DNA of 64,000 nt, from contig JAUCBJ010000751.1 in NCBI GenBank assembly GCA_032718475.1, forward strand, positions 1 through 64,000, written 5' to 3'. Below are positions 1 through 64,000 of the stretch, piece after piece. Within the stretch, counting starts at the first letter, position 1; the number at the start of each line of letters is the position of its first letter. Under the pieces are notes generated by a model. The model made no database searches and was not told the DNA's origin. It saw only the letters and a program-made list of their open reading frames with translations. The translations under genes were made by a program, and so were the position numbers. Source of the stretch: Nemertoderma westbladi (taxonomy: Eukaryota; Animalia; Xenacoelomorpha).

Positions 1-68
1 TCGGGTTTTCAAAAGTTTTTACGTTAAAGTTAAACTACAAATGCTACCTTATAGTGAAATAATTCATC

Positions 69-3000
69 AAACTAACCTTACTGGAAAAGAGAACTGTTTA
101 TAAACTAACCTTACTGACAGAGAACTGTTTATAAACTAACCTTACTGACAGAGAACTGTTTATAAACGAACCTTACTGGCAGAGAACTGTTTATAAACGA
201 ACCTTACTGGCACATAACTGTTTATAAACTAACCTTACTGGCACATAACTGTTTATAAACTAACCTTATTGGCAGAGAACTGTTTATAAACTAACCTTAC
301 TGGCAGAGAACTGTTTATAAACTAACCTTACTGGCAGAGAACTGTTTACAAACTAACCTTACTGGCTGAGAACTGTTTATAAACTAACCTTACTGACAGA
401 TAACTGTTTATAAACTAACCTTACTGACTGAGAACTGTTTATAAACGAACCTTACTGGCAGATAACTGTTTATAAACTAACCTTACTGGCAGATAACTGT
501 TTATAAACTAACCTTACTGGCAGATAACTGTTTATAAACTAACTTTACTGGCAGAGAACTGTTTAAAACTAACCTTACTGACAGAGAACTGTTTATAAAC
601 TAACCTTACTGGCAGATAACTGTTTATGAACTAACCTTACTGGCAGAGAACTGTTTATAAACTAACCTTACTGGCAGAGAACTGTTTATAAACTAACCTT
701 ACTGACAGATAACTGTTTATAAACTAACCTTACTGGCAGAAAACTGTTTATAAACTAACCTTATTGGCAGATAACTGTTTATAAACTCTCCTTACTGGCA
801 GAGAACTGTTTATAAACTAACCTTACTGACAGATAACTGTTTATAAACTAACCTTACTGGAAAAGAGAACTGTTTATAAACTAACCTTACTGACAGAGAA
901 CTGTTTATAAACTAACCTTACTGACAGAGAACTGTTTATAAACTAACCTTACTGGCAGAGAACTGTTTATAAACGAACCTTACTGGCACATAACTGTTTA
1001 TAAACTAACCTTACTGGCACATAACTGTTTATAAACTAACCTTATTGGCAGAGAACTGTTTATAAACTAACCTTACTGGCAGAGAACTGTTTATAAACTA
1101 ACCTTACTGGCAGAGAACTGTTTACAAACTAACCTTACTGGCTGAGAACTGTTTATAAACTAACCTTACTGACAGATAACTGTTTATAAACTAACCTTAC
1201 TGGCAGAGAACTGTTTATAAACTAACCTTACAGACAGAGAACTGTTTATAAACTAACCTTACTGACAGAGAACTGTTTATAAACTAACCTTACTGACAGA
1301 GAACTGTTTATAAACTAACTTACTGACAGAGAACTGTTTATAAACTAACCTTACTGGCAGAAAACTGTTTATAAACTAACCTTACTGGCAAAGAACTGTT
1401 TATAAACTAACTTACTGACAGAGAACTGTTTATAAACAAACCTTACTGACAGAGAACTGTTTATAAACTAACCTTACTGGCAGAAAACTGTTTATAAACT
1501 AACCTTACTGGCAGAGAACTGTTTATAAACTAACCTTACTGGCAGAGACCTGAGTATAAACTAACCTTACTGGCAGAGAACTGTTTATAAACTAACCTTA
1601 CTGGCAGAGAACTGTTTATAAACTAACCTTACTGGCAGAGAACTGTTTACAAACTAACCTTACTGACAGATAACTGTTTATAAACTAACCTTACTAGCAG
1701 AGAACTGTTTATAAACTAACCTTACTGGCAGAGAACTGTGTATAAACTAACCTTACTGGCAGAGAACTGTTTATAAACTAACCTTACTGGCAGAGAACTG
1801 TTTATAAACTAACTTTACTGGCAGAGAACTGTTTATAAACTAACCTTACTGACAGATAACTGTTTATAAACTAACCTTACTGGCAGAGAACTGTTTATAA
1901 ACTAACCTTACTGACAGAGAACTGTTTATAAACTAACCTTACTGGGAGAGAACTGTTTATAAACTAACCTTACTGGCAGAGAACTGTTTATAAACTAACC
2001 TTACTGACAGATAACTGTTTATAAACTAACCTTACTGACAGAGAACTGTTTATAAACTAACCTTACTGGGAGAGAACTGTTTATAAACTAACCTTACTGG
2101 CAGAGAACTGTTTATAAACTAACCTTACTGGCTGAGAACTGTTTATAAACTAACCTTACTGACAGATAACTGTTTATAAACTAACCTTACTGGCAGAGAA
2201 CTGTTTATAAACTAACCTTACTGGCAGAAAACTGTTTATAAACTAACCTTACTGGCAGAGAGCTGTTTATAAACTAACTTACTGACAGAGAACTGTTTAT
2301 AAACTAACCTTACTGGCAGAGAACTGTTTATAAACTAACCTTACTGGCAGAGACCTGAGTATAAACTAACCTTACTGGCAGAGAACTGTTTATAAACTAA
2401 CCTTACTGGCAGAGAACTGTTTATAAACTAACCTTACTGGCAGAGAACTGTTTACAAACTAACCTTACTGACAGATAACTGTTTATAAACTAACCTTACT
2501 GGCAGAGAACTGTTTATAAACTAACCTTACTGGCAGAGAACTGTGTATAAACTAACCTTACTGGCAGACTGTTTATAAACTAACCTTACTGGCAGAGAAC
2601 TGTTTATAAACTAACTTTACTGGCAGAGAACTGTTTATAAACTAACCTTACTGACAGATAACTGTTTATAAACTAACCTTACTGACAGATAACTGTTTAT
2701 AAACTAACCTTACTGGAAAAGAGAACTGTTTATAAACTAACCTTACTGACAGAGAACTGTTTATAAACTAACCTTACTGACAGAGAACTGTTTATAAACT
2801 AACCTTACTGGCAGAGAACTGTTTATAAACGAACCTTACTGGCACATAACTGTTTATAAACTAACCTTACTGGCACATAACTGTTTATAAACTAACCTTA
2901 TTGGCAGAGAACTGTTTATAAACTAACCTTACTGGCAGAGAACTGTTTATAAACTAACCTTACTGGCAGAGAACTGTTTACAAACTAACCTTACTGGCTG

Positions 3001-3188
3001 AGAACTGTTTATAAACTAACCTTACTGACAGATAACTGTTTATAAACTAACCTTACTGGCAGAGAACTGTTTATAAACTAACCTTACAGACAGAGAACTG
3101 TTTATAAACTAACCTTACTGACAGAGAACTGTTTATAAACTAACCTTACTGACTGAGAACTGTTTATAAACGAACCTTACTGGCAGAT
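69..3188. repeat. 31-bp satellite array, segment 1 (consensus AAACTAACCTTACTGGCAGAGAACTGTTTAT)
   Basis: Head-to-tail 31-nt monomers with recurring point variants (GGC/GAC, GAG/GAT, CACAT, GAAAAG). The left edge follows unique sequence at ~69. Confidence 0.98.
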
Positions 3189-3876
3189 TGTAAGAGCGGT
3201 TTCTATGCTCTTGTGTATAAAACAATAAGATGATCTATGTGATTGTAATATGTTCAACTATAGTTGGATTTCACCCAGTTTACACGGTTACGTCCCATAA
3301 AGAAGAATAATTTGTTTATTTGATTGGGAATTAGGAGCGTATTTATTATAGAAAATATATAAGATAATAATATACGATTATAAGCGGTAAGGGGTAATAA
3401 GATAACGGAAACATAAGAACATTAATACATAATAAGAGATCTAATAATATAAACGTAAAATATCGTAAGAGTCAAGAATACAAAGTAATAAAGAGTGTTA
3501 ATAGGGGGAGTTTCCGTTTGGGAAACTGCGGAATGAGATGAACTATAGTGAATGAGTAATGTTGAGCACGGTAAGCTGTAGAAATACAGTAAAGTAATAA
3601 TAGGGGTGACAGTGTGGTGGGCCTTGATTGGTTAATGGGTAATAAAGGATTGTAGCGCAGTGGAGATACCTACCTAATGTGGCTGAACAGGAGTGAAGGG
3701 AAGAATACAGCTGTTTATCTGTATAGGATAAACGGCTGTGAATGGGGGCAGACAATAATGGTCGAATGAGTATGTTGGAGATGAGATAGATATTGGTTTG
3801 CAACAATAAGCTGGGAGAATGGGCGGTAATGTAATGATAATATAATTTTAATGTTTGAGAGCGATCCGCCACTACA
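3189..3876 (-). repeat. 3' LTR of BEL family A
   Basis: TGTAAGAGCGG...CCGCCACTACA. Matches 12432-13119; I saw one substitution (CCTTGATT vs CCTTAATT). Confidence 0.97.
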
Positions 3877-3890
3877 GTCCCCCTTAAAAA
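3877..3890 (-). promoter_or_regulatory. Polypurine tract of BEL family A
   Basis: Minus strand reads TTTTTAAGGGGGAC immediately before the 3' LTR. Confidence 0.8.
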
Positions 3891-4555
3891 TTTTCAAATT
3901 TTTACACGATATCTGGACTTAAAATTGCAAATAATCGAAGGAACATCTTGTCCCACTTAAATAATATTGATCTATGGCCTTTATATTTTACCTCGGTGGA
4001 CGAACTGGACATACAAAACAAAGATTACATACAGGACATACATTTAAAAGTATGGGTAAACCATACGAATGACAGATAAACATAAAGGAAACATATATGA
4101 CGTACATTTAAAAGTATGGAGTTGCCATACGAGTGAAATAGACGTACAGAAGACAACACATATAACACAGAGGACAAACATTTAAAAGTATGGATATACC
4201 ATACAAAGGAGATAAGAAGCTCCTTGGTATCTAAAGGGTCATTGAAGGTCAAAGATCAACATTATTAATACAATACTTAAGGAAGGTAATTTGTTCAGTA
4301 ATGTATTTGACGAAGTTAAGATACGTGTAATATCCAAATAATGTATCGTCAATTTTGTAAAATTAAGTTAAATTGTTTAGAATATATCTCATCTTACGGA
4401 CATTATGAAAATAGGAAACGATAAACAATTATTACACAATGATTTAGGATTACAGATTAGGTTGTTAGGAGTGTGGTGATAGATTAGTTAGAGTAACTAC
4501 TATAAGGTGAATAAATTCAAAATACTTATGAATTACACCACTACATTACATTGTT

Positions 4556-4632
4556 TACAATGTACCCTGTAAGCTCGACCTTACAATGTACCCTGTAAGC
4601 TCGACCTTACAATGTACCCTGTAAGCTCGACC
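4556..4632. repeat. Three copies of a 26-bp tandem repeat in the 3' UTR of BEL family A
   Basis: TACAATGTACCCTGTAAGCTCGACCT repeated three times. Confidence 0.9.
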
Positions 4633-4913
4633 ATCACCAATTGACACGGTTAATACTTAATAATATCTTTACCAATGGATCTCTAGTTATAATTTTAAAG
4701 TTCGTTGCTTATAGTTCCATTTAACCGAGTTCAATATGCATCCTTCAGTGGTAGTCAACTAAGATGTGGACGACCATCACATCATACCCAGGAATTTTGG
4801 TAGCTAAAACCTAAAAGGAAATTAAGGGAAATTATTTAATATTTGATAAGTATACAAGGTATGCTGGTTTATTAGTTAATTTAATTATAATTAATTTTAG
4901 TAGCAGTTTATTG

Positions 4914-5990
4914 TTACTTATTTATTTCCTCTAAGAGGCATAGTTTATCAAGTGGTCTTTTGTAAACTCCCAAGGAGGTTTTTACTTCAACTGATCTAAT
5001 TAACCCCACATCATCAGGGTATACTTGCGTTATACGACCCACACTCCAACTACTGCGTGTTTGACCTTCATCTACAAGCAATACGACATCGCCTACTGCA
5101 AGGTTGTTGCGAACACGTGTCCACTTCTGTCTTGATTGAAGTGTCACTAAGTATTCGCGTACCCAGCGGGTCCAAAAATGATTGGCTAGTAACTGAGCCT
5201 GGCGCCATTTACGAGTTGAGTATGTATCACTGTCGTAGATGGGACCTGGTGGTAAATTGTAAGCAGGGCGCTGTAATAGAAGGTGGTTCGGAGTTAATAT
5301 TTCATCAGCTTTAGGGTCATCGGTACTAAGGCACAAGGGGCGGCTGTTTAGAATGCACTCTACTTCTGCTAATGATGTCACTAACACGTCATCTGTGACA
5401 AGAGAATTTCCAAGGACCTGAAACAGAACTTGTTTGATTGAACGGATCAGCCGTTCATATACACCACCCATATGGGGGGCGTACGGTGTTATAAATTTCC
5501 ATGTAATGCCCTTTGGGCGCAGGGCAATATCGATCTGATGTTCCCATAGTTCCAGGTTTTGCCGTAATTCTGAATCGGCACCTACGAAGTTTCCCCCATT
5601 GTCTGAAACTATTTCCTTTGGCGAACCTCTCCGTGCTTTAAAACGGGAGAACACATTGATAAAGGCATCAGCTGATGCATCAGCAGCTACATCGAGGTGT
5701 ACTGCTCTACAGTTAAGGCACGTAAAGATAAAGGCATAACGCTTTATAGAACCTCTCCCGTATTTGACCTTTAGTGGACCAAACATATCAACGGCTGAAA
5801 ACGTAAATGGCGGCTCATATGGGGTCAGTCTAGAGGACGGCAATGGCGCCATAAGCTGATTCACACGTGGAGCCTTACATTGCCGACATTTAAAGCACTT
5901 AGGTATTAAAGACTTGCAGAAAGTGATAAGGCCAGGGATCCAATAGGATTCCCTTACCTTGGCAACTACTTGGTTGGGACCGGCATGTAA
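4914..5990 (-). CDS. BEL/Pao integrase, separated from pol by a 1-nt frameshift
   Basis: Frame extends upstream of the listed ORF through LHAG...YWIP...CFKC (HHCC finger). DDE core AVDMFGP / SDNGGNF / GGVYERLI; C-terminal WTRWVREYL...W..GRITQVYP typical of BEL. Confidence 0.95.
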   Translation of the reverse strand, partial: LHAGPNQVVAKVRESYWIPGLITFCKSLIPKCFKCRQCKAPRVNQLMAPLPSSRLTPYEPPFTFSAVDMFGPLKVKYGRGSIKRYAFIFTCLNCRAVHLDVAADASADAFINVFSRFKARRGSPKEIVSDNGGNFVGADSELRQNLELWEHQIDIALRPKGITWKFITPYAPHMGGVYERLIRSIKQVLFQVLGNSLVTDDVLVTSLAEVECILNSRPLCLSTDDPKADEILTPNHLLLQRPAYNLPPGPIYDSDTYSTRKWRQAQLLANHFWTRWVREYLVTLQSRQKWTRVRNNLAVGDVVLLVDEGQTRSSWSVGRITQVYPDDVGLIRSVEVKTSLGVYKRPLDKLCLLEEINK

Positions 5991-5991
5991 T

Positions 5992-8900
5992 TTAATAGAT
6001 GTGCCAGTGCCATACTATGACATTTGTAAGTGGGTGTAACTTACTCAAAATTATAGGGTGTTTTGTATCGTAGGATACTGGGGCGGAGGTAATGCGGCCA
6101 CCTACCCGCAATAAACCATCCTGAGTTAGGATTGGGGCTAGATTAGCTAGTGGGCTTGAGCAAGCTACTGGGGATGAATGCAGTAACATTTGAATTTCGT
6201 TGGGATAGGATTGCCTCTGTGAGAAATAAATTAGACATCGTCCAGCATGGTGACGTTCACTTACCGAGACAAATTTCCCTTTAAGATTTAAGACCGAATT
6301 TGGATTTAAAGAATACTTGCAAAGACGTAAGATCCATGCGAACAGAGTCTGTAATTTATTCCATGACGAATGTTTAGCTATAAGTGAACCTATAGCATTA
6401 AATGCTGTGTTAGAATCAATGTGGACATTAAGAATTATTTCAGTGTCAGGATTGTGGTATGGTGTCTGTTCTTCGACAACTATGTCAAACCAGAAGTCTG
6501 TCATGGTGATGTCATCGTTATAATCAATATCAGATGATACCAATATATGAGAAGTTAACACATCTGGGTTATTGATTAGTGTATTAGTGATAGTTTCTGG
6601 GCATATGGTTGACACTGTCGTCCATGTTTCCTCAGGCTGAACGAGAAAAGGAGGCCCATGCCACCATTTCTGTGAATTAATGAGCTTGACTGCTGTAAGC
6701 CCACGAGTAATGTCATCTGCAGGGTTTAAATGACCAGGTACATGTTGCCATTGTGAACTGGTTGTACGATCAAGGATATACTTAGCGCGGTTGTGAACAA
6801 AACATCGAAATTGCTTGACGGTGTTGTTTATGTACCCAAGTACGACAGTAGAGTCTGTCCAAAAATAACATTTAGCGATTGGTAAGTCTAGGGATTCTAA
6901 CACAGTTTCACTTACCTGTGCTGCTAAAACTGCAGCTTGGAGCTCTAATCGGGGAACTGAATGTCCAGAGGCTGTACGAACTAACTTACCTTTGCTGAAA
7001 ACGAAAGATGAATTTATTTCATTTTCACTTACAGATCGGATGTACAATACTGTACCGTAGGCCACTTTAGAAGCGTCTGAGAAAATATGTAGCTGGTAGT
7101 TGATTGGACCCGAATGGACGGGTATGTACATCCTAGGGATTTCCAGTTCGCTAAGCATAGGAAGTTGATCTCGCCACTTCATCCATTGACGTGCTGTATC
7201 TGGTGGGAGTGGGGTATCCCAGTCTAATTCCATTGACCACATTTTTGCTATAACTAATCGACCTGCTATGATTAAAGGCAAGATGAAGTTAATGGGATCG
7301 TACAATGAGCTAGTCAAAGAGACGCATCCCCGTTTAGTTAATGGTGTGTTTTTAAGCACATAGGAGAATATGAAGTTATTTGAATTTGTGTCCCAGGAAA
7401 CTCCAAGGGCACGGGTTATAGGAAGATTATCAAAATCTAAGTTAATGAAGGATTTTGCCTTTTCTGAATCGGGAAAGGCATCTAGGAATTGTCTAGAATT
7501 GGAGGCAAATTTTGTGAGGTGAAAGCCACCTAATTTGAGGCAATCTACCATCCCAGAAGCGATGTGAATAGCTTCGGAGACAGATGCTGCACTTTTGAGG
7601 CCATCATCCACATACATGTGGCGATTAATGGCATCAATTACCTCCGGGCTAAAATGACTGGCATTATCAATAGCAGTTCGTTTGACTGATCCTGATGCCA
7701 CAAAGGATGAATCGCATGCACCAAATATATGTACTAACATTTGGTAAGTCTCCACTGTGGTAGAGCCATCGGGCTGCCACAAAAAGCGAAGACTATCGGC
7801 ATCGCCTGGTGTGACTCTCACCTGGTGGTACATTTCCTTTATGTCGCAGGTGAAAGCCACAGGATATTGTCGAAAACGCAAAAGAATTCCAATAAGGCTA
7901 CTGGTGAGATTAGGGCCTTCTAACAGTTGACTATTGAGGGACATCCCTCGGTATAAGGCAGCAGCATCATTTACGATCCTTATCTCACCAGGCTTGTTGG
8001 GATTCTCAACAAAATGATGGGCGAGGTAATATGTCTGTGGCCCTGGGGTTATCTCACATGGTAGGAGTTTGCGAGCATAACCCTTCAAGACATAATCGTC
8101 TATTTTTTGTTGATAAAGGGCATGGATATGTGGCTTACGATGTAGCTGACGGATTAAATATGCGAAACGGGATTTTGCCATATTATAATTATTAATTAAT
8201 AATGGAGGTGAGTCCCTCCAGAGCATTCCTACCTGATAGTGACCATCCACTAGACGCATTGACTTAGAAAACATTTCTAATGCTTTTAAGTCATCCATGG
8301 ATGGTGATAGAAACTCATCGATGAGGGGTGAGGGTTTTGGGTCTGAAGGTGAACTTTCAGCAAAACTCTGAAATTTCATCCATTGAGTGACCTGTTTAGA
8401 GATGTCGCGGTCTGTGCAAGGGTCATTGACTGTGATGTGATTAAACTGTGTTACTGTACTATTGGGTTCAACTGCTTTACAGCTCACAGGACCGATTATG
8501 CACCATCCAAATGGTGTCCTAATTGCAGAGGGATTAGGGTTCCCAGCCTTTGGGAATACATGTACATCCCTAGCTAGGGCCTCAGGATGGTTACCACCAA
8601 CCAGAATTGTGATTGATGGGATATCAAGATTAGGGCAGCATGTCACATATGGCAATATGTGATCTAAGTGCTGGAGCGTTTTAGGACACAGTTGTGTTAC
8701 GTCATATGAGTAATCCCTTTTGAAATCGGGGACTACAAATACTTGAGGCATGTTGATGACAAAATTGGGTTTAATTTCTGGCTGTCCTTTGATAGGTGAG
8801 ATACTACATGATATTTCCCCTAGAGAAACAGACATATTTGATTGGAAGACAGTACTGACATTAAGAGAAGTTGTTTCGGTAATGATACCAAGAGTATCGG

Positions 8901-11900
8901 TTACATTTTTGTCAACAAATGTCGCAGTAGACCCATCATCAAGAAGTGCATATGTAGTGAGTGATTTATTGGCAATGCATATGGTTACTGGGACTACTGA
9001 TAACCATACGGGTTGTACTTTGGCAATTGATAAGTGTACAGACATGGAATTGGTTGAACTTTGTGCGCTGATGTTGCCACCTTTAGATTTTGGTCGGTCG
9101 GTGTGGCTACCAGAGCTCTCACTACTCGCATGGTCCTTGACACTCTGTTTCGATTTATTGGAATCGGAAGCCTTTGAAAATACATACGCACCATGTAATA
9201 AGGTATTGTGTTTTCCTTTGCAATCGGGAGCAAAACACACATCAACAGATTTGCAGTCCGGAATAAGATGTGAATTTGCAAAACATCGAAAGCACAACTG
9301 GTATGAACGTACGCAGTTTAACCGTTCTTGTGGTGTAAGATTTAGAAAGGTTTTGCATTGACTGATTTTATGCCCATGTTGTTTACAGCATGGGCAGGGG
9401 TGGGATTTTAACACTTTGGGATTATTACCGACCCCTGAAGTAACTGGGATATGTACTTCAGTGGCCAAGGTTGTAACCTTTGGGCGAGGCTCAAATGAGC
9501 CACGGTCAACTATACTATAAACAGGGTCATTTATAATATCGGCTTCATTGTCAAGGAAGTCCGCAAGCTCATTGAGAGTGGGTTCCCTTTGAGAACGAGC
9601 ACGAATACCGTGAGCAACTCGACGCCATCTTGCAAGATGCTCAGTTGGTAGGTTAGAGGCAACTTGTTTGAGGTTCGAGGTAGCATTCATTTCATGACTG
9701 TTGCTTAAGTGCTGAAGAATGGTAACCTTACTTCTTACCTTATCAGCATAGTCACGAAGTTTTTCCCTTTTTATTCCAAAAGATCCATTTAAATCTACAG
9801 AAGAGACGAGATCTCTTAGTGTAGCTTCAATGATTACACTAGGGTGACCATAACGTTTATGCAAGGTCTCCCAAGCCTTAGTGTAACCATTTGAAAGTCC
9901 TTCATAAGCCTCAACTAGCTCATGAGGTTTGCCAGACGTATATTGTAAAAGGTACTGCAATTTTTCCACATCAGAAAAATCACGTAAGTCGATATGGGCC
10001 TTAAAGGTAGCCACAAAAGATATATACTTAGCTGAATCACCACTAAATTTTGTAGGTTCAGGGCGTGGCAAGGATAGCTTAGTATTTAATTTGCCTAAGG
10101 CATCTAGGGTGTGAGAGAGACCAGAATCTTGTAAGGCAAAATCTGATGGTGCACCATTGTGTGGGTTGGATAATGGGGACCCTCCAAAATAGGCACCACT
10201 TTTTACTATAGTGGGGTCACCTGCAATGGAAATACAAGATCTATCATTAGGGTTCATGGATGTAATACTCGATAGTGCAGAAATAGGAGCATTTCTATCG
10301 AAATATACTGGACCATTGTGTCCCCCCATGGCAAATTGTACATGATTTGAATTAGGAGCATTTACTGCAGACTGACCAACAGAGATTGAACTAGCAGTTA
10401 CAGATGCTACAGGATTACATAAAAATCCAGGAGTCTCACTGTATTGATACTGTAGGCCAGTGGTACTATATGGGAAATATTGTCCCTCGTCATATAAGTT
10501 TTGTCCCCCCATGGTAAATGATGGGACGTGAGATATATTATGGGTATTGTATCGCGCAGAAGAGGCAAACTTGGGGCGCCTCTCTTGTGCAGATTGACCC
10601 GGAACATTGATGGGACATGATGGGACACTTTGACCTATGGGGTGGGAAGGGTGGGGGAATTGTCCCCCTATGGGGTATGTTGAAACATATATAGATGGAC
10701 ATGTAAGGCTATTTACATCAAGAGATGTAAATGCCACAGGCTCCTCTTGACTAGATTGTTCCTGGCTGGTAGTAAGATAGGATGGGACATATTGTCCTCC
10801 AGAAGTATAGGATGAATAAATGCATTGTCCGGCCGAGGAACTTCTAGGATATCTCTGAGAATACTGACTTAAGGAAGATGCAGTATTAAAAGGCGATGTT
10901 GGGGGTATAAAGAGACCAGTTGTACAAAAATTACCTAGTGGGATAATTTCAGAAACTCTACTATTAATTAGCGCACTAGTGGGTCTTATAGGAGACGTAA
11001 GAGAAAAAATTGGAAGTTGAGATGACACTACTGACGTTGTTTCTACAGTGACAGGGTAGGAATGAGATTGACTAGACTGCAGATTATTTTGTGCTGATTC
11101 ATAGGAATCTGAGGCACTCACATTAACAGGTAGGCCCGTGGTTGCTATGGCAACAGGGTCGACTGGAGACTCTGATTGGATCCTTGTATTAACAGTCACA
11201 TTATTGTTAAGATTACTTTCAGTTTGTACACCAATTGGTACGTCATACGTGGGAGATCTTTTTGGTGATTGTAAAAGCGCAGAAGCTACATAATCTGCTT
11301 CTGCTTCTCCAAATTCAGGTGATTTCAACTCTAAAGCTTCTTCAAGTGCTGCAAGTGCAAGAGCATCGCGTAGGCCACGTTCCTTTGCCAAGCGAGAAAT
11401 TTCTTTCTGTTGCCGCTCTGATTTTTGTAATAGCCGCTCTGATTTTTGTAATATCAATGTGTCAGCCTGATCTGCCTGAGCAGCTGCTCCTGACTGCTCG
11501 AGCTGTAGCAGGAGTAATTTTCGCTTGACTTTGGCACGATGAACTCGAACTGATGCGCTCGTCGAGGCTCGAGAATGTGCTGTAGAACCAGAGTGAGTTG
11601 AAATTGTTCGATTACGTTTGAGCTCGCCAACTTGCAATTGTTCATGAGATGATACATACTGTGGAACATCTGAAGACACAACTACAATAGGTATGGCGTT
11701 ACTCCGACATGTCTGGGTCTGAGTCACGGTCTGCTCATTGCTATTAATATATTCGCGAATGTCATTGAGTTTAGATTCAAGGTCTGACAGTACAGTTACT
11801 GATTGTGCAGCTAGCTCACGTGACACATCAGAAAAACCAAATCTTTCGAAATCGAAAGTTGATTTTTCATAGTGACTACACAAAGATTTGTATACATTAA

Positions 11901-12246
11901 TACAAGAATTAAATATAGAATCGATATTAGTAGGGTCGAATGTAGCAGACCTTTGAATGGTAAACTCATTGAAACGTCGTGTAAAATGAGCCTTATAACC
12001 AGCAATCGTTCTCTTTACGTGAGTTAGATTAGGTACTGAACTCTCACTAGACATTTCTACGGTAGGATTTACAACAGATGCAACAGGAGTTGGTGAGATA
12101 ACGTTTTCAATACGTGTAGATGTAAGAGGTGACTTACCAGACTGTGTGGATACATCAGATTCCGAAGCTGAATGAATTTCGTCGTCCATTTGAACACCTT
12201 TGTTGTCCATATTTGTATCCAAATTAAATAAAGGTGTCGTCTTCAA
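5992..12246 (-). CDS. BEL/Pao gag-pol polyprotein (Gag, three Zn knuckles, protease, RT, RNase H)
   Basis: Gag PTKFSGDSAKY...EKLQYLLQY; knuckles CPCCKQHGHKISQC, CFRCFANSHLIPDC, CFAPDCKGKHNTLLH; protease ALLDDGSTATF; RT DIKEMYHQV and YVDD; RNase H IFSDASKVAYG...WTDS...NPADDITRG. True start codon uncertain (TTG or a downstream ATG). Confidence 0.96.
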   Translation of the reverse strand: MKTTPLFNLDTNMDNKGVQMDDEIHSASESDVSTQSGKSPLTSTRIENVISPTPVASVVNPTVEMSSESSVPNLTHVKRTIAGYKAHFTRRFNEFTIQRSATFDPTNIDSIFNSCINVYKSLCSHYEKSTFDFERFGFSDVSRELAAQSVTVLSDLESKLNDIREYINSNEQTVTQTQTCRSNAIPIVVVSSDVPQYVSSHEQLQVGELKRNRTISTHSGSTAHSRASTSASVRVHRAKVKRKLLLLQLEQSGAAAQADQADTLILQKSERLLQKSERQQKEISRLAKERGLRDALALAALEEALELKSPEFGEAEADYVASALLQSPKRSPTYDVPIGVQTESNLNNNVTVNTRIQSESPVDPVAIATTGLPVNVSASDSYESAQNNLQSSQSHSYPVTVETTSVVSSQLPIFSLTSPIRPTSALINSRVSEIIPLGNFCTTGLFIPPTSPFNTASSLSQYSQRYPRSSSAGQCIYSSYTSGGQYVPSYLTTSQEQSSQEEPVAFTSLDVNSLTCPSIYVSTYPIGGQFPHPSHPIGQSVPSCPINVPGQSAQERRPKFASSARYNTHNISHVPSFTMGGQNLYDEGQYFPYSTTGLQYQYSETPGFLCNPVASVTASSISVGQSAVNAPNSNHVQFAMGGHNGPVYFDRNAPISALSSITSMNPNDRSCISIAGDPTIVKSGAYFGGSPLSNPHNGAPSDFALQDSGLSHTLDALGKLNTKLSLPRPEPTKFSGDSAKYISFVATFKAHIDLRDFSDVEKLQYLLQYTSGKPHELVEAYEGLSNGYTKAWETLHKRYGHPSVIIEATLRDLVSSVDLNGSFGIKREKLRDYADKVRSKVTILQHLSNSHEMNATSNLKQVASNLPTEHLARWRRVAHGIRARSQREPTLNELADFLDNEADIINDPVYSIVDRGSFEPRPKVTTLATEVHIPVTSGVGNNPKVLKSHPCPCCKQHGHKISQCKTFLNLTPQERLNCVRSYQLCFRCFANSHLIPDCKSVDVCFAPDCKGKHNTLLHGAYVFSKASDSNKSKQSVKDHASSESSGSHTDRPKSKGGNISAQSSTNSMSVHLSIAKVQPVWLSVVPVTICIANKSLTTYALLDDGSTATFVDKNVTDTLGIITETTSLNVSTVFQSNMSVSLGEISCSISPIKGQPEIKPNFVINMPQVFVVPDFKRDYSYDVTQLCPKTLQHLDHILPYVTCCPNLDIPSITILVGGNHPEALARDVHVFPKAGNPNPSAIRTPFGWCIIGPVSCKAVEPNSTVTQFNHITVNDPCTDRDISKQVTQWMKFQSFAESSPSDPKPSPLIDEFLSPSMDDLKALEMFSKSMRLVDGHYQVGMLWRDSPPLLINNYNMAKSRFAYLIRQLHRKPHIHALYQQKIDDYVLKGYARKLLPCEITPGPQTYYLAHHFVENPNKPGEIRIVNDAAALYRGMSLNSQLLEGPNLTSSLIGILLRFRQYPVAFTCDIKEMYHQVRVTPGDADSLRFLWQPDGSTTVETYQMLVHIFGACDSSFVASGSVKRTAIDNASHFSPEVIDAINRHMYVDDGLKSAASVSEAIHIASGMVDCLKLGGFHLTKFASNSRQFLDAFPDSEKAKSFINLDFDNLPITRALGVSWDTNSNNFIFSYVLKNTPLTKRGCVSLTSSLYDPINFILPLIIAGRLVIAKMWSMELDWDTPLPPDTARQWMKWRDQLPMLSELEIPRMYIPVHSGPINYQLHIFSDASKVAYGTVLYIRSVSENEINSSFVFSKGKLVRTASGHSVPRLELQAAVLAAQVSETVLESLDLPIAKCYFWTDSTVVLGYINNTVKQFRCFVHNRAKYILDRTTSSQWQHVPGHLNPADDITRGLTAVKLINSQKWWHGPPFLVQPEETWTTVSTICPETITNTLINNPDVLTSHILVSSDIDYNDDITMTDFWFDIVVEEQTPYHNPDTEIILNVHIDSNTAFNAIGSLIAKHSSWNKLQTLFAWILRLCKYSLNPNSVLNLKGKFVSVSERHHAGRCLIYFSQRQSYPNEIQMLLHSSPVACSSPLANLAPILTQDGLLRVGGRITSAPVSYDTKHPIILSKLHPLTNVIVWHWHIY

Positions 12247-12421
12247 AATTAAAGTCTAGCTACGGTAGTTAGAATCGCCTAAATAGACTGTAATACATAC
12301 CAACTTGGCTACAAAAGCTTAGTAACGTGGTATAGTAAAGAATTACTAAGAAATAAAATAATTAATATACAATTTAATTTATTTATTTATAATTGTAAAT
12401 TTCATAGAGTTTTATTTGAGT

Positions 12422-12431
12422 TTTCCCAAAC
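12422..12431 (-). promoter_or_regulatory. Non-tRNA primer-binding site of BEL family A (candidate self-priming PBS)
   Basis: Minus strand GTTTGGGAAA directly abuts the 5' LTR and is complementary to TTTCCCAAAC (minus strand) in the LTR at 12759-12768. Confidence 0.65.
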
Positions 12432-13119
12432 TGTAAGAGCGGTTTCTATGCTCTTGTGTATAAAACAATAAGATGATCTATGTGATTGTAATATGTTCAA
12501 CTATAGTTGGATTTCACCCAGTTTACACGGTTACGTCCCATAAAGAAGAATAATTTGTTTATTTGATTGGGAATTAGGAGCGTATTTATTATAGAAAATA
12601 TATAAGATAATAATATACGATTATAAGCGGTAAGGGGTAATAAGATAACGGAAACATAAGAACATTAATACATAATAAGAGATCTAATAATATAAACGTA
12701 AAATATCGTAAGAGTCAAGAATACAAAGTAATAAAGAGTGTTAATAGGGGGAGTTTCCGTTTGGGAAACTGCGGAATGAGATGAACTATAGTGAATGAGT
12801 AATGTTGAGCACGGTAAGCTGTAGAAATACAGTAAAGTAATAATAGGGGTGACAGTGTGGTGGGCCTTAATTGGTTAATGGGTAATAAAGGATTGTAGCG
12901 CAGTGGAGATACCTACCTAATGTGGCTGAACAGGAGTGAAGGGAAGAATACAGCTGTTTATCTGTATAGGATAAACGGCTGTGAATGGGGGCAGACAATA
13001 ATGGTCGAATGAGTATGTTGGAGATGAGATAGATATTGGTTTGCAACAATAAGCTGGGAGAATGGGCGGTAATGTAATGATAATATAATTTTAATGTTTG
13101 AGAGCGATCCGCCACTACA
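12432..13119 (-). repeat. 5' LTR of BEL family A
   Basis: 688 bp, TG...CA, near-identical to 3189-3876. Minus-strand AATAAA near 12558 and CCAAT near 12872. Confidence 0.97.
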
Positions 13120-16100
13120 CAGATAACTGTTTATAAACTAACCTTACTGGCAGAGAACTGTTTATAAACTAACCTTACTGGCAGATAACTGTTTATAAAC
13201 TAACTTTACTGGCAGAGAACTGTTTAAAACTAACCTTACTGACAGAGAACTGTTTATAAACTAACCTTACTGGCAGATAACTGTTTATGAACTAACCTTA
13301 CTGGCAGAGAACTGTTTATAAACTAACCTTACTGGCACATAACTGTTTATAAACTAACCTTACTGGCACATAACTGTTTATAAACTAACCTTATTGGCAG
13401 AGAACTGTTTATAAACTAACCTTACTGGCATATAACTGTTTATAAACTAACCCTACTGGCAGAGACCTGTTTATAAACTAACCTTACTGACAGAGAACTG
13501 TTTATAAACTAACCTTACTGGCATATAACTGTTTATAAACTAACCCTACTTGCAGATAACTGTTTATAAACTAACCTTACTGACAGAGAACTGTTTATAA
13601 ACTAACCTTACTGGCAGATAACTGTTTATAAACTAACCTTACTGACAGAGAACTGTTTATAAACTAACCTTACTGGCAGAAAACTGTTTATAAACTAACC
13701 TTATTGGCAGATAACTGTTTATAAACTAACCTTACTGGCAGAGAACTGTTTATAAACTAACCTTACTGACAGATAACTGTTTATAAACTAACCTTACTGG
13801 AAAAGAGAACTGTTTATAAACTAACCTTACTGGCAGAAAACTGTTTATAAACTAACCTTACTGGTAGAGAACTGTTTATAAACTAACTTACTGACAGAGA
13901 ACTGTTTATAAACTAACCTTACTGGCAGAGAACTGTTTATAAACTAACCTTACTGGCAGAGACCTGAGTATAAACTAACCTTACTGGCAGAGAACTGTTT
14001 ATAAACTAACCTTACTGGCAGAGAACTGTTTATAAACTAACCTTACTGGCAGAGAACTGTTTACAAACTAACCTTACTGACAGATAACTGTTTATAAACT
14101 AACCTTACTGGCAGAGAATTGTTTATAAACTAACCTTACTGGCAGAGAACTGTGTATAAACTAACCTTACTGGCATAGAACTGTTTATAAACTAACCCTA
14201 CTGGCAGAGAACTGTTTATAAACTAACTTTACTGGCAGAGAACTGTTTATAAACTAACCTTACTGACAGATAACTGTTTATAAACTAACCTTACTGGCAG
14301 AGAACTGTTTATAAACTAACCTTACTGACAGAGAACTGTTTATAAACTAACCTTACTGGGAGAGAACTGTTTATAAACTAACCTTACTGGCAGAGAACTG
14401 TTTATAAACTAACCTTACTGACAGATAACTGTTTATAAACTAACCTTACTGACAGAGAACTGTTTATAAACTAACCTTACTGGGAGAGAACTGTTTATAA
14501 ACTAACCTTACTGGCAGAGAACTGTTTATAAACTAACCTTACTGGCTGAGAACTGTTTATAAACTAACCTTACTGGCAGAGAACTGTTTATAAACTAACC
14601 TTACTGGCAGAGACCTGAGTATAAACTAACCTTACTGGCAGAGAACTGTTTATAAACTAACCTTACTGGCAGAGAACTGTTTATAAACTAACCTTACTGG
14701 CAGAGAACTGTTTACAAACTAACCTTACTGACAGATAACTGTTTATAAACTAACCTTACTGGCAGAGAACTGTTTATAAACTAACCTTACTGGCAGAGAA
14801 CTGTGTATAAACTAACCTTACTGGCATAGAACTGTTTATAAACTAACCTTACTGGCAGAGAACTGTTTACAAACTAACCTTACTGACAGATAACTGTTTA
14901 TAAACTAACCTTACTGGCAGAGAACTGTTTATAAACTAACCTTACTGGCAGAGAACTGTGTATAAACTAACCTTACTGGCAGAGAACTGTTTATAAACTA
15001 ACCTTACTGGCAGAGAACTGTTTATAAACTAACTTTACTGGCAGAGAACTGTTTATAAACTAACCTTACTGACAGATAACTGTTTATAAACTAACCTTAC
15101 TGGCAGAGAACTGTTTATAAACTAACCTTACTGACAGAGAACTGTTTATAAACTAACCTTACTGGGAGAGAACTGTTTATAAACTAACCTTACTGGCAGA
15201 GAACTGTTTATAAACTAACCTTACTGACAGATAACTGTTTATAAACTAACCTTACTGACAGAGAACTGTTTATAAACTAAACTTACTGGGAGAGAACTGT
15301 TTATAAACTAACCTTACTGGCAGAGAACTGTTTATAAACTAACCTTACTGGCTGAGAACTGTTTATAAACTAACCTTACTGACAGATAACTGTTTATAAA
15401 CTAACCTTACTGGCAGAGAACTGTTTATAAACTAACCTTACAGACAGAGAACTGTTTATAAACTAACCTTACTGACAGAGAACTGTTTATAAACTAACCT
15501 TACTGACTGAGAACTGTTTATAAACGAACCTTACTGGCAGATAACTGTTTATAAACTAACCTTACTGGCAGAGAACTGTTTATAAACTAACCTTACTGGC
15601 AGAGAACTGTTTATAAACTAACTTTACTGGCAGAGAACTGTTTAAAACTAACCTTACTGACAGAGAACTGTTTATAAACTAACCTTACTGACAGAGAACT
15701 GTTTATAAACTAACCTTACTGACTGAGAACTGTTTATAAACGAACCTTACTGGCAGATAACTGTTTATAAACTAACCTTACTGGCAGAGAACTGTTTATA
15801 AACTAACCTTACTGGCAGAGAACTGTTTATAAACTAACTTTACTGGCAGAGAACTGTTTAAAACTAACCTTACTGACAGAGAACTGTTTATAAACTAACC
15901 TTACTGGAAGATAACTGTTTATGAACTAACCTTACTGGCAGAGAACTGTTTATAAACTAACCTTACTGGCACATAACTGTTTATAAACTAACCTTACTGG
16001 CACATAACTGTTTATAAACTAACCTTATTGGCAGAGAACTGTTTATAAACTAACCTTACTGGCATATAACTGTTTATAAACTAACCCTACTGGCAGAGAC

Positions 16101-16776
16101 CTGTTTATAAACTAACCTTACTGACAGAGAACTGTTTATAAACTAACCTTACTGACAGAGAACTGTTTATAAACTAACCTTACTGGCATATAACTGTTTA
16201 TAAACTAACCCTACTTGCAGATAACTGTTTATAAACTAACCTTACTGACAGAGAACTGTTTATAAACTAACCTTACTGGCAGATAACTGTTTATAAACTA
16301 ACCTTACTGACAGAGAACTGTTTATAAACTAACCTTACTGGCAGAAAACTGTTTATAAACTAACCTTATTGGCAGATAACTGTTTATAAACTAACCTTAC
16401 TGGCAGAGAACTGTTTATAAACTAACCTTACTGACAGATAACTGTTTATAAACTAACCTTACTGGAAAAGAGAACTGTTTATAAACTAACCTTACTGGCA
16501 GAAAACTGTTTATAAACTAACCTTACTGGCAGAGAACTGTTTATAAACTAACTTACTGACAGAGAACTGTTTATAAACTAACCTTACTGGCAGAGAACTG
16601 TTTATAAACTAACCTTACTGGCAGAGACCTGAGTATAAACTAACCTTACTGACAGAGAACTGTTTATAAACTAACCTTACTGGGAGAGAACTGTTTATAA
16701 ACTAACCTTACTGGCAGAGAACTGTTTATAAACTAACCTTACTGACAGATAACTGTTTATAAACTAACCTTACTGA
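13120..16776. repeat. 31-bp satellite array, segment 2
   Basis: Same monomer; register continues exactly across the CAGAT TSD. Confidence 0.98.
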
Positions 16777-19210
16777 TGGACATGTAAGGCTATTTACATC
16801 AAGAGATGTAAATGCCACAGGCTCCTCTTGACTAGATTGTTCCCGGCTGGTAGTAAGATAGGATGGGACATATTGTCCTCCAGAAGTATAGGATGAATAA
16901 ATGCATTGTCCGGCCGAGGAACTTCTAGGATATCTCTGAGAATACTGACTTAAGGAAGATGCAGTATTAAAAGGCGATGTTGGGGGTATAAAGAGACCAG
17001 TTGTACAAAAATTACCTAGTGGGATAATTTCAGAAACTCTACTATTAATTAGCGCACTAGTGGGTCTTATAGGAGACGTAAGAGAAAAAATTGGAAGTTG
17101 AGATGACACTACTGACGTTGTTTCTACAGTGACAGGGTAGGAATGAGATTGACTAGACTGCAGATTATTTTGTGCTGATTCATAGGAATCTGAGGCACTC
17201 ACATTAACAGGTAGGCCCGTGGTTGCTATGGCAACAGGGTCGACTGGAGGGCGACTGGAGACTCTGATTGGATCCTTGTATTAACAGTCACATTATTGTT
17301 AAGATTACTTTCAGTTTGTACACCAATTGGTACGTCATACGTGGGAGATCTTTTTGGTGATTGTAATAGCGCAGAAGCTACATAATCTGCTTCTGCTTCT
17401 CCAAATTCAGGTGATTTCAACTCTAAAGCTTCTTCAAGTGCTGCAAGTGCAAGAGCATCGCGTAGGCCACGTTCCTTTGCCAAGCGAGAAATTTCTTTCT
17501 GTTGCCGCTCTGATTTTTGTAATAGCCGCTCTGATTTTTGTAATATCAATGTGTCAGCCTGATCTGCCTGAGCAGCTGCTCCTGACTGCTCGAGCTGTAG
17601 CAGGAGTAATTTTCGCTTGACTTTGGCACGATGAACTCGAACTGATGCGCTCGTCGAGGCTCGAGAATGTGCTGTAGAACCAGAGTGAGTTGAAATTGTT
17701 CGATTACGTTTGAGCTCGCCAACTTGCAATTGTTCATGAGATGATACATACTGTGGAACATCTGAAGACACAACTACAATAGGTATGGCGTTACTCCGAC
17801 ATGTCTGGGTCTGAGTCACGGTCTGCTCATTGCTATTAATATATTCGCGAATGTCATTGAGTTTAGATTCAAGGTCTGACAGTACAGTTACTGATTGTGC
17901 AGCTAGCTCACGTGACACATCAGAAAAACCAAATCTTTCGAAATCGAAAGTTGATTTTTCATAGTGACTACACAAAGATTTGTATACATTAATACAAGAA
18001 TTAAATATAGAATCGATATTAGTAGGGTCGAATGTAGCAGACCTTTGAATGGTAAACTCATTGAAACGTCGTGTAAAATGATCCTTATAACCAGCAATCG
18101 TTCTCTTTACGTGAGTTAGATTAGGTACTGAACTCTCACTAGACATTTCTACGGTAGGATTTACAACAGATGCAACAGGAGTTGGTGAGATAACGTTTTC
18201 AATACGTGTAGATGTAAGAGGTGACTTACCAGACTGTGTGGATACATCAGATTCCGAAGCTGAATGAATTTCGTCGTCCATTTGAACACCTTTGTTGTCC
18301 ATATTTGTATCCAAATTAAATAAAGGTGTCGTCTTCAAAATTAAAGTCTAGCTACGGTAGTTAGAATCGCCTAAATAGACTGTAATACATACCAACTTGG
18401 CTACAAAAGCTTAGTAACGTGGTATAGTAAAGAATTACTAAGAAATAAAATAATTAATATACAATTTAATTTATTTATTTATAATTGTAAATTTCATAGA
18501 GTTTTATTTGAGTTTTCCCAAACTGTAAGAGCGGTTTCTATGCTCTTGTGTATAAAACAATAAGATGATCTATGTGATTGTAATATGTTCAACTATAGTT
18601 GGATTTCACCCAGTTTACACGGTTACGTCCCATAAAGAAGAATAATTTGTTTATTTGATTGGGAATTAGGAGCGTATTTATTATAGAAAATATATAAGAT
18701 AATAATATACGATTATAAGCGGTAAGGGGTAATAAGATAACGGAAACATAAGAACATTAATACATAATAAGAGATCTAATAATATAAACGTAAAATATCG
18801 TAAGAGTCAAGAATACAAAGTAATAAAGAGTGTTAATAGGGGGAGTTTCCGTTTGGGAAACTGCGGAATGAGATGAACTATAGTGAATGAGTAATGTTGA
18901 GCACGGTAAGCTGTAGAAATACAGTAAAGTAATAATAGGGGTGACAGTGTGGTGGGCCTTGATTGGTTAATGGGTATAAAGGATTGTAGCGCAGTGGAGA
19001 TACCTACCTAATGTGGCTGAACAGGAGTGAAGGGAAGAATACAGCTGTTTATCTGTATAGGATAAACGGCTGTGAATGGGGGCAGACAATAATGGTCGAA
19101 TGAGTATGTTGGAGATGAGATAGATATTGGTTTGCAACAATAAGCTGGGAGAATGGGCGGTAATGTAATGATAATATAATTTTAATGTTTGAGAGCGATC
19201 CGCCACTACA
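16775..19210 (-). mobile_element. Truncated second copy of BEL family A (5' LTR 18524-19210 plus 5' part of gag)
   Basis: Near-identical to 10694-13119. An 11-nt duplication near 17241-17260 frameshifts gag; the LTR has a 1-nt deletion; the left end joins the satellite at a GA microhomology. Confidence 0.96.
16777..18338 (-). pseudogene. Truncated, frameshifted BEL gag N-terminus
   Basis: ORFs 17226-18338 and 16726-17202 reproduce about the first 520 aa of the 2084-aa ORF and then run into satellite. Confidence 0.93.
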
Positions 19211-19214
19211 GAGA

Positions 19215-22200
19215 CTTACTGGCAGAGAACTGTTTACAAACTAACCTTACTGACAGATAACTGTTTATAAACTAACCTTACTGGCAGAGAACTGTTTATA
19301 AACTAACCTTACTGGCAGAGAACTGTGTATAAACTAACCTTACTGGCAGAGAACTGTTTATAAACTAACCTTACTGGCAGAGAACTGTTTATAAACTAAC
19401 TTTACTGGCAGAGAACTGTTTATAAACTAACCTTACTGACAGATAACTGTTTATAAACTAACCTTACTGGCAGAGAACTGTTTATAAACTAACCTTACTG
19501 ACAGAGAACTGTTTATAAACTAACCTTACTGGGAGAGAACTGTTTATAAACTAACCTTACTGGCAGAGAACTGTTTATAAACTAACCTTACTGACAGATA
19601 ACTGTTTATAAACTAACCTTACTGACAGAGAACTGTTTATAAACTAAACTTACTGGGAGAGACCTGTTTATAAACTAACCTTACTGGCAGAGAACTGTTT
19701 ATAAACTAACCTTACTGGCTGAGAACTGTTTATAAACTAACCTTACTGACAGATAACTGTTTATAAACTAACCTTACTGGCAGAGAACTGTTTATAAACT
19801 AACCTTACAGACAGAGAACTGTTTATAAACTAACCTTACTGACAGAGAACTGTTTATAAACTAACCTTACTGACTGAGAACTGTTTATAAACGAACCTTA
19901 CTGGCAGATAACTGTTTATAAACTAACCTTACTGGCAGAGAACTGTTTATAAACTAACCTTACTGGCAGAGAACAGTTTATAAACTAACTTTACTGGCAG
20001 AGAACTGTTTAAAACTAACCTTACTGACAGAGAACTGTTTATAAACTAACCTTACTGACAGAGAACTGTTTATAAACTAACCTTACTGACTGAGAACTGT
20101 TTATAAACGAACCTTACTGGCAGATAACTGTTTATAAACTAACCTTACTGGCAGAGAACTGTTTATAAACTAACCTTACTGGCAGAGAACTGTTTATAAA
20201 CTAACTTTACTGGCAGAGAACTGTTTAAAACTAACCTTACTGACAGAGAACTGTTTATAAAATAACCTTACTGGAAGATAACTGTTTATGAACTAACCTT
20301 ACTGGCAGAGAACTGTTTATAAACTAACCTTACTGGCACATAACTGTTTATAAACTAACCTTACTGGCACATAACTGTTTATAAACTAACCTTATTGGCA
20401 GAGAACTGTTTATAAACTAACCTTACTGGCATATAACTGTTTATAAACTAACCCTACTGGCAGAGACCTGTTTATAAACTAACCTTACTGACAGAGAACT
20501 GTTTATAAACTAACCTTACTGACAGAGAACTGTTTATAAACTAACCTTACTGGCATATAACTGTTTATAAACTAACCCTACTTGCAGATAACTGTTTATA
20601 AACTAACCTTACTGACAGAGAACTGTTTATAAACTAACCTTACTGGCAGATAACTGTTTATAAACTAACCTTACTGACAGAGAACTGTTTATAAACTAAC
20701 CTTACTGGCAGAAAACTGTTTATAAACTAACCTTATTGGCAGATAACTGTTTATAAACTAACCTTACTGGCAGAGAACTGTTTATAAACTAACCTTACTG
20801 ACAGATAACTGTTTATAAACTAACCTTACTGGAAAAGAGAACTGTTTATAAACTAACCTTACTGGCAGAAAACTGTTTATAAACTAACCTTACTGGCAGA
20901 GAACTGTTTATAAACTAACTTACTGACAGAGAACTGTTTATAAACTAACCTTACTGGCAGAGAACTGTTTATAAACTAACCTTACTGGCAGAGACCTGAG
21001 TATAAACTAACCTTACTGACAGAGAACTGTTTATAAACTAACCTTACTGGGAGAGAACTGTTTATAAACTAACCTTACTGGCAGAGAACTGTTTATAAAC
21101 TAACCTTACTGACAGATAACTGTTTATAAACTAACCTTACTGACAGAGAACTGTTTATAAACTAACCTTACTGGGAGAGAACTGTTTATAAACTAACCTT
21201 ACTGGCAGAGAACTGTTTATAAACTAACCTTACTGGCAGAAAACTGTTTATAAACTAACCTTACTGGCAGAGAACTGTTTATAAACTAACTTACTGACAG
21301 AGAACTGTTTATAAACTAACCTTACTGGCAGAGAACTGTTTATAAACTAACCTTACTGGCAGAGACCTGAGTATAAACTAACCTTACTGGCAGAGAACTG
21401 TTTATAAACTAACCTTACTGGCAGAGAACTGTTTATAAACTAACCTTACTGGCAGAGAACTGTTTACAAACTAAGCTTACTGACAGATAACTGTTTATAA
21501 ACTAACCTTACTGGCAGAGAACTGTTTATAAACTAACCTTACTGGCAGAGAACTGTGTATAAACTAACCTTACTGGCAGAGAACTGTTTATAAACTAACC
21601 TTACTGGCAGAGAACTGTTTATAAACTAACTTTACTGGCAGAGAACTGTTTATAAACTAACCTTACTGACAGATAACTGTTTATAAACTAACCTTACTGG
21701 CAGAGAACTGTTTATAAACTAACCTTACTGGCAGAGAACTGTTTACAAACTAACCTTACTGACAGAGAACTGTTTACAAACTAACCTTACTGACAGAGAA
21801 CTGTTTATAAACTAACCTTACTGACAGAGAACTGTTTATAAACTAACCTTACTGGGAGAGAACTGTTTATAAACTAACCTTACTGGCAGAGAACTGTTTA
21901 TAAACTAACCTTACTGACAGATAACTGTTTATAAACTAACCTTACTGACAGAGAACTGTTTATAAACTAACCTTACTGGGAGAGAACTGTTTATAAACTA
22001 ACCTTACTGGCAGAGAACTGTTTATAAACTAACCTTACTGGCTGAGAACTGTTTATAAACTAACCTTACTGACAGATAACTGTTTATAAACTAACCTTAC
22101 TGGCAGAGAACTGTTTATAAACTAACCTTACAGACAGAGAACTGTTTATAAACTAACCTTACTGACAGAGAACTGTTTATAAACTAACCTTACTGACTGA

Positions 22201-25200
22201 GAACTGTTTATAAACGAACCTTACTGGCAGATAACTGTTTATAAACTAACCTTACTGGCAGAGAACTGTTTATAAACTAACCTTACTGGCAGAGAACTGT
22301 TTATAAACTAACTTTACTGGCAGAGAACTGTTTAAAACTAACCTTACTGACAGAGAACTGTTTATAAACTAACCTTACTGGCAGATAACTGTTTATGAAC
22401 TAACCTTACTGGCAGAGAACTGTTTATAAACTAACCTTACTGGCACATAACTGTTTATAAACTAACCTTACTGGCACATAACTGTTTATAAACTAACCTT
22501 ATTGGCAGAGAACTGTTTATAAACTAACCTTACTGGCAAATAACTGTTTATAAACTAACCCTACTGGCAGAGACCTGTTTATAAACTAACCTTACTGACA
22601 GAGAACTGTTTATAAACTAACCTTACTGACAGAGACCTGTTTATAAACTAACCTTACTGGCATATAACTGTTTATAAACTAACCCTACTTGCAGATAACT
22701 GTTTATAAACTAACCTTACTGACAGAGAACTGTTTATAAACTAACCTTACTGGTAGATAACTGTTTATAAACTAACCTTACTGACAGAGAACTGTTTATA
22801 AACTAACCTTACTGGCAGAAAACTGTTTATAAACTAACCTTATTGGCAGATAACTGTTTATAAACTAACCTTACTGGCAGAGAACTGTTTATAAACTAAC
22901 CTTACTGGCTGAGAACTGTTTATAAACTAACCTTACTGACAGATAACTGTTTATAAACTAACCTTACTGGCAGAGAACTGTTTATAAACTAACCTTACAG
23001 ACAGAGAACTGTTTATAAACTAACCTTACTGACAGAGAACTGTTTATAAACTAACCTTACTGACTGAGAACTGTTTATAAACGAACCTTACTGGCAGATA
23101 ACTGTTTATAAACTAACCTTACTGGCAGAGAACTGTTTATAAACTAACCTTACTGGCAGAGAACTGTTTATAAACTAACTTTACTGGCAGAGAACTGTTT
23201 AAAACTAACCTTACTGACAGAGAACTGTTTATAAACTAACCTTACTGGCAGATAACTGTTTATGAACTAACCTTACTGGCAGAGAACTGTTTATAAACTA
23301 ACCTTACTGGCACATAACTGTTTATAAACTAACCTTACTGGCACATAACTGTTTATAAACTAACCTTATTGGCAGAGAACTGTTTATAAACTAACCTTAC
23401 TGGCATATAACTGTTTATAAACGAACCTTACTGGCAGATAACTGTTTATAAACTAACCTTACTGACAGAGAACTGTTTATAAACTAACCTTACTGGCAGA
23501 GAACTGTTTATAAACTAACCTTATTGGCAGAGAACTGTTTATAAACTAACCTTACTGGCAGATAACTGTTTATAAACTAACCTTACTGACAGAGAACTGT
23601 TTATAAACTAACCTTACTGGCAGATAACTGTTTATAAACTAACCTTACTGACAGAGAACTGTTTATAAACTAACCTTACTGGCAGAAAACTGTTTATAAA
23701 CTAACCTTATTGGCAGATAACTGTTTATAAACTAACCTTACTGGCAGAGAACTGTTTATAAACTAACCTTACTGACAGATAACTGTTTATAAACTAACCT
23801 TACTGGAAAAGAGAACTGTTTATAAACTAACCTTACTGGCAGAGAACTGTTTATAAACTAACCTTACTGGCAGAGAACTGTTTATAAACTAACTTTACTG
23901 GCAGAGAACTGTTTATAAACTAACCTTACTGACAGAGAACTGTTTATAAACTAATCTTACTGGCACATAACTGTTTATAAACTAACCTTACTGGCAGAGA
24001 ACTGTTTATAAACTAACCTTATTGGCAGAGAACTGTTTATAAACTAACCTTACTGGCAGAGAACTGTTTATAAACTAACCCTACTGGCAGAGAACTGTTT
24101 ATAAACTAACCTTACTGACAGAGAACTGTTTATAAACTAACCTTACAGACAGAGAACTGTTTATAAACTAACCCTACTGGCAGAGACCTGTTTATAAACT
24201 AACCTTACTGACAGAGAACTGTTTATAAACTAACCTTACTGACAGAGACCTGTTTATAAACTAACCTTACTGGCATATAACTGTTTATAAACTAACCCTA
24301 CTTCCAGATAACTGTTTATAAACTAACCTTACTGACAGAGAACTGTTTATAAACTAACCTTACTGGCAGATAACTGTTTATAAACTAACCTTACTGACAG
24401 AGAACTGTTTATAAACTAACCTTACTGGCAGAAAACTGTTTATAAACTAACCTTATTGGCAGATAACTGTTTATAAACTAACCTTACTGGCAGAGAACTG
24501 TTTATAAACTAACCTTACTGACAGATAACTGTTTATAAACTAACCTTACTGGAAAAGAGAACTGTTTATAAACTAACCTTACTGACAGAGAACTGTTTAT
24601 AAACTAACCTTACTGACAGAGAACTGTTTATAAACTAACCTTACTGGCAGAGAACTGTTTATAAACTAACCTTACTGGCACATAACTGTTTATAAACTAA
24701 CCTTACTGGCACATAACTGTTTATAAACTAACCTTATTGGCAGAGAACTGTTTATAAACTAACCTTACTGACTGAGAACTGTTTATAAACGAACCTTACT
24801 GGCAGATAACTGTTTATAAACTAACCTTACTGACAGAGAACTGTTTATAAACTAACCTTACTGGCAGAGAACTGTTTATAAACTAACCTTATTGGCAGAG
24901 AACTGTTTATAAACTAACCTTACTGGCAGAGAACTGTTTATAAACTAACCCTACTGGCAGAGAACTGTTTATAAACTAACCTTACTGACAGAGAACTGTT
25001 TATAAACTAACCTTACAGACAGAGAACTGTTTATAAACTAACCCTACTGGCAGAGACCTGTTTATAAACTAACCTTACTGGCAGAGAACTGTTTATAAAC
25101 TAACCTTACTGACAGATAACTGTTTATAAACTAACCTTACTGGAAAAGAGAACTGTTTATAAACTAACCTTACTGACAGAGAACTGTTTATAAACTAACC

Positions 25201-26754
25201 TTACTGACAGAGAACTGTTTATAAACTAACCTTACTGGCAGAGAACTGTTTATAAACTAACCTTACTGGCACATAACTGTTTATAAACTAACCTTACTGG
25301 CACATAACTGTTTATAAACTAACCTTATTGGCAGAGAACTGTTTATAAACTAACCTTACTGGCAGAGAACTGTTTATAAACTAACCTTACTGGCAGAGAA
25401 CTGTTTATAAACTAACTTTACTGGCAGAGAACTGTTTATAAACTAACCTTACTGACAGATAACTGTTTATAAACAAACCTTACTGGCAGAGAACTGTTTA
25501 TAAACTAACCTTACAGACAGAGAACTGTTTATAAACTAACCTTACTGACAGAGAACTGTTTATAAACTAACCTTACTGGGAGAGAACTGTTTATAAACTA
25601 ACCTTACTGGCAGAGAACTGTTTATAAACTAACCTTACTGACAGATAACTGTTTATAAACTAACCTTACTGACAGAGAACTGTTTATAAACTAACCTTAC
25701 TGGGAGAGAACTGTTTATAAACTAACCTTACTGGCAGAGAACTGTTTATAAACTAACCTTACTGGCAGAGAACTGTTTATAAACTAACCTTACTGACAGA
25801 TAACTGTTTATAAACTATCCTTACTGGCAGAGAACTGTTTATAAACTAACCTTAAAGACAGAGAACTGTTTATAAACTAACCTTACTGACAGAGAACTGT
25901 TTATAAACTAACCTCACTGACTGAGAACTGTTTATAAACGAACCTTACTGGCAGATAACTGTTTATAAACTAACCTTACTGGCAGAGAACTGTTTATAAA
26001 CTAACCTTACTGGCAGAGAACTGATTATAAACTAACTTTACTGGCAGAGAACTGTTTATAAACTAACCTTACTGACAGAGAACTGTTTATAAACTAATCT
26101 TACTGGCACATAACTGTTTATAAACTAACCTTACTGGCAGAGAACTGTTTATAAACTAACCTTATTGGCAGAGAACTGTTTATAAACTAACCTTACTGGC
26201 AGAGAACTGTTTATAAACTAACCCTACTGGCAGAGAACTGTTTATAAACTAACCTTACTGACAGAGAACTGTTTATAAACTAACCTTACAGACAGAGAAC
26301 TGTTTATAAACTAACCTTACTGGCATATAACTGTTTATAAACTAACCCTACTTGCAGAGAACTGTTTATAAACTAACCTTACTGACAGAGAACTGTTTAT
26401 AAACTAACCTTACTGGCAGAGAACTGTTTATAAACTAACCTTACTGACAGAGAACTGTTTATAAACTAACTTTACTGGCAGAGAACTGTTTATAAACTAA
26501 CCTTATTGGCAGATAACTGTTTATAAACTAACCTTACTGGCAGAGAACTGTTTATAAACTAACCTTACTGGCAGATAACTGTTTATAAACCAACCTTACT
26601 GGCAGAGAACTGTTTATAAACTAACCTTACTGACAGAGAACTGTTTATAAACTAACCTTACTGACAGAGTACTGTTTATAAACTAACCTTACTGGCATAT
26701 AACTGTTTATAAACTAACCCTACTTGCAGAGAACTGTTTATAAACTAACCTTAC
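19215..26754. repeat. 31-bp satellite array, segment 3
   Basis: Same monomer, about 7.5 kb. Confidence 0.98.
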
Positions 26755-26991
26755 TGTGGTGATAATATATGGCTCGCCCCATGGACACCCTGGGACGAGG
26801 GGGGAGAGACCTACCGGTGTTGGACAGTCTGTATGTCGGTGTTAGTCAGTCAGTACCACCAGTTTATCTAGGCTACTTACTGCATGCCCTGACCGGTCCA
26901 CAGAGGACCCTATTATATATGATCACAGTATCTGCTACAGACAAAGGTTTTGTTCGTCTGCTGCCTCGCAGCAATAGTAGATACGCCCACA
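26755..26991 (+). repeat. 5' LTR (237 bp) of the Mag-like element
   Basis: TGTGG...CCACA terminal inverted repeat, followed immediately by a TGG PBS. No second LTR to confirm. Confidence 0.85.
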
Positions 26992-27009
26992 TGGCGCAGT
27001 GTGTAGGAT
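26992..27009 (+). promoter_or_regulatory. tRNA primer-binding site, probably tRNA-Ser
   Basis: TGGCGCAGTGTGTAGGAT resembles the complement of a tRNA-Ser 3' end (TGGCGCAGTCGGTAGGAT, from memory). Confidence 0.7.
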
Positions 27010-27020
27010 AACTTGGGCCC

Positions 27021-27977
27021 ATGCCGCCTAAATCCAAAGGGAAGATCACGTCCCCGCCCACGGCGGACAGCAGCGACGGCGATGAAACTCTAGAAGCCCG
27101 AGGCGGCAGGCGCGCCCCTATCCGAATGGACGACCTCGCGCGAATCCTCGCCCAACAGCAGACTGCTATGGCTCAGCTGCTGGCGCAACAGCAGGAGGAC
27201 GCCAACCGTCGCCAGGAGGCTGCGGATGACCGCCTACTTCAACAACAGGCGGCCGCAGACGACCGCATCGCTAAACTCCTCGCGGCTTTACAACCCGGCA
27301 TGGCGGCGGCCGCCACACCGGAACTACCGACGACCCAACCCACGTACGCGGGGGCCGTCACGAACCCGGTTCCCCGACGCCGGGTAATCGACATCTCGAC
27401 GATGGAGAAGATCGACGTGGACGTCGAGTTCTCCATGTTCCGCCGGTGGAGACAGGCTTGGCGGGTCCACGCCCACCGACAACAGGTCGCTACGTTCCCG
27501 CGAGCAGAGCAGGTTTATGCTCTCGTTGCTGCCCTCGGTAGCGGCCTACAGGAGACCATCCGCGTCACCCTACACGTGGACATCGACGCGGACGATACAA
27601 CCACAGAGACGGTCCTCGATGCACTCCAGGGCCACCTCCGCGCCAAGAGGAGTATCGCGATCGACGCGATCAAGTTCCACGAGCGCCGGCAAGGCGCGAC
27701 CGAGGGATTCGATTCCTTCCGGGTGGCCCTGGAGGATCTCGCAGACACTGCGGAGCTCTGTGGGAACTGCCGCGACCGGCAGATCGTTACCCAGATCCTA
27801 GTGGGTCTCCGATGTTCAGAGACCCGGACGGAACTCCTCAAGGTTCTTCCTCAACTGACCCTCGAGGACTGCGTGAGGATCGCGCAGAGCGTGGAAGCCA
27901 GCGAATGGAACGACTCGATCCTCGCGAGCGGGAAACCAGTAAACCTCATCACCCGACCCTGCGTGGCGGAACCCTAG
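27021..27977 (+). CDS. Gypsy/Mag Gag (frameshifted just before the zinc knuckles)
   Basis: KFHERRQGATEGFDSFRVALEDLADTAELC...RDRQIVTQILVGL...LTLEDCVRIAQSVE. Knuckles CGNCGREPH...C and CHGCGRTGHIKRMC lie in the downstream pol frame. Confidence 0.88.
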   Translation: MPPKSKGKITSPPTADSSDGDETLEARGGRRAPIRMDDLARILAQQQTAMAQLLAQQQEDANRRQEAADDRLLQQQAAADDRIAKLLAALQPGMAAAATPELPTTQPTYAGAVTNPVPRRRVIDISTMEKIDVDVEFSMFRRWRQAWRVHAHRQQVATFPRAEQVYALVAALGSGLQETIRVTLHVDIDADDTTTETVLDALQGHLRAKRSIAIDAIKFHERRQGATEGFDSFRVALEDLADTAELCGNCRDRQIVTQILVGLRCSETRTELLKVLPQLTLEDCVRIAQSVEASEWNDSILASGKPVNLITRPCVAEP

Positions 27978-27990
27978 CGGCCGCAGTTGC

Positions 27991-29640
27991 GGCAACTGCG
28001 GCCGGGAACCCCATGAGGCGGGCTCGGAATGCCCCGCCAAGGGGGTCAAGTGCCACGGCTGTGGCAGGACGGGGCATATCAAGCGGATGTGCCGGTCCCG
28101 ATCCGCCACCAAGAAGAGGGTGTCCACAGTGTACCACTGCCAGAGTATTAGCAGCGTTGCCAACAATCAGGAAACAGCCTGCAAACTCTCTTATATCGCG
28201 GTGGGCCTGACGGACTCCGGGATCGGGAACCTCAAGGGGACGGTTCGTCACTCCCTCCCGGACAGTGGTGCGGCCGCTAACATCTTTAACCAGGGACTGT
28301 TTCTCCGGTTCGGAGGGCGACTCGACGACCTCCTCCCGCTTCGAGATGACGACAAGTTCGAGGCGGCCAACCGACTCCCCATGGCGGCCGTGGGGAGGTA
28401 CCCAGTGGAGATCAACTACTGCGGGACGACAGCGACCACTGAGCTGGTCATCTCTCCTGAGTCCGACGGACTGATCCTCTCGAAGAAGTCCATCCAGGAC
28501 CTGGACATCCTCCCGCGCACCTTCCCGGCGCCCCTACACAGCCGCGGAACCGTCGCTTCTGTTGCTCCGTCCCCGGCGATCCGCTCCCGGGACAATCTCC
28601 TCCGCGAGTTCAGCGACGTGTTTGACAACGACTCCGCGCCTCTTCCAATGATGCATGGCCCGCCCATGCGTATCCAGCTGAAGGACGGGGCCAAGCCGTT
28701 CCACGTCAACGGCGCAAGACCTGTCCCGTTCGCGATGCGGGATGAGGTGAAAGAACTCCTCGACAAGCTAGAGCGACGGGAAGTCATCACCCGGGTCGAG
28801 GAACCTACGGAATGGGCCCATCCGATGACGGTGGCGCCTAAACCCAACGGAGGACTGCGACTCTGCGTGGACCTCCGCCACCTAAACTCGCAGGTCCGAC
28901 GCCCCTATTACCCGACGCCGAATCCACGGACCGCAGTCGCCGGAGTCTCCACGACTGCAAAGATTTTCTCCGTGTTCGACGCAGCCAGTGGCTACTGGCA
29001 GGTTCCCCTCAATGAGGAATCCCAACTCCTCACCACCTTCGCGACTCCCTGGGGCCGGTACTGTCACACTCGTAGTGTGATGGGGCTGATCTCGTCCGGC
29101 GACGAGTTTAACCGTCGAGGCGACGACGCCATCCAGGGACTTCCTAACCTCATCAAGGTTGTAGACGATGTACTCCTCTACAACGATACAATGGAGGAAC
29201 ACATGGAGAACATCGCGAGGTTTATGGAGCGGTGCCGGACCTACGGGATCATGTTACACCCGGGGAAGGTTCAGTTTGCCCAGACCGAGGTTCGGTTCGC
29301 TGGGTACCTCGTCGGCGCCTCCGGGATAAAAGCCGACCCTGAGAAACTGAAGGCGATCGCCGGCTTCCCCTGCCCTGGGAACATCACCGATCTACGGAGC
29401 TTCCTCGGACTGGTGGAGCAACTCGCTCCGTTCTCAGCAGACATCGCTGCCGCGATGTCCCCGCTACGTCCCCTCCTAAGCACGAAGGCGACCTTCATCT
29501 GGACGGTGGACCACAAACGGGCCTTCGAGGCCACCAAGCTGGCTCTGACGTCACCGCCGGCCCTCGTCCCGTTCGACACGACCCGGGAGACCCGCCTAGT
29601 GACAGACGTGTCCCGGCTGAAGGGCCTCGGCTACGCCCTC
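27991..29640 (+). pseudogene. Gypsy/Mag Zn knuckles + protease + reverse transcriptase + truncated RNase H
   Basis: PDSGAAANI (PR); WAHPM...GLRLCVDLRHLN, FDAASGYWQVPL and VVDDVLL (RT); LVTDVSRLKGLGYALL (RNase H start). No integrase. Confidence 0.93.
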
Positions 29641-32600
29641 TTACTGGCACATAACTGTTTATAAACTAACCTTACTGGCACATAACTGTTTATAAACTAA
29701 CCTTATTGGCAGAGAACTGTTTATAAACTAACCTTACTGGCATATAACTGTTTATAAACTAACCCTACTGGCAGAGAACTGTTTATAAACTAACCTTACT
29801 GACAGAGAACTGTTTATAAACTAACCTTACTGACAGAGAACTGTTTATAAACTAACCTTACTGGCATATAACTGTTTATAAACTAACCCTACTTGCAGAG
29901 AACTGTTTATAAACTAACCTTACTGACAGAGAACTGTTTATAAACTAACCTTACTGGCAGATAACTGTTTATAAACTAACCTTACTAACAGAGAACAGTT
30001 TATAAACTAACCTTACTGGCACATAACTGTTTATAAACTAACGTTATTGGCAGATAACTGTTTATAAACTAACCTTACTGGCAGAGAACTGTTTATAAAC
30101 TAACCTTACTGACAGATAACTGTTTATAAACTAACCTTACTGGCAGAGAGCTGTTTATAAACTAACCTTACTGACAGAGAACTGTTTATAAACTAACCTT
30201 ACTGACAAAGAACTGTTTATAAACTAACCTTACTGGCATATAACTGTTTATAAACTAACCTTATTGGCAGAGAACTGTTTATAAACTAACCTTACTGGCA
30301 TATAACTGTTTATAAACTAACCCTACTGGCAGAGAACTGTTTATAAACTAACCTTACTGGCAGAGAACTGTTTATAAACTAACCTTACTGACAGAGAACT
30401 GTTTATAAACTAACCTTACTGACAGATAACTGTTTATAAACTAACCTTACTGGCAGAGAACTGTTTATAAACTAACCTTACTGGCACATAACTGTTTATA
30501 AACTAAACTTACTGGCACATAACTGTTTATAAACTAACCTTATTGGCAGAGAACTGTTTATAAACTAACCTTACTGGCATATAACTGTTTATAAACTAAC
30601 CCTACTGGCAGAGAACTGTTTATAAACTAACCTTACTGACAGAGAACTGTTTATAAACTAACCTTACTGGCAGATAACTGTTTATAAACTAACCTTACTG
30701 GCAGAGAACTGTTTATAAACTAACCTTACTGGCACATAACTGTTTATAAACTAACCTTATTGGCAGAGAACTGTTTATAAACTAACCTTACTGGCAGAGA
30801 ACTGTTTATAAACTAACCTTACTGACAGATAACTGTTTATAAACTAACCTTACTGGCAGAGAACTGTTTATAAACTAACCTTACTGACAGAGAACTGTTT
30901 ATAAACTAACCTTACTGGCAGAGAACTGTTTATAAACGAACCTTACTAGGAGAGAACTGTTTATAAACTAACCTTACTGGCAGAGAACTGTTTATAAACT
31001 AACCCTACTGGCAGATAACTGTTTATAAACTAAACTTACTGACAGATAACTGTTTATATACTAACCTTACTGGCAGATAACTGTTTATAAACTAACCTTA
31101 CTGACAGAGAACTGTTTATAAACCAACCTTACTGGCAGATAACTGTTTATAAACTAACCTTACTGGCAGAGAACTGTTTATAAACTAACCTTACTGACAG
31201 AGAACTGTTTATAAACGAACCTTACTGGGAGAGAACTGTTTATAAACTAACCTTACTGGCAGAGAACTGTTTATAAACTAACCTTACTGGCAGAGAACTG
31301 TTTATAAACTAACCTTACTGGCAGAGAACTGTTTATAAACTAACCTTACTGACAGATAACTGTTTATAAACTAACCTTACTGGCAGAGAACTGTTTATAA
31401 ACTAACCTTACTGGCACATAACTGTTTATAAACTAAACTTACTGGCACATAACTGTTTATAAACTAACCTTATTGGCAGAGAACTGTTTATAAACTAACC
31501 TTACTGGCATATAACTGTTTATAAACTAACCCTACTGGCAGAGAACTGTTTATAAACTAACCTTACTGACAGAGAACTGTTTATAAACTAACCTTACTGG
31601 CAGATAACTGTTTATAAACTAACCTTACTGGCAGAGAACTGTTTATAAACTAACCTTACTGGCACATAACTGTTTATAAACTAACCTTATTGGCAGAGAA
31701 CTGTTTATAAACTAACCTTACTGGCAGAGAACTGTTTATAAACTAACCTTACTGACAGATAACTGTTTATAAACTAACCTTACTGGCAGAGAACTGTTTA
31801 TAAACTAACCTTACTGACAGAGAACTGTTTATAAACTAACCTTACTGGCAGAGAACTGTTTATAAACGAACCTTACTAGGAGAGAACTGTTTATAAACTA
31901 ACCTTACTGGCAGAGAACTGTTTATAAACTAACCCTACTGGCAGATAACTGTTTATAAACTAACCTTACTGACAGATAACTGTTTATATACTAACCTTAC
32001 TGGCAGAGAACTGTTTATAAACTAACCTTACTGACAGAGAACTGTTTATAAACTAACCTTACTGGCAGATAACTGTTTATAAACTAACCTTACTGGCAGA
32101 TAACTGTTTATAAACTAACCTTACTGACAGAGAACTGTTTATAAACGAACCTTATTGGGAGAGAACTGTTTATAAACTAACCTTACTGGCAGAGAACTGT
32201 TTATAAACTAACCTTACTGGCAGAGAACTGTTTATAAACTAACCTTACTGGCAGAGAACTGTTTATAAACTAACCTTACTGACAGAGAACTGTTTATAAA
32301 CTAACCTTACTGACAGAGAACTGTTTATAAACTAACCTTACTGACAGAGAACTGTTCATAAACTAACCTTACTGACAGAGAACTGTTTATAAACTAACCT
32401 TACTGGCAGAGAACTGTTTATAAACTAACCTTACTGACAGATGACTGTTTATATACTAACCTTACTGGCAGAGAACTGTTTATAAACTAACCTTACTGAC
32501 AGAGAACTGTTTATAAACTACCCTTACTGGCAGAAAACTGTTTATAAACTAACCTTACTGGGAGAGAACTGTTTATAAACTAACCTTACTGGCAGAGAAC

Positions 32601-33201
32601 TGTTTATAAACTAACCTTACTGACAGATAACTGTTTATAAACTAACCTTACTGACAGAGAACTGTTTATGAACGAACCTTACTGGGAGAGAACTGTTTAT
32701 AAACTAACCTTACTGGCAGAGAACTGTTTATAAACTAACCTTACTGGCAGAGAACTGTTTATAAACTAACCTTACTGGCAGAGAACTGTTTATAAACTAA
32801 CCTTACTGACAGAGAACTGTTTATAAACGAACCTTACTGGGAGAGAACTGTTTATAAACTAACCTTACTGGCAGAGAACTGTTTATAAACTAACCTTACT
32901 GACAGAGAACTGTTTATAAAGTAACCTTACTGGCAGAGAACTGTTTATAAACTAACCTTACTGACAGAGGACTGTTTATAAACTAACCTTACTGACAGAG
33001 AACTGTTTATAAACTAACCTTACTGCCAGAGAACTGTTCATAAACTAACCTTACTGACAGAGAACTGTTTATAAACTAACCTTACTGGCAGAGAACTGTT
33101 TATAAACTAACCTTACAGACAGAGAACTGTTTATAAACTAACCTTACTGACAGTGAACTGTTTATAAACTAACCTTACTGGCAGAGAACTGTGTATAAAC
33201 T
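29640..33201. repeat. 31-bp satellite array, segment 4 (right edge)
   Basis: Same monomer with more private variants toward the edge; ends at ...GTGTATAAACT. Confidence 0.98.
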
Positions 33202-33492
33202 TTAGTAAGGTCGTCCAATGAATATTCCATTAGGACTCGACTGTAAACGCTTTTAGGGTTGGATTGCTCCGTCGGGCGCAATCCGCACAGTAAACGTTAA
33301 ACCGAGAGGAAGAAGGCGATGTAAGATTAGAGGAAGTTTTAGTGACGAATAAAATACAGAATACTTCAACCTAAAAATATAATAAATAATTAATTAACTT
33401 CACAAATTATGTAAAACGGCCCGAATACAAATATAACCGTTCACTAATGGCTTGTAGTTCTGACTCGCCCCACAAAATACATTGCAGTATAA

Positions 33493-33578
33493 AGGTCTGT
33501 ATAATGTGTGTAAGTTAGTCTACAGGTCTGTATAATGTGAGTAAGTTAGTCTACAGGTCTGTATAATGTGTGTAAGTT
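33493..33578. repeat. About 2.8 copies of a different 31-bp tandem repeat
   Basis: AGGTCTGTATAATGTGTGTAAGTTAGTCTAC repeated. Confidence 0.9.
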
Positions 33579-33650
33579 TAAGTACTGACCTCGCATTGAC
33601 TGCAATACTGGGCTGGTTCTCCCTGCTTCTTCCCATGCCATCTAACGGCT

Positions 33651-36600
33651 ATGTTCGACTTCCTCAAACCTTCTAAAGTTAATCGACAGTGCGTAAGCAA
33701 CCGCAGGAGGGCGTACCTAAACATAAGAGATACCGAGAGTAAACGCAGGATGGCGTACCTAAACATAAGAGATACCGTGAGTAACCACAGGAGGGCGTAC
33801 CTAAACATAAGAGTTACCGTGAGTAACCGCAGGAGGGAGTACCTAAACATATGAGATACCGTGAGTAACAGCAGGAGGGCGTACCTAAACATAAGAGATA
33901 TCGTGAGCAACCGCAGGAGGGCGTACCTAATCATAAGAGATACCGTGAGTAACCACAGGAGGGCGTACCTAAACATAAGAGATACCGTGAGTAACAGCTT
34001 ACAACGTCCGCCAATTGAGGCCGCTCGTGTCGACGGTATACTCGTTGAACCTCCGGACAATCGAGCGGATCTTGTCCGTCGTATGGTACACGAGGTCAAC
34101 CTACGCGCTAGACCTTTACCGAACTCATTTTATGGGATCAAAGACCATCCTTATTATGTTAATCTAACTCAATATTATATGGTGAAACCAGAAGATCCTA
34201 CACACAGTTTAAAGTTTCTACCACTGATAAATCCCCCCGATCTTGTCGAACTCGAACAACTACAGAAACATCTGGATCAGTTAGTGAAAGTAAACTCATT
34301 CAGAAAACCTTACAATGTTTCTAGAATAGAAAAAGATATAATTCCCCCATATAATCTCGATGGATTTATTAAAACTCGATTAGTCCATTGGAATCTCGAT
34401 GTATAATTCGAGGAAGAGAGAATACAGCGATATGGAGATGTAGAGACGTATACTACACATTATCTGAAGTATAGCGATCTACCTAGCGCTAGCGAACGCG
34501 CCACTTTTTGGCATCCGGTGGGTATGACCATAGAAAACGCCACCAAAGAGTGGAACGAAACTCTTAATGTTATCGAAATGTATGGAGTTGTCACTTACGA
34601 TAACGAAGGCAGCGTTCCGGTTGGAGAACTGGGAACTATGTGGATGATACACATACGTGGGCTAGCTGGTTCTACCCATGTGTTTACCCGAGCGTGTTCC
34701 GACGTGATCGATTATTCTTTTGAGACTCTCACAGAAATCCAAAAGAAACTCCGACATGGACAATTCGAACTCGCACAGCGTTACTTCACCGATACCGAGC
34801 GCAAACCAGCCATAGGTATAGATGGATCGATGTTACCCCAACCAGTGCTCGAGATGTTGTTTAACGAAAGAATCCTTAAAATCGGGTCAGCTGTTTATGG
34901 AGATCTCCAGAACGACTTCAGGAACATGGAGAATATCCCATATCCTTTCGTAGACACCCAGCTGATTGCTCCCTGGGCAGAAGGCCAAGGTTTCTTCCGC
35001 ACTATGTATGCCAATACATCCAGCGGCATCAATAAAGTACAACGAACCTCCATCGGACATCTTGCCTTTCAAGAATACGGATGGGATTTCAAAGTCGGAA
35101 ACCCTATCAACTATCAACAAGTATATGGAGATCATTATTCTTGATTATACTTCGACGGACCATTGACTGCACCTGGCGTCGTGTATAGCTTCATGAGTGT
35201 TCCACTTCATCCCTCATTAGCTATATACACTATCTTCGAAAACGCCGCACTTGCCGGTTGGTTAGCCGATGTGTGCAGTCGTACTATACGCGCCCATCCC
35301 TTGTTACTTGGAACCAAACTCGCCAAGCTAGATGAACACAATAAATTCATCCGCTTTGAATGTTTTAGGCGCTTTCTGACTCTGTTCCGTAACGTCGATA
35401 GTCAGTTCAAGGACCGTGATCTGACTAAGCTCAGCCTAAGAGACTCAGCGGCTGAGATGTTAGACAGTGCTGGATTTGCCATTTTCAAGGACGTTTGTAT
35501 ACAGAACTTACATTCCTCTGTCATACAAAGACCCCAAATCCCCACAGGTTATTCTATCGTGGAAGTTCAAACAGTGGGTTCGCTTGAGAAGACAGCTACA
35601 TCTACCTCAGCTATGCAATTGGAAGACAAACCAATATGCTTAGAATCCGAAGAGATTCAGCCCACAGCGCCCAGGAGCAGTGACAACGACTACGTCCTGG
35701 AATGGTATCAAGGTCCACAATGTCTCACCGCATACGACTATTGGCATGCCAATTATGTTTCTAGGAAACGTTGCCGATTATGCGCATCACGAGACCATTT
35801 CACACCGGTGGACTCCAGCATACCCTGCTCCTACTTCCAAGACCAACCTACAATGGAGATCTATTGTGCGTATTGTAGACTCAATAACTTACACATCTTT
35901 GCAGTCTGCCCTCAATTTATGACTCAATGCCATCATTGCCAGTTTAAAGGACACGCAAGTTTTGATTGCCCTTTCAACCGAGATCTGGAAAGCGTAGACG
36001 AAATGGTTGCCCTGCGCTACATCCGAGCCTGGGAAGGTAACGCGGATCTCCATTGTGAGTCACGTCATCGATACTACCCTGGAAGGAGTTTATGAAGGAG
36101 TTTATGCGTTTCACACGTATCTCTTTGCTTCCGTTGAGCAAAAATCTCGCACACCGAGCTACGAGCTAATGAAGCGCGTTGGCGAGAATATTTCGACCAA
36201 ATTTGTTCGAAAGTACCTCAGGAACATTAATCCTAATGACCTTAATTCCTATAACTTGATCAACTTCATCTGTCAAGATCCGGAATATGGTGACTTGTTC
36301 ATCAACTCGCATCCAGAACTACAGGAAGTTCATAGACGACCCTATGAATATAGAGCCCAAGAACGCGAGTTAGAAAGAACCGTCACACTGAGAAAATTCC
36401 TCACTACTCACGGTCCACCTACCGCTCTCGTGCAAACGACTCGTCACGGACCAGTAAGAGCTGCTGTCTTGAAACGCGCTCTAAAGGTTGTTCGACCTCG
36501 TTCCACTGAGGTTGATATCGATCAACCGGGTACCTCGACCGGCGGATACACCGACCGTAACCCTAAACCTTCCGATGCAATTGTATTGCACCCTTCACCC

Positions 36601-36702
36601 AGGAGTTATAGTCCTCCTAGTAAAGTGGCTCGCCCAAAAGAGAAAAGGACTCTTGCTAGCCTCAAAAAACTTCGTAAACGCCGTTCACGTAAGAAGGACT
36701 AA
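33651..36702 (+). pseudogene. Disrupted ~1000-aa accessory ORF: Arg-rich 14-aa repeats, DEDDy (WRN/EXD-like) 3'-5' exonuclease, Cys/His zinc knuckles, basic NLS-like tail
   Basis: ORFs at 33651, 33861, 34518 and 35163 share one frame, separated by single stops; one frameshift leads to 36007-36702. Motifs VVTYDNEG (ExoI), LPQPVLEMLFNERILKIGSAVYGDL...FVDTQ (ExoII region), PLHPSLAIYTIFE (ExoIII-like), CHHCQFKGHASFDC. Confidence 0.72.
33690..33996 (+). repeat. 42-bp coding tandem repeat, about 7 copies (VSNRRRAYLNIRDT)
   Basis: GTGAGTAACCACAGGAGGGCGTACCTAAACATAAGAGATACC units; one copy carries AGA>TGA. Confidence 0.95.
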
Positions 36703-36771
36703 TTGTTTAGAGTATTTTTATATTTTAGAAACTGTGATTTTTTATATTTTATAGAATTAAATCCCATTCTC

Positions 36772-36860
36772 TGGGAGCGGTGTAAAAGCTTTTGCAGACA
36801 TAACAAGTCATTTTTCCCCGCAATGCGCAGTGTAGGTTCTTTAGCGGACAGTAACATATT
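36772..36860 (+). mobile_element. PPT and start of a 3' LTR related to BEL family B (right end not determined)
   Basis: TGGGAGCGG|TGTAAAAGCTTTTGC...AGTCATTTTTCCCCGCAA aligns with 50014-50065; similarity fades after about 70 bp. Confidence 0.82.
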
Positions 36861-37148
36861 TGCAATACTGCAATATCAAAGATTGACAGTTTATATTAGT
36901 GTGTATATAATTATCATTAGGCTACTAGGCCAAGTGGTAGTACAGTCACAAATCGTTATTAATACAGCAGTACATAGTTAGAATACCTAAAGTATTACAT
37001 ATTCAAATTTCCCTCCACCTCATTAATCCATAAATCTACTACAATTCCTTTTTTTTTCAAATTAATGTTTAGACCAGATTATACATTAATTATTATAGTT
37101 TACTATAATAGTCTAGTGTATTATTATAGTTTGTGTTCCATTATGATT

Positions 37149-37375
37149 TCAATTTTCATAAGCACAGTCCTTCAGTCGATCACTATTCCTGATGTCTGCG
37201 TTTGACATATTTTTATATTTGTCCATCAATATGTTCGCCTTTGGACCTAATGCCTCGGGGTGTATAGGTCGAATATGTCGGCGGTTGCGATACAACAACT
37301 TTCCAGATGGAACTAGTAATCTATATCGACGATTTCCACAGTGTCTAACAACCATTGCAGGCGTATCCCATCTGA
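37149..37375 (-). pseudogene. Fragment of a Gypsy/Mag integrase C-terminus
   Basis: RWDTPAMVV...RRYRLLVPSGKLLYRNRRHIRP matches the W..G.V...Y.V...G...RNRRHLR pattern. Confidence 0.7.
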
Positions 37376-37509
37376 TTCAGCATATCATCAGACTATTTAT
37401 AATTTGAGAATATATGAAAGTTACTATATGCCAGACTTAAGTTTTAATTATTTCGTTTCAATTTCTTATAATGCAACCAACCACCCACACATCCCATACA
37501 CACCTAAAT

Positions 37510-37900
37510 AACACTACTAATAATTAATTTGAAAATTATTTATAATTATTAAATATCAATAACTAAAATATATATCGATGTTTTTTTAAACTTTTTCAAT
37601 TTTTTGAATTACTTTAACACATAGACTCAATTTTATTTTGTTTTATCCATGGGCTAATTCATTTTCAGAAATTAATACTTTTTAGTATTAAATAATTAAT
37701 AAATTATTAATAACAAAAATATATATCGATAAATTTTTTTACATTTTTGTTTTTTTGCATTACTTTAACACATAGACTCCAAATTTCCATGATATATCCA
37801 CGGGTTAATTAAGTGATTGGTCACTAATATTTATAAGTATTAAATAAATATTAAATTACTTATAAATAAAATTTTCTTTGATAATTTTTTTTAATTTTTC
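37510..37900. repeat. Degenerate ~150-bp AT-rich tandem repeat (2-3 copies)
   Basis: ATATATATCGAT...ATTACTTTAACACATAGACTC at about 37568 and 37718; a weaker third copy. Confidence 0.65.
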
Positions 37901-37992
37901 GAAATCGGATCGTTTTGGGTCAAAGAGTCACAAAATATAACCCAAATTCTTGGGCTAATTTTTTCGACTAAATCTGTATTCAGCCCCAGGGT

Positions 37993-38337
37993 GCCGTGCC
38001 AGTGTAGAAGCGTGGCCCAGCTCCCGGGTAGAGAAGTGACACATCACCCCGTGCCCGTGTAGAAGCATGACCCTGCGCCCGCGTAGAGATGTGACCCGGC
38101 GCACGGGTAGAGACTCAACACATCACCCTGTGCCCATGTAGAAGCGTGACTCCGCACCCGTGTAGAAACGTGACCCTGCGCCCGTGTAGAGACGTGACCC
38201 GGCGCCCGGGTAGAGACGTGACACATCACCCCGTGCCTGTGTAGAAGCGTGACCCCGCGCCCATGTAGAAGCGTGACCCTGCGCCCGTGTAGAGGCGTGA
38301 CCCCGCGCCCGTGTAGAAGCATGACCCTGTGACCCGA
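37993..38337. repeat. GC-rich 24/34-bp minisatellite, left part
   Basis: GCCCGTGTAGAAGCGTGACCCCGC units interspersed with GTGACACATCACCC-containing longer units. Confidence 0.93.
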
Positions 38338-38344
38338 CAGGGTA

Positions 38345-39061
38345 TTGCCTGATAACTTTATAGAAGTAAAGGTGTCTGAGTCTGTACTCCCAGATATTTC
38401 CATTGGCGATATCTCCTTTGCAGAAGTGAAGGCTGCTGCAAAGAGCATTAAGACCAATCGTGCCAGTGGAGTAGATGGTGTTCCCCCTGAGGTCTTTAAA
38501 ATACCTGAGTGTTTAAAGCTCATCTATCCCATCATAGTAGACATGTACCGTACAACAAGAGTCCCACAAGAAATGAAAACAAATAAGTTGGTGCCAGTTC
38601 CCAAGAAGGGCAACCTAACACTCTATGGTTCCTTTCGGGGAATCTCATTGATCTCGATTGCTGTAAAGCTATACAATAGGATTCTATTAAATCGCATCAG
38701 GGATCCCATTGAGAGACTGCTCCGTGGAAATCAGAATGGGTTCCGTAAAGGTCGTGGGACCATGGAGCCCATTTTGGCACTTAGAAGGATAATTGAAGAA
38801 TTATCAAAAAAGAAAGACAGGCATCTGGCTGTTATCTTTGTTGACTTCTTCAAGGCCTTTGATTCAGTCTCACGCTCACGTATGTTCAGCATACTTTCAT
38901 TATATGGGATTCCTGATGAAATTATTGCAGCAATCAGATCAGTATACGATGGTTCGACAACATTTGTGTCTACTGTTGACGGTGACACAGAACCATTTGA
39001 AGTGTTATGGGGCGTCCTCCAAGGAGACACACTGGCACCATTCTTGTTCATTATTGTGGTT
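38345..39061 (+). pseudogene. LINE reverse transcriptase, N-terminal half
   Basis: RASGVDGVPPE, FRGISLIS, NQNGFRKGRGT, FVDFFKAFDSV, GVLQGDTLAPFLF. Confidence 0.95.
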
Positions 39062-40238
39062 TGTAAAAGCTTTTGCGGGATTAGCTAGTCATTTTTTCCC
39101 CGCAAAGTACTCTGTAGATGTTTTAACGGACATAAAAGCCGTTTCCTTACTGTACCAGTATTTTATTGGACATAAAAAGCTATTTTTCTGTATGTGTACT
39201 TTGGCGGACATAACTAGCAATCTTATGCCGCAATACGCGATAATACTCTCTACACAGTGTAGTTCAGGTTACGACATCTATCAGCTGATTTGGTGTACTC
39301 GTGGCATTTTTCTTTGTTCAGGCCCACTCTGTGCAATCACTCGACCAATCAGCGTGATTTTCAGTTTATTACACAGAGGCCTCCGGGAAATCGCGCAATG
39401 CATTATGGTTTATGTTTACCTTTTTTCCTAGGCCCAGAAGACCGGCTTTGGAATTTCTGTGTTTTCAGGCTTTAGCCCAACATTAGTAGGCTTAATTATA
39501 GAACGTATATCTGTTATCACGCAACATAACTCAAACCAATGATTACCTTTTAACAATCAAAACACCGCTTTTATACTGCTATTTACTGTCGGTTATTCAT
39601 TATATTAGTTGATGGAATATTATATTTGGAATATCGATAAATAATTACCAACCCTCAATCTTCTTGATATACTGAAGGTAAGAGAGACAGGTTACATATA
39701 ACGATTGCGACTTACATTAGAGTGGTTTTGAAGTGAATCTAATGCTATTTCATAGGCACTACAAGTATCAGTCGTTGTTCTCTTTATATGTGACTAAAAT
39801 TAGTGAAGGTCGGCAGATCGGTGTGCAGTATTGTGCAGTAGTGTGTATGATTGAGACTGATAACAAAGCATCTCCTAAAGAATGCGCCATATACGTGAAT
39901 CTATAGCCATCCCATTGCGTCTAGTTTAAGTCATAGCTCTGCTTACATATTTAGAGCGCCACGTCCTAAAGGAACTGTTAATATTTCCCGAAAGTGAACA
40001 ATATTTGTCAGAGATTATATATTACGATCAGTCGAATAATACAGTAGGCTTACACCGCAATAAGATTAAGCTTCCGAATCCAGTCTCCCGGGTATATCCA
40101 GCGGGTGAATGGTTGCGCATAGACTGGCTTCGGCTAATGTAGTGTATCCAATACTCGTCATAGGCTAAAGTCGATTTATTATCTAGAAGACATCCTAATT
40201 TGGCAGGTTAAACTGCTAAAGGTCTGAAAGCGCGAACA
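39062..40238 (+). repeat. 5' LTR of BEL family B
   Basis: Direct repeat of 50022-51198; about 13 substitutions counted by eye (~1%). Confidence 0.97.
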
Positions 40239-40248
40239 ATAACAGATA
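40239..40248 (+). promoter_or_regulatory. Non-tRNA primer-binding site of BEL family B (candidate self-priming PBS)
   Basis: ATAACAGATA abuts the LTR, has no TGG, and is the exact complement of TATCTGTTAT in the LTR at 39508-39517. Confidence 0.65.
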
Positions 40249-40835
40249 ATTTGTAGGCTGGACTGTTGTCTGACCGTTGTTAGGTCTGAACGGATTGCAG
40301 TGCATCTAGAGTGTATTTCCGATAAAGTGCCGGTTAGGAAAGTAGGGGCAGCCAGAGCTGTAAGGTAAATCCCCCAGAAAGAATAAGTCATACTACTAGG
40401 TTAGAACGCATACTAACTAACCATTTCGGAGTCTGCATGTCCTGTAGTTTATTTAGCCTTGATAGTGGTCTGCCAGCGTTTGGTCTGTACTTTGTTTGTG
40501 TAGTCTGTACAGGTACCGTAATATTTCTTATTCAGATAATTTATAGGCTAGATTGTTGTCTGGCTGTTGTTAAGTCTGAAGAGATTGTAGTGTGTGTAGA
40601 GTGTCTGTCCGATAAAGTACTAGTTAGGAACGTAGGGGCAGCTAGAGCTGTAAGGTAAACCCCCCCCCCCCCCCCCGAAAGAATAAGTCGTACTACTCGG
40701 TTAGAATGCATACTAACTAACCATTTCGGAATCTGCACATACTGTAATTTATTTGGGCTTGATAGTAGTCTGCCAGCGTTTGGTTTGTATTTTGTTTGAG
40801 TAGTTGTACGGGTAGCGTAATATTTATTATTCAGA
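40243..40835. repeat. ~290-bp tandem dimer in the 5' leader of family B
   Basis: CAGATAATTT...CCGATAAAGT...AGAGCTGTAAGGTAAA...GAATAAGTC occurs at about 40243-40533 and 40534-40835. Confidence 0.88.
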
Positions 40836-42155
40836 GTTTATGCGATTATTCGCAACATTCATATCCCCAAGTTTATTCCTACAGTAATTGTGCTTGTTAT
40901 ATATACCGTTATAGTTAAATTAACCCCGGTACTACATCAGGGCTGCTTGGTGTAGGTAAAGACTGGTGATTTTGTGCACCGGTCACTCCGGCAGATACCG
41001 TGGTTCTTTTAGCTGTTCAAGTATTTTAACTGCTGATTATTTGTTATACGAGTACTTGTACCTAATCTAGGGTTTAGCGTACAGTGCTTTCCGAAGGTAA
41101 TTTAGTGTAGGCAGTATATTTGTGTTGTAAAGTGGTTAATAGGCACATTGGTTCTGGTAGACCGCGGTAATTAACTTCTAGGTAGGAACACTCCATGAAA
41201 CATAATGTAGTACTTATAGCGATACGGCTATAAGTCGTCAGACGGTGGTATTTTCCTATCTGGACAACGCAATATATTTACTACTGTTTATTATTTTCAA
41301 ATACCGTAGTATCCTGTCCGTTGTAATAACCAGATATTCTAACCCTTTGTTAGGCTGGTTTGTAGATTCCCTGTAAAATTACCCTAAAAATTCGTACGTG
41401 TAATTTTTTGTGTTTATTTAGAGATTGTAATCTCACCCCGAATTGTACGTAATTTGTAGTAATAAGTAACTTAGGTAAATTAGAATTATTTGTTTTAGTG
41501 TCCAACAAGTAGCACTTCAATGAGAGCGCACAGCTTCTGTGTAGTGACTTCTTCCCAGAAATAATAACATTTATTTCAAAGATTGACAAAACCCATAAAA
41601 CGGGTATATATATTATAAATCAACTCCAACGATTTATAAATAGTAGGCCTGCCATACAACAATTAGGTCTCAATATCAGTTGGACTACTGCTCAAATAAC
41701 GGTAATAAAGTAAGTTAAAGTAACCAAGTAACCCCTAAAATTCAGAAATTCAATTATTCTAAAATAATTGATATACCGGTATTTACAATAGGCTTATTAT
41801 ATTTATTTCTATAAATTTAGGCTGAAATTATACCGGTATTCTGTAATTAATTCTAGCCCATAATTATACTTATATATACTATAGGTGTAAGCGGTATACC
41901 GGTATTCTCAATAGGCCTATTATATATTTATATATATTTGGGCTAAAATTATATACCGGTATTCTGTGACAAATCTAGTCTGTAATAATACTTATATATA
42001 TACTATAAGCATACCGGTATTCTAATATATTATATATATCACGCTACACTGAGTAGCAGTATCGGTAATTAATTACTAGGCTAACAGTTGATACTGAATT
42101 ACTAGACTTGCTTTAACTGTAATATAGCAGTAGGCATTCAAATGTACAAACAAAC

Positions 42156-45100
42156 ATGTCTGCTACTAAGCAAAACCTGTCAGACAGTCTCTTAGATACA
42201 ACCATCTGTGACCCAGATAGGAGTGTGGAACGTGTGAGACCGAAGTTCAACTCACCTCCTACTGTAAGAAAGGTCATCCCTCCAGTAGTAATATCAGACC
42301 CCAGGCTAGTCCAACACCGTAGGTCTATTATAGGCACTAGAGCTCAGGTCAAGCGAGACCAAGAAGCAGCGGAACAGCAGCAACATCCGAGCCGAGAACT
42401 TATTGCTCAGCGGTTCGACCGCTCCAGTAGTGCAGATACTGTAGAGCTGACACCCGAGTGCGGAGCAAAGATGGTGGATGCGGTTTATTCGGATCCCCTT
42501 CTCATCCTTCCTGCAGCCGAACTCACTAGAGTATTGATTGCGGTGGAGGAACACCAGATTGATTGGGCAAGAAGTAAGCGATCGACCAAGGATAGTTATG
42601 CGGGATATACAAAGGAAGAACTGAAGTCTATTGTCGAGTCGCAATGGAACTTCCCCGCACCCGGACTCCCGTTTGACTTATCGGAAGCTGCCTGGGAAGA
42701 CATACATAGGATGGGAGTAACAAAGGAAACCATCGATCCAGCTGTATGGAAGAGGTCAGCAGCCGGATACGTACAGGGATTCTTCAGCTCTATGGAGCGA
42801 TTAGAGGAACAACTGTTTAGACAACCACAAGGACCTCAAGAGCAGGGAGAGCTGCTTTATCAAGTTAGAGAAAGAATTCTAAGAATCAGACTAATCTTAT
42901 CTGCCATTGAGGAGGCTTCGAAAAGAAGACAAGACACGTCGTTGCAAGTTGCCATAAAGACTTGGTTACAGCGGGTGAGTCTCCAAGTTCAAAGAACTGT
43001 CCCGTGGAAATCTCAGTTAGATGAGCGCTCAACCCTTGGAGAATCAACAGACGCTACCTTTTCCCAAGTGGAAAGTGAAGCGACAGCAGAGAAACCGCAT
43101 AAGAGGGATGCTATTGACATCTATCTGTCAGACTATCAACGCTTTGTAGGAGATTAAGAGTTGAGGAGAAGGCTGGAGGGGCTTAGCCCTAATAGTGAAG
43201 GAGCCAAACTTGTGTTGGATGCAATCGATGTGGATATGAGAGCTGCGAACCAAGCTAAATTTGATGAACGCCTCCGCATCACTAGAGTCCAAGAAGAACA
43301 AGTAAAGAAAAAACGTATAGAAGATAGAAAGACAGCAGCAGCGGCAGTGGCAGTGGCAGAAGCGGAAAGAAAAGCGGCAGAAGTGGATATAAAAGCGGCA
43401 GAGGCAGTGGCAGAGGCAAAAGCGGCAGCGACAGAGGCAAAAGCGGCAGCTGCAGCAGTAGAAGCGGAAAGAAAAGCGGCAGCGGCAGAGGCAAAAGCGG
43501 CAGCTGCAGCAGTTGCAGCGGAAAGAAAAGCGGCAGCGGCAGAAGCGGAAAGAAAGGCGGCCGAAGCGGAAAGAAAAATAGCAGTGGCAGAAGCAGAACG
43601 AAGAGCAGCTGAAGAGACCACCCAACTAGAGTTAGAAAATATTCAAGAGAATCAAGACTGCATAAATAAACAGTTAACAGCTAGTAATATGCAGATGATG
43701 AATCAATCTACTCCCAAAAGGCAGGGATATACATCATCTGAAGAAGGCGATACCACCGATCCTGAAGGCGGAGGAAATAGATCTCGTCTAGGTAGGCGTA
43801 GAAGGACATCTCACCGTCACAAATTGCCTGATTTGCCCCCAGCTGTTAAAAGGCAACTAACTAACACAGACTTAGGTAGTACAGAACCCACAGACCAAAT
43901 AATTAAAATAGAAAGACTCCCTACTATAGTAGATGAGCCTGAAATAATTAGGCCTGTTCTTGAAATCACCCCTTTGGTGATAGAGACACCTGTGCTCCCA
44001 GAACCTATCTCTAAATTCCCTCTTCACAGCACTAAGCTACCTGTGCCCCACAGAACCACCCCTGAAAATGTTCATGTCCTGGACTCCGAGCGAAATATTA
44101 ACGATTTGTCGCCGTTGTCCCTCGTCCGCCCGCTACAACGTTGGCGCCTCCCGCTTCGGCGGTCGAGTGGGTAGATGAGGGACGACGGGAGATGGGTCTC
44201 CTGCTCGGGCAGCTGAGGGAACACCGTTCCCGCTCCTCTCAGCAAGTCCAGGAGATGGAGGGGACTGTGCAGCAGTTAAAGGGAACAATTAGAGAGAGTA
44301 GGTTAGAGTTGCAAGAAGTGCAGCAAAGTATCGCGTTAGAACGCGATAAATTAGTAAATACACAAAAGGGTATACCACCACCCCCTGTAACAATGTGTCA
44401 ACCTGTTAGGTCTGAAGTATTTCATGCGCAAGGTGTGGAGCCTACACGCATCTATACTGCTAGTGAAGTGGAAACTCCTATACTAAACCCTATTAAGGGT
44501 AATCATAAACCTGTTGACAATGATATTCCATATAGACTGGATAATAACCCGAGAAATTTATATACCGATAACTCGATATTAAATAACACGATGGCCCAAG
44601 AAAGTTTTACGCGTCAAATGGCTAGAACCGAAGCCCGTCAAGCGGTAAAGGTGGGAGAGATAGTCAAGTTCAATGGAGATGAGATGAAATGGTTACCTTT
44701 TAATGAATATTACAAAGATAACATACAGAACTCTGTACTATCTAACGGAGAGAAACTTAGATTCCTCATCGAGTGCTTGGAAGGATCTCCCAAGTTAATG
44801 GCGTTAAAGTTTATTGGACATCCAGATGGATTAAGACAAGTTTGGGATACACTGAACATCAGGTATGGTAATAGAACTAACATAGCTAGGTATTTATATG
44901 CAAAATTAATGGCGCCCCGAAAGTTTCTTAGCAGCGGGATTATAGAGATTTCAGACGAGATTCAGGAGATCTGTAGACAACTAGATTGGTTAGGTAAGTC
45001 TCATGAATACCAGAATTCTATGGTTGTAGGAGCCTTAGCATCTAATTTGCCCAAGGGCGGAGGAGGTACATGCTGGGACAAGACAGTGTTATATATGATG

Positions 45101-46930
45101 GAACAACAACGAAGAGATCCTACCATGGCTGATCTCATGTCATTCTTAGATGGAGAGGTAAAATTACAGCTCCTAAAGCAGTCCAGAGAGAAGACACCGG
45201 AAAATAAGGTAAGTGAGAAACCCGTTTCTAGGAGAAAGGTAATACCAGTGTGTTATACAGACGACGGCGAAAGCCAGGCTTCTCAAGAGGAAGACAGCGG
45301 GAAAGACACTGAAAGATCTTACTATGACAACACAGCGCCTAAGGACGTAAGTAAATTCAAGTCTCGGACCAATGACAGGAGAGAACAGGTAAGAAAAACT
45401 CCTCCTACGTCTCCTAAGAGAATTCAGGTAAGAAAGCCTGAAGAAAGAACGAGTGTGCACAATGTTATTCAAAATAAGGTAAGTAACATCAAACCGAAAT
45501 GTGTGCTATGTGACGGGACCCACCGTTTGAATATGTGTGATGAATTCCTAAAGAAATCATTAACGGAGAGACGGGAAGTCATGTGGGATAAGCGGTTGTG
45601 TTATAATTGCCTCAGACAAGGACACCAAAGGCGAACCTGTTACTCCGACACAAGGTGTGCAAAGTGCGGTGCGAAACATCATATCTTATTGCACACTGAA
45701 TTCGAGCGAAACAGCCAGAGTCAGGTAAGTGATTCTGAACTACATGTCCAATTCAGTGATGTGAACGACACTGACCAAAGTTCTGAGATGGAAGGATTCT
45801 ATACGGATGAATTCTCCGACGAAAATGAATCCTGTTACATGATAAATACCGCAGTGTATCGAGCACTCACGTATGAAAAAGACACCGACAGCGACTTCAC
45901 CCTAACTAATCCTGATCGACAACCATCTTGGAAAGCGCCAACTTCCAATGTAGGAATCCGAGAATTTCCTGTAGTACAATTAAGGGTCCACGGACCTAAA
46001 AGGAGTTATATAGTGAACGCCCTCCTTGACTCCGGTAGCACAGGAACATTCATCGACAAAGAACTAGCCGAAGATATCTTTGCTGGACAACCCAAGTTCC
46101 GAACTAAGCTTAACATGTCAGGAATTATGCAGGTTTGGAAATCTACCGTAATAGCTGATTATTATGTAGGCGCATTGTCCACCCCCCAGGATGAACTAGG
46201 AGAACACAGCCTAAGGTCAGTAAAAATGGTAGCGATAAAGAACTTCGCTACCAGCCAAGTGGAACCTTATAACTGGGATGAGGACGATTTCACCCAGCAG
46301 TTTGAAATACCTAGATTCAACACCAATTACCCTGGAGTTCAAATACTCATCGGTCAAAACACGCATGAAGCGCTCGAGACATTGGAGAAACAGCCTGCTC
46401 AACCGCAACCATTACAAGCTTATGCGGGAAGAACTAGAGTGGGTTGGTACTTTACTGGCCCTTCCCGTAGAACTCTTATGGAAAGATTACCAAAAGAACA
46501 GGTATATCAATTAAGTGAACGGGAAGTGGAGAGCAGTGAAGTTGACGACCCAACTGAGAGAACACCATACTCCTCAGATAATGACGATATCAACTCCAAT
46601 GTAGATCAATGGAGACATTGCCCCGAGACGATCAATCTAGCCGACATCGCTTCCAGAGGAGCAACTCCTCAAGAACTGATAGATACTCCAGCGTGGTTAG
46701 GTGGACCCGACTTCCTAAGTAAAGAAGATGAATGGCCTTCTCATCTTACCCCGGCTAAGATTAGACAGGCCAAGGGAGCGGAGAAAGTAACACAACAACT
46801 CAATCGCCCAGCTGGTCGTTTATATTTACTGGAAAGAGACCGAAAACTGTCTGGAAACTATGGAAGGCAACACACTCTTCCCACGACTACCTCCCTAATC
46901 CAACAAATATCTAGGGACTCCATAACGTAA
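42156..46930 (+). pseudogene. BEL gag-protease with an RNase H tail remnant (one in-frame stop at 43155-43157, one frameshift near 44140-44170)
   Basis: Gag IVKFNGDEMKW...EKLRFLIECL; knuckles CVLCDGTH...C, CYNCLRQGH...C, CAKCGAKHHILLH; protease ALLDSGSTGTF; then QWRHCPETINLADIASRG...WLGGPDFL. Confidence 0.92.
43325..43615 (+). repeat. Ala/Glu/Lys-rich coding repeats (AEAERKAA), predicted coiled coil
   Basis: Low-complexity GCAGAAGCGGAAAGAAAAGCG units. Confidence 0.85.
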
Positions 46931-48578
46931 CAACATACGGAGTGGGTGTGTGACTATATTATTTTATATTTATTTTTATTATTTCATATTATGTATGTAT
47001 TATTATGTAAATTTATTATAATCGTTTTATTTAATTTTATTTAGTAGAAATGTTATTTTAGCGATTATTTAGTAGATTAGTGCTATATATATTAGTGTTT
47101 ATTACTTAATTACTTATATATTATATATTTAGTGCGACGGCGAGAAATAATTATTCTCTCTTTCCTTACTGTCCGTATTACATTACAAATACGTAACTAC
47201 GGTAAGATGAAATCTCCGTACTTATTAAAGTACAATAAAGCTCCTACTATATTTAAGTATTATTGGTAGGCAGAGTATTAGGATTGCAAAGTTCAGATCC
47301 TCGTGTCTCGGCTAAGCCAAGCTCTGGGAAGACCTTGGAAATGACTTGCCTCTTCACACTGACATTGCTTCGTGCGATATTGCTCTCATGCCGTATATTA
47401 AATAATACATATAGTAGCGTGATGTCCCTTTAACAGTAGCGTATAACGCAAAATAAATCTGTTAAACCCTTTGACCATCTGCAATTCTAGTCGATTAAGA
47501 TATCGCGGCACCCACCAATATACTTGAAAGACAAATTTCTAGAATCAGTGGTTAACATCCCCAGACAAGTTCTGGAATAAACTGGTGCCCATCCTAAATA
47601 TTAATTATTAATATTTACAAAATTTGTCAAATTTAGATCCTTTAAAATTCTAGTCGATTAAGATATCGTAGCACTTACTGATACTCTTAAAAAGAACAAA
47701 TTTCCTAGAATCAAGGATCCCAGTCCCCAGATATGTTCTGGAATAAAATTGTGTCTATTTAACATTAAATAATAAAATTTACGGGAATAAATTTAAATTC
47801 ATATTTTAATGAATTCAATAAATTGTTATTTTTATACAATTTATAACATTCCCAAAATTCCTTTAATTAATAGATCATGGGAGCGGAGATTCACTCTATT
47901 AAGTGTATTAGTGTACGAGAATCTCCAATATATAGTCAATAGCCGATAAAATTCATAAAATCATGTATAAAGAAGATATTGACAATTAAAGAATTACTAT
48001 TAAATAGCATCCCAGATCTGTATGCATGAGAATTACCCTAATTCTACCGCTAGCTTTCCACAATGTCACCATAACAACAACCACGCTAGAATTAGAAGTG
48101 AGTAAAAGAACAATAGAAAGCTTCCCCCATTGAATAGCATACGGAATAAATAGCACACTGCTAGTATCTAAGGATACATAATAATAACGTGACATTCTGG
48201 AAGGCACTTGTCTAACGGACAAATGACCCGAATGTGTGATAGAATGCGTACAATTTGTGACAATTACGTGGAATTTGTGCATTTGTAGGTGAATGTTACT
48301 ACTAAGGTGTGTTTACAGTAGCGAGTCGCAATTGTGAAAGTAGCCCTAACTCTCCAGTAAGAACCTGAAGTAAATCTAAGCCTTTGGGACGGACGGTGGA
48401 GTGACTCGCGCTGGTTGTTGTGGTCGTTGTGCAGCTACGACGTTGGCGATAGGCACATCGGCGAAAGTACACCAGCGCTGAGGATCTTGCGCTGTCCGGG
48501 GGCCGAGAGGGGTAGGCAGCGACGCCCGCTAGCCTAAATATCAACTCATTATAATATTGATAAACTCATATAGCAGCT

Positions 48579-49943
48579 ATGACTCAGTTGATAGAAGATG
48601 ATCTTGGTATCAGGGAGAAATATACTCTACCGTTGCAGGCGTTTGTTGATAGCTTGATACGCAGTGACGCTAGTCCAACTACTACGGAGGACGATGGTCG
48701 TTATATCGAACCGCCAATGTCCCAGGAGCAACTTACGCGTGAATTGGACTATCGAAAATTCACTGCTCGCTATACGCATTGTAATGGTACGTATATGGAC
48801 TTCTTAACTACTGGCCATCCTATCGATTTATACGATACGGACGATATCGACACCGAAAGGGAAATGGTCCTATTTAAATATCGTACCCAGCGGAGTCGGA
48901 ACGATAAATTGAGAATCGAATGCGAAAATTATATTCGAAATCGACTCGAAAGAGAAGACGTTAAAGAACCGGATAAACGCGGTAACTCCAACGTATATTT
49001 GGAATTATTGAGAGAAACATTGTAAAACCGAATAAATATCACCCGCGTTTCTCCTACAAGACGTGCGTCTTTGGTATTATTGCAATGAATGCCCAAGACC
49101 CAACCAACAAACGGAAAGACATAACCATCCACGGAGACGTTGCTTTAAACACGGTTTTACTCACTATATTTATGGGAGTTTTGAGCGAAACTTGTTCGAT
49201 GTATCACCTACGCTCGCTCGACTCAAACGATCCTTAAATAAACCTATGATCAGAGTACCGGAATACTCGGTCAGACCTCCTCATTCCCTATTTAGACCTC
49301 ATGATTCTTGATCCTAATAGTATCACGGATCCTCTCGAACTGTACTCACTGTTCAAAGATCTAGTGTTACGTTACCCGAACAGTTAGTCGGTGGCACTCC
49401 GGTTGTGGGCTCCCTTAAATATTCACCCATCTTACTTAGTCGGATTGGGACGCGGACATCTAATATCGCCATTCAACCGTATCATCGTCCCTGTTTAACC
49501 CGATACAACCTGTCACCGAGGCGGAGGAAAGAGTTATACGAAACGCGTTGGACACTATTCGTCAAAAGATCTGAAAATGAACCTACAATGGTTTAGAGAA
49601 ACGTAAATTGCAGTAGCAAGTACAAGCGATAAACGAATTAACTTTATCTCAGTTCGATCAGGAAATTCAGAATCTCTAAGAGGATATCGAACTTGGACGA
49701 CCCTATTCTCTGCAAGAGTTTTGGACGAACGCATCCAACGATAAGCGGAGGAAAATCAGCTCGAGGAGAAGCATATCGAAATGGGTGAGACATCGACCGT
49801 AACCCTAAACCTTCTGATGCAATTGTATTGCACCTTCACCCAGGAGTTGCAGCCCTCATAGTAAAGTGGCTCGCCCCAAAGAGAAAAGGACTCTGGCTAG
49901 CCTCAAAAAACTGCGTAAACGCCGTCCGCGCAAGAAAAACTAA
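48579..49943 (+). pseudogene. Degenerate accessory ORF of unknown function in the 3' region of family B
   Basis: Coding-like composition. Fragments 48579-49025 and 49063-49311 (CNEC...CFKH). Ends in RTLASLKKLRKRRPRKKN*, homologous to the end of the 36007-36702 ORF. Confidence 0.6.
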
Positions 49944-50021
49944 CTGTTTAGAGTATTTTTATATTTTAGAAACTGTGATTTTTTATATTTTATAGAATTA
50001 AATCCCATTTTCTTGGAGCGG

Positions 50022-51198
50022 TGTAAAAGCTTTTGCGGGATTAGCTAGTCATTTTTTCCCCGCAAAGTACTCTGTAGATGTTTTAACGGACATAAAAGCC
50101 GTTTCCATACTGTACCGGTATTTTAGTGGACATAAAAAGCTATTTTTCTGTATGTGTACTTTGGCGGACATAACTAGCAATCTTATGCCGCAATACGTGA
50201 TAATACTCTCTACACAGTGTAGTTCAGATTACGACATCTATCAGCTGATTTGGTGTACTCGTGCCATTTTTCTTTGTTCAGGCCCACTCTGTGCAATCAC
50301 TCGACCAATCAGCGTGATTTTCAGTTTATTACACAGAGGCCTCCGGGAAATCGCGCAATGCATTATGGTTTATGTTTACCTTTTTTCCTAGGCCCAGAAG
50401 ACCGGCTTTGGAATCTCTGTGTTTTCAGGCTTTAGCCCAACATTAGTAGGCTTAATTATAGAACGTATATCTGTTATCACGCAACATAACTCAAACCAAT
50501 GTTTACCTTTTAACAATCAAAACACTGCTTTTATACTGCTATTTACTGTCGGTTATTCATTATATTAGTTGATGGAATATTATATTTGGAATATCGATAA
50601 ATAATTACCAACCCTCAATCTTCTTGATATACTGAAGGTAAGAGAGACAGGTTACATATAACGATTGCGACTTACATTAGAGTGGTTTTGAAGTGAATCT
50701 AATGCTATTTTATAGGCACTACAAGTATCAGTCGTTGTTCTCTTTATATGTGACTAAAATTAGTGAAGGTCGGCAGATCGGTGTGCATTATTGTGCAGTA
50801 GTGTGTATGATTGAGACTGATAACAAAGCATCTCCTAAAGAATGCGCCATATACGTGAATCTATAGCCATCCCATTGCGTCTAGTTTAAGTCATAGCTCT
50901 GCTTACATATTTAGAGCGCCACGTCCTAAAGGAACTGTTAATATTTCCCGAAAGTGAATAATATTTGTCAGAGATTATATATTACGATCAGTCGAATAAT
51001 ACAGTAGGCTTACACCGCAATAAGATTAAGCTTCCGAATCCAGTCTCCCGGGTATATCCAGCGGGTGAATGGTCGCGCATAGACTGGCTTCGGCTAATGT
51101 AGTGTATCCAATACTCGTCATAGGCTAAAGTCGATTTATTATCTAGAAGACATCCTAATTTGGCAGGTTAAACTGCTAAAGGTCTGAAAGCGCGAACA
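50022..51198 (+). repeat. 3' LTR of BEL family B
   Basis: Preceded by PPT-like TTGGAGCGG and followed by TSD TGGTT. Confidence 0.97.
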
Positions 51199-51203
51199 TG
51201 GTT

Positions 51204-52097
51204 GACTATGTTCTACGCATGTCCTTAGATCATCATAATGATGATGGGGTGATGATAACTCCACCTACTGGCTCCAGAAGTCGAGGAAATCCTGCCAAGT
51301 ACCTAACTGATCTAGACTTTGCTGATGACTTAGGAGTACTCTCAGAATCATTAGAGGGAGCCCAACGGCTCCTCAGCTCATTAGAACATGCTGCTTCTAG
51401 TGTTGGTCTTTTTATTAACTCCAGAAAGACCAAAATTCTGACAGTTAACTTTGAAAGTCCTCAGCAAGTCTCTGATCGGATGAGCATAAGCTCAAAGGAT
51501 GGTATGCTTGAGCATGTGGACGACTTCTGTTACCTGGGATCATGGATCCGGAAGTCAGATGAGGACCTTCGAATACGTAACGGAATGGCATGGGCAGCCT
51601 TGAATAGGCTTTCCAGGATTTGGAAGTCACCGAGAATTAATCGGAAACTTAAGGTCCGATTATTTAGAGCAGCAGTAGTTCCAGTACTCCTCTACGGGAG
51701 TCCATGCTGGGCTCTAACTGCTGAGGACACCAAATCTCTGGATGGCACATTCACAAGAATGCTATGCCGGGTTCATTGTGTCAAGTACAATGCACACATC
51801 TCCAACCAGACACTATATAACATTGGAGGTGTATCATTGGTTCCCCCAAGCTTGACACTAGAACAAAATCGCCTCCGCTTTGCAGGACATTGCTTTCGCC
51901 GTGACGACCAGCCAGTGCATAATCTTGTACTTTGGCAGCCTCATGGAGTGAATAAGCATGGTGGACAGCCCATGACTTTCTTGAGACGCATCTTAAAGGA
52001 CACTGGCCTTAAAGATGCGGATGATCTAGCAAATGTCATGGGTGATAGGGAGTTGTGGCAGTGCAATTTTGTTGACAAGCCAGCACAGCATTCTTAA
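51204..52097 (+). pseudogene. LINE reverse transcriptase, C-terminal half (RTE-like)
   Basis: DLDFADDL, INSRKTK, VDDFCYLGS, KVRLFRAAVVPVLLYGS, RLRFAGHCFR. The listed ATG start is an artefact of the LTR junction. Confidence 0.95.
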
Positions 52098-52148
52098 AAA
52101 TGCAGCTGCAATGCTGCATGCCGATCCTAGTAGTAGTAGTAGTAGTAG

Positions 52149-52867
52149 CCCGAGTAGAGACGTGACCCCGCGCCTAGGTAGAGACGTGACACATCACCCA
52201 GTGCCCGTGTAGAAGCGTGACCCCGCACCCGTGTAGAAACGTGACCCTGCGCCTGTGTAGAGACGTGACCCTGCGCCCGGGTAGAGACGTGACACATCAC
52301 CCTGTGCCTGTTAGAGACGTGACCCCGCACCCGTGTAGAAGCGTGACCCTGCGCCCATGTAGAGACGTGACCCCGCGCCGGGTAGAGACGTGACACATTA
52401 CCCCGTGCCCGTGTAGAAGCGTGACCCCGCGCCCGGGTAGAGACGTGACACATCACCCCGTGACTGTGTAGAAGCGTGACCCCGCGCCCATGTAGAAGCG
52501 TGACTCTGCGCCCCTGTAGAGACGTGACCCAGAGCCCGGGTAGAGACGTGACACATCACCCCGTGCCCATGTAGAGATGTAACCCCGCGCCCGAGTAGAA
52601 CCATGACCCTGCGCCCGTGTAGAGACGTGACACATCACCCCGTGTAGAAGCGTGACCCTGCGCCCGTGTAGAGACGTGATCCCGCGCCCAGGTAGAGACG
52701 TGACACATCACCCCATGCTCATGTAGAAGCTTGACCCCGCGCCCATGTAGAAGAGTGACCCCGCACCCGTGTAGAAGCGTGACCCCACGCCCGTGTTGAG
52801 ACGTGACCCCGGGCTCGGGTAGAGACGTGACACATCACCTCGTGTAGAAGCGTGACCCCGCGCCCGG
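52149..52867. repeat. GC-rich 24/34-bp minisatellite, right part
   Basis: Same units as 37993-38337. Confidence 0.93.
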
Positions 52868-52963
52868 ATTTGAAGTGTTGTAATTTAGTAACCTTTAATT
52901 TTATTATTCTTTTTTCACTGTTCAGTGACGCCTCTGTCTGTAACTGGTAGGCAGTCTGTTGGT

Positions 52964-53141
52964 AACTGGAAGCCAGGCGGCAGCAGTCTTTCTGTGAAAG
53001 TTAATCATAAGAATGTAATTTAAAGTGATAACTAACACACAGTGGTATCTATACTAAGGTTAGTTACTAATAATTGTTCTATAAAGGTCTTAATACTTGC
53101 CGCCTTTGATTGCCTTTATGAGACTTTATTGATTGCATAAG
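52964..53141 (+). repeat. ~180-bp dispersed direct repeat, copy 1 (copy 2 at 56051-56231)
   Basis: AACTGG..GCCAGGCGGCAGCAGTC...TTAATCATAAGAATG...ATTGCATAAG near-identical at both sites. Confidence 0.9.
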
Positions 53142-53334
53142 CTCTCTGCTCTCAGCTCTTTTCCTTTCGGCTGTAAATCCAACAGGCGTCTGCGGCATAG
53201 AAGGGAAGTTTTACCTTATAAAGTGTGGGTTGGATGTTTCCTTAAACCCCGGTTTATACACTCAAAAAAATGTATTGTTCTCCAAACTGCCAAAAACATT
53301 ATCAGTACGACAACATAATCTATTTAAAAAATAG

Positions 53335-53464
53335 AAGAATATATGAGAATATATAAAGAATATATAAGAATATATGAGAATATATGAGAATATATAAAGA
53401 ATATATGAGAATATAAAGAATATATGAGAATATATAAAGAATATATGAGAATATATAAAGAATA
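53335..53464. repeat. GAATATATGA/GAATATATAAA simple repeat; continues at 55384-55425
   Basis: Visible 10-11-nt units on both sides of the Tc1-like insertion. Confidence 0.88.
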
Positions 53465-55383
53465 CAGTCGTGGTCTCAAAGTGCATCTGTTCTTTGAGAT
53501 TTTCTCAAAGAACTAAAAGTGTCTCAAAGTTCTAAAAGAGGTCCAAGAAAATGACAAAGTGTCCTCAAAGATTTCAAAGTAGTACTGTCAGTTATTTCAT
53601 ACAATCCTGCCTGAAGCTGGCTATGGTATGGGGTATATTGACTTTGACTAAAGGGTAAAATATAAGTAATAAAAACCTCTATAAAACAATAAATATGCAT
53701 CCAAAAAATACTGCAGTAATAAATATTTGTTACTGCAGTAATAAATATTTGTTACTGCAGTAATAAATATTTGTTACTGCAGTAATTATTATTTGTTACT
53801 GCAGTAACTAATATTTATTACTGCAGTATTTTTTTGTAGGTATTTTTATTGTTTCAGAGAGGTTTTATTAATTAATATTTTTACTCTTTCGAGACGCCAT
53901 AATTGGGGGCTATCGGAATGTGTTGGTATTTGTGTCTTAGACAGTTTGTCTGTTGCCATATCTATATTAATGTATAGTACTGTTTAAATTTGTTTAGCCC
54001 ACAGGGCCTTGAATGTGAACGCCGAATTCCTTTACCAATGCATTTCAATGGTCAACCAGCCATTCTTTGCCGCACTGTAAATTGTGTTATACAAAGTAAA
54101 GAATAAATATAGAGGCAGGAATAAAGAGAAATGATTCGAGCGCACTAATTGGCTGTTCCCATAGATGTTTTAGGCATTGTTGGTGCGCAATGCATATTGT
54201 CAGAGCGACCGCCCAGTCTGCCAAAATCTATTATGTAATCAAATGGTACCACAAGCCAAGTAAAGCATGTGACAGTTCTTTCCGGCTCTGCCTGCACCTG
54301 TTTGTTTCAAGGTCACCGTCCGTGGGTCGCTACTCGCTAGCTGTGATTGATAGCTTAAACTGGGTGCCGCTTTGCCAGAAGGCGGTACACATCAATTGAA
54401 TATCAGGCAAACATTTAAAATATGCTCAAATATAGACGCCAGCGGCAGGGGATATTTTAATATCTATATTAAGTTAAAACAACACAAGAGTATAGCCGTT
54501 CTATTCTATCGTTCTTGAAACTTGAAAGCCTTTCTTCGTTTTTAAGAAGGAATTCTCGCGCTCTCGTCACCGTAGTTAAACTGTAATTAAACAGTTAAGG
54601 TAGTACGGGTTGACCTCAGGTCACTAATGAAATGAATGACAAAAGTTATTACTATTGCTTTCTCCCAACAGGGCTTCCTTCTTCAGGTCATTGTAATGAA
54701 ACTGCGTACACAGAGAAACTACAGTGCAGTTTCTCTTAATTGTTAATCTGATATTGTATTATGTTATTAAAATAATAAATCTTGTCAAGCATTAATCTTG
54801 TTTCACTAATTATGTTTCATGTATTATTTGATTTTTAAGAATGTTTTTTAGAAAGAAGTTTATAAAAGGTCTTTATTTCCAAATAGAAGGGGAGGGAGGG
54901 TGGGGGGAGGGGGAGGGGCGTAGAATGCTTGTCAAACGGCGCCGTAAATTCAATTTGTACTTGCGACCGAAAACCCATCCCATAATCACCCCAGGAACCT
55001 CAATGTGATAAATTAATGGGAATAGCTTCTAGGCAATAACTGGCCGGCCCACAAGTATCACTTGTGGCCCGCATGACATTGTTCCACGAGAATGCCTCTG
55101 CCTCTCAGTTAACTTACCACGAGAGCTGTCAATCACGAATACCTCGGAGTTTATTTTCTCAAAGAATTAAAAGTGCCGCTAACTACCTAAAAGTGACATT
55201 TCTCAAAGAATTAAAAGAATTCAAAGTGCCTAAAAGCAGGAAATCACTTTGAGATTCCCAACTAAAAGTGTCTACAAGAATTCAAAGCGGCCGTTGGGAG
55301 TAATGTAATGAATGACTTTTAGACACTTTTAGAAAAACTTTGAGAAAATCTCAAAGAACAGATGCACTTTGAGACCCCGACTG
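53465..55383. mobile_element. Non-autonomous Tc1/mariner-type DNA transposon
   Basis: TIRs CAGTCGTGGTCTCAAAGTGCATCTGTTCTTTGAGATTTTCTCAAAG / CTTTGAGAAAATCTCAAAGAACAGATGCACTTTGAGACCCCGACTG, TA on both sides, no transposase. Confidence 0.88.
53651..53889. mobile_element. Palindromic MITE-like element with a 22-bp internal tandem repeat
   Basis: Imperfect inverted arms (AAACCTCT..AAACAATAAA / TTTATTGTTT..AGAGGTTTT) around about 5 copies of TACTGCAGTAATAAATATTTGT. Confidence 0.7.
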
Positions 55384-56050
55384 TATATAAGAATATATAA
55401 AGAATATATGAGAATATATAGAATACAGGAATTAACAATTATTTAAAATTATAATGTTAGACCTGTTGTTTCCTTGTCCTGTTGTTTCAACGTACTACAT
55501 ATGTATTCTAGAATACACTATTTTTATGAATTGTGTTAAAGTCAAGCAATGGAAAAAACGTGGCAAAAACGCGGGGAAAACCTTGCAAAAAAAGCGGCCA
55601 AAAAATACGGCCACCAAAATGGTCCTTAACGAAATATGAAATGTCAGAGAACAACTGTTATTCCCAACCTAAACCAATTCAAACCATTATTGGAATCCTG
55701 AAATAATTAGGGTGGTGCGCTTTTTACTTTTTTCCGATTCTATTGTTCTACAGGTGCACAAAAGTTGCTAAATGGTAAAAAAGTAAGGCAAAAAAAAATT
55801 ATTTAAATTTCGTCTATATCTTCACGGATCCCAAGAGGGTTACATTTTGAGCCATCGCGATGTACCATAATGAGATATATAACAATATAACACATTGATG
55901 AAAGATCAAAGACTCAAGAAAGAACTTCCTGCATGCATCAAATGTGATCAAATGGGTCCAAACTTAGTCAATCAGCCTGTAACTGGTAGCCAGGTGCCAG
56001 CAGTCTGCATTTAACTGGTATCCAGACGCCCGCAGTCTGTCTGTAACTGC

Positions 56051-56231
56051 AACTGGTAGCCAGGCGGCAGCAGTCTTTCTGTGACAGTTGTTAATCATAA
56101 GAATGTAATTTAAAGTGATAACTAACACACAGTGGTATCTATACTAAGGTTAGTTACTAATAATTGTTCTATAAAGGTCTTAATACTTGCCGCCTTTGAT
56201 TGCCTTTATGAGACTTTATTCATTGCATAAG
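56051..56231 (+). repeat. ~180-bp dispersed direct repeat, copy 2, preceded by ~34-bp tandem units (55977-56075)
   Basis: Matches 52964-53141; TAACTGGTAGCCAG...GCAGTCTG repeated three times. Confidence 0.85.
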
Positions 56232-59189
56232 TAATTGCCTTTGTCAAAAGTGTATAAATAGGAGGATTTTTAGGGCATTAAAACCATTCTCTATCAGAAA
56301 TTTCTCTTAACTTTAATTACAAAGTTATTTACAAAATACTGTAAAAATGTTACCTGTAAGTCTTAAACTATTTTCTCTGCTGTCAGCTCTTTTCCTACTC
56401 CATGTAAGTTTATATAATGCATAAAGTATTCATTTAGCATTGTTATCTGAATTATTCATTTAATGATTTGCTCACGTAAATAAAGAAACCCTTTATTAAG
56501 GATGTTAGATTTATTCATCAAAACAAAAATAAAATGTTTTCTCACAGAATTATTCCACAAACAGAAATTGTATTTAAACGGTTAGCATCCTAGAGAGAGT
56601 GACAACGCATACATGACTGTAGCCAACAGCTGTTTGACTGTCTCACAAACTGTCTGTTAATTATTCAGTTCACATTTATTTTTGTTTTTGTCCGAGTATT
56701 GCAGACTGGTTTGCTATTATTATGGCCTCCCCCAGTCTGATGTGTCCGGAAATCCTTATTGGTTGTCCAGTTGTCCTTTTTAGTTGTCTAGTAGTCCGTA
56801 TAGGTTATCCCCGTCTCCACCATTTGGTGTCACCTTGTCCATAACAGGTCTCCCCATGTCGCGTTGGATATCCGTCTGTCCACGTCTGTTTCCCTGGCCA
56901 CGTCTTATTCCCATGTCAACATTTGTTGTCCCATTGTCCCCACACCAATTGTACCCCAACTCATATCAGTTTTCTTGTAATATTGTAATATGTGGTGGAT
57001 TTTTCAACATTTTCTATGACAGGCCCACTTTTTGGAGTAGCATGTAAAATAATATTAGCGATGATAACACTTAATAACTTAACCAGTATTATTATTTGTT
57101 TAGTAAATAAACGTATTATTATTTCATCAATAGCTCTGCCGTGTAATGTGAAAAGACCGCAAGTCACAAAAAGTCATTTCGAGATTGTTGGTTTAAAATG
57201 TCCGTAAATTACTAATTTTTTATAACCCTACGCAATTGGGGGTGGGAAATTTTTTTACATGATTATTTTTTACTTTCCATTAATATTTTGACGTCAGAGT
57301 TATTTTTTGTACTTACGGTATTTTTGCATTGTACAACCTATATGTAAATACATATTTCAAGACACATATTTCAATAAAACCGTATTTGCGTTTTCTTATT
57401 ATTAGTCCGGCAGCCACAATGGTATACCGAAAATTTTTGGACGGATTAAATTTTTTTGATGTTTTGAGTTCTACAGGTCCCAATTAATGAGGAAATGGCG
57501 ATTATAACATTTTTGACTTTGGGCATTTTGAAATAACGACCCAGTTGCTAAGGACCACGTAATTCTCATTTAAAGCATAGCAACTGCAAACAGCATGTCG
57601 TAATGGATTGAAATCTTCTACAAAGTCAATATAGTTCATTTACGAAATAATGACAGTATTTTTTGTCAGATTTTTAGATCCTGTTGCTATGGAGACGGCA
57701 TTCAAGTTTAGTGTTGCGATTTCAAACGCCTTTAATTATACAATTAGTTACAAAATATGCACCAAAGTTAGTTAAATTATGTTTAATTTATTAGCGTGGC
57801 CTTTCTGTAACTTTAGACAAGGTTAAGAATCTAAATTGGGCTGATATTTATTTCCTAACCTGACACATAATTATTAAAGATTACAAATTTCAGCGATTAT
57901 AACATTTAGGTGATGTTTCTACGGTAACTATATTTGTTATTTCCAGTTTAGCTCCTTTCTACTGTATTGTGCATCTTATTTTATTGTACCCGTATTCATA
58001 AATCGATACTGTAAGGGATAGTACAGATAAAGTGCCTAAGTACCTTAGCAAAGTAGACTAGAGTGGATTCTACTGTACAGTATAGTATGTTCCCGTGTTC
58101 CAACGTACGATATATATAATAATATTTATAATATACCACATTTTAAGTTGGGTACTACAGTACTTTTTCTTGGGTGACCATTTCGATATGGAGAATTGGG
58201 TTTGGAATTCATAACTATTGATGATCATTAGTTATGATTATTAGTTAGGCCTATGAATTATCAATGAGTTAGGCATCACATTTAGTGGTTTCTTCATGGA
58301 ATAGCTATTGAGTTTCCAGGTCTCTGCATTTAAATGGGACTTGTTCTATAGAAAATTGATATACTCGTAGTTTCTTATATGGAATGTTTTTTCATTGACA
58401 TGAAAATGTCATTAGCTTGTTCTAGAAAATTGACATAGTGGTAGTTTCTTATACGTGAGTCGAATTGTTCATTTAATTGTCATCGGCATGTTTTTTTAAT
58501 GTTTTTTTAATAATTAAAATGGTACTGTATGTTTGCGTAGTTCTCTAGAAATATAACAGTTGATGATAGCTAATCGAATTAGGAAACCTAGCAATTACTG
58601 TAAAAAATTCTAAAATGACTAGTTCGAACATTCATAAGATATTATGGGTGCCACCTGGAAAAAACAGTAACTATTGTATCTGGTAAAAAAAATAGCTAGT
58701 AAAATCTCAAAACTTGATCATATTTAAAAGTCAATAGATAAAATGTAGTTAACGGGCCGGTAACTACATAGTTAACGGGTCGGGACTAGAGTCATCAGAC
58801 TTCCTTACAGGTTGACCTCGGAGTTTACTTAGGTAATGCCAAGCAAACTACAGTATAAACGAATTTAAGTTCCATGAATTGTAAGAAATCCACGCATTCA
58901 CTAGCTATGCTAATAACCCAACCAAACAGGAATATTGGACCTACCTTATCACATGTGAATGAAGCGGTCCTTCTATACTGAGATTGACCAAAAAGGAAAT
59001 GTCAAAAGAACTAGATTATGACATAGATATCAAGAGTTATATTAGTATTTCAAACCCGGTTTCATGCCTTGCCATTAAAAGTTTTGGCGGGGTCTGCTAT
59101 TGGTCAACATCGAGCTAAATGTATTGACCATGAGTTCCTCAAAGATGTCACTATGTAATTTGGTATTTTCCTGTTCAGTACGGTGGACT

Positions 59190-59355
59190 TACATTAGGGA
59201 GGATGCATACATTAATGAGTTTCATTGGATCCATAGGAAGTTTAATGGTTGAAACCGGCCTCTCTGAAGTGTATCGTGTGTATTTTGGCGGTGTTTCAAA
59301 GATGTTATCTGGGAAAAAGTGTCCACAGAACAGGCGCGCTATGCGCATTTTCGCA
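59190..59355 (+). pseudogene. Academ transposase fragment
   Basis: LGGMHTLMSFIGSIGSLM..TGL.E....FGGVSKMLSGKK.PQN.RAMR, recalled as a conserved Academ block. Confidence 0.75.
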
Positions 59356-59520
59356 GATAAATATTCTATATTTGTTCTATTATTACATTTTTATCTGAGG
59401 GAAAGAACAGGTATAACCAATTCAATTTTCATAAAATCCCCATTAAAAAACCGTACCGCAGTAATAGACGTGGGCGATACAGTCAATGGACTATGGAACT
59501 TTTCCCAATATTTTACAGAC

Positions 59521-60141
59521 TGTGACGGGATCAAGGGATCCCGACCGGATTTGTCCATTACGCGTCACCGTGTTTACCTTTGGGTGATACCTAGGCCGAG
59601 GCCGTTGCAGTAAAACAATAAGAGTTAATTGATGTTTCTTGATACTCGGATAATGAATATATATGTGATAGCACAGTAAGAGTTACAGTTAGGCAGAATT
59701 GATATATGATGGATGCTGTACCGGTAAATATATGTATTGGTGACGGTGATGGTATAGAATATCACCGGTCTACACTGAACTGATGACTGAGTAACTGAAC
59801 CGGCAATGTTATACATTGACAATATATATGTAATCATTTCTACACTATTGTGGCCTTTGTCCAGTGGATGCTTTCCCCCGCTCCTATTGGCTGATAACCT
59901 ACTTCACGCCTCTCACCTCTTTGGGAGTGCTTCCCCCCCTGTTGGCCCCTGTTGGTTATTTTCCCTTCCGAGGTGGTTTGACCTCTAACCTCCCTTTGTG
60001 TGGCTTTGGGGTTTTGTGTTGTCCCCGTTATTGGTTGTGATACGAGATTGGTTATTACCAATCTCGAACCTCCGACATATTACTGAAAATGTGCCACTTC
60101 CCATTTATGAGGGTAATGCAGCGGAACTGAATCCGCTTACA
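59521..60141. mobile_element. Solo LTR (621 bp)
   Basis: TGTGACGG...CCGCTTACA flanked by 5-bp direct repeat CAGAC (59516-59520, 60142-60146). Confidence 0.82.
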
Positions 60142-61387
60142 CAGACGATTTAAAATGCCTTGTAATAGCTCAGTAGAACTCAATAAAATTAATTCAGTGT
60201 CGTAATACTTGTTTGAAAATTAATTTAATTATATTAAAAACATTTAAGGGAAAGGAGCAGGTTACAGTGACGGTGTTTTCTAACCAAAACAATAAACTAT
60301 GCATTATTTCACTTGCGGTCAATTAGCGCTGAAGATCACTATTTTCACTTGCGGTCAAAGTGCGCCACTATCTGAAACAAGCAGGAAACAAATTATTTAT
60401 ATATACATTTTAAAGTAATAATTTGTTGTCAAGGTTTGAAATGCTTCCGATGTGATGTCCGCAATAAATTACTGTGGTTTCCATGAAAACGGGTATTTGT
60501 TGCTAAACATATTTCTACACAAAATTGATGTGGTGCATATTATTTAGGGAAACATGTTATTAATAAAGTGCACAGACAAAACAAAAAACACATGAGTGTC
60601 AGTAGGCATAGTAGTTTTTCCTTGGAAAGATAGAGCGACAGTTGTAGTTCCTTCGTTACCATAGCAACACTTTAATAGTTTCTCTAAAATTTTCATATTT
60701 TCCATCAAAATTACAACCAGTTCAAGCCCACCAGTTAATCGCCATTCTGATTGCTAAGCTTTCAAAGAAATTGCTGTAGTCCATAGAAACGGGTCATTAA
60801 TTCAAATTGCCCAAGGTGTTAAAGTCCATAAATCACTTTTTTATGTTAAGAGGGACCCCTAGACACCAAAACATCCAAAAAATGTAATCCGTCCAAAAAT
60901 TTTCGGTTGGGCCAAAAAGAGGCACGTGGCTGCCGGACTATATCTATGCAATGACAAAACACCGTAAGTCTTGTTTTTTTGTTCGGTTTTTTTGGCATAA
61001 ATTCAATTAGTTGCGGTCTTTTGTAAGTATAGCACTTACGGTCTTTTCCTTTGTAACACTATACATATGTTGTGACTTACGGCCTTTCTACATTGCATAT
61101 CTCGACAACTATAGTGGATACGGTGTTCTCGATTATACCATTAGATAGAGCGCATTTTTTAGACCCAGAAAAAGTGAATTTAGGAAAAATGCGACTTACG
61201 GTCTTTTTACATTGTACGGCAGAGCTATTTATAATTAATTAATTATTACAGGCAAATGATGGACAATGTGGAGCCATTAATGTAAGTTTATTAGTTATTT
61301 TAAATTATTATTTTAAATTTAATTTCATGCGCTTTCATAGATATTGTAAGTGGTGACAAGTTGAGATAAATTCATAAAAGTTACAAA

Positions 61388-61584
61388 ATAATTGAGTTGA
61401 GATAATGTCTGGGAGACCTCTCTCTGGTGACCAAAAAAGAAAGGGTAACAATAGTTACGAGCTTTCACCCAACAGGGCTTCTCAAGCCATTCATCAAGCC
61501 CTGTCTGGTGAAAGCTCGTAACTGTTGTTACCCTTTCTTTTTTGGTCACCAGAGGTCTCCCAGACATTATCTCAACTCAATTAT
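61388..61584. mobile_element. Near-perfect hairpin (foldback) MITE, probably intronic
   Basis: About 90-bp arms ATAATTGAGTTGAGATAATGTCTGGGAGACCTCT...ACAGGGCTT mirrored by AAGCCCTGT...AGAGGTCTCCCAGACATTATCTCAACTCAATTAT. Confidence 0.85.
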
Positions 61585-61645
61585 GATTACTACGGTGACG
61601 AGAGCGCGACAATTTCTTAAAAGTTATAAAAATATTTCCTAACAG

Positions 61646-61762
61646 GTTACAGAGCTGGAAGAACAGAATACAGAGTTGGAAGGAAATATTAATGGGTTGA
61701 GTGACCAAATAAAAGATATACTTACAAACCTAACTAACCAAGTCAATGAGCTAAATAACGAT
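61646..61762 (+). CDS. Coiled-coil exon of the FReD gene (phase 0-0, 39 codons)
   Basis: TTTCCTAACAG acceptor, GTTAGT donor, VTELEEQNTELEGNINGLSDQIKDILTNLTNQVNELNND heptads; splices in frame to 62340. Confidence 0.72.
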
Positions 61763-62339
61763 GTTAGTTTCTTAACCAGTAATAATTTGTAACATAATTA
61801 TTTGTCGTGTTGAAGTCCTTCTGTTTTATTATTATGTTTCTATTTATTTGTATGGAATTAATTTCGCACTACCAAATCGCCAGGCCGACATATTTCCTAA
61901 CTTTATATCGCAGTGCAACATTATTTATCAGTACGCCATATACCCTACGCCATATATTTACTATGTATTTCAGTATATCCAGTATGTCACCGCGTCATTA
62001 TTAGGTTGTTCTAGAAAGTTTAAGTGCAAAACTACAAATAATTCCCCACAAATAAATAAAATTAGATTCGCCATTGTTCATAATTACCACATTAAATCTT
62101 TTACGGCCCTCGTTTTATTATTTCACTAAACAAAATCCCTCGTGCCGTAACGCTATAATGTGCTATTTTATGAGCAACGACGTAATATAGTTAGTATTTA
62201 ATTGCTCTAAATTTTGGGTCGAAATGCCGGCGTTTAATGATTTCCCTAGAGAACTCCAACCCAACCACTACTGATCAGATGTGGGCAGAGGATTTACAGA
62301 ATTTAATAAACAATTTCAATTAATAATATTTCCTAACAG

Positions 62340-62966
62340 GTTACAGAGTTGGAAGAGTTAGTTTCCATGTTACATGATACAGAGATAGTGAATTCATCCA
62401 TTACACTGTATCAGATAATGGCTCCTCTGCTATTAAAGCAGAAAGATGGGGCGAAGATTCAACAAAGAGTTGATGGATCTGTTGACTTCTATCGAAACTG
62501 GGATGAATATGTTGAAGGATTTGGCGACCCGAATACCAATTTTTGGTTGGGGTTGGAGGCGATCCACAATGTGAGTGAAGGCGGGGTGAAGTTGAGAGTC
62601 GATTTGTGGTTCAACAACGAACACAAATACGCGAAATACGACAACTTCTCTATCGGATCAGCTGCAACTAATTATCGCCTACAGGTATCCGGTTACCATG
62701 GTACTGCTGGTGACTCATTGGAGTTTCACAACGGTCTCCCATTCTCTACCAAAGACCGCGATAATGACAGGTGGGACGACGTCAACTGCGCCGTACGACG
62801 TACTGGGGCGTGGTGGTACCACGAGACTGTACAAGGACGATACAAGGAATGCGCGTACAGTAACTTGAACGGAGAGTATGGTGGGGGGTGGTCGCAAGGA
62901 CCTTGTTGGTATTATTTTACTGTAAGGAATCCGGCTTCTCGAGTTGAAATGAAGATTTGGATTTAG
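62340..62966 (+). CDS. Terminal exon of a fibrinogen-related domain protein (ficolin/tachylectin/FREP-like lectin)
   Basis: IQQRVDGSVDFYRNWDEYVEGFG...FWLGLE...LRVDL...YAKY..F.IG...Y.GTAGDSL..HNG..FSTKDRDND...NCA....GAWWY...C..SNLNG...EMKI; acceptor CCTAACAG at 62339. Confidence 0.95.
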   Translation, partial: VTELEELVSMLHDTEIVNSSITLYQIMAPLLLKQKDGAKIQQRVDGSVDFYRNWDEYVEGFGDPNTNFWLGLEAIHNVSEGGVKLRVDLWFNNEHKYAKYDNFSIGSAATNYRLQVSGYHGTAGDSLEFHNGLPFSTKDRDNDRWDDVNCAVRRTGAWWYHETVQGRYKECAYSNLNGEYGGGWSQGPCWYYFTVRNPASRVEMKIWI

Positions 62967-64000
62967 TAAAACTGTAAGTTTTATATAAAATTACTAAATA
63001 ATTTCAATAGAGTTGCGTTGAGGATTATAAATAATATTAATATAATGTAAAAAAATAATAATATATGATAAATGATAGAAAATAAAAAAATATACTTTAT
63101 TATTATTTGATTAAATTATATTTGTGTGAAAAGTTCCTGATTAATAATAATGAGTTCCGGAATAAATATCGTTTTTTACTATAAAATTATTTACTTTAAC
63201 GTTTTTATTCTTTATTTTGCAGTTTGAATTCCCAATAAGTTTTAGAAGAGACTGAATCTTGGCTATTCTACTATATGTTACCAGTTTATATGTGTGATGG
63301 TTATGGGTTATTGGTTTATGTTTGGTTAATATTTACAATATATTAATAAATTATAGTTGCAATAACTTAACTTTATTTACTTAACTTGCTGTTAGACCAG
63401 GAGGGGCCGGTTGCATATAAATTAACCTTAGCTAAGGTGCACCTTTAACTCAAGTGTTGCCTTAAATATTTCAACATCCTTATCAGTTGTTGTCTGCCTA
63501 ATATTACCTAATATATTTTATAGAAACATTTTGAGAACGTCGGTGGAGGTCCGAGAGCAAAATGTGGACTTATCAAAATCAGCTGATATAATTTAACAAA
63601 TTAATTGTTAATTAAACTTCTTTATTACCTAATAATATACAAATAAATCCTATTTTATTTTAACGCCTCTGTTTGAATATCGCCAGTTATTGGGTTTCTG
63701 GAACGGTTCCTGTGCCAAAGTGAGGGAGCGAAGAGGAGTCCTAAATGAACCGGAATCAGGGGCTGTCATACCAACCCGGATATATTCCGAGCGATCAGTC
63801 GCCCTGACTACGGGGGTCGGGTAGACACGGGGGAAGCGAGGGAGTGGGGTCGGAATGATTCCGAGGTGCGCGGCCCGGAATACGGGAGGGATATCAAGCG
63901 ATATCCCCGCAGAGTCGTACTTTATAAATAAAAATATACAACATAAAAAAACCGGTTAAAACAATAACTTTGATAAAATTTGAAAATAATTACAAAAAAT

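Follow-up and report, generated by a model that had tools for sequence, protein, structure and literature searches.

The window analysed here is a stretch of 64,000 nt from Nemertoderma westbladi (GCA_032718475.1, contig JAUCBJ010000751.1, positions 1-64,000, forward strand) and contains two BEL elements, referred to as element A and element B, that are distant from each other. Element A is embedded in an array of a 31-bp satellite (69-33201), which also hosts a truncated second copy of it. The two copies differ in their flanks. A gypsy-like piece with RT/RNase H sequence lies in the array as well, at about 26757-29639. The features of element A are as follows.

13119-3189, minus strand: element A, a BEL/Pao retrotransposon inside the 31-bp satellite
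12432-13119, minus strand: 5' LTR, 688 bp, TG...CA
3189-3876, minus strand: 3' LTR, 688 bp
3184-3188 and 13120-13124: target duplication of 5 bp within the satellite
12558-12590, minus strand: two AATAAA candidates for poly(A) signals (12590, 12563)
5992-12255, minus strand: long open frame of 2087 codons with Gag, protease, RT and RNase H region
4914-6014, minus strand: integrase frame with Integrase_H2C2, rve and DUF5641 (Pfam)
3878-3885, minus strand: polypurine tract ahead of the 3' LTR
16775-19210, minus strand: truncated second copy, 99.3% identical, with LTR, primer-binding-site (PBS) position 18523-18514 and the start of gag

According to Pfam and motif comparisons, the long frame encodes a Gag with DUF1759 and two zinc knuckles, an RT with the motif YVDD and an RNase H region with Peptidase_A17. 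The Pfam matches include PF03564, PF05380 and PF18701 as well as a weak match to rve, and the order is PR-RT-RH-IN. RNase H-type acidic motifs are present by motif reading. The two LTRs are 99.86% identical, their sole difference being position 12869, adjoining a CCAAT box. Both terminate in ...TTACA, beyond which the 5' LTR is followed by GTTTGGGAAAACT and the 3' LTR by the target duplication. Based on the domains, the RT, protease, zinc-knuckle and RNase H-type motifs, the LTR identity, the target duplication and the polypurine tract, element A is a young BEL/Pao element with pol split near position 6000; it combines DUF1759 in Gag, Pao-type pol and integrase with DUF5641 with TG...CA LTRs, the polypurine tract and the target duplication, all of which characterize this group. 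The integrase frame overlaps the end of the long frame (5992-6014) in a different frame. This split of pol before the integrase occurs despite LTRs that differ by a single base, and a recent mutation and a programmed shift are two options.

The best homologues of element A are 41-46% identical and have the same domains, with one exception, a top-scoring match with repeated segments and 32% identity; the named ones are from corals, echinoderms and a hemichordate. There were no relatives among the viral contigs scanned. No Pfam match to a chromodomain was found in element A, which accordingly does not group with Tf1/sushi (Ty3/gypsy chromovirus) elements.

Element B is arranged on the opposite strand.

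39062-40238, plus strand: 5' LTR, 1177 bp
40239-40248, plus strand: PBS position, ATAACAGATA, pairing 10/10 with 39508-39517
44102-46930, plus strand: BEL Gag-protease frame, with about 26% identity to element A
50022-51198, plus strand: 3' LTR; LTRs 98.9% identical, with a 5-bp target duplication

No match to RT or integrase was found in element B. The element (39062-51198) has a leader duplication of 300 bp and is apparently inserted in another RT gene, pieces of which (RVT_1) lie at 38333-39088 and 51180-52097. A fragment at 36545-36850 is 89% similar to the 3' end of element B together with the start of its LTR and represents the remains of a sister family.

Complementarity between the PBS position and the LTR

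The following features of element A, all on the minus strand, may relate to the initiation of reverse transcription.

12422-12431: PBS position, GTTTGGGAAA, abutting the 5' LTR (reaching 12419 with one bulged A)
12759-12770: candidate self-primer, the complement of the PBS
12435-12455: U5 stem-loop of 6 bp beside the PBS, predicted pairing probability 0.95
12753-12758: arm able to form a 7-bp hairpin with the primer, or in the predicted fold captured by 12655-12650 (0.54)
12870-12874: CCAAT box, 104 nt upstream of 12770
12769-12916: candidate LTR intron of 148 nt, with a donor-like site at 12916 and an acceptor-like CAG ending at 12769

An earlier sequence-only reading of this DNA had claimed that the PBS of element A is complementary to the element's own LTR, and this is borne out. 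The 5' LTR has an exact end, and immediately beyond it the PBS forms 10/10 pairs with the LTR segment 12768-12759; positions 12770-12769 contribute two more base pairs across a bulge, giving 12 bp with one A bulged. The occurrences of CAGTTTCCCAAAC, which corresponds to 12771-12759, are limited to the three LTR copies. Element A consequently has, directly next to its 5' LTR, a stretch of at least 10 nt that is complementary to the LTR. Dinucleotide shuffling of the LTR, repeated 20,000 times, produced the 10-mer complement in 35 cases, a match of at least 10 nt at an offset of 0-5 in 125, and the 12-mer with the bulge in 3. Among 8,545 internal positions, the PBS included, just 5 have a 10-nt complement in the LTR. 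The duplex of primer and PBS is modest (-13.1 kcal/mol), and a competing local hairpin has -7.3 kcal/mol. The U5 hairpin (12455-12450 with 12440-12435) and the CCAAT box beginning at 12874 are likewise as that reading had described them. It had also cited the second copy as preserving the arrangement; the PBS is indeed kept at 18523-18514, but at 99.3% identity the truncated copy is not independent evidence. Element B, on the other hand, repeats the layout of element A with different letters: its PBS has a 10/10 self-complement at offset 0, and no TGG.

The same reading had matched the PBS to no tRNA 3' end. No listed metazoan tRNA 3' end fits, and the claim stands to that extent, but a TGG at +4 of the PBS had been overlooked. 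The comparison was made with supplementary file 1 of PMC13524379, in which the last 12 nt of metazoan tRNAs are matched to element PBSs. The tRNA end that element A would need is in no entry of the list, which is a metazoan compilation and not the host's own tRNA set, and no entry was seen by eye within 3 mismatches of it. Nor does this list point to an 18-nt PBS of the tRNA type in element A. In the same file, and by eye, the tRNA-type sites of three related loci described below (L023, L026, L040) are closest to tRNA-Tyr ends, not to those of tRNA-Arg or tRNA-Gly, which ICTV names. No tRNA genes were found in the 64-kb window or in the 80 related loci, and an Rfam scan of 12200-13200 gave a single weak chance match. 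The base C61 is conserved in tRNAs. It is missing from the end derived from the TGG of element A and present in those of the tRNA-using L023, L040 and L026; this test is merely indicative, since L031 also fails it.

Related loci in metagenomes

A metagenome scan yielded 80 loci related to element A, at 36-45% identity. The curated set consists of the 12 loci to which an LTR end was assigned, in most cases from the divergence of the 5' and 3' LTRs and in several by eye; the remaining 68 mostly have too little LTR on the contig or an LTR end that could not be fixed. Under strict rules, 8 of the 12 curated loci have a self-complement of their own of 10-13 nt. In three (L037, L056, L073) the complement is contiguous, with 10-12 nt, and in five (L005, L006, L011, L034, L070) it has 11-13 nt and exists solely across a predicted GTAAG...YAG junction within the LTR. 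L018 has less than 10 nt under the strict acceptor rule and a 10-nt spliced match with a looser acceptor, which raises the count to 9/12. L023 and L026 have tRNA-type TGG sites, and L039 falls in neither class, with no match at an offset of 0-4. When LTRs were combined with mismatched PBSs as a control, 1 of 174 pairs reached 10 nt. Thus the comparison of PBS and LTR across related families, proposed in the sequence-only reading as a check, finds complementarity kept with different sequences. At 472-484 of L039, 8 nt past the assigned LTR end, there is a 13-nt complement to the 3' LTR, and the 5' LTR is without that stretch (by eye).

A looser screen covered 55 upstream regions and left 25 of the 80 loci unscreened; L058, outside the screen window, was read by eye. 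It added spliced matches in L009, L021, L036 (15 nt), L059, L063 and L077 and contiguous ones in L041, L045, L061 and L065, and chance matches also appeared. Spliced self-matches were found in 14 of the 34 regions with a candidate junction, compared to 99 of 1,741 cross pairs. In total there are 19 positive relatives. The spliced kind accounts for 12 of them, and their predicted introns span about 70-420 nt. A PBS of 10-15 nt that pairs just to a predicted exon-exon junction was noted in L005, L006, L008, L009, L011, L012, L017, L018, L021, L034, L036, L050, L058, L059, L063, L069, L070 and L077; the predicted LTR introns of these loci have GTAAG or GTGAG donors.

The relatives resemble element A in some details of the match. 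The matched PBS begins with GT in 17 of the 19, as in element A, and ACA immediately precedes the match in L018, L059 and L063, again as in element A. L045, L056 and L073 fall in one clade; they differ in both PBS and LTR and yet stay paired. A quick tree of RT/RNase H sequences (81 rows), which includes no named references, shows the spliced and contiguous types interspersed. Element A has a long branch (1.29) and an uncertain place in this tree, and the relatives therefore support the lineage and not element A directly.

Primer origin and predicted RNA structure

What is directly observed is where the LTR ends, that the PBS has a 10/10 complement in it, that a site of the tRNA type is absent, and that element B and relatives share this arrangement in other letters. 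Judging from the sequences, element A probably dispenses with a host tRNA and primes reverse transcription from a 10-nt LTR segment of its own RNA; like the sequence-only reading, which had proposed it, we consider self-priming of this element likely. The proposal is well supported by the covariation in relatives and by element B, and its RNase H cleavage step is carried over from Tf1. In Tf1 of S. pombe, the first 11 nt of the element's own mRNA prime at a PBS abutting the LTR and are released by RNase H. In element A, the 5' part of the RNA (from 12770 or 12768 to 12759) would fold onto the PBS, and this folding would be helped by the U5 stem and by capture of the arm of the competing hairpin at 12655-12650. 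By analogy with Tf1, a cut would follow after 12759, probably made by the element's RNase H, and the RT would extend the new 3' end (…AC) into U5.

Predicted folds of the RNA depend strongly on its 5' end. The primer:PBS duplex has a probability of 0.81-0.89 if an unspliced RNA begins between 12768 and 12785, of at most 0.06 if it begins between 12800 and 13040, and of 0.65-0.87 in spliced RNAs. Alternatively, the primer segment can pair with the sequence immediately following it, in a local hairpin of 7 bp. A stem between U5 and leader has a local fold z of -2.54 and does not exceed 0.4 in the full-leader fold; the long-range folds of the leader are predictions. Flanking stems of the Tf1 type reach p <=0.05 in element A and, among the 19 positive relatives, in a single one; they are not general. 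The three-duplex structure of Tf1 is only partly seen in these models of element A.

Where the 5' end of the primer comes from has two main answers. Given self-priming, we lean towards a transcription start at or just above 12770, as the sequence-only reading had proposed. The CCAAT-to-start spacing would be typical, such a primer would be paired over its whole length apart from one bulge, and a pyrimidine-purine step is present at the start of the match in 15 of 20 other elements versus a background of 0.47 (p 0.011, a post hoc statistic on related elements that are not independent). No TATA-like box was found 25-30 nt above 12770. An internal duplication in the LTR was considered as the origin of its two CCAAT boxes and was not found. 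The second answer, given self-priming a lesser though substantial possibility, is that a 148-nt LTR intron is removed from an RNA started upstream. The CAG that had been called initiator-like is equally acceptor-like, and the 10-nt match begins right after it; a donor-like site of the class found at 12916 occurs in 50 of 5,000 shuffles, and any donor-like site in 532 of 5,000. Splicing of such an RNA gives the same junction bases and the same predicted duplex, so that sequence cannot tell the two models apart; the start near 12770 is slightly favoured. Nor can an upstream extension of the duplex separate them: it reaches p <=0.05 in 3 of the 19 relatives (combined p 0.043) and is absent from element A in either form. 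Junctions that would lengthen the perfect match of element A were rejected, as they have weak or GC donors only. Trans-splicing of a leader onto 12768 is given low weight; the literature search found no spliced leader with the end that would be needed.

A stronger claim is that splicing is required, with transcription starting above 12916, the LTR intron removed and a short exon 1 joined to 12768. This is a sub-case of self-priming that contradicts the start site of the sequence-only reading, and the attraction is that removal of the intron deletes sequence that blocks the duplex, which is predicted to be restored in the spliced RNA. The exact position of the match behind the acceptor-like CAG, the donor-like site 148 nt upstream and the prevalence of the spliced kind among relatives are all in favour of it. 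However, exon 1 contributes 4-7 paired bases in the spliced relatives and none of the perfect 10 in element A, where the splice leaves the same two bases before the match and hence the same two bulged pairs; for this reason the duplex energy is unchanged (-13.3 spliced versus -13.1), and there is no extra upstream pairing in the spliced form (p 0.62). The CCAAT box nearer 12770 would moreover fall inside the intron. We regard a strict requirement for splicing in element A as rather unlikely.

It is improbable that a small RNA of the host serves as primer, be it a tRNA half, a tRNA end placed by the TGG at +4 or some other species, with the LTR complement serving a structural or regulatory role such as a switch or packaging. 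Belpaoviridae are described as tRNA-primed by ICTV (PMC8742986), and the position of the TGG recalls the spacing in the tRNA-using L023 and L026 (+6 and +8), but PBS and LTR change together between families, and the needed end is neither in the metazoan list nor provided with C61, the latter point being not decisive. Least probable is that the match in element A arose by chance or as a by-product of a local inverted repeat and that priming follows some unrecognised route. There are merely 10 perfect pairs in a C/T-rich LTR, and element A has no close relatives that could display a covariation of its own; against this stand the rarity of the match in shuffles, a duplex that ends exactly at the LTR boundary, and the same layout in element B and most testable relatives.

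Self-priming of element A being the preferred reading, a broader but doubtful generalization is that a large BEL/Pao lineage, related to the elements of corals and echinoderms, self-primes, with many primers built by the spliceosome from an LTR intron. The intron 12916-12769 of element A would then act as a gate, such that only spliced RNA folds, and intronless families would have arisen when the spliced form was copied back into the LTR.

Comparison with known priming systems

The sequences point to what is likely a known mechanism, for which our searches turned up no precedent in this superfamily; in relatives a form with a predicted splice-built primer occurs. If true, self-priming would occur in all three main LTR superfamilies and be common among testable BEL relatives, which would account for annotation calls of a "missing PBS". 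Such elements would be independent of host tRNAs and presumably not open to control by tRNA fragments at the PBS, and in the relatives a splice-built primer would couple the onset of reverse transcription to splicing by the host. In the BEL group, Cer7 of C. elegans has reportedly been proposed to supply its own primer, which is said to be an encoded tRNA-like segment and not a 5'-LTR primer. BEL self-priming is absent from the accessible portions of PMC3118150, PMC554778, PMC6238403, PMC3286476, PMC3601003, PMC6934838, PMC5445492 and PMC13524379, and no report for BEL/Pao was found in a search that reached few subscription papers, Repbase entries and bioRxiv supplements.

Belpaoviridae (Semotivirus) are defined with an 18-nt PBS for tRNA-Arg or tRNA-Gly, and their tRNA-primed replication is described as poorly understood (PMC8742986). 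Element A is like them in its LTRs, the gag-pol order PR-RT-RH-IN, the polypurine tract and a size near 10 kb, and unlike their definition in having no 18-nt tRNA PBS (PMC8742986). Self-priming has been described in Tf1/sushi elements and predicted for plant chromoviruses of the Tcn1 type and for TAR elements of Ty1/copia, using as criterion a complementary stretch of at least 10 bp that starts 0-5 bp after the 5' LTR (PMC6317226, available portion). Elements A and B both have complements of this length at such a position. Tcn1 (Ty3/gypsy) and TAR (Ty1/copia) are plant lineages, in contrast, and no splice-built primer is described for them in that portion of PMC6317226. In Tf1 and Tf2 of S. 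pombe, Tj1 and Tosmo1-3, the PBS pairs with an LTR stretch that is predicted to be the 5' end of the RNA, and self-priming of the Tf1 type involves a three-duplex "pretzel" with stems flanking the PBS (accessible text of PMC10085805 and PMC4600332). Element A resembles Tf1/sushi, as portrayed in those two sources, in a PBS that complements an LTR stretch, in the lack of a tRNA site and, in part, in predicted stems near the PBS. It differs from them in its BEL/Pao domains without a chromodomain match, and in that its start and cleavage are deduced here. In most positive relatives, furthermore, the primer would arise only across a predicted splice, a feature undescribed for Tf1 in the accessible text of PMC10085805 and PMC4600332.

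Follow-up and report, generated by a model that had tools for sequence, protein, structure and literature searches.

In the accessible portions of the Tf1 literature, the first 11 bases of this retrotransposon pair with the primer-binding site, the RNA is cleaved by RNase H after the 11th base, before the 12th (PMC7175516), and a pretzel structure is described (10.1101/2022.12.06.519325); self-priming is likewise described for Tj1 and Tf2 in the parts available of PMC4600332 and PMC5341516. Tcn1, a gypsy element, and the copia elements TAR, Houba and Osr-1 are listed as predicted self-primers in the accessible section of PMC6317226, where complementarity of at least 10 bp located 0-5 bp past the LTR is the criterion, and an excerpt of PMC3601003 treats hairpin priming as possibly ancestral. 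The ICTV profile of the Belpaoviridae describes priming by a host tRNA at an 18-nt site for tRNA-Arg or tRNA-Gly (PMC8742986). Neither PBS nor tRNA occurs in the accessible text of the Sinbad paper (PMC554778) or of a BEL/Pao survey (PMC3118150), and the available parts of PMC4558846 and PMC6934838, which deal with small elements, describe no splice-built or self-primed BEL element. Our literature search, which covered freely accessible main texts, found no report of BEL/Pao self-priming or of a splice-built primer.

Here we analyse a window of 64,000 nucleotides from Nemertoderma westbladi (contig JAUCBJ010000751.1, forward strand), in which a first-pass annotation had noticed that two BEL/Pao elements, here called A and B, each carry a 10-nt complementarity between the sequence after the LTR and the LTR itself. 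As Tf1, Tf2 and Tj1 are described in the accessible sources, element B resembles these members of the Tf1/sushi group in having no tRNA site and in having, after the LTR, a site that would pair with roughly 11 nt of LTR sequence from the same element. Tf1/sushi elements are Ty3/gypsy chromoviruses, whereas the elements considered here have BEL/Pao gag, Pao peptidase and DUF5641 domains, with no chromodomain match on the integrase of A; B would work like Tf1 yet is not a member of the Tf1/sushi group. We estimate a probability of about 0.72 that B is self-primed in the manner of Tf1, its RNA supplying the primer from the 5' end.

Results

Structure and insertion of element B

Element B, a BEL/Pao copy of recent origin, occupies 39062-51198 and lacks reverse transcriptase and integrase. 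Its 5' LTR of 1177 bp (39062-40238, plus strand), which begins with TGT and ends with ACA, is 98.9% identical to the 3' LTR (50022-51198), which is preceded by a short purine-rich tract (50015-50021). The 5' target-site duplication, TGGTT (39057-39061), is repeated at 51199-51203, and empty-site contigs that join 39056 to 51199, with five letters that fit either side, are present in three of four public runs (20 in X1, 9 in X3 and 1 in X5); the fourth run, X4, gave no contig for this joint and one for a neighbouring joint. Both ends of B are confirmed by contigs joined across the insertion. The near-identical LTRs and intact target duplication indicate that this copy was recently reverse-transcribed with its present junction. 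B splits a LINE-type reverse transcriptase frame (38333-39088 and 51180-52097), which is flanked on both sides by arrays of a 24-bp minisatellite (38039-38329 and 52148-52866). In public contigs the B family is both plentiful and varied, and none of the public runs containing it is catalogued as RNA. Contigs aligned to B show about 2900 variable sites; the 40 of these that were listed include none in the primer or its site, a sample too small to be informative.

The leader of B contains a tandem duplication of about 300 bp (40243-40835; TRF, 83% matches) that begins within the predicted primer-binding site. Both 300-bp units hold one donor-like and one acceptor-like motif each, so the leader may be spliced, and a strong donor-like motif lies in the LTR at ~39680. 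The gag-protease region (42123-46930) is broken into three reading frames: gag matches DUF1759 (E=2e-12) and shows three Cys-His knuckles in translation, the match of the protease to Asp_protease_2 is weak (E=0.015), and the final short piece resembles the RNase H end of element A. When element A was compared with B by tblastn, matches were limited to gag, protease and 46607-46732, reverse transcriptase and integrase were not found, and the internal deletion appeared large. Without these two enzymes, B must be copied in trans.

Self-complementarity at the junction of element B

The central observation of the first-pass annotation holds: the 10 nt that abut the 5' LTR, ATAACAGATA (40239-40248, plus strand), the predicted primer-binding site, are the exact reverse complement of TATCTGTTAT at 39508-39517, the predicted self-primer, which is contiguous and intron-less and has a copy in the 3' LTR at 50468-50477. 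As had also been stated, these 10 nt contain no TGG; the nearest TGG downstream is 20 nt from the end of the LTR. When the LTR was shuffled with dinucleotide counts preserved, such a match appeared at offset 0 in 23 of 5000 shuffles and at offsets 0-4 in 74 of 5000. Shuffling the post-LTR 30-mer (n=600) gave p=0.005, and of the 9763 internal 10-mers of B, 17 find a partner within the LTR. The match is nevertheless only 10 nt long and A/T-rich, and it lies 731 nt from the LTR end, more than twice the longest distance in the relatives described below, in which the acceptor lies 52-200 nt from the LTR end and the match offset is 0-4 (6 in one case). On its own the match in B is suggestive, B being without a close relative and without a place on a tree; the strong evidence comes from relatives of A.

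It is possible that the match in B is a chance one, that B is a deleted element that lost, or never showed, a tRNA site, and that self-priming is confined to the clade of A. We consider this unlikely. B does have a large internal deletion and a duplication starting inside the site, 74 of 5000 shuffles match at offsets 0-4, the distance from match to LTR end is atypical, the B lineage is unplaced and has an exonuclease-like extra frame, and tRNA-type sites exist near A, as locus L026 shows. Set against these points are the p-value of ~0.005 at offset 0, the recent reverse transcription of a copy bearing this junction, the triplet found at the edge of the match (see below) and the presence of such a match in eight of nine elements with fixed LTR ends.

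Two other features that had been marked in the LTR of B lend no support to priming. The CCAATCA box (39345-39351, plus strand) is present, but it lies ~160 nt upstream of the primer and is not tied to the predicted start. The U5 hairpin (40199-40220, plus strand) is also present, with a stability not above chance (z=-1.7); in 25 relatives the mean z was -0.04, with 1 of 25 below -2. We found no canonical TATA motif ~30 nt upstream of the B primer, and no AATAAA anywhere in the LTR. A splice-built primer in B was considered and rejected: the sole alternative is weak and, at 9 nt, shorter than the contiguous match. The site of one relative (L057:91-105) resembles that of B; 8 nt of it match the end of its own exon 1, and the contig has no acceptor. 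A host primer common to B and L057 was ruled out, because the L057 site matches 8 nt ending at the element's own donor.

Element A and other elements of the window

Element A lies on the minus strand, with a 5' LTR of 688 bp (12432-13119) and a predicted primer-binding site, GTTTGGGAAA, at 12422-12431. Like B, it has a 10-nt match at offset 0 (p=0.012); the matching stretch, at 12768-12759, directly follows a pyrimidine tract and CAG. There is a good acceptor before this match, yet no donor extends it. The LTRs of A and B are unrelated, as had been supposed, the best similarity they share having only E=0.34, but the identical geometry ascribed to the two elements is not borne out, since the match lies 337 nt from the LTR end in A and 731 nt from it in B. 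Element A carries the full pol domains, among them reverse transcriptase and integrase, and its identity to most of the BEL proteins found is 40-46%. Its named matches come from corals, echinoderms, a hemichordate, molluscs, a brachiopod, a nemertean and fish, and it groups with BEL elements of aquatic animals.

Arrays of a 31-bp satellite (69-3187, 13120-26756 and 29640-33201) hold element A, with its 5-bp duplication CAGAT, a second copy of A (~16726-19210) that is truncated and includes the 5' LTR and the primer site, and a gypsy element, also truncated. The latter, which the first-pass annotation had labelled Mag and taken as a tRNA-primed control, has a tRNA-type site starting with TGG (26992-27011, plus strand). 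The TGG at 26992 does follow ACA, but a second LTR was absent in a self-comparison of the sequence, and with one LTR seen the boundary at 26992 is an inferred one. Elsewhere in the window are a direct duplication of 181 bp (52964-53141 and 56051-56231) and a diverged inverted pair (57426-57583 and 60751-60907).

Relatives with fixed LTR ends

Starting from an alignment of 52 sequences, we obtained 80 metagenome loci, the best among 559 that were confirmed, and 21 loci from prokaryote assemblies. The 80 metagenome loci together with A form 67 clusters at 85% identity. The 21 BEL/Pao loci in prokaryote genome assemblies (L081-L101) most likely reflect contamination from animal hosts; several of them have two LTRs as well as target duplications. 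Seven loci, with A and B, make up a set in which the LTR end was fixed by LTR-LTR alignment; L010 and L069, whose ends are ragged, and L013 and L027, in which the repeat reaches the contig end, were left out. Scores in this set were judged against 600 shuffles per element.

In these relatives the best plain matches often have a pyrimidine tract and YAG directly before their start, and they become longer when this acceptor is joined to a GT donor further upstream. Eight of the nine fixed-end elements have 10-15 nt of self-complementarity, five when joined in this way (L003, 11 nt; L009, 15; L012, 12; L041, 15; L048, 11) and three as contiguous matches of 10 nt each (L054, A and B). The ninth, L026, scores 4 and has a tRNA-type TGG site (L026:56-80). 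Control scores were 3-6 for 3' flanks and at most 9 for swapped sites. The idea that the YAG before the match is a mere initiator was dropped, as donors extend the match and L050 (below) shows the exact junction.

Since the joining rule had been devised on these loci, it was applied unchanged to five new fixed-end loci. Two of the five reach 11 nt, L082 when joined and L085 as a contiguous match, and three do so if introns of up to 700 nt are allowed (L088 being added). L086 and L089 fail the rule; L086 has donor and acceptor in place and one mismatch in both LTRs, and L089 reaches 11 nt with a looser acceptor, a result viewed post hoc.

A survey of 48 families

Among the 80 metagenome loci, 52 have a usable upstream region and, with A and B, represent 48 families. 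Matches of at least 10 nt were found in 22 of the 48 and of at least 11 nt in 16, compared with 6.3% and 1.8% of 2256 swapped pairs, although the families are related and these counts are not independent events. The other 26 families fall below 10 nt, and only some of these misses are explained by a missing part of the LTR, the contigs of L014/L015, L017, L024, L062 and L077 being without the part that would bear the donor. L053, L032 and L058 each contain the donor predicted from the sequence of their site; A does not, nor does L070, which has an acceptor match and no good donor.

In 20 of the 25 positive relatives the match is joined across a GT-AG intron inside the LTR, and in five it is contiguous. 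The introns are 71-612 nt long, and exon 1 contributes 3-9 nt. Match lengths are 10 nt in three relatives, 11 in 16, 12 in three, 13 in one and 15 in two; chance matches cut at 10 would peak at 10, whereas the observed peak is at 11, the length given for Tf1 in the accessible text.

Two comparisons weigh most among the results of the wider survey. Compared with its relative L046, L050 is missing precisely the 168-nt GT-AG intron, which makes the primer of L050 contiguous. L082 and L088, whose reverse transcriptase regions are 90% identical, differ at the end of exon 1 (CAC versus TAA) and in the site (GTG versus TTA), so that two base changes in exon 1 are both compensated in the paired bases of the site. 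This pattern bears on the possibility that a host RNA, such as a tRNA half or fragment or another small RNA, acts as primer and that the LTR match is a side effect. Priming by half-tRNAs is known in Ty1/copia lineages, according to the accessible section of PMC6317226, but here the sites vary freely among families, each matching its own LTR, swapped pairs rarely match, and L082 and L088 change both sides together; a host primer therefore seems very improbable.

When the positives were placed on a reverse transcriptase tree, joined and contiguous forms proved to be intermixed over a broad clade that excludes insect and arachnid elements, the contiguous forms occurring in five places. L026 falls near A among the self-primed families, on long branches, a position that may reflect either a reversal or a misplacement. 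Taken together, these patterns argue strongly for self-priming in the clade around A, which we regard as very probable, and with somewhat less assurance we think it likely that splicing builds the primer there.

Predicted primer start and RNA fold

The transcription start of B had been predicted at ~39506-39508; it is better placed at 39507-39509 (plus strand), where an A-Y-R triplet lies at the 5' edge of the match. Of 25 relatives, 18 have such a triplet at the edge of the primer, the background being 12% (14% in the LTR of B), with the proviso that the motif was defined after the data had been seen and that the families are related. Together with the peak of match lengths at 11 nt, the triplet gives indirect support to the idea that the primer would be the 5' end of the transcript. 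One relative, L006, has TATATAA 31 nt upstream. A rise in A/T content near -30 is weak (0.73 versus ~0.58), and there is a similar rise near -40.

Primer and site of B are paired in the minimum-energy fold of 39508-40290, with a mean pair probability of 0.56 and a duplex energy of -9.4 kcal/mol; the mean pair probability is 0.87 for A, and values for the natural contiguous forms are 0.95-0.99. The loop of ~720 nt in B is unlike Tf1. The Tf1 pretzel consists of three duplexes, and in a crude test with 50-nt windows side helices of the Tf1 type were at chance level in our elements (p<0.05 in 3 of 46 tests; p=0.54 and 0.95 for B).

The pairing could have been selected for something other than self-priming in cis, such as priming in trans by a short transcript that is spliced and stems from an LTR (a solo LTR, for instance), or control of packaging, translation or splicing. 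Pairing in cis and in trans would leave the same sequence pattern, a trans primer would avoid the problem of how the intron in the 3' LTR escapes splicing, and both the failure to find Tf1 side helices and the wide separation of the partners in B would be in keeping with it. The duplex, however, ends 0-4 nt (once 6) from the LTR edge, where minus-strand synthesis must begin, and it takes the place of the tRNA site with a length that matches that of Tf1. We therefore judge this explanation to be improbable, a little more so than a chance match in B, and favour self-priming by the RNA's own 5' end.

Placement of element B

The first-pass annotation had drawn A and B together into one clade, a placement that B does not allow, having no reverse transcriptase and only distant best matches; it may lie outside the clade of A. 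No close relative of B was found: the 17 distant matches all carry PF05380 and PF03564, identities among the 150 matches listed are 26-39%, and the best matches are 21-42% identical over the matched stretches. Two pattern scans of viral contigs for relatives of B gave 3 and 18 pattern matches, none of which was confirmed. In a tree from which P0140, lacking a usable reverse transcriptase stretch, was omitted, the reverse transcriptase regions of B's better matches lie both inside and outside the clade of A, which leaves B unplaced, and having no close relative it also lacks covariation. B has LTRs within the range of 0.2-1.2 kb, TG...CA ends, a target duplication and a BEL-type gag and protease; as it has none of the listed tRNA sites, it is filed as BEL/Pao-derived by homology, departing from the priming described for the family.

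The window also contains the 3' part of a B-related element (33200-36850), which is 88.6% identical to the 3' end of B and has extra frames. Its LTR starts at 36781, and similarity to B ends after ~70 bp. One extra frame (34407-35141) resembles a 3'-5' exonuclease in ESM Atlas features (PF01612, score 0.95), with no Pfam match, and a search for relatives of the extra frame found none; 35145-36092 has a weak zinc knuckle. Some Cer elements of C. elegans carry such a 3'-5' exonuclease.

Discussion

We have found that many BEL/Pao elements related to element A combine, directly past the LTR, a site of about 11 nt with a matching stretch in the LTR itself that is often interrupted by an intron. 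The clade-wide, tRNA-independent BEL/Pao priming proposed by the first-pass annotation is thus well supported in relatives of A, and does not extend by placement to B, which we could not assign to that clade. Our estimate for B balances its own p-value, the triplet at the edge of the match and the prior supplied by other BEL elements against a short, A/T-rich match, the distance of 731 nt, the lack of AATAAA and the lack of relatives. Element B would be an intron-less, 10-nt version of the self-primer of the relatives. More broadly, we lean towards the view that in a large aquatic branch of BEL/Pao a self-primer assembled by the spliceosome has replaced the host tRNA, that intron-less lineages arose repeatedly when spliced RNA was reverse-transcribed, and that B, as a distant lineage, carries self-priming into a second BEL branch.

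In the mechanism that we propose, transcription would start where the match begins on its 5' side, or right beside that point (39507-39509 in B). Families with an intron would form a partner of ~11 nt by splicing a tiny first exon, contributing 3-9 matching nt, to exon 2; intron-less families such as B would carry this partner ready-made. The 5' end of the RNA would fold back onto the site directly past the LTR, and cleavage where the duplex ends on its 3' side, by the element's RNase H as in Tf1, would free a 3'-OH from which reverse transcriptase, supplied in trans in the case of B, would copy U5 and R before jumping to the 3' LTR. The RNA copy of the 3' LTR would then restore the primer, the intron and U3. 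Since nothing but the sequence 3' of the primer would be copied into strong-stop DNA, the 3' LTR of the RNA must be the source of both primer and intron; because the intron is upstream of the copied stretch, it would survive if the 3' copy were usually unspliced. Occasional splicing of the 3' copy would yield intron-less lineages.

The elements described here differ from known systems in several respects. The accessible accounts of Tf1 do not describe an LTR intron that splits the primer, whereas most relatives of A have one. Both B (10 nt, offset 0) and A fall within the definition applied to Tcn1 and TAR in the available section, namely at least 10 bp at 0-5 nt past the LTR, but Tcn1, TAR, Houba and Osr-1, as presented there, are plant and fungal gypsy or copia elements, unlike B and A, and a definition based on a contiguous match would miss the intron-split primers seen here. 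With the tRNA-primed Belpaoviridae (Tas, BEL and Pao) B shares an LTR length of 0.2-1.2 kb, homology in gag and protease, and the purine tract, but the 18-nt site for a host tRNA is absent in B, in A and in most relatives.

Penelope-like elements, which use a non-LTR mechanism, have introns in their terminal repeats and are thus retroelements that keep an intron there. The introns in Penelope-like terminal repeats are not known to build a primer. A splice-built primer implies first exons of a few bases and would explain how an intron can persist in the LTR, and for each family it predicts an exact start site and junction. Such LTR elements would be misjudged by annotation tools that rely on a tRNA site or on an uninterrupted match.

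If our reading is correct, splicing licenses reverse transcription in these elements, tying their copying to RNA processing. Self-priming would then occur in a third LTR superfamily, beside gypsy (Tf1/sushi) and copia (TAR), which bears on the question of which came first, self-priming or priming by tRNA.
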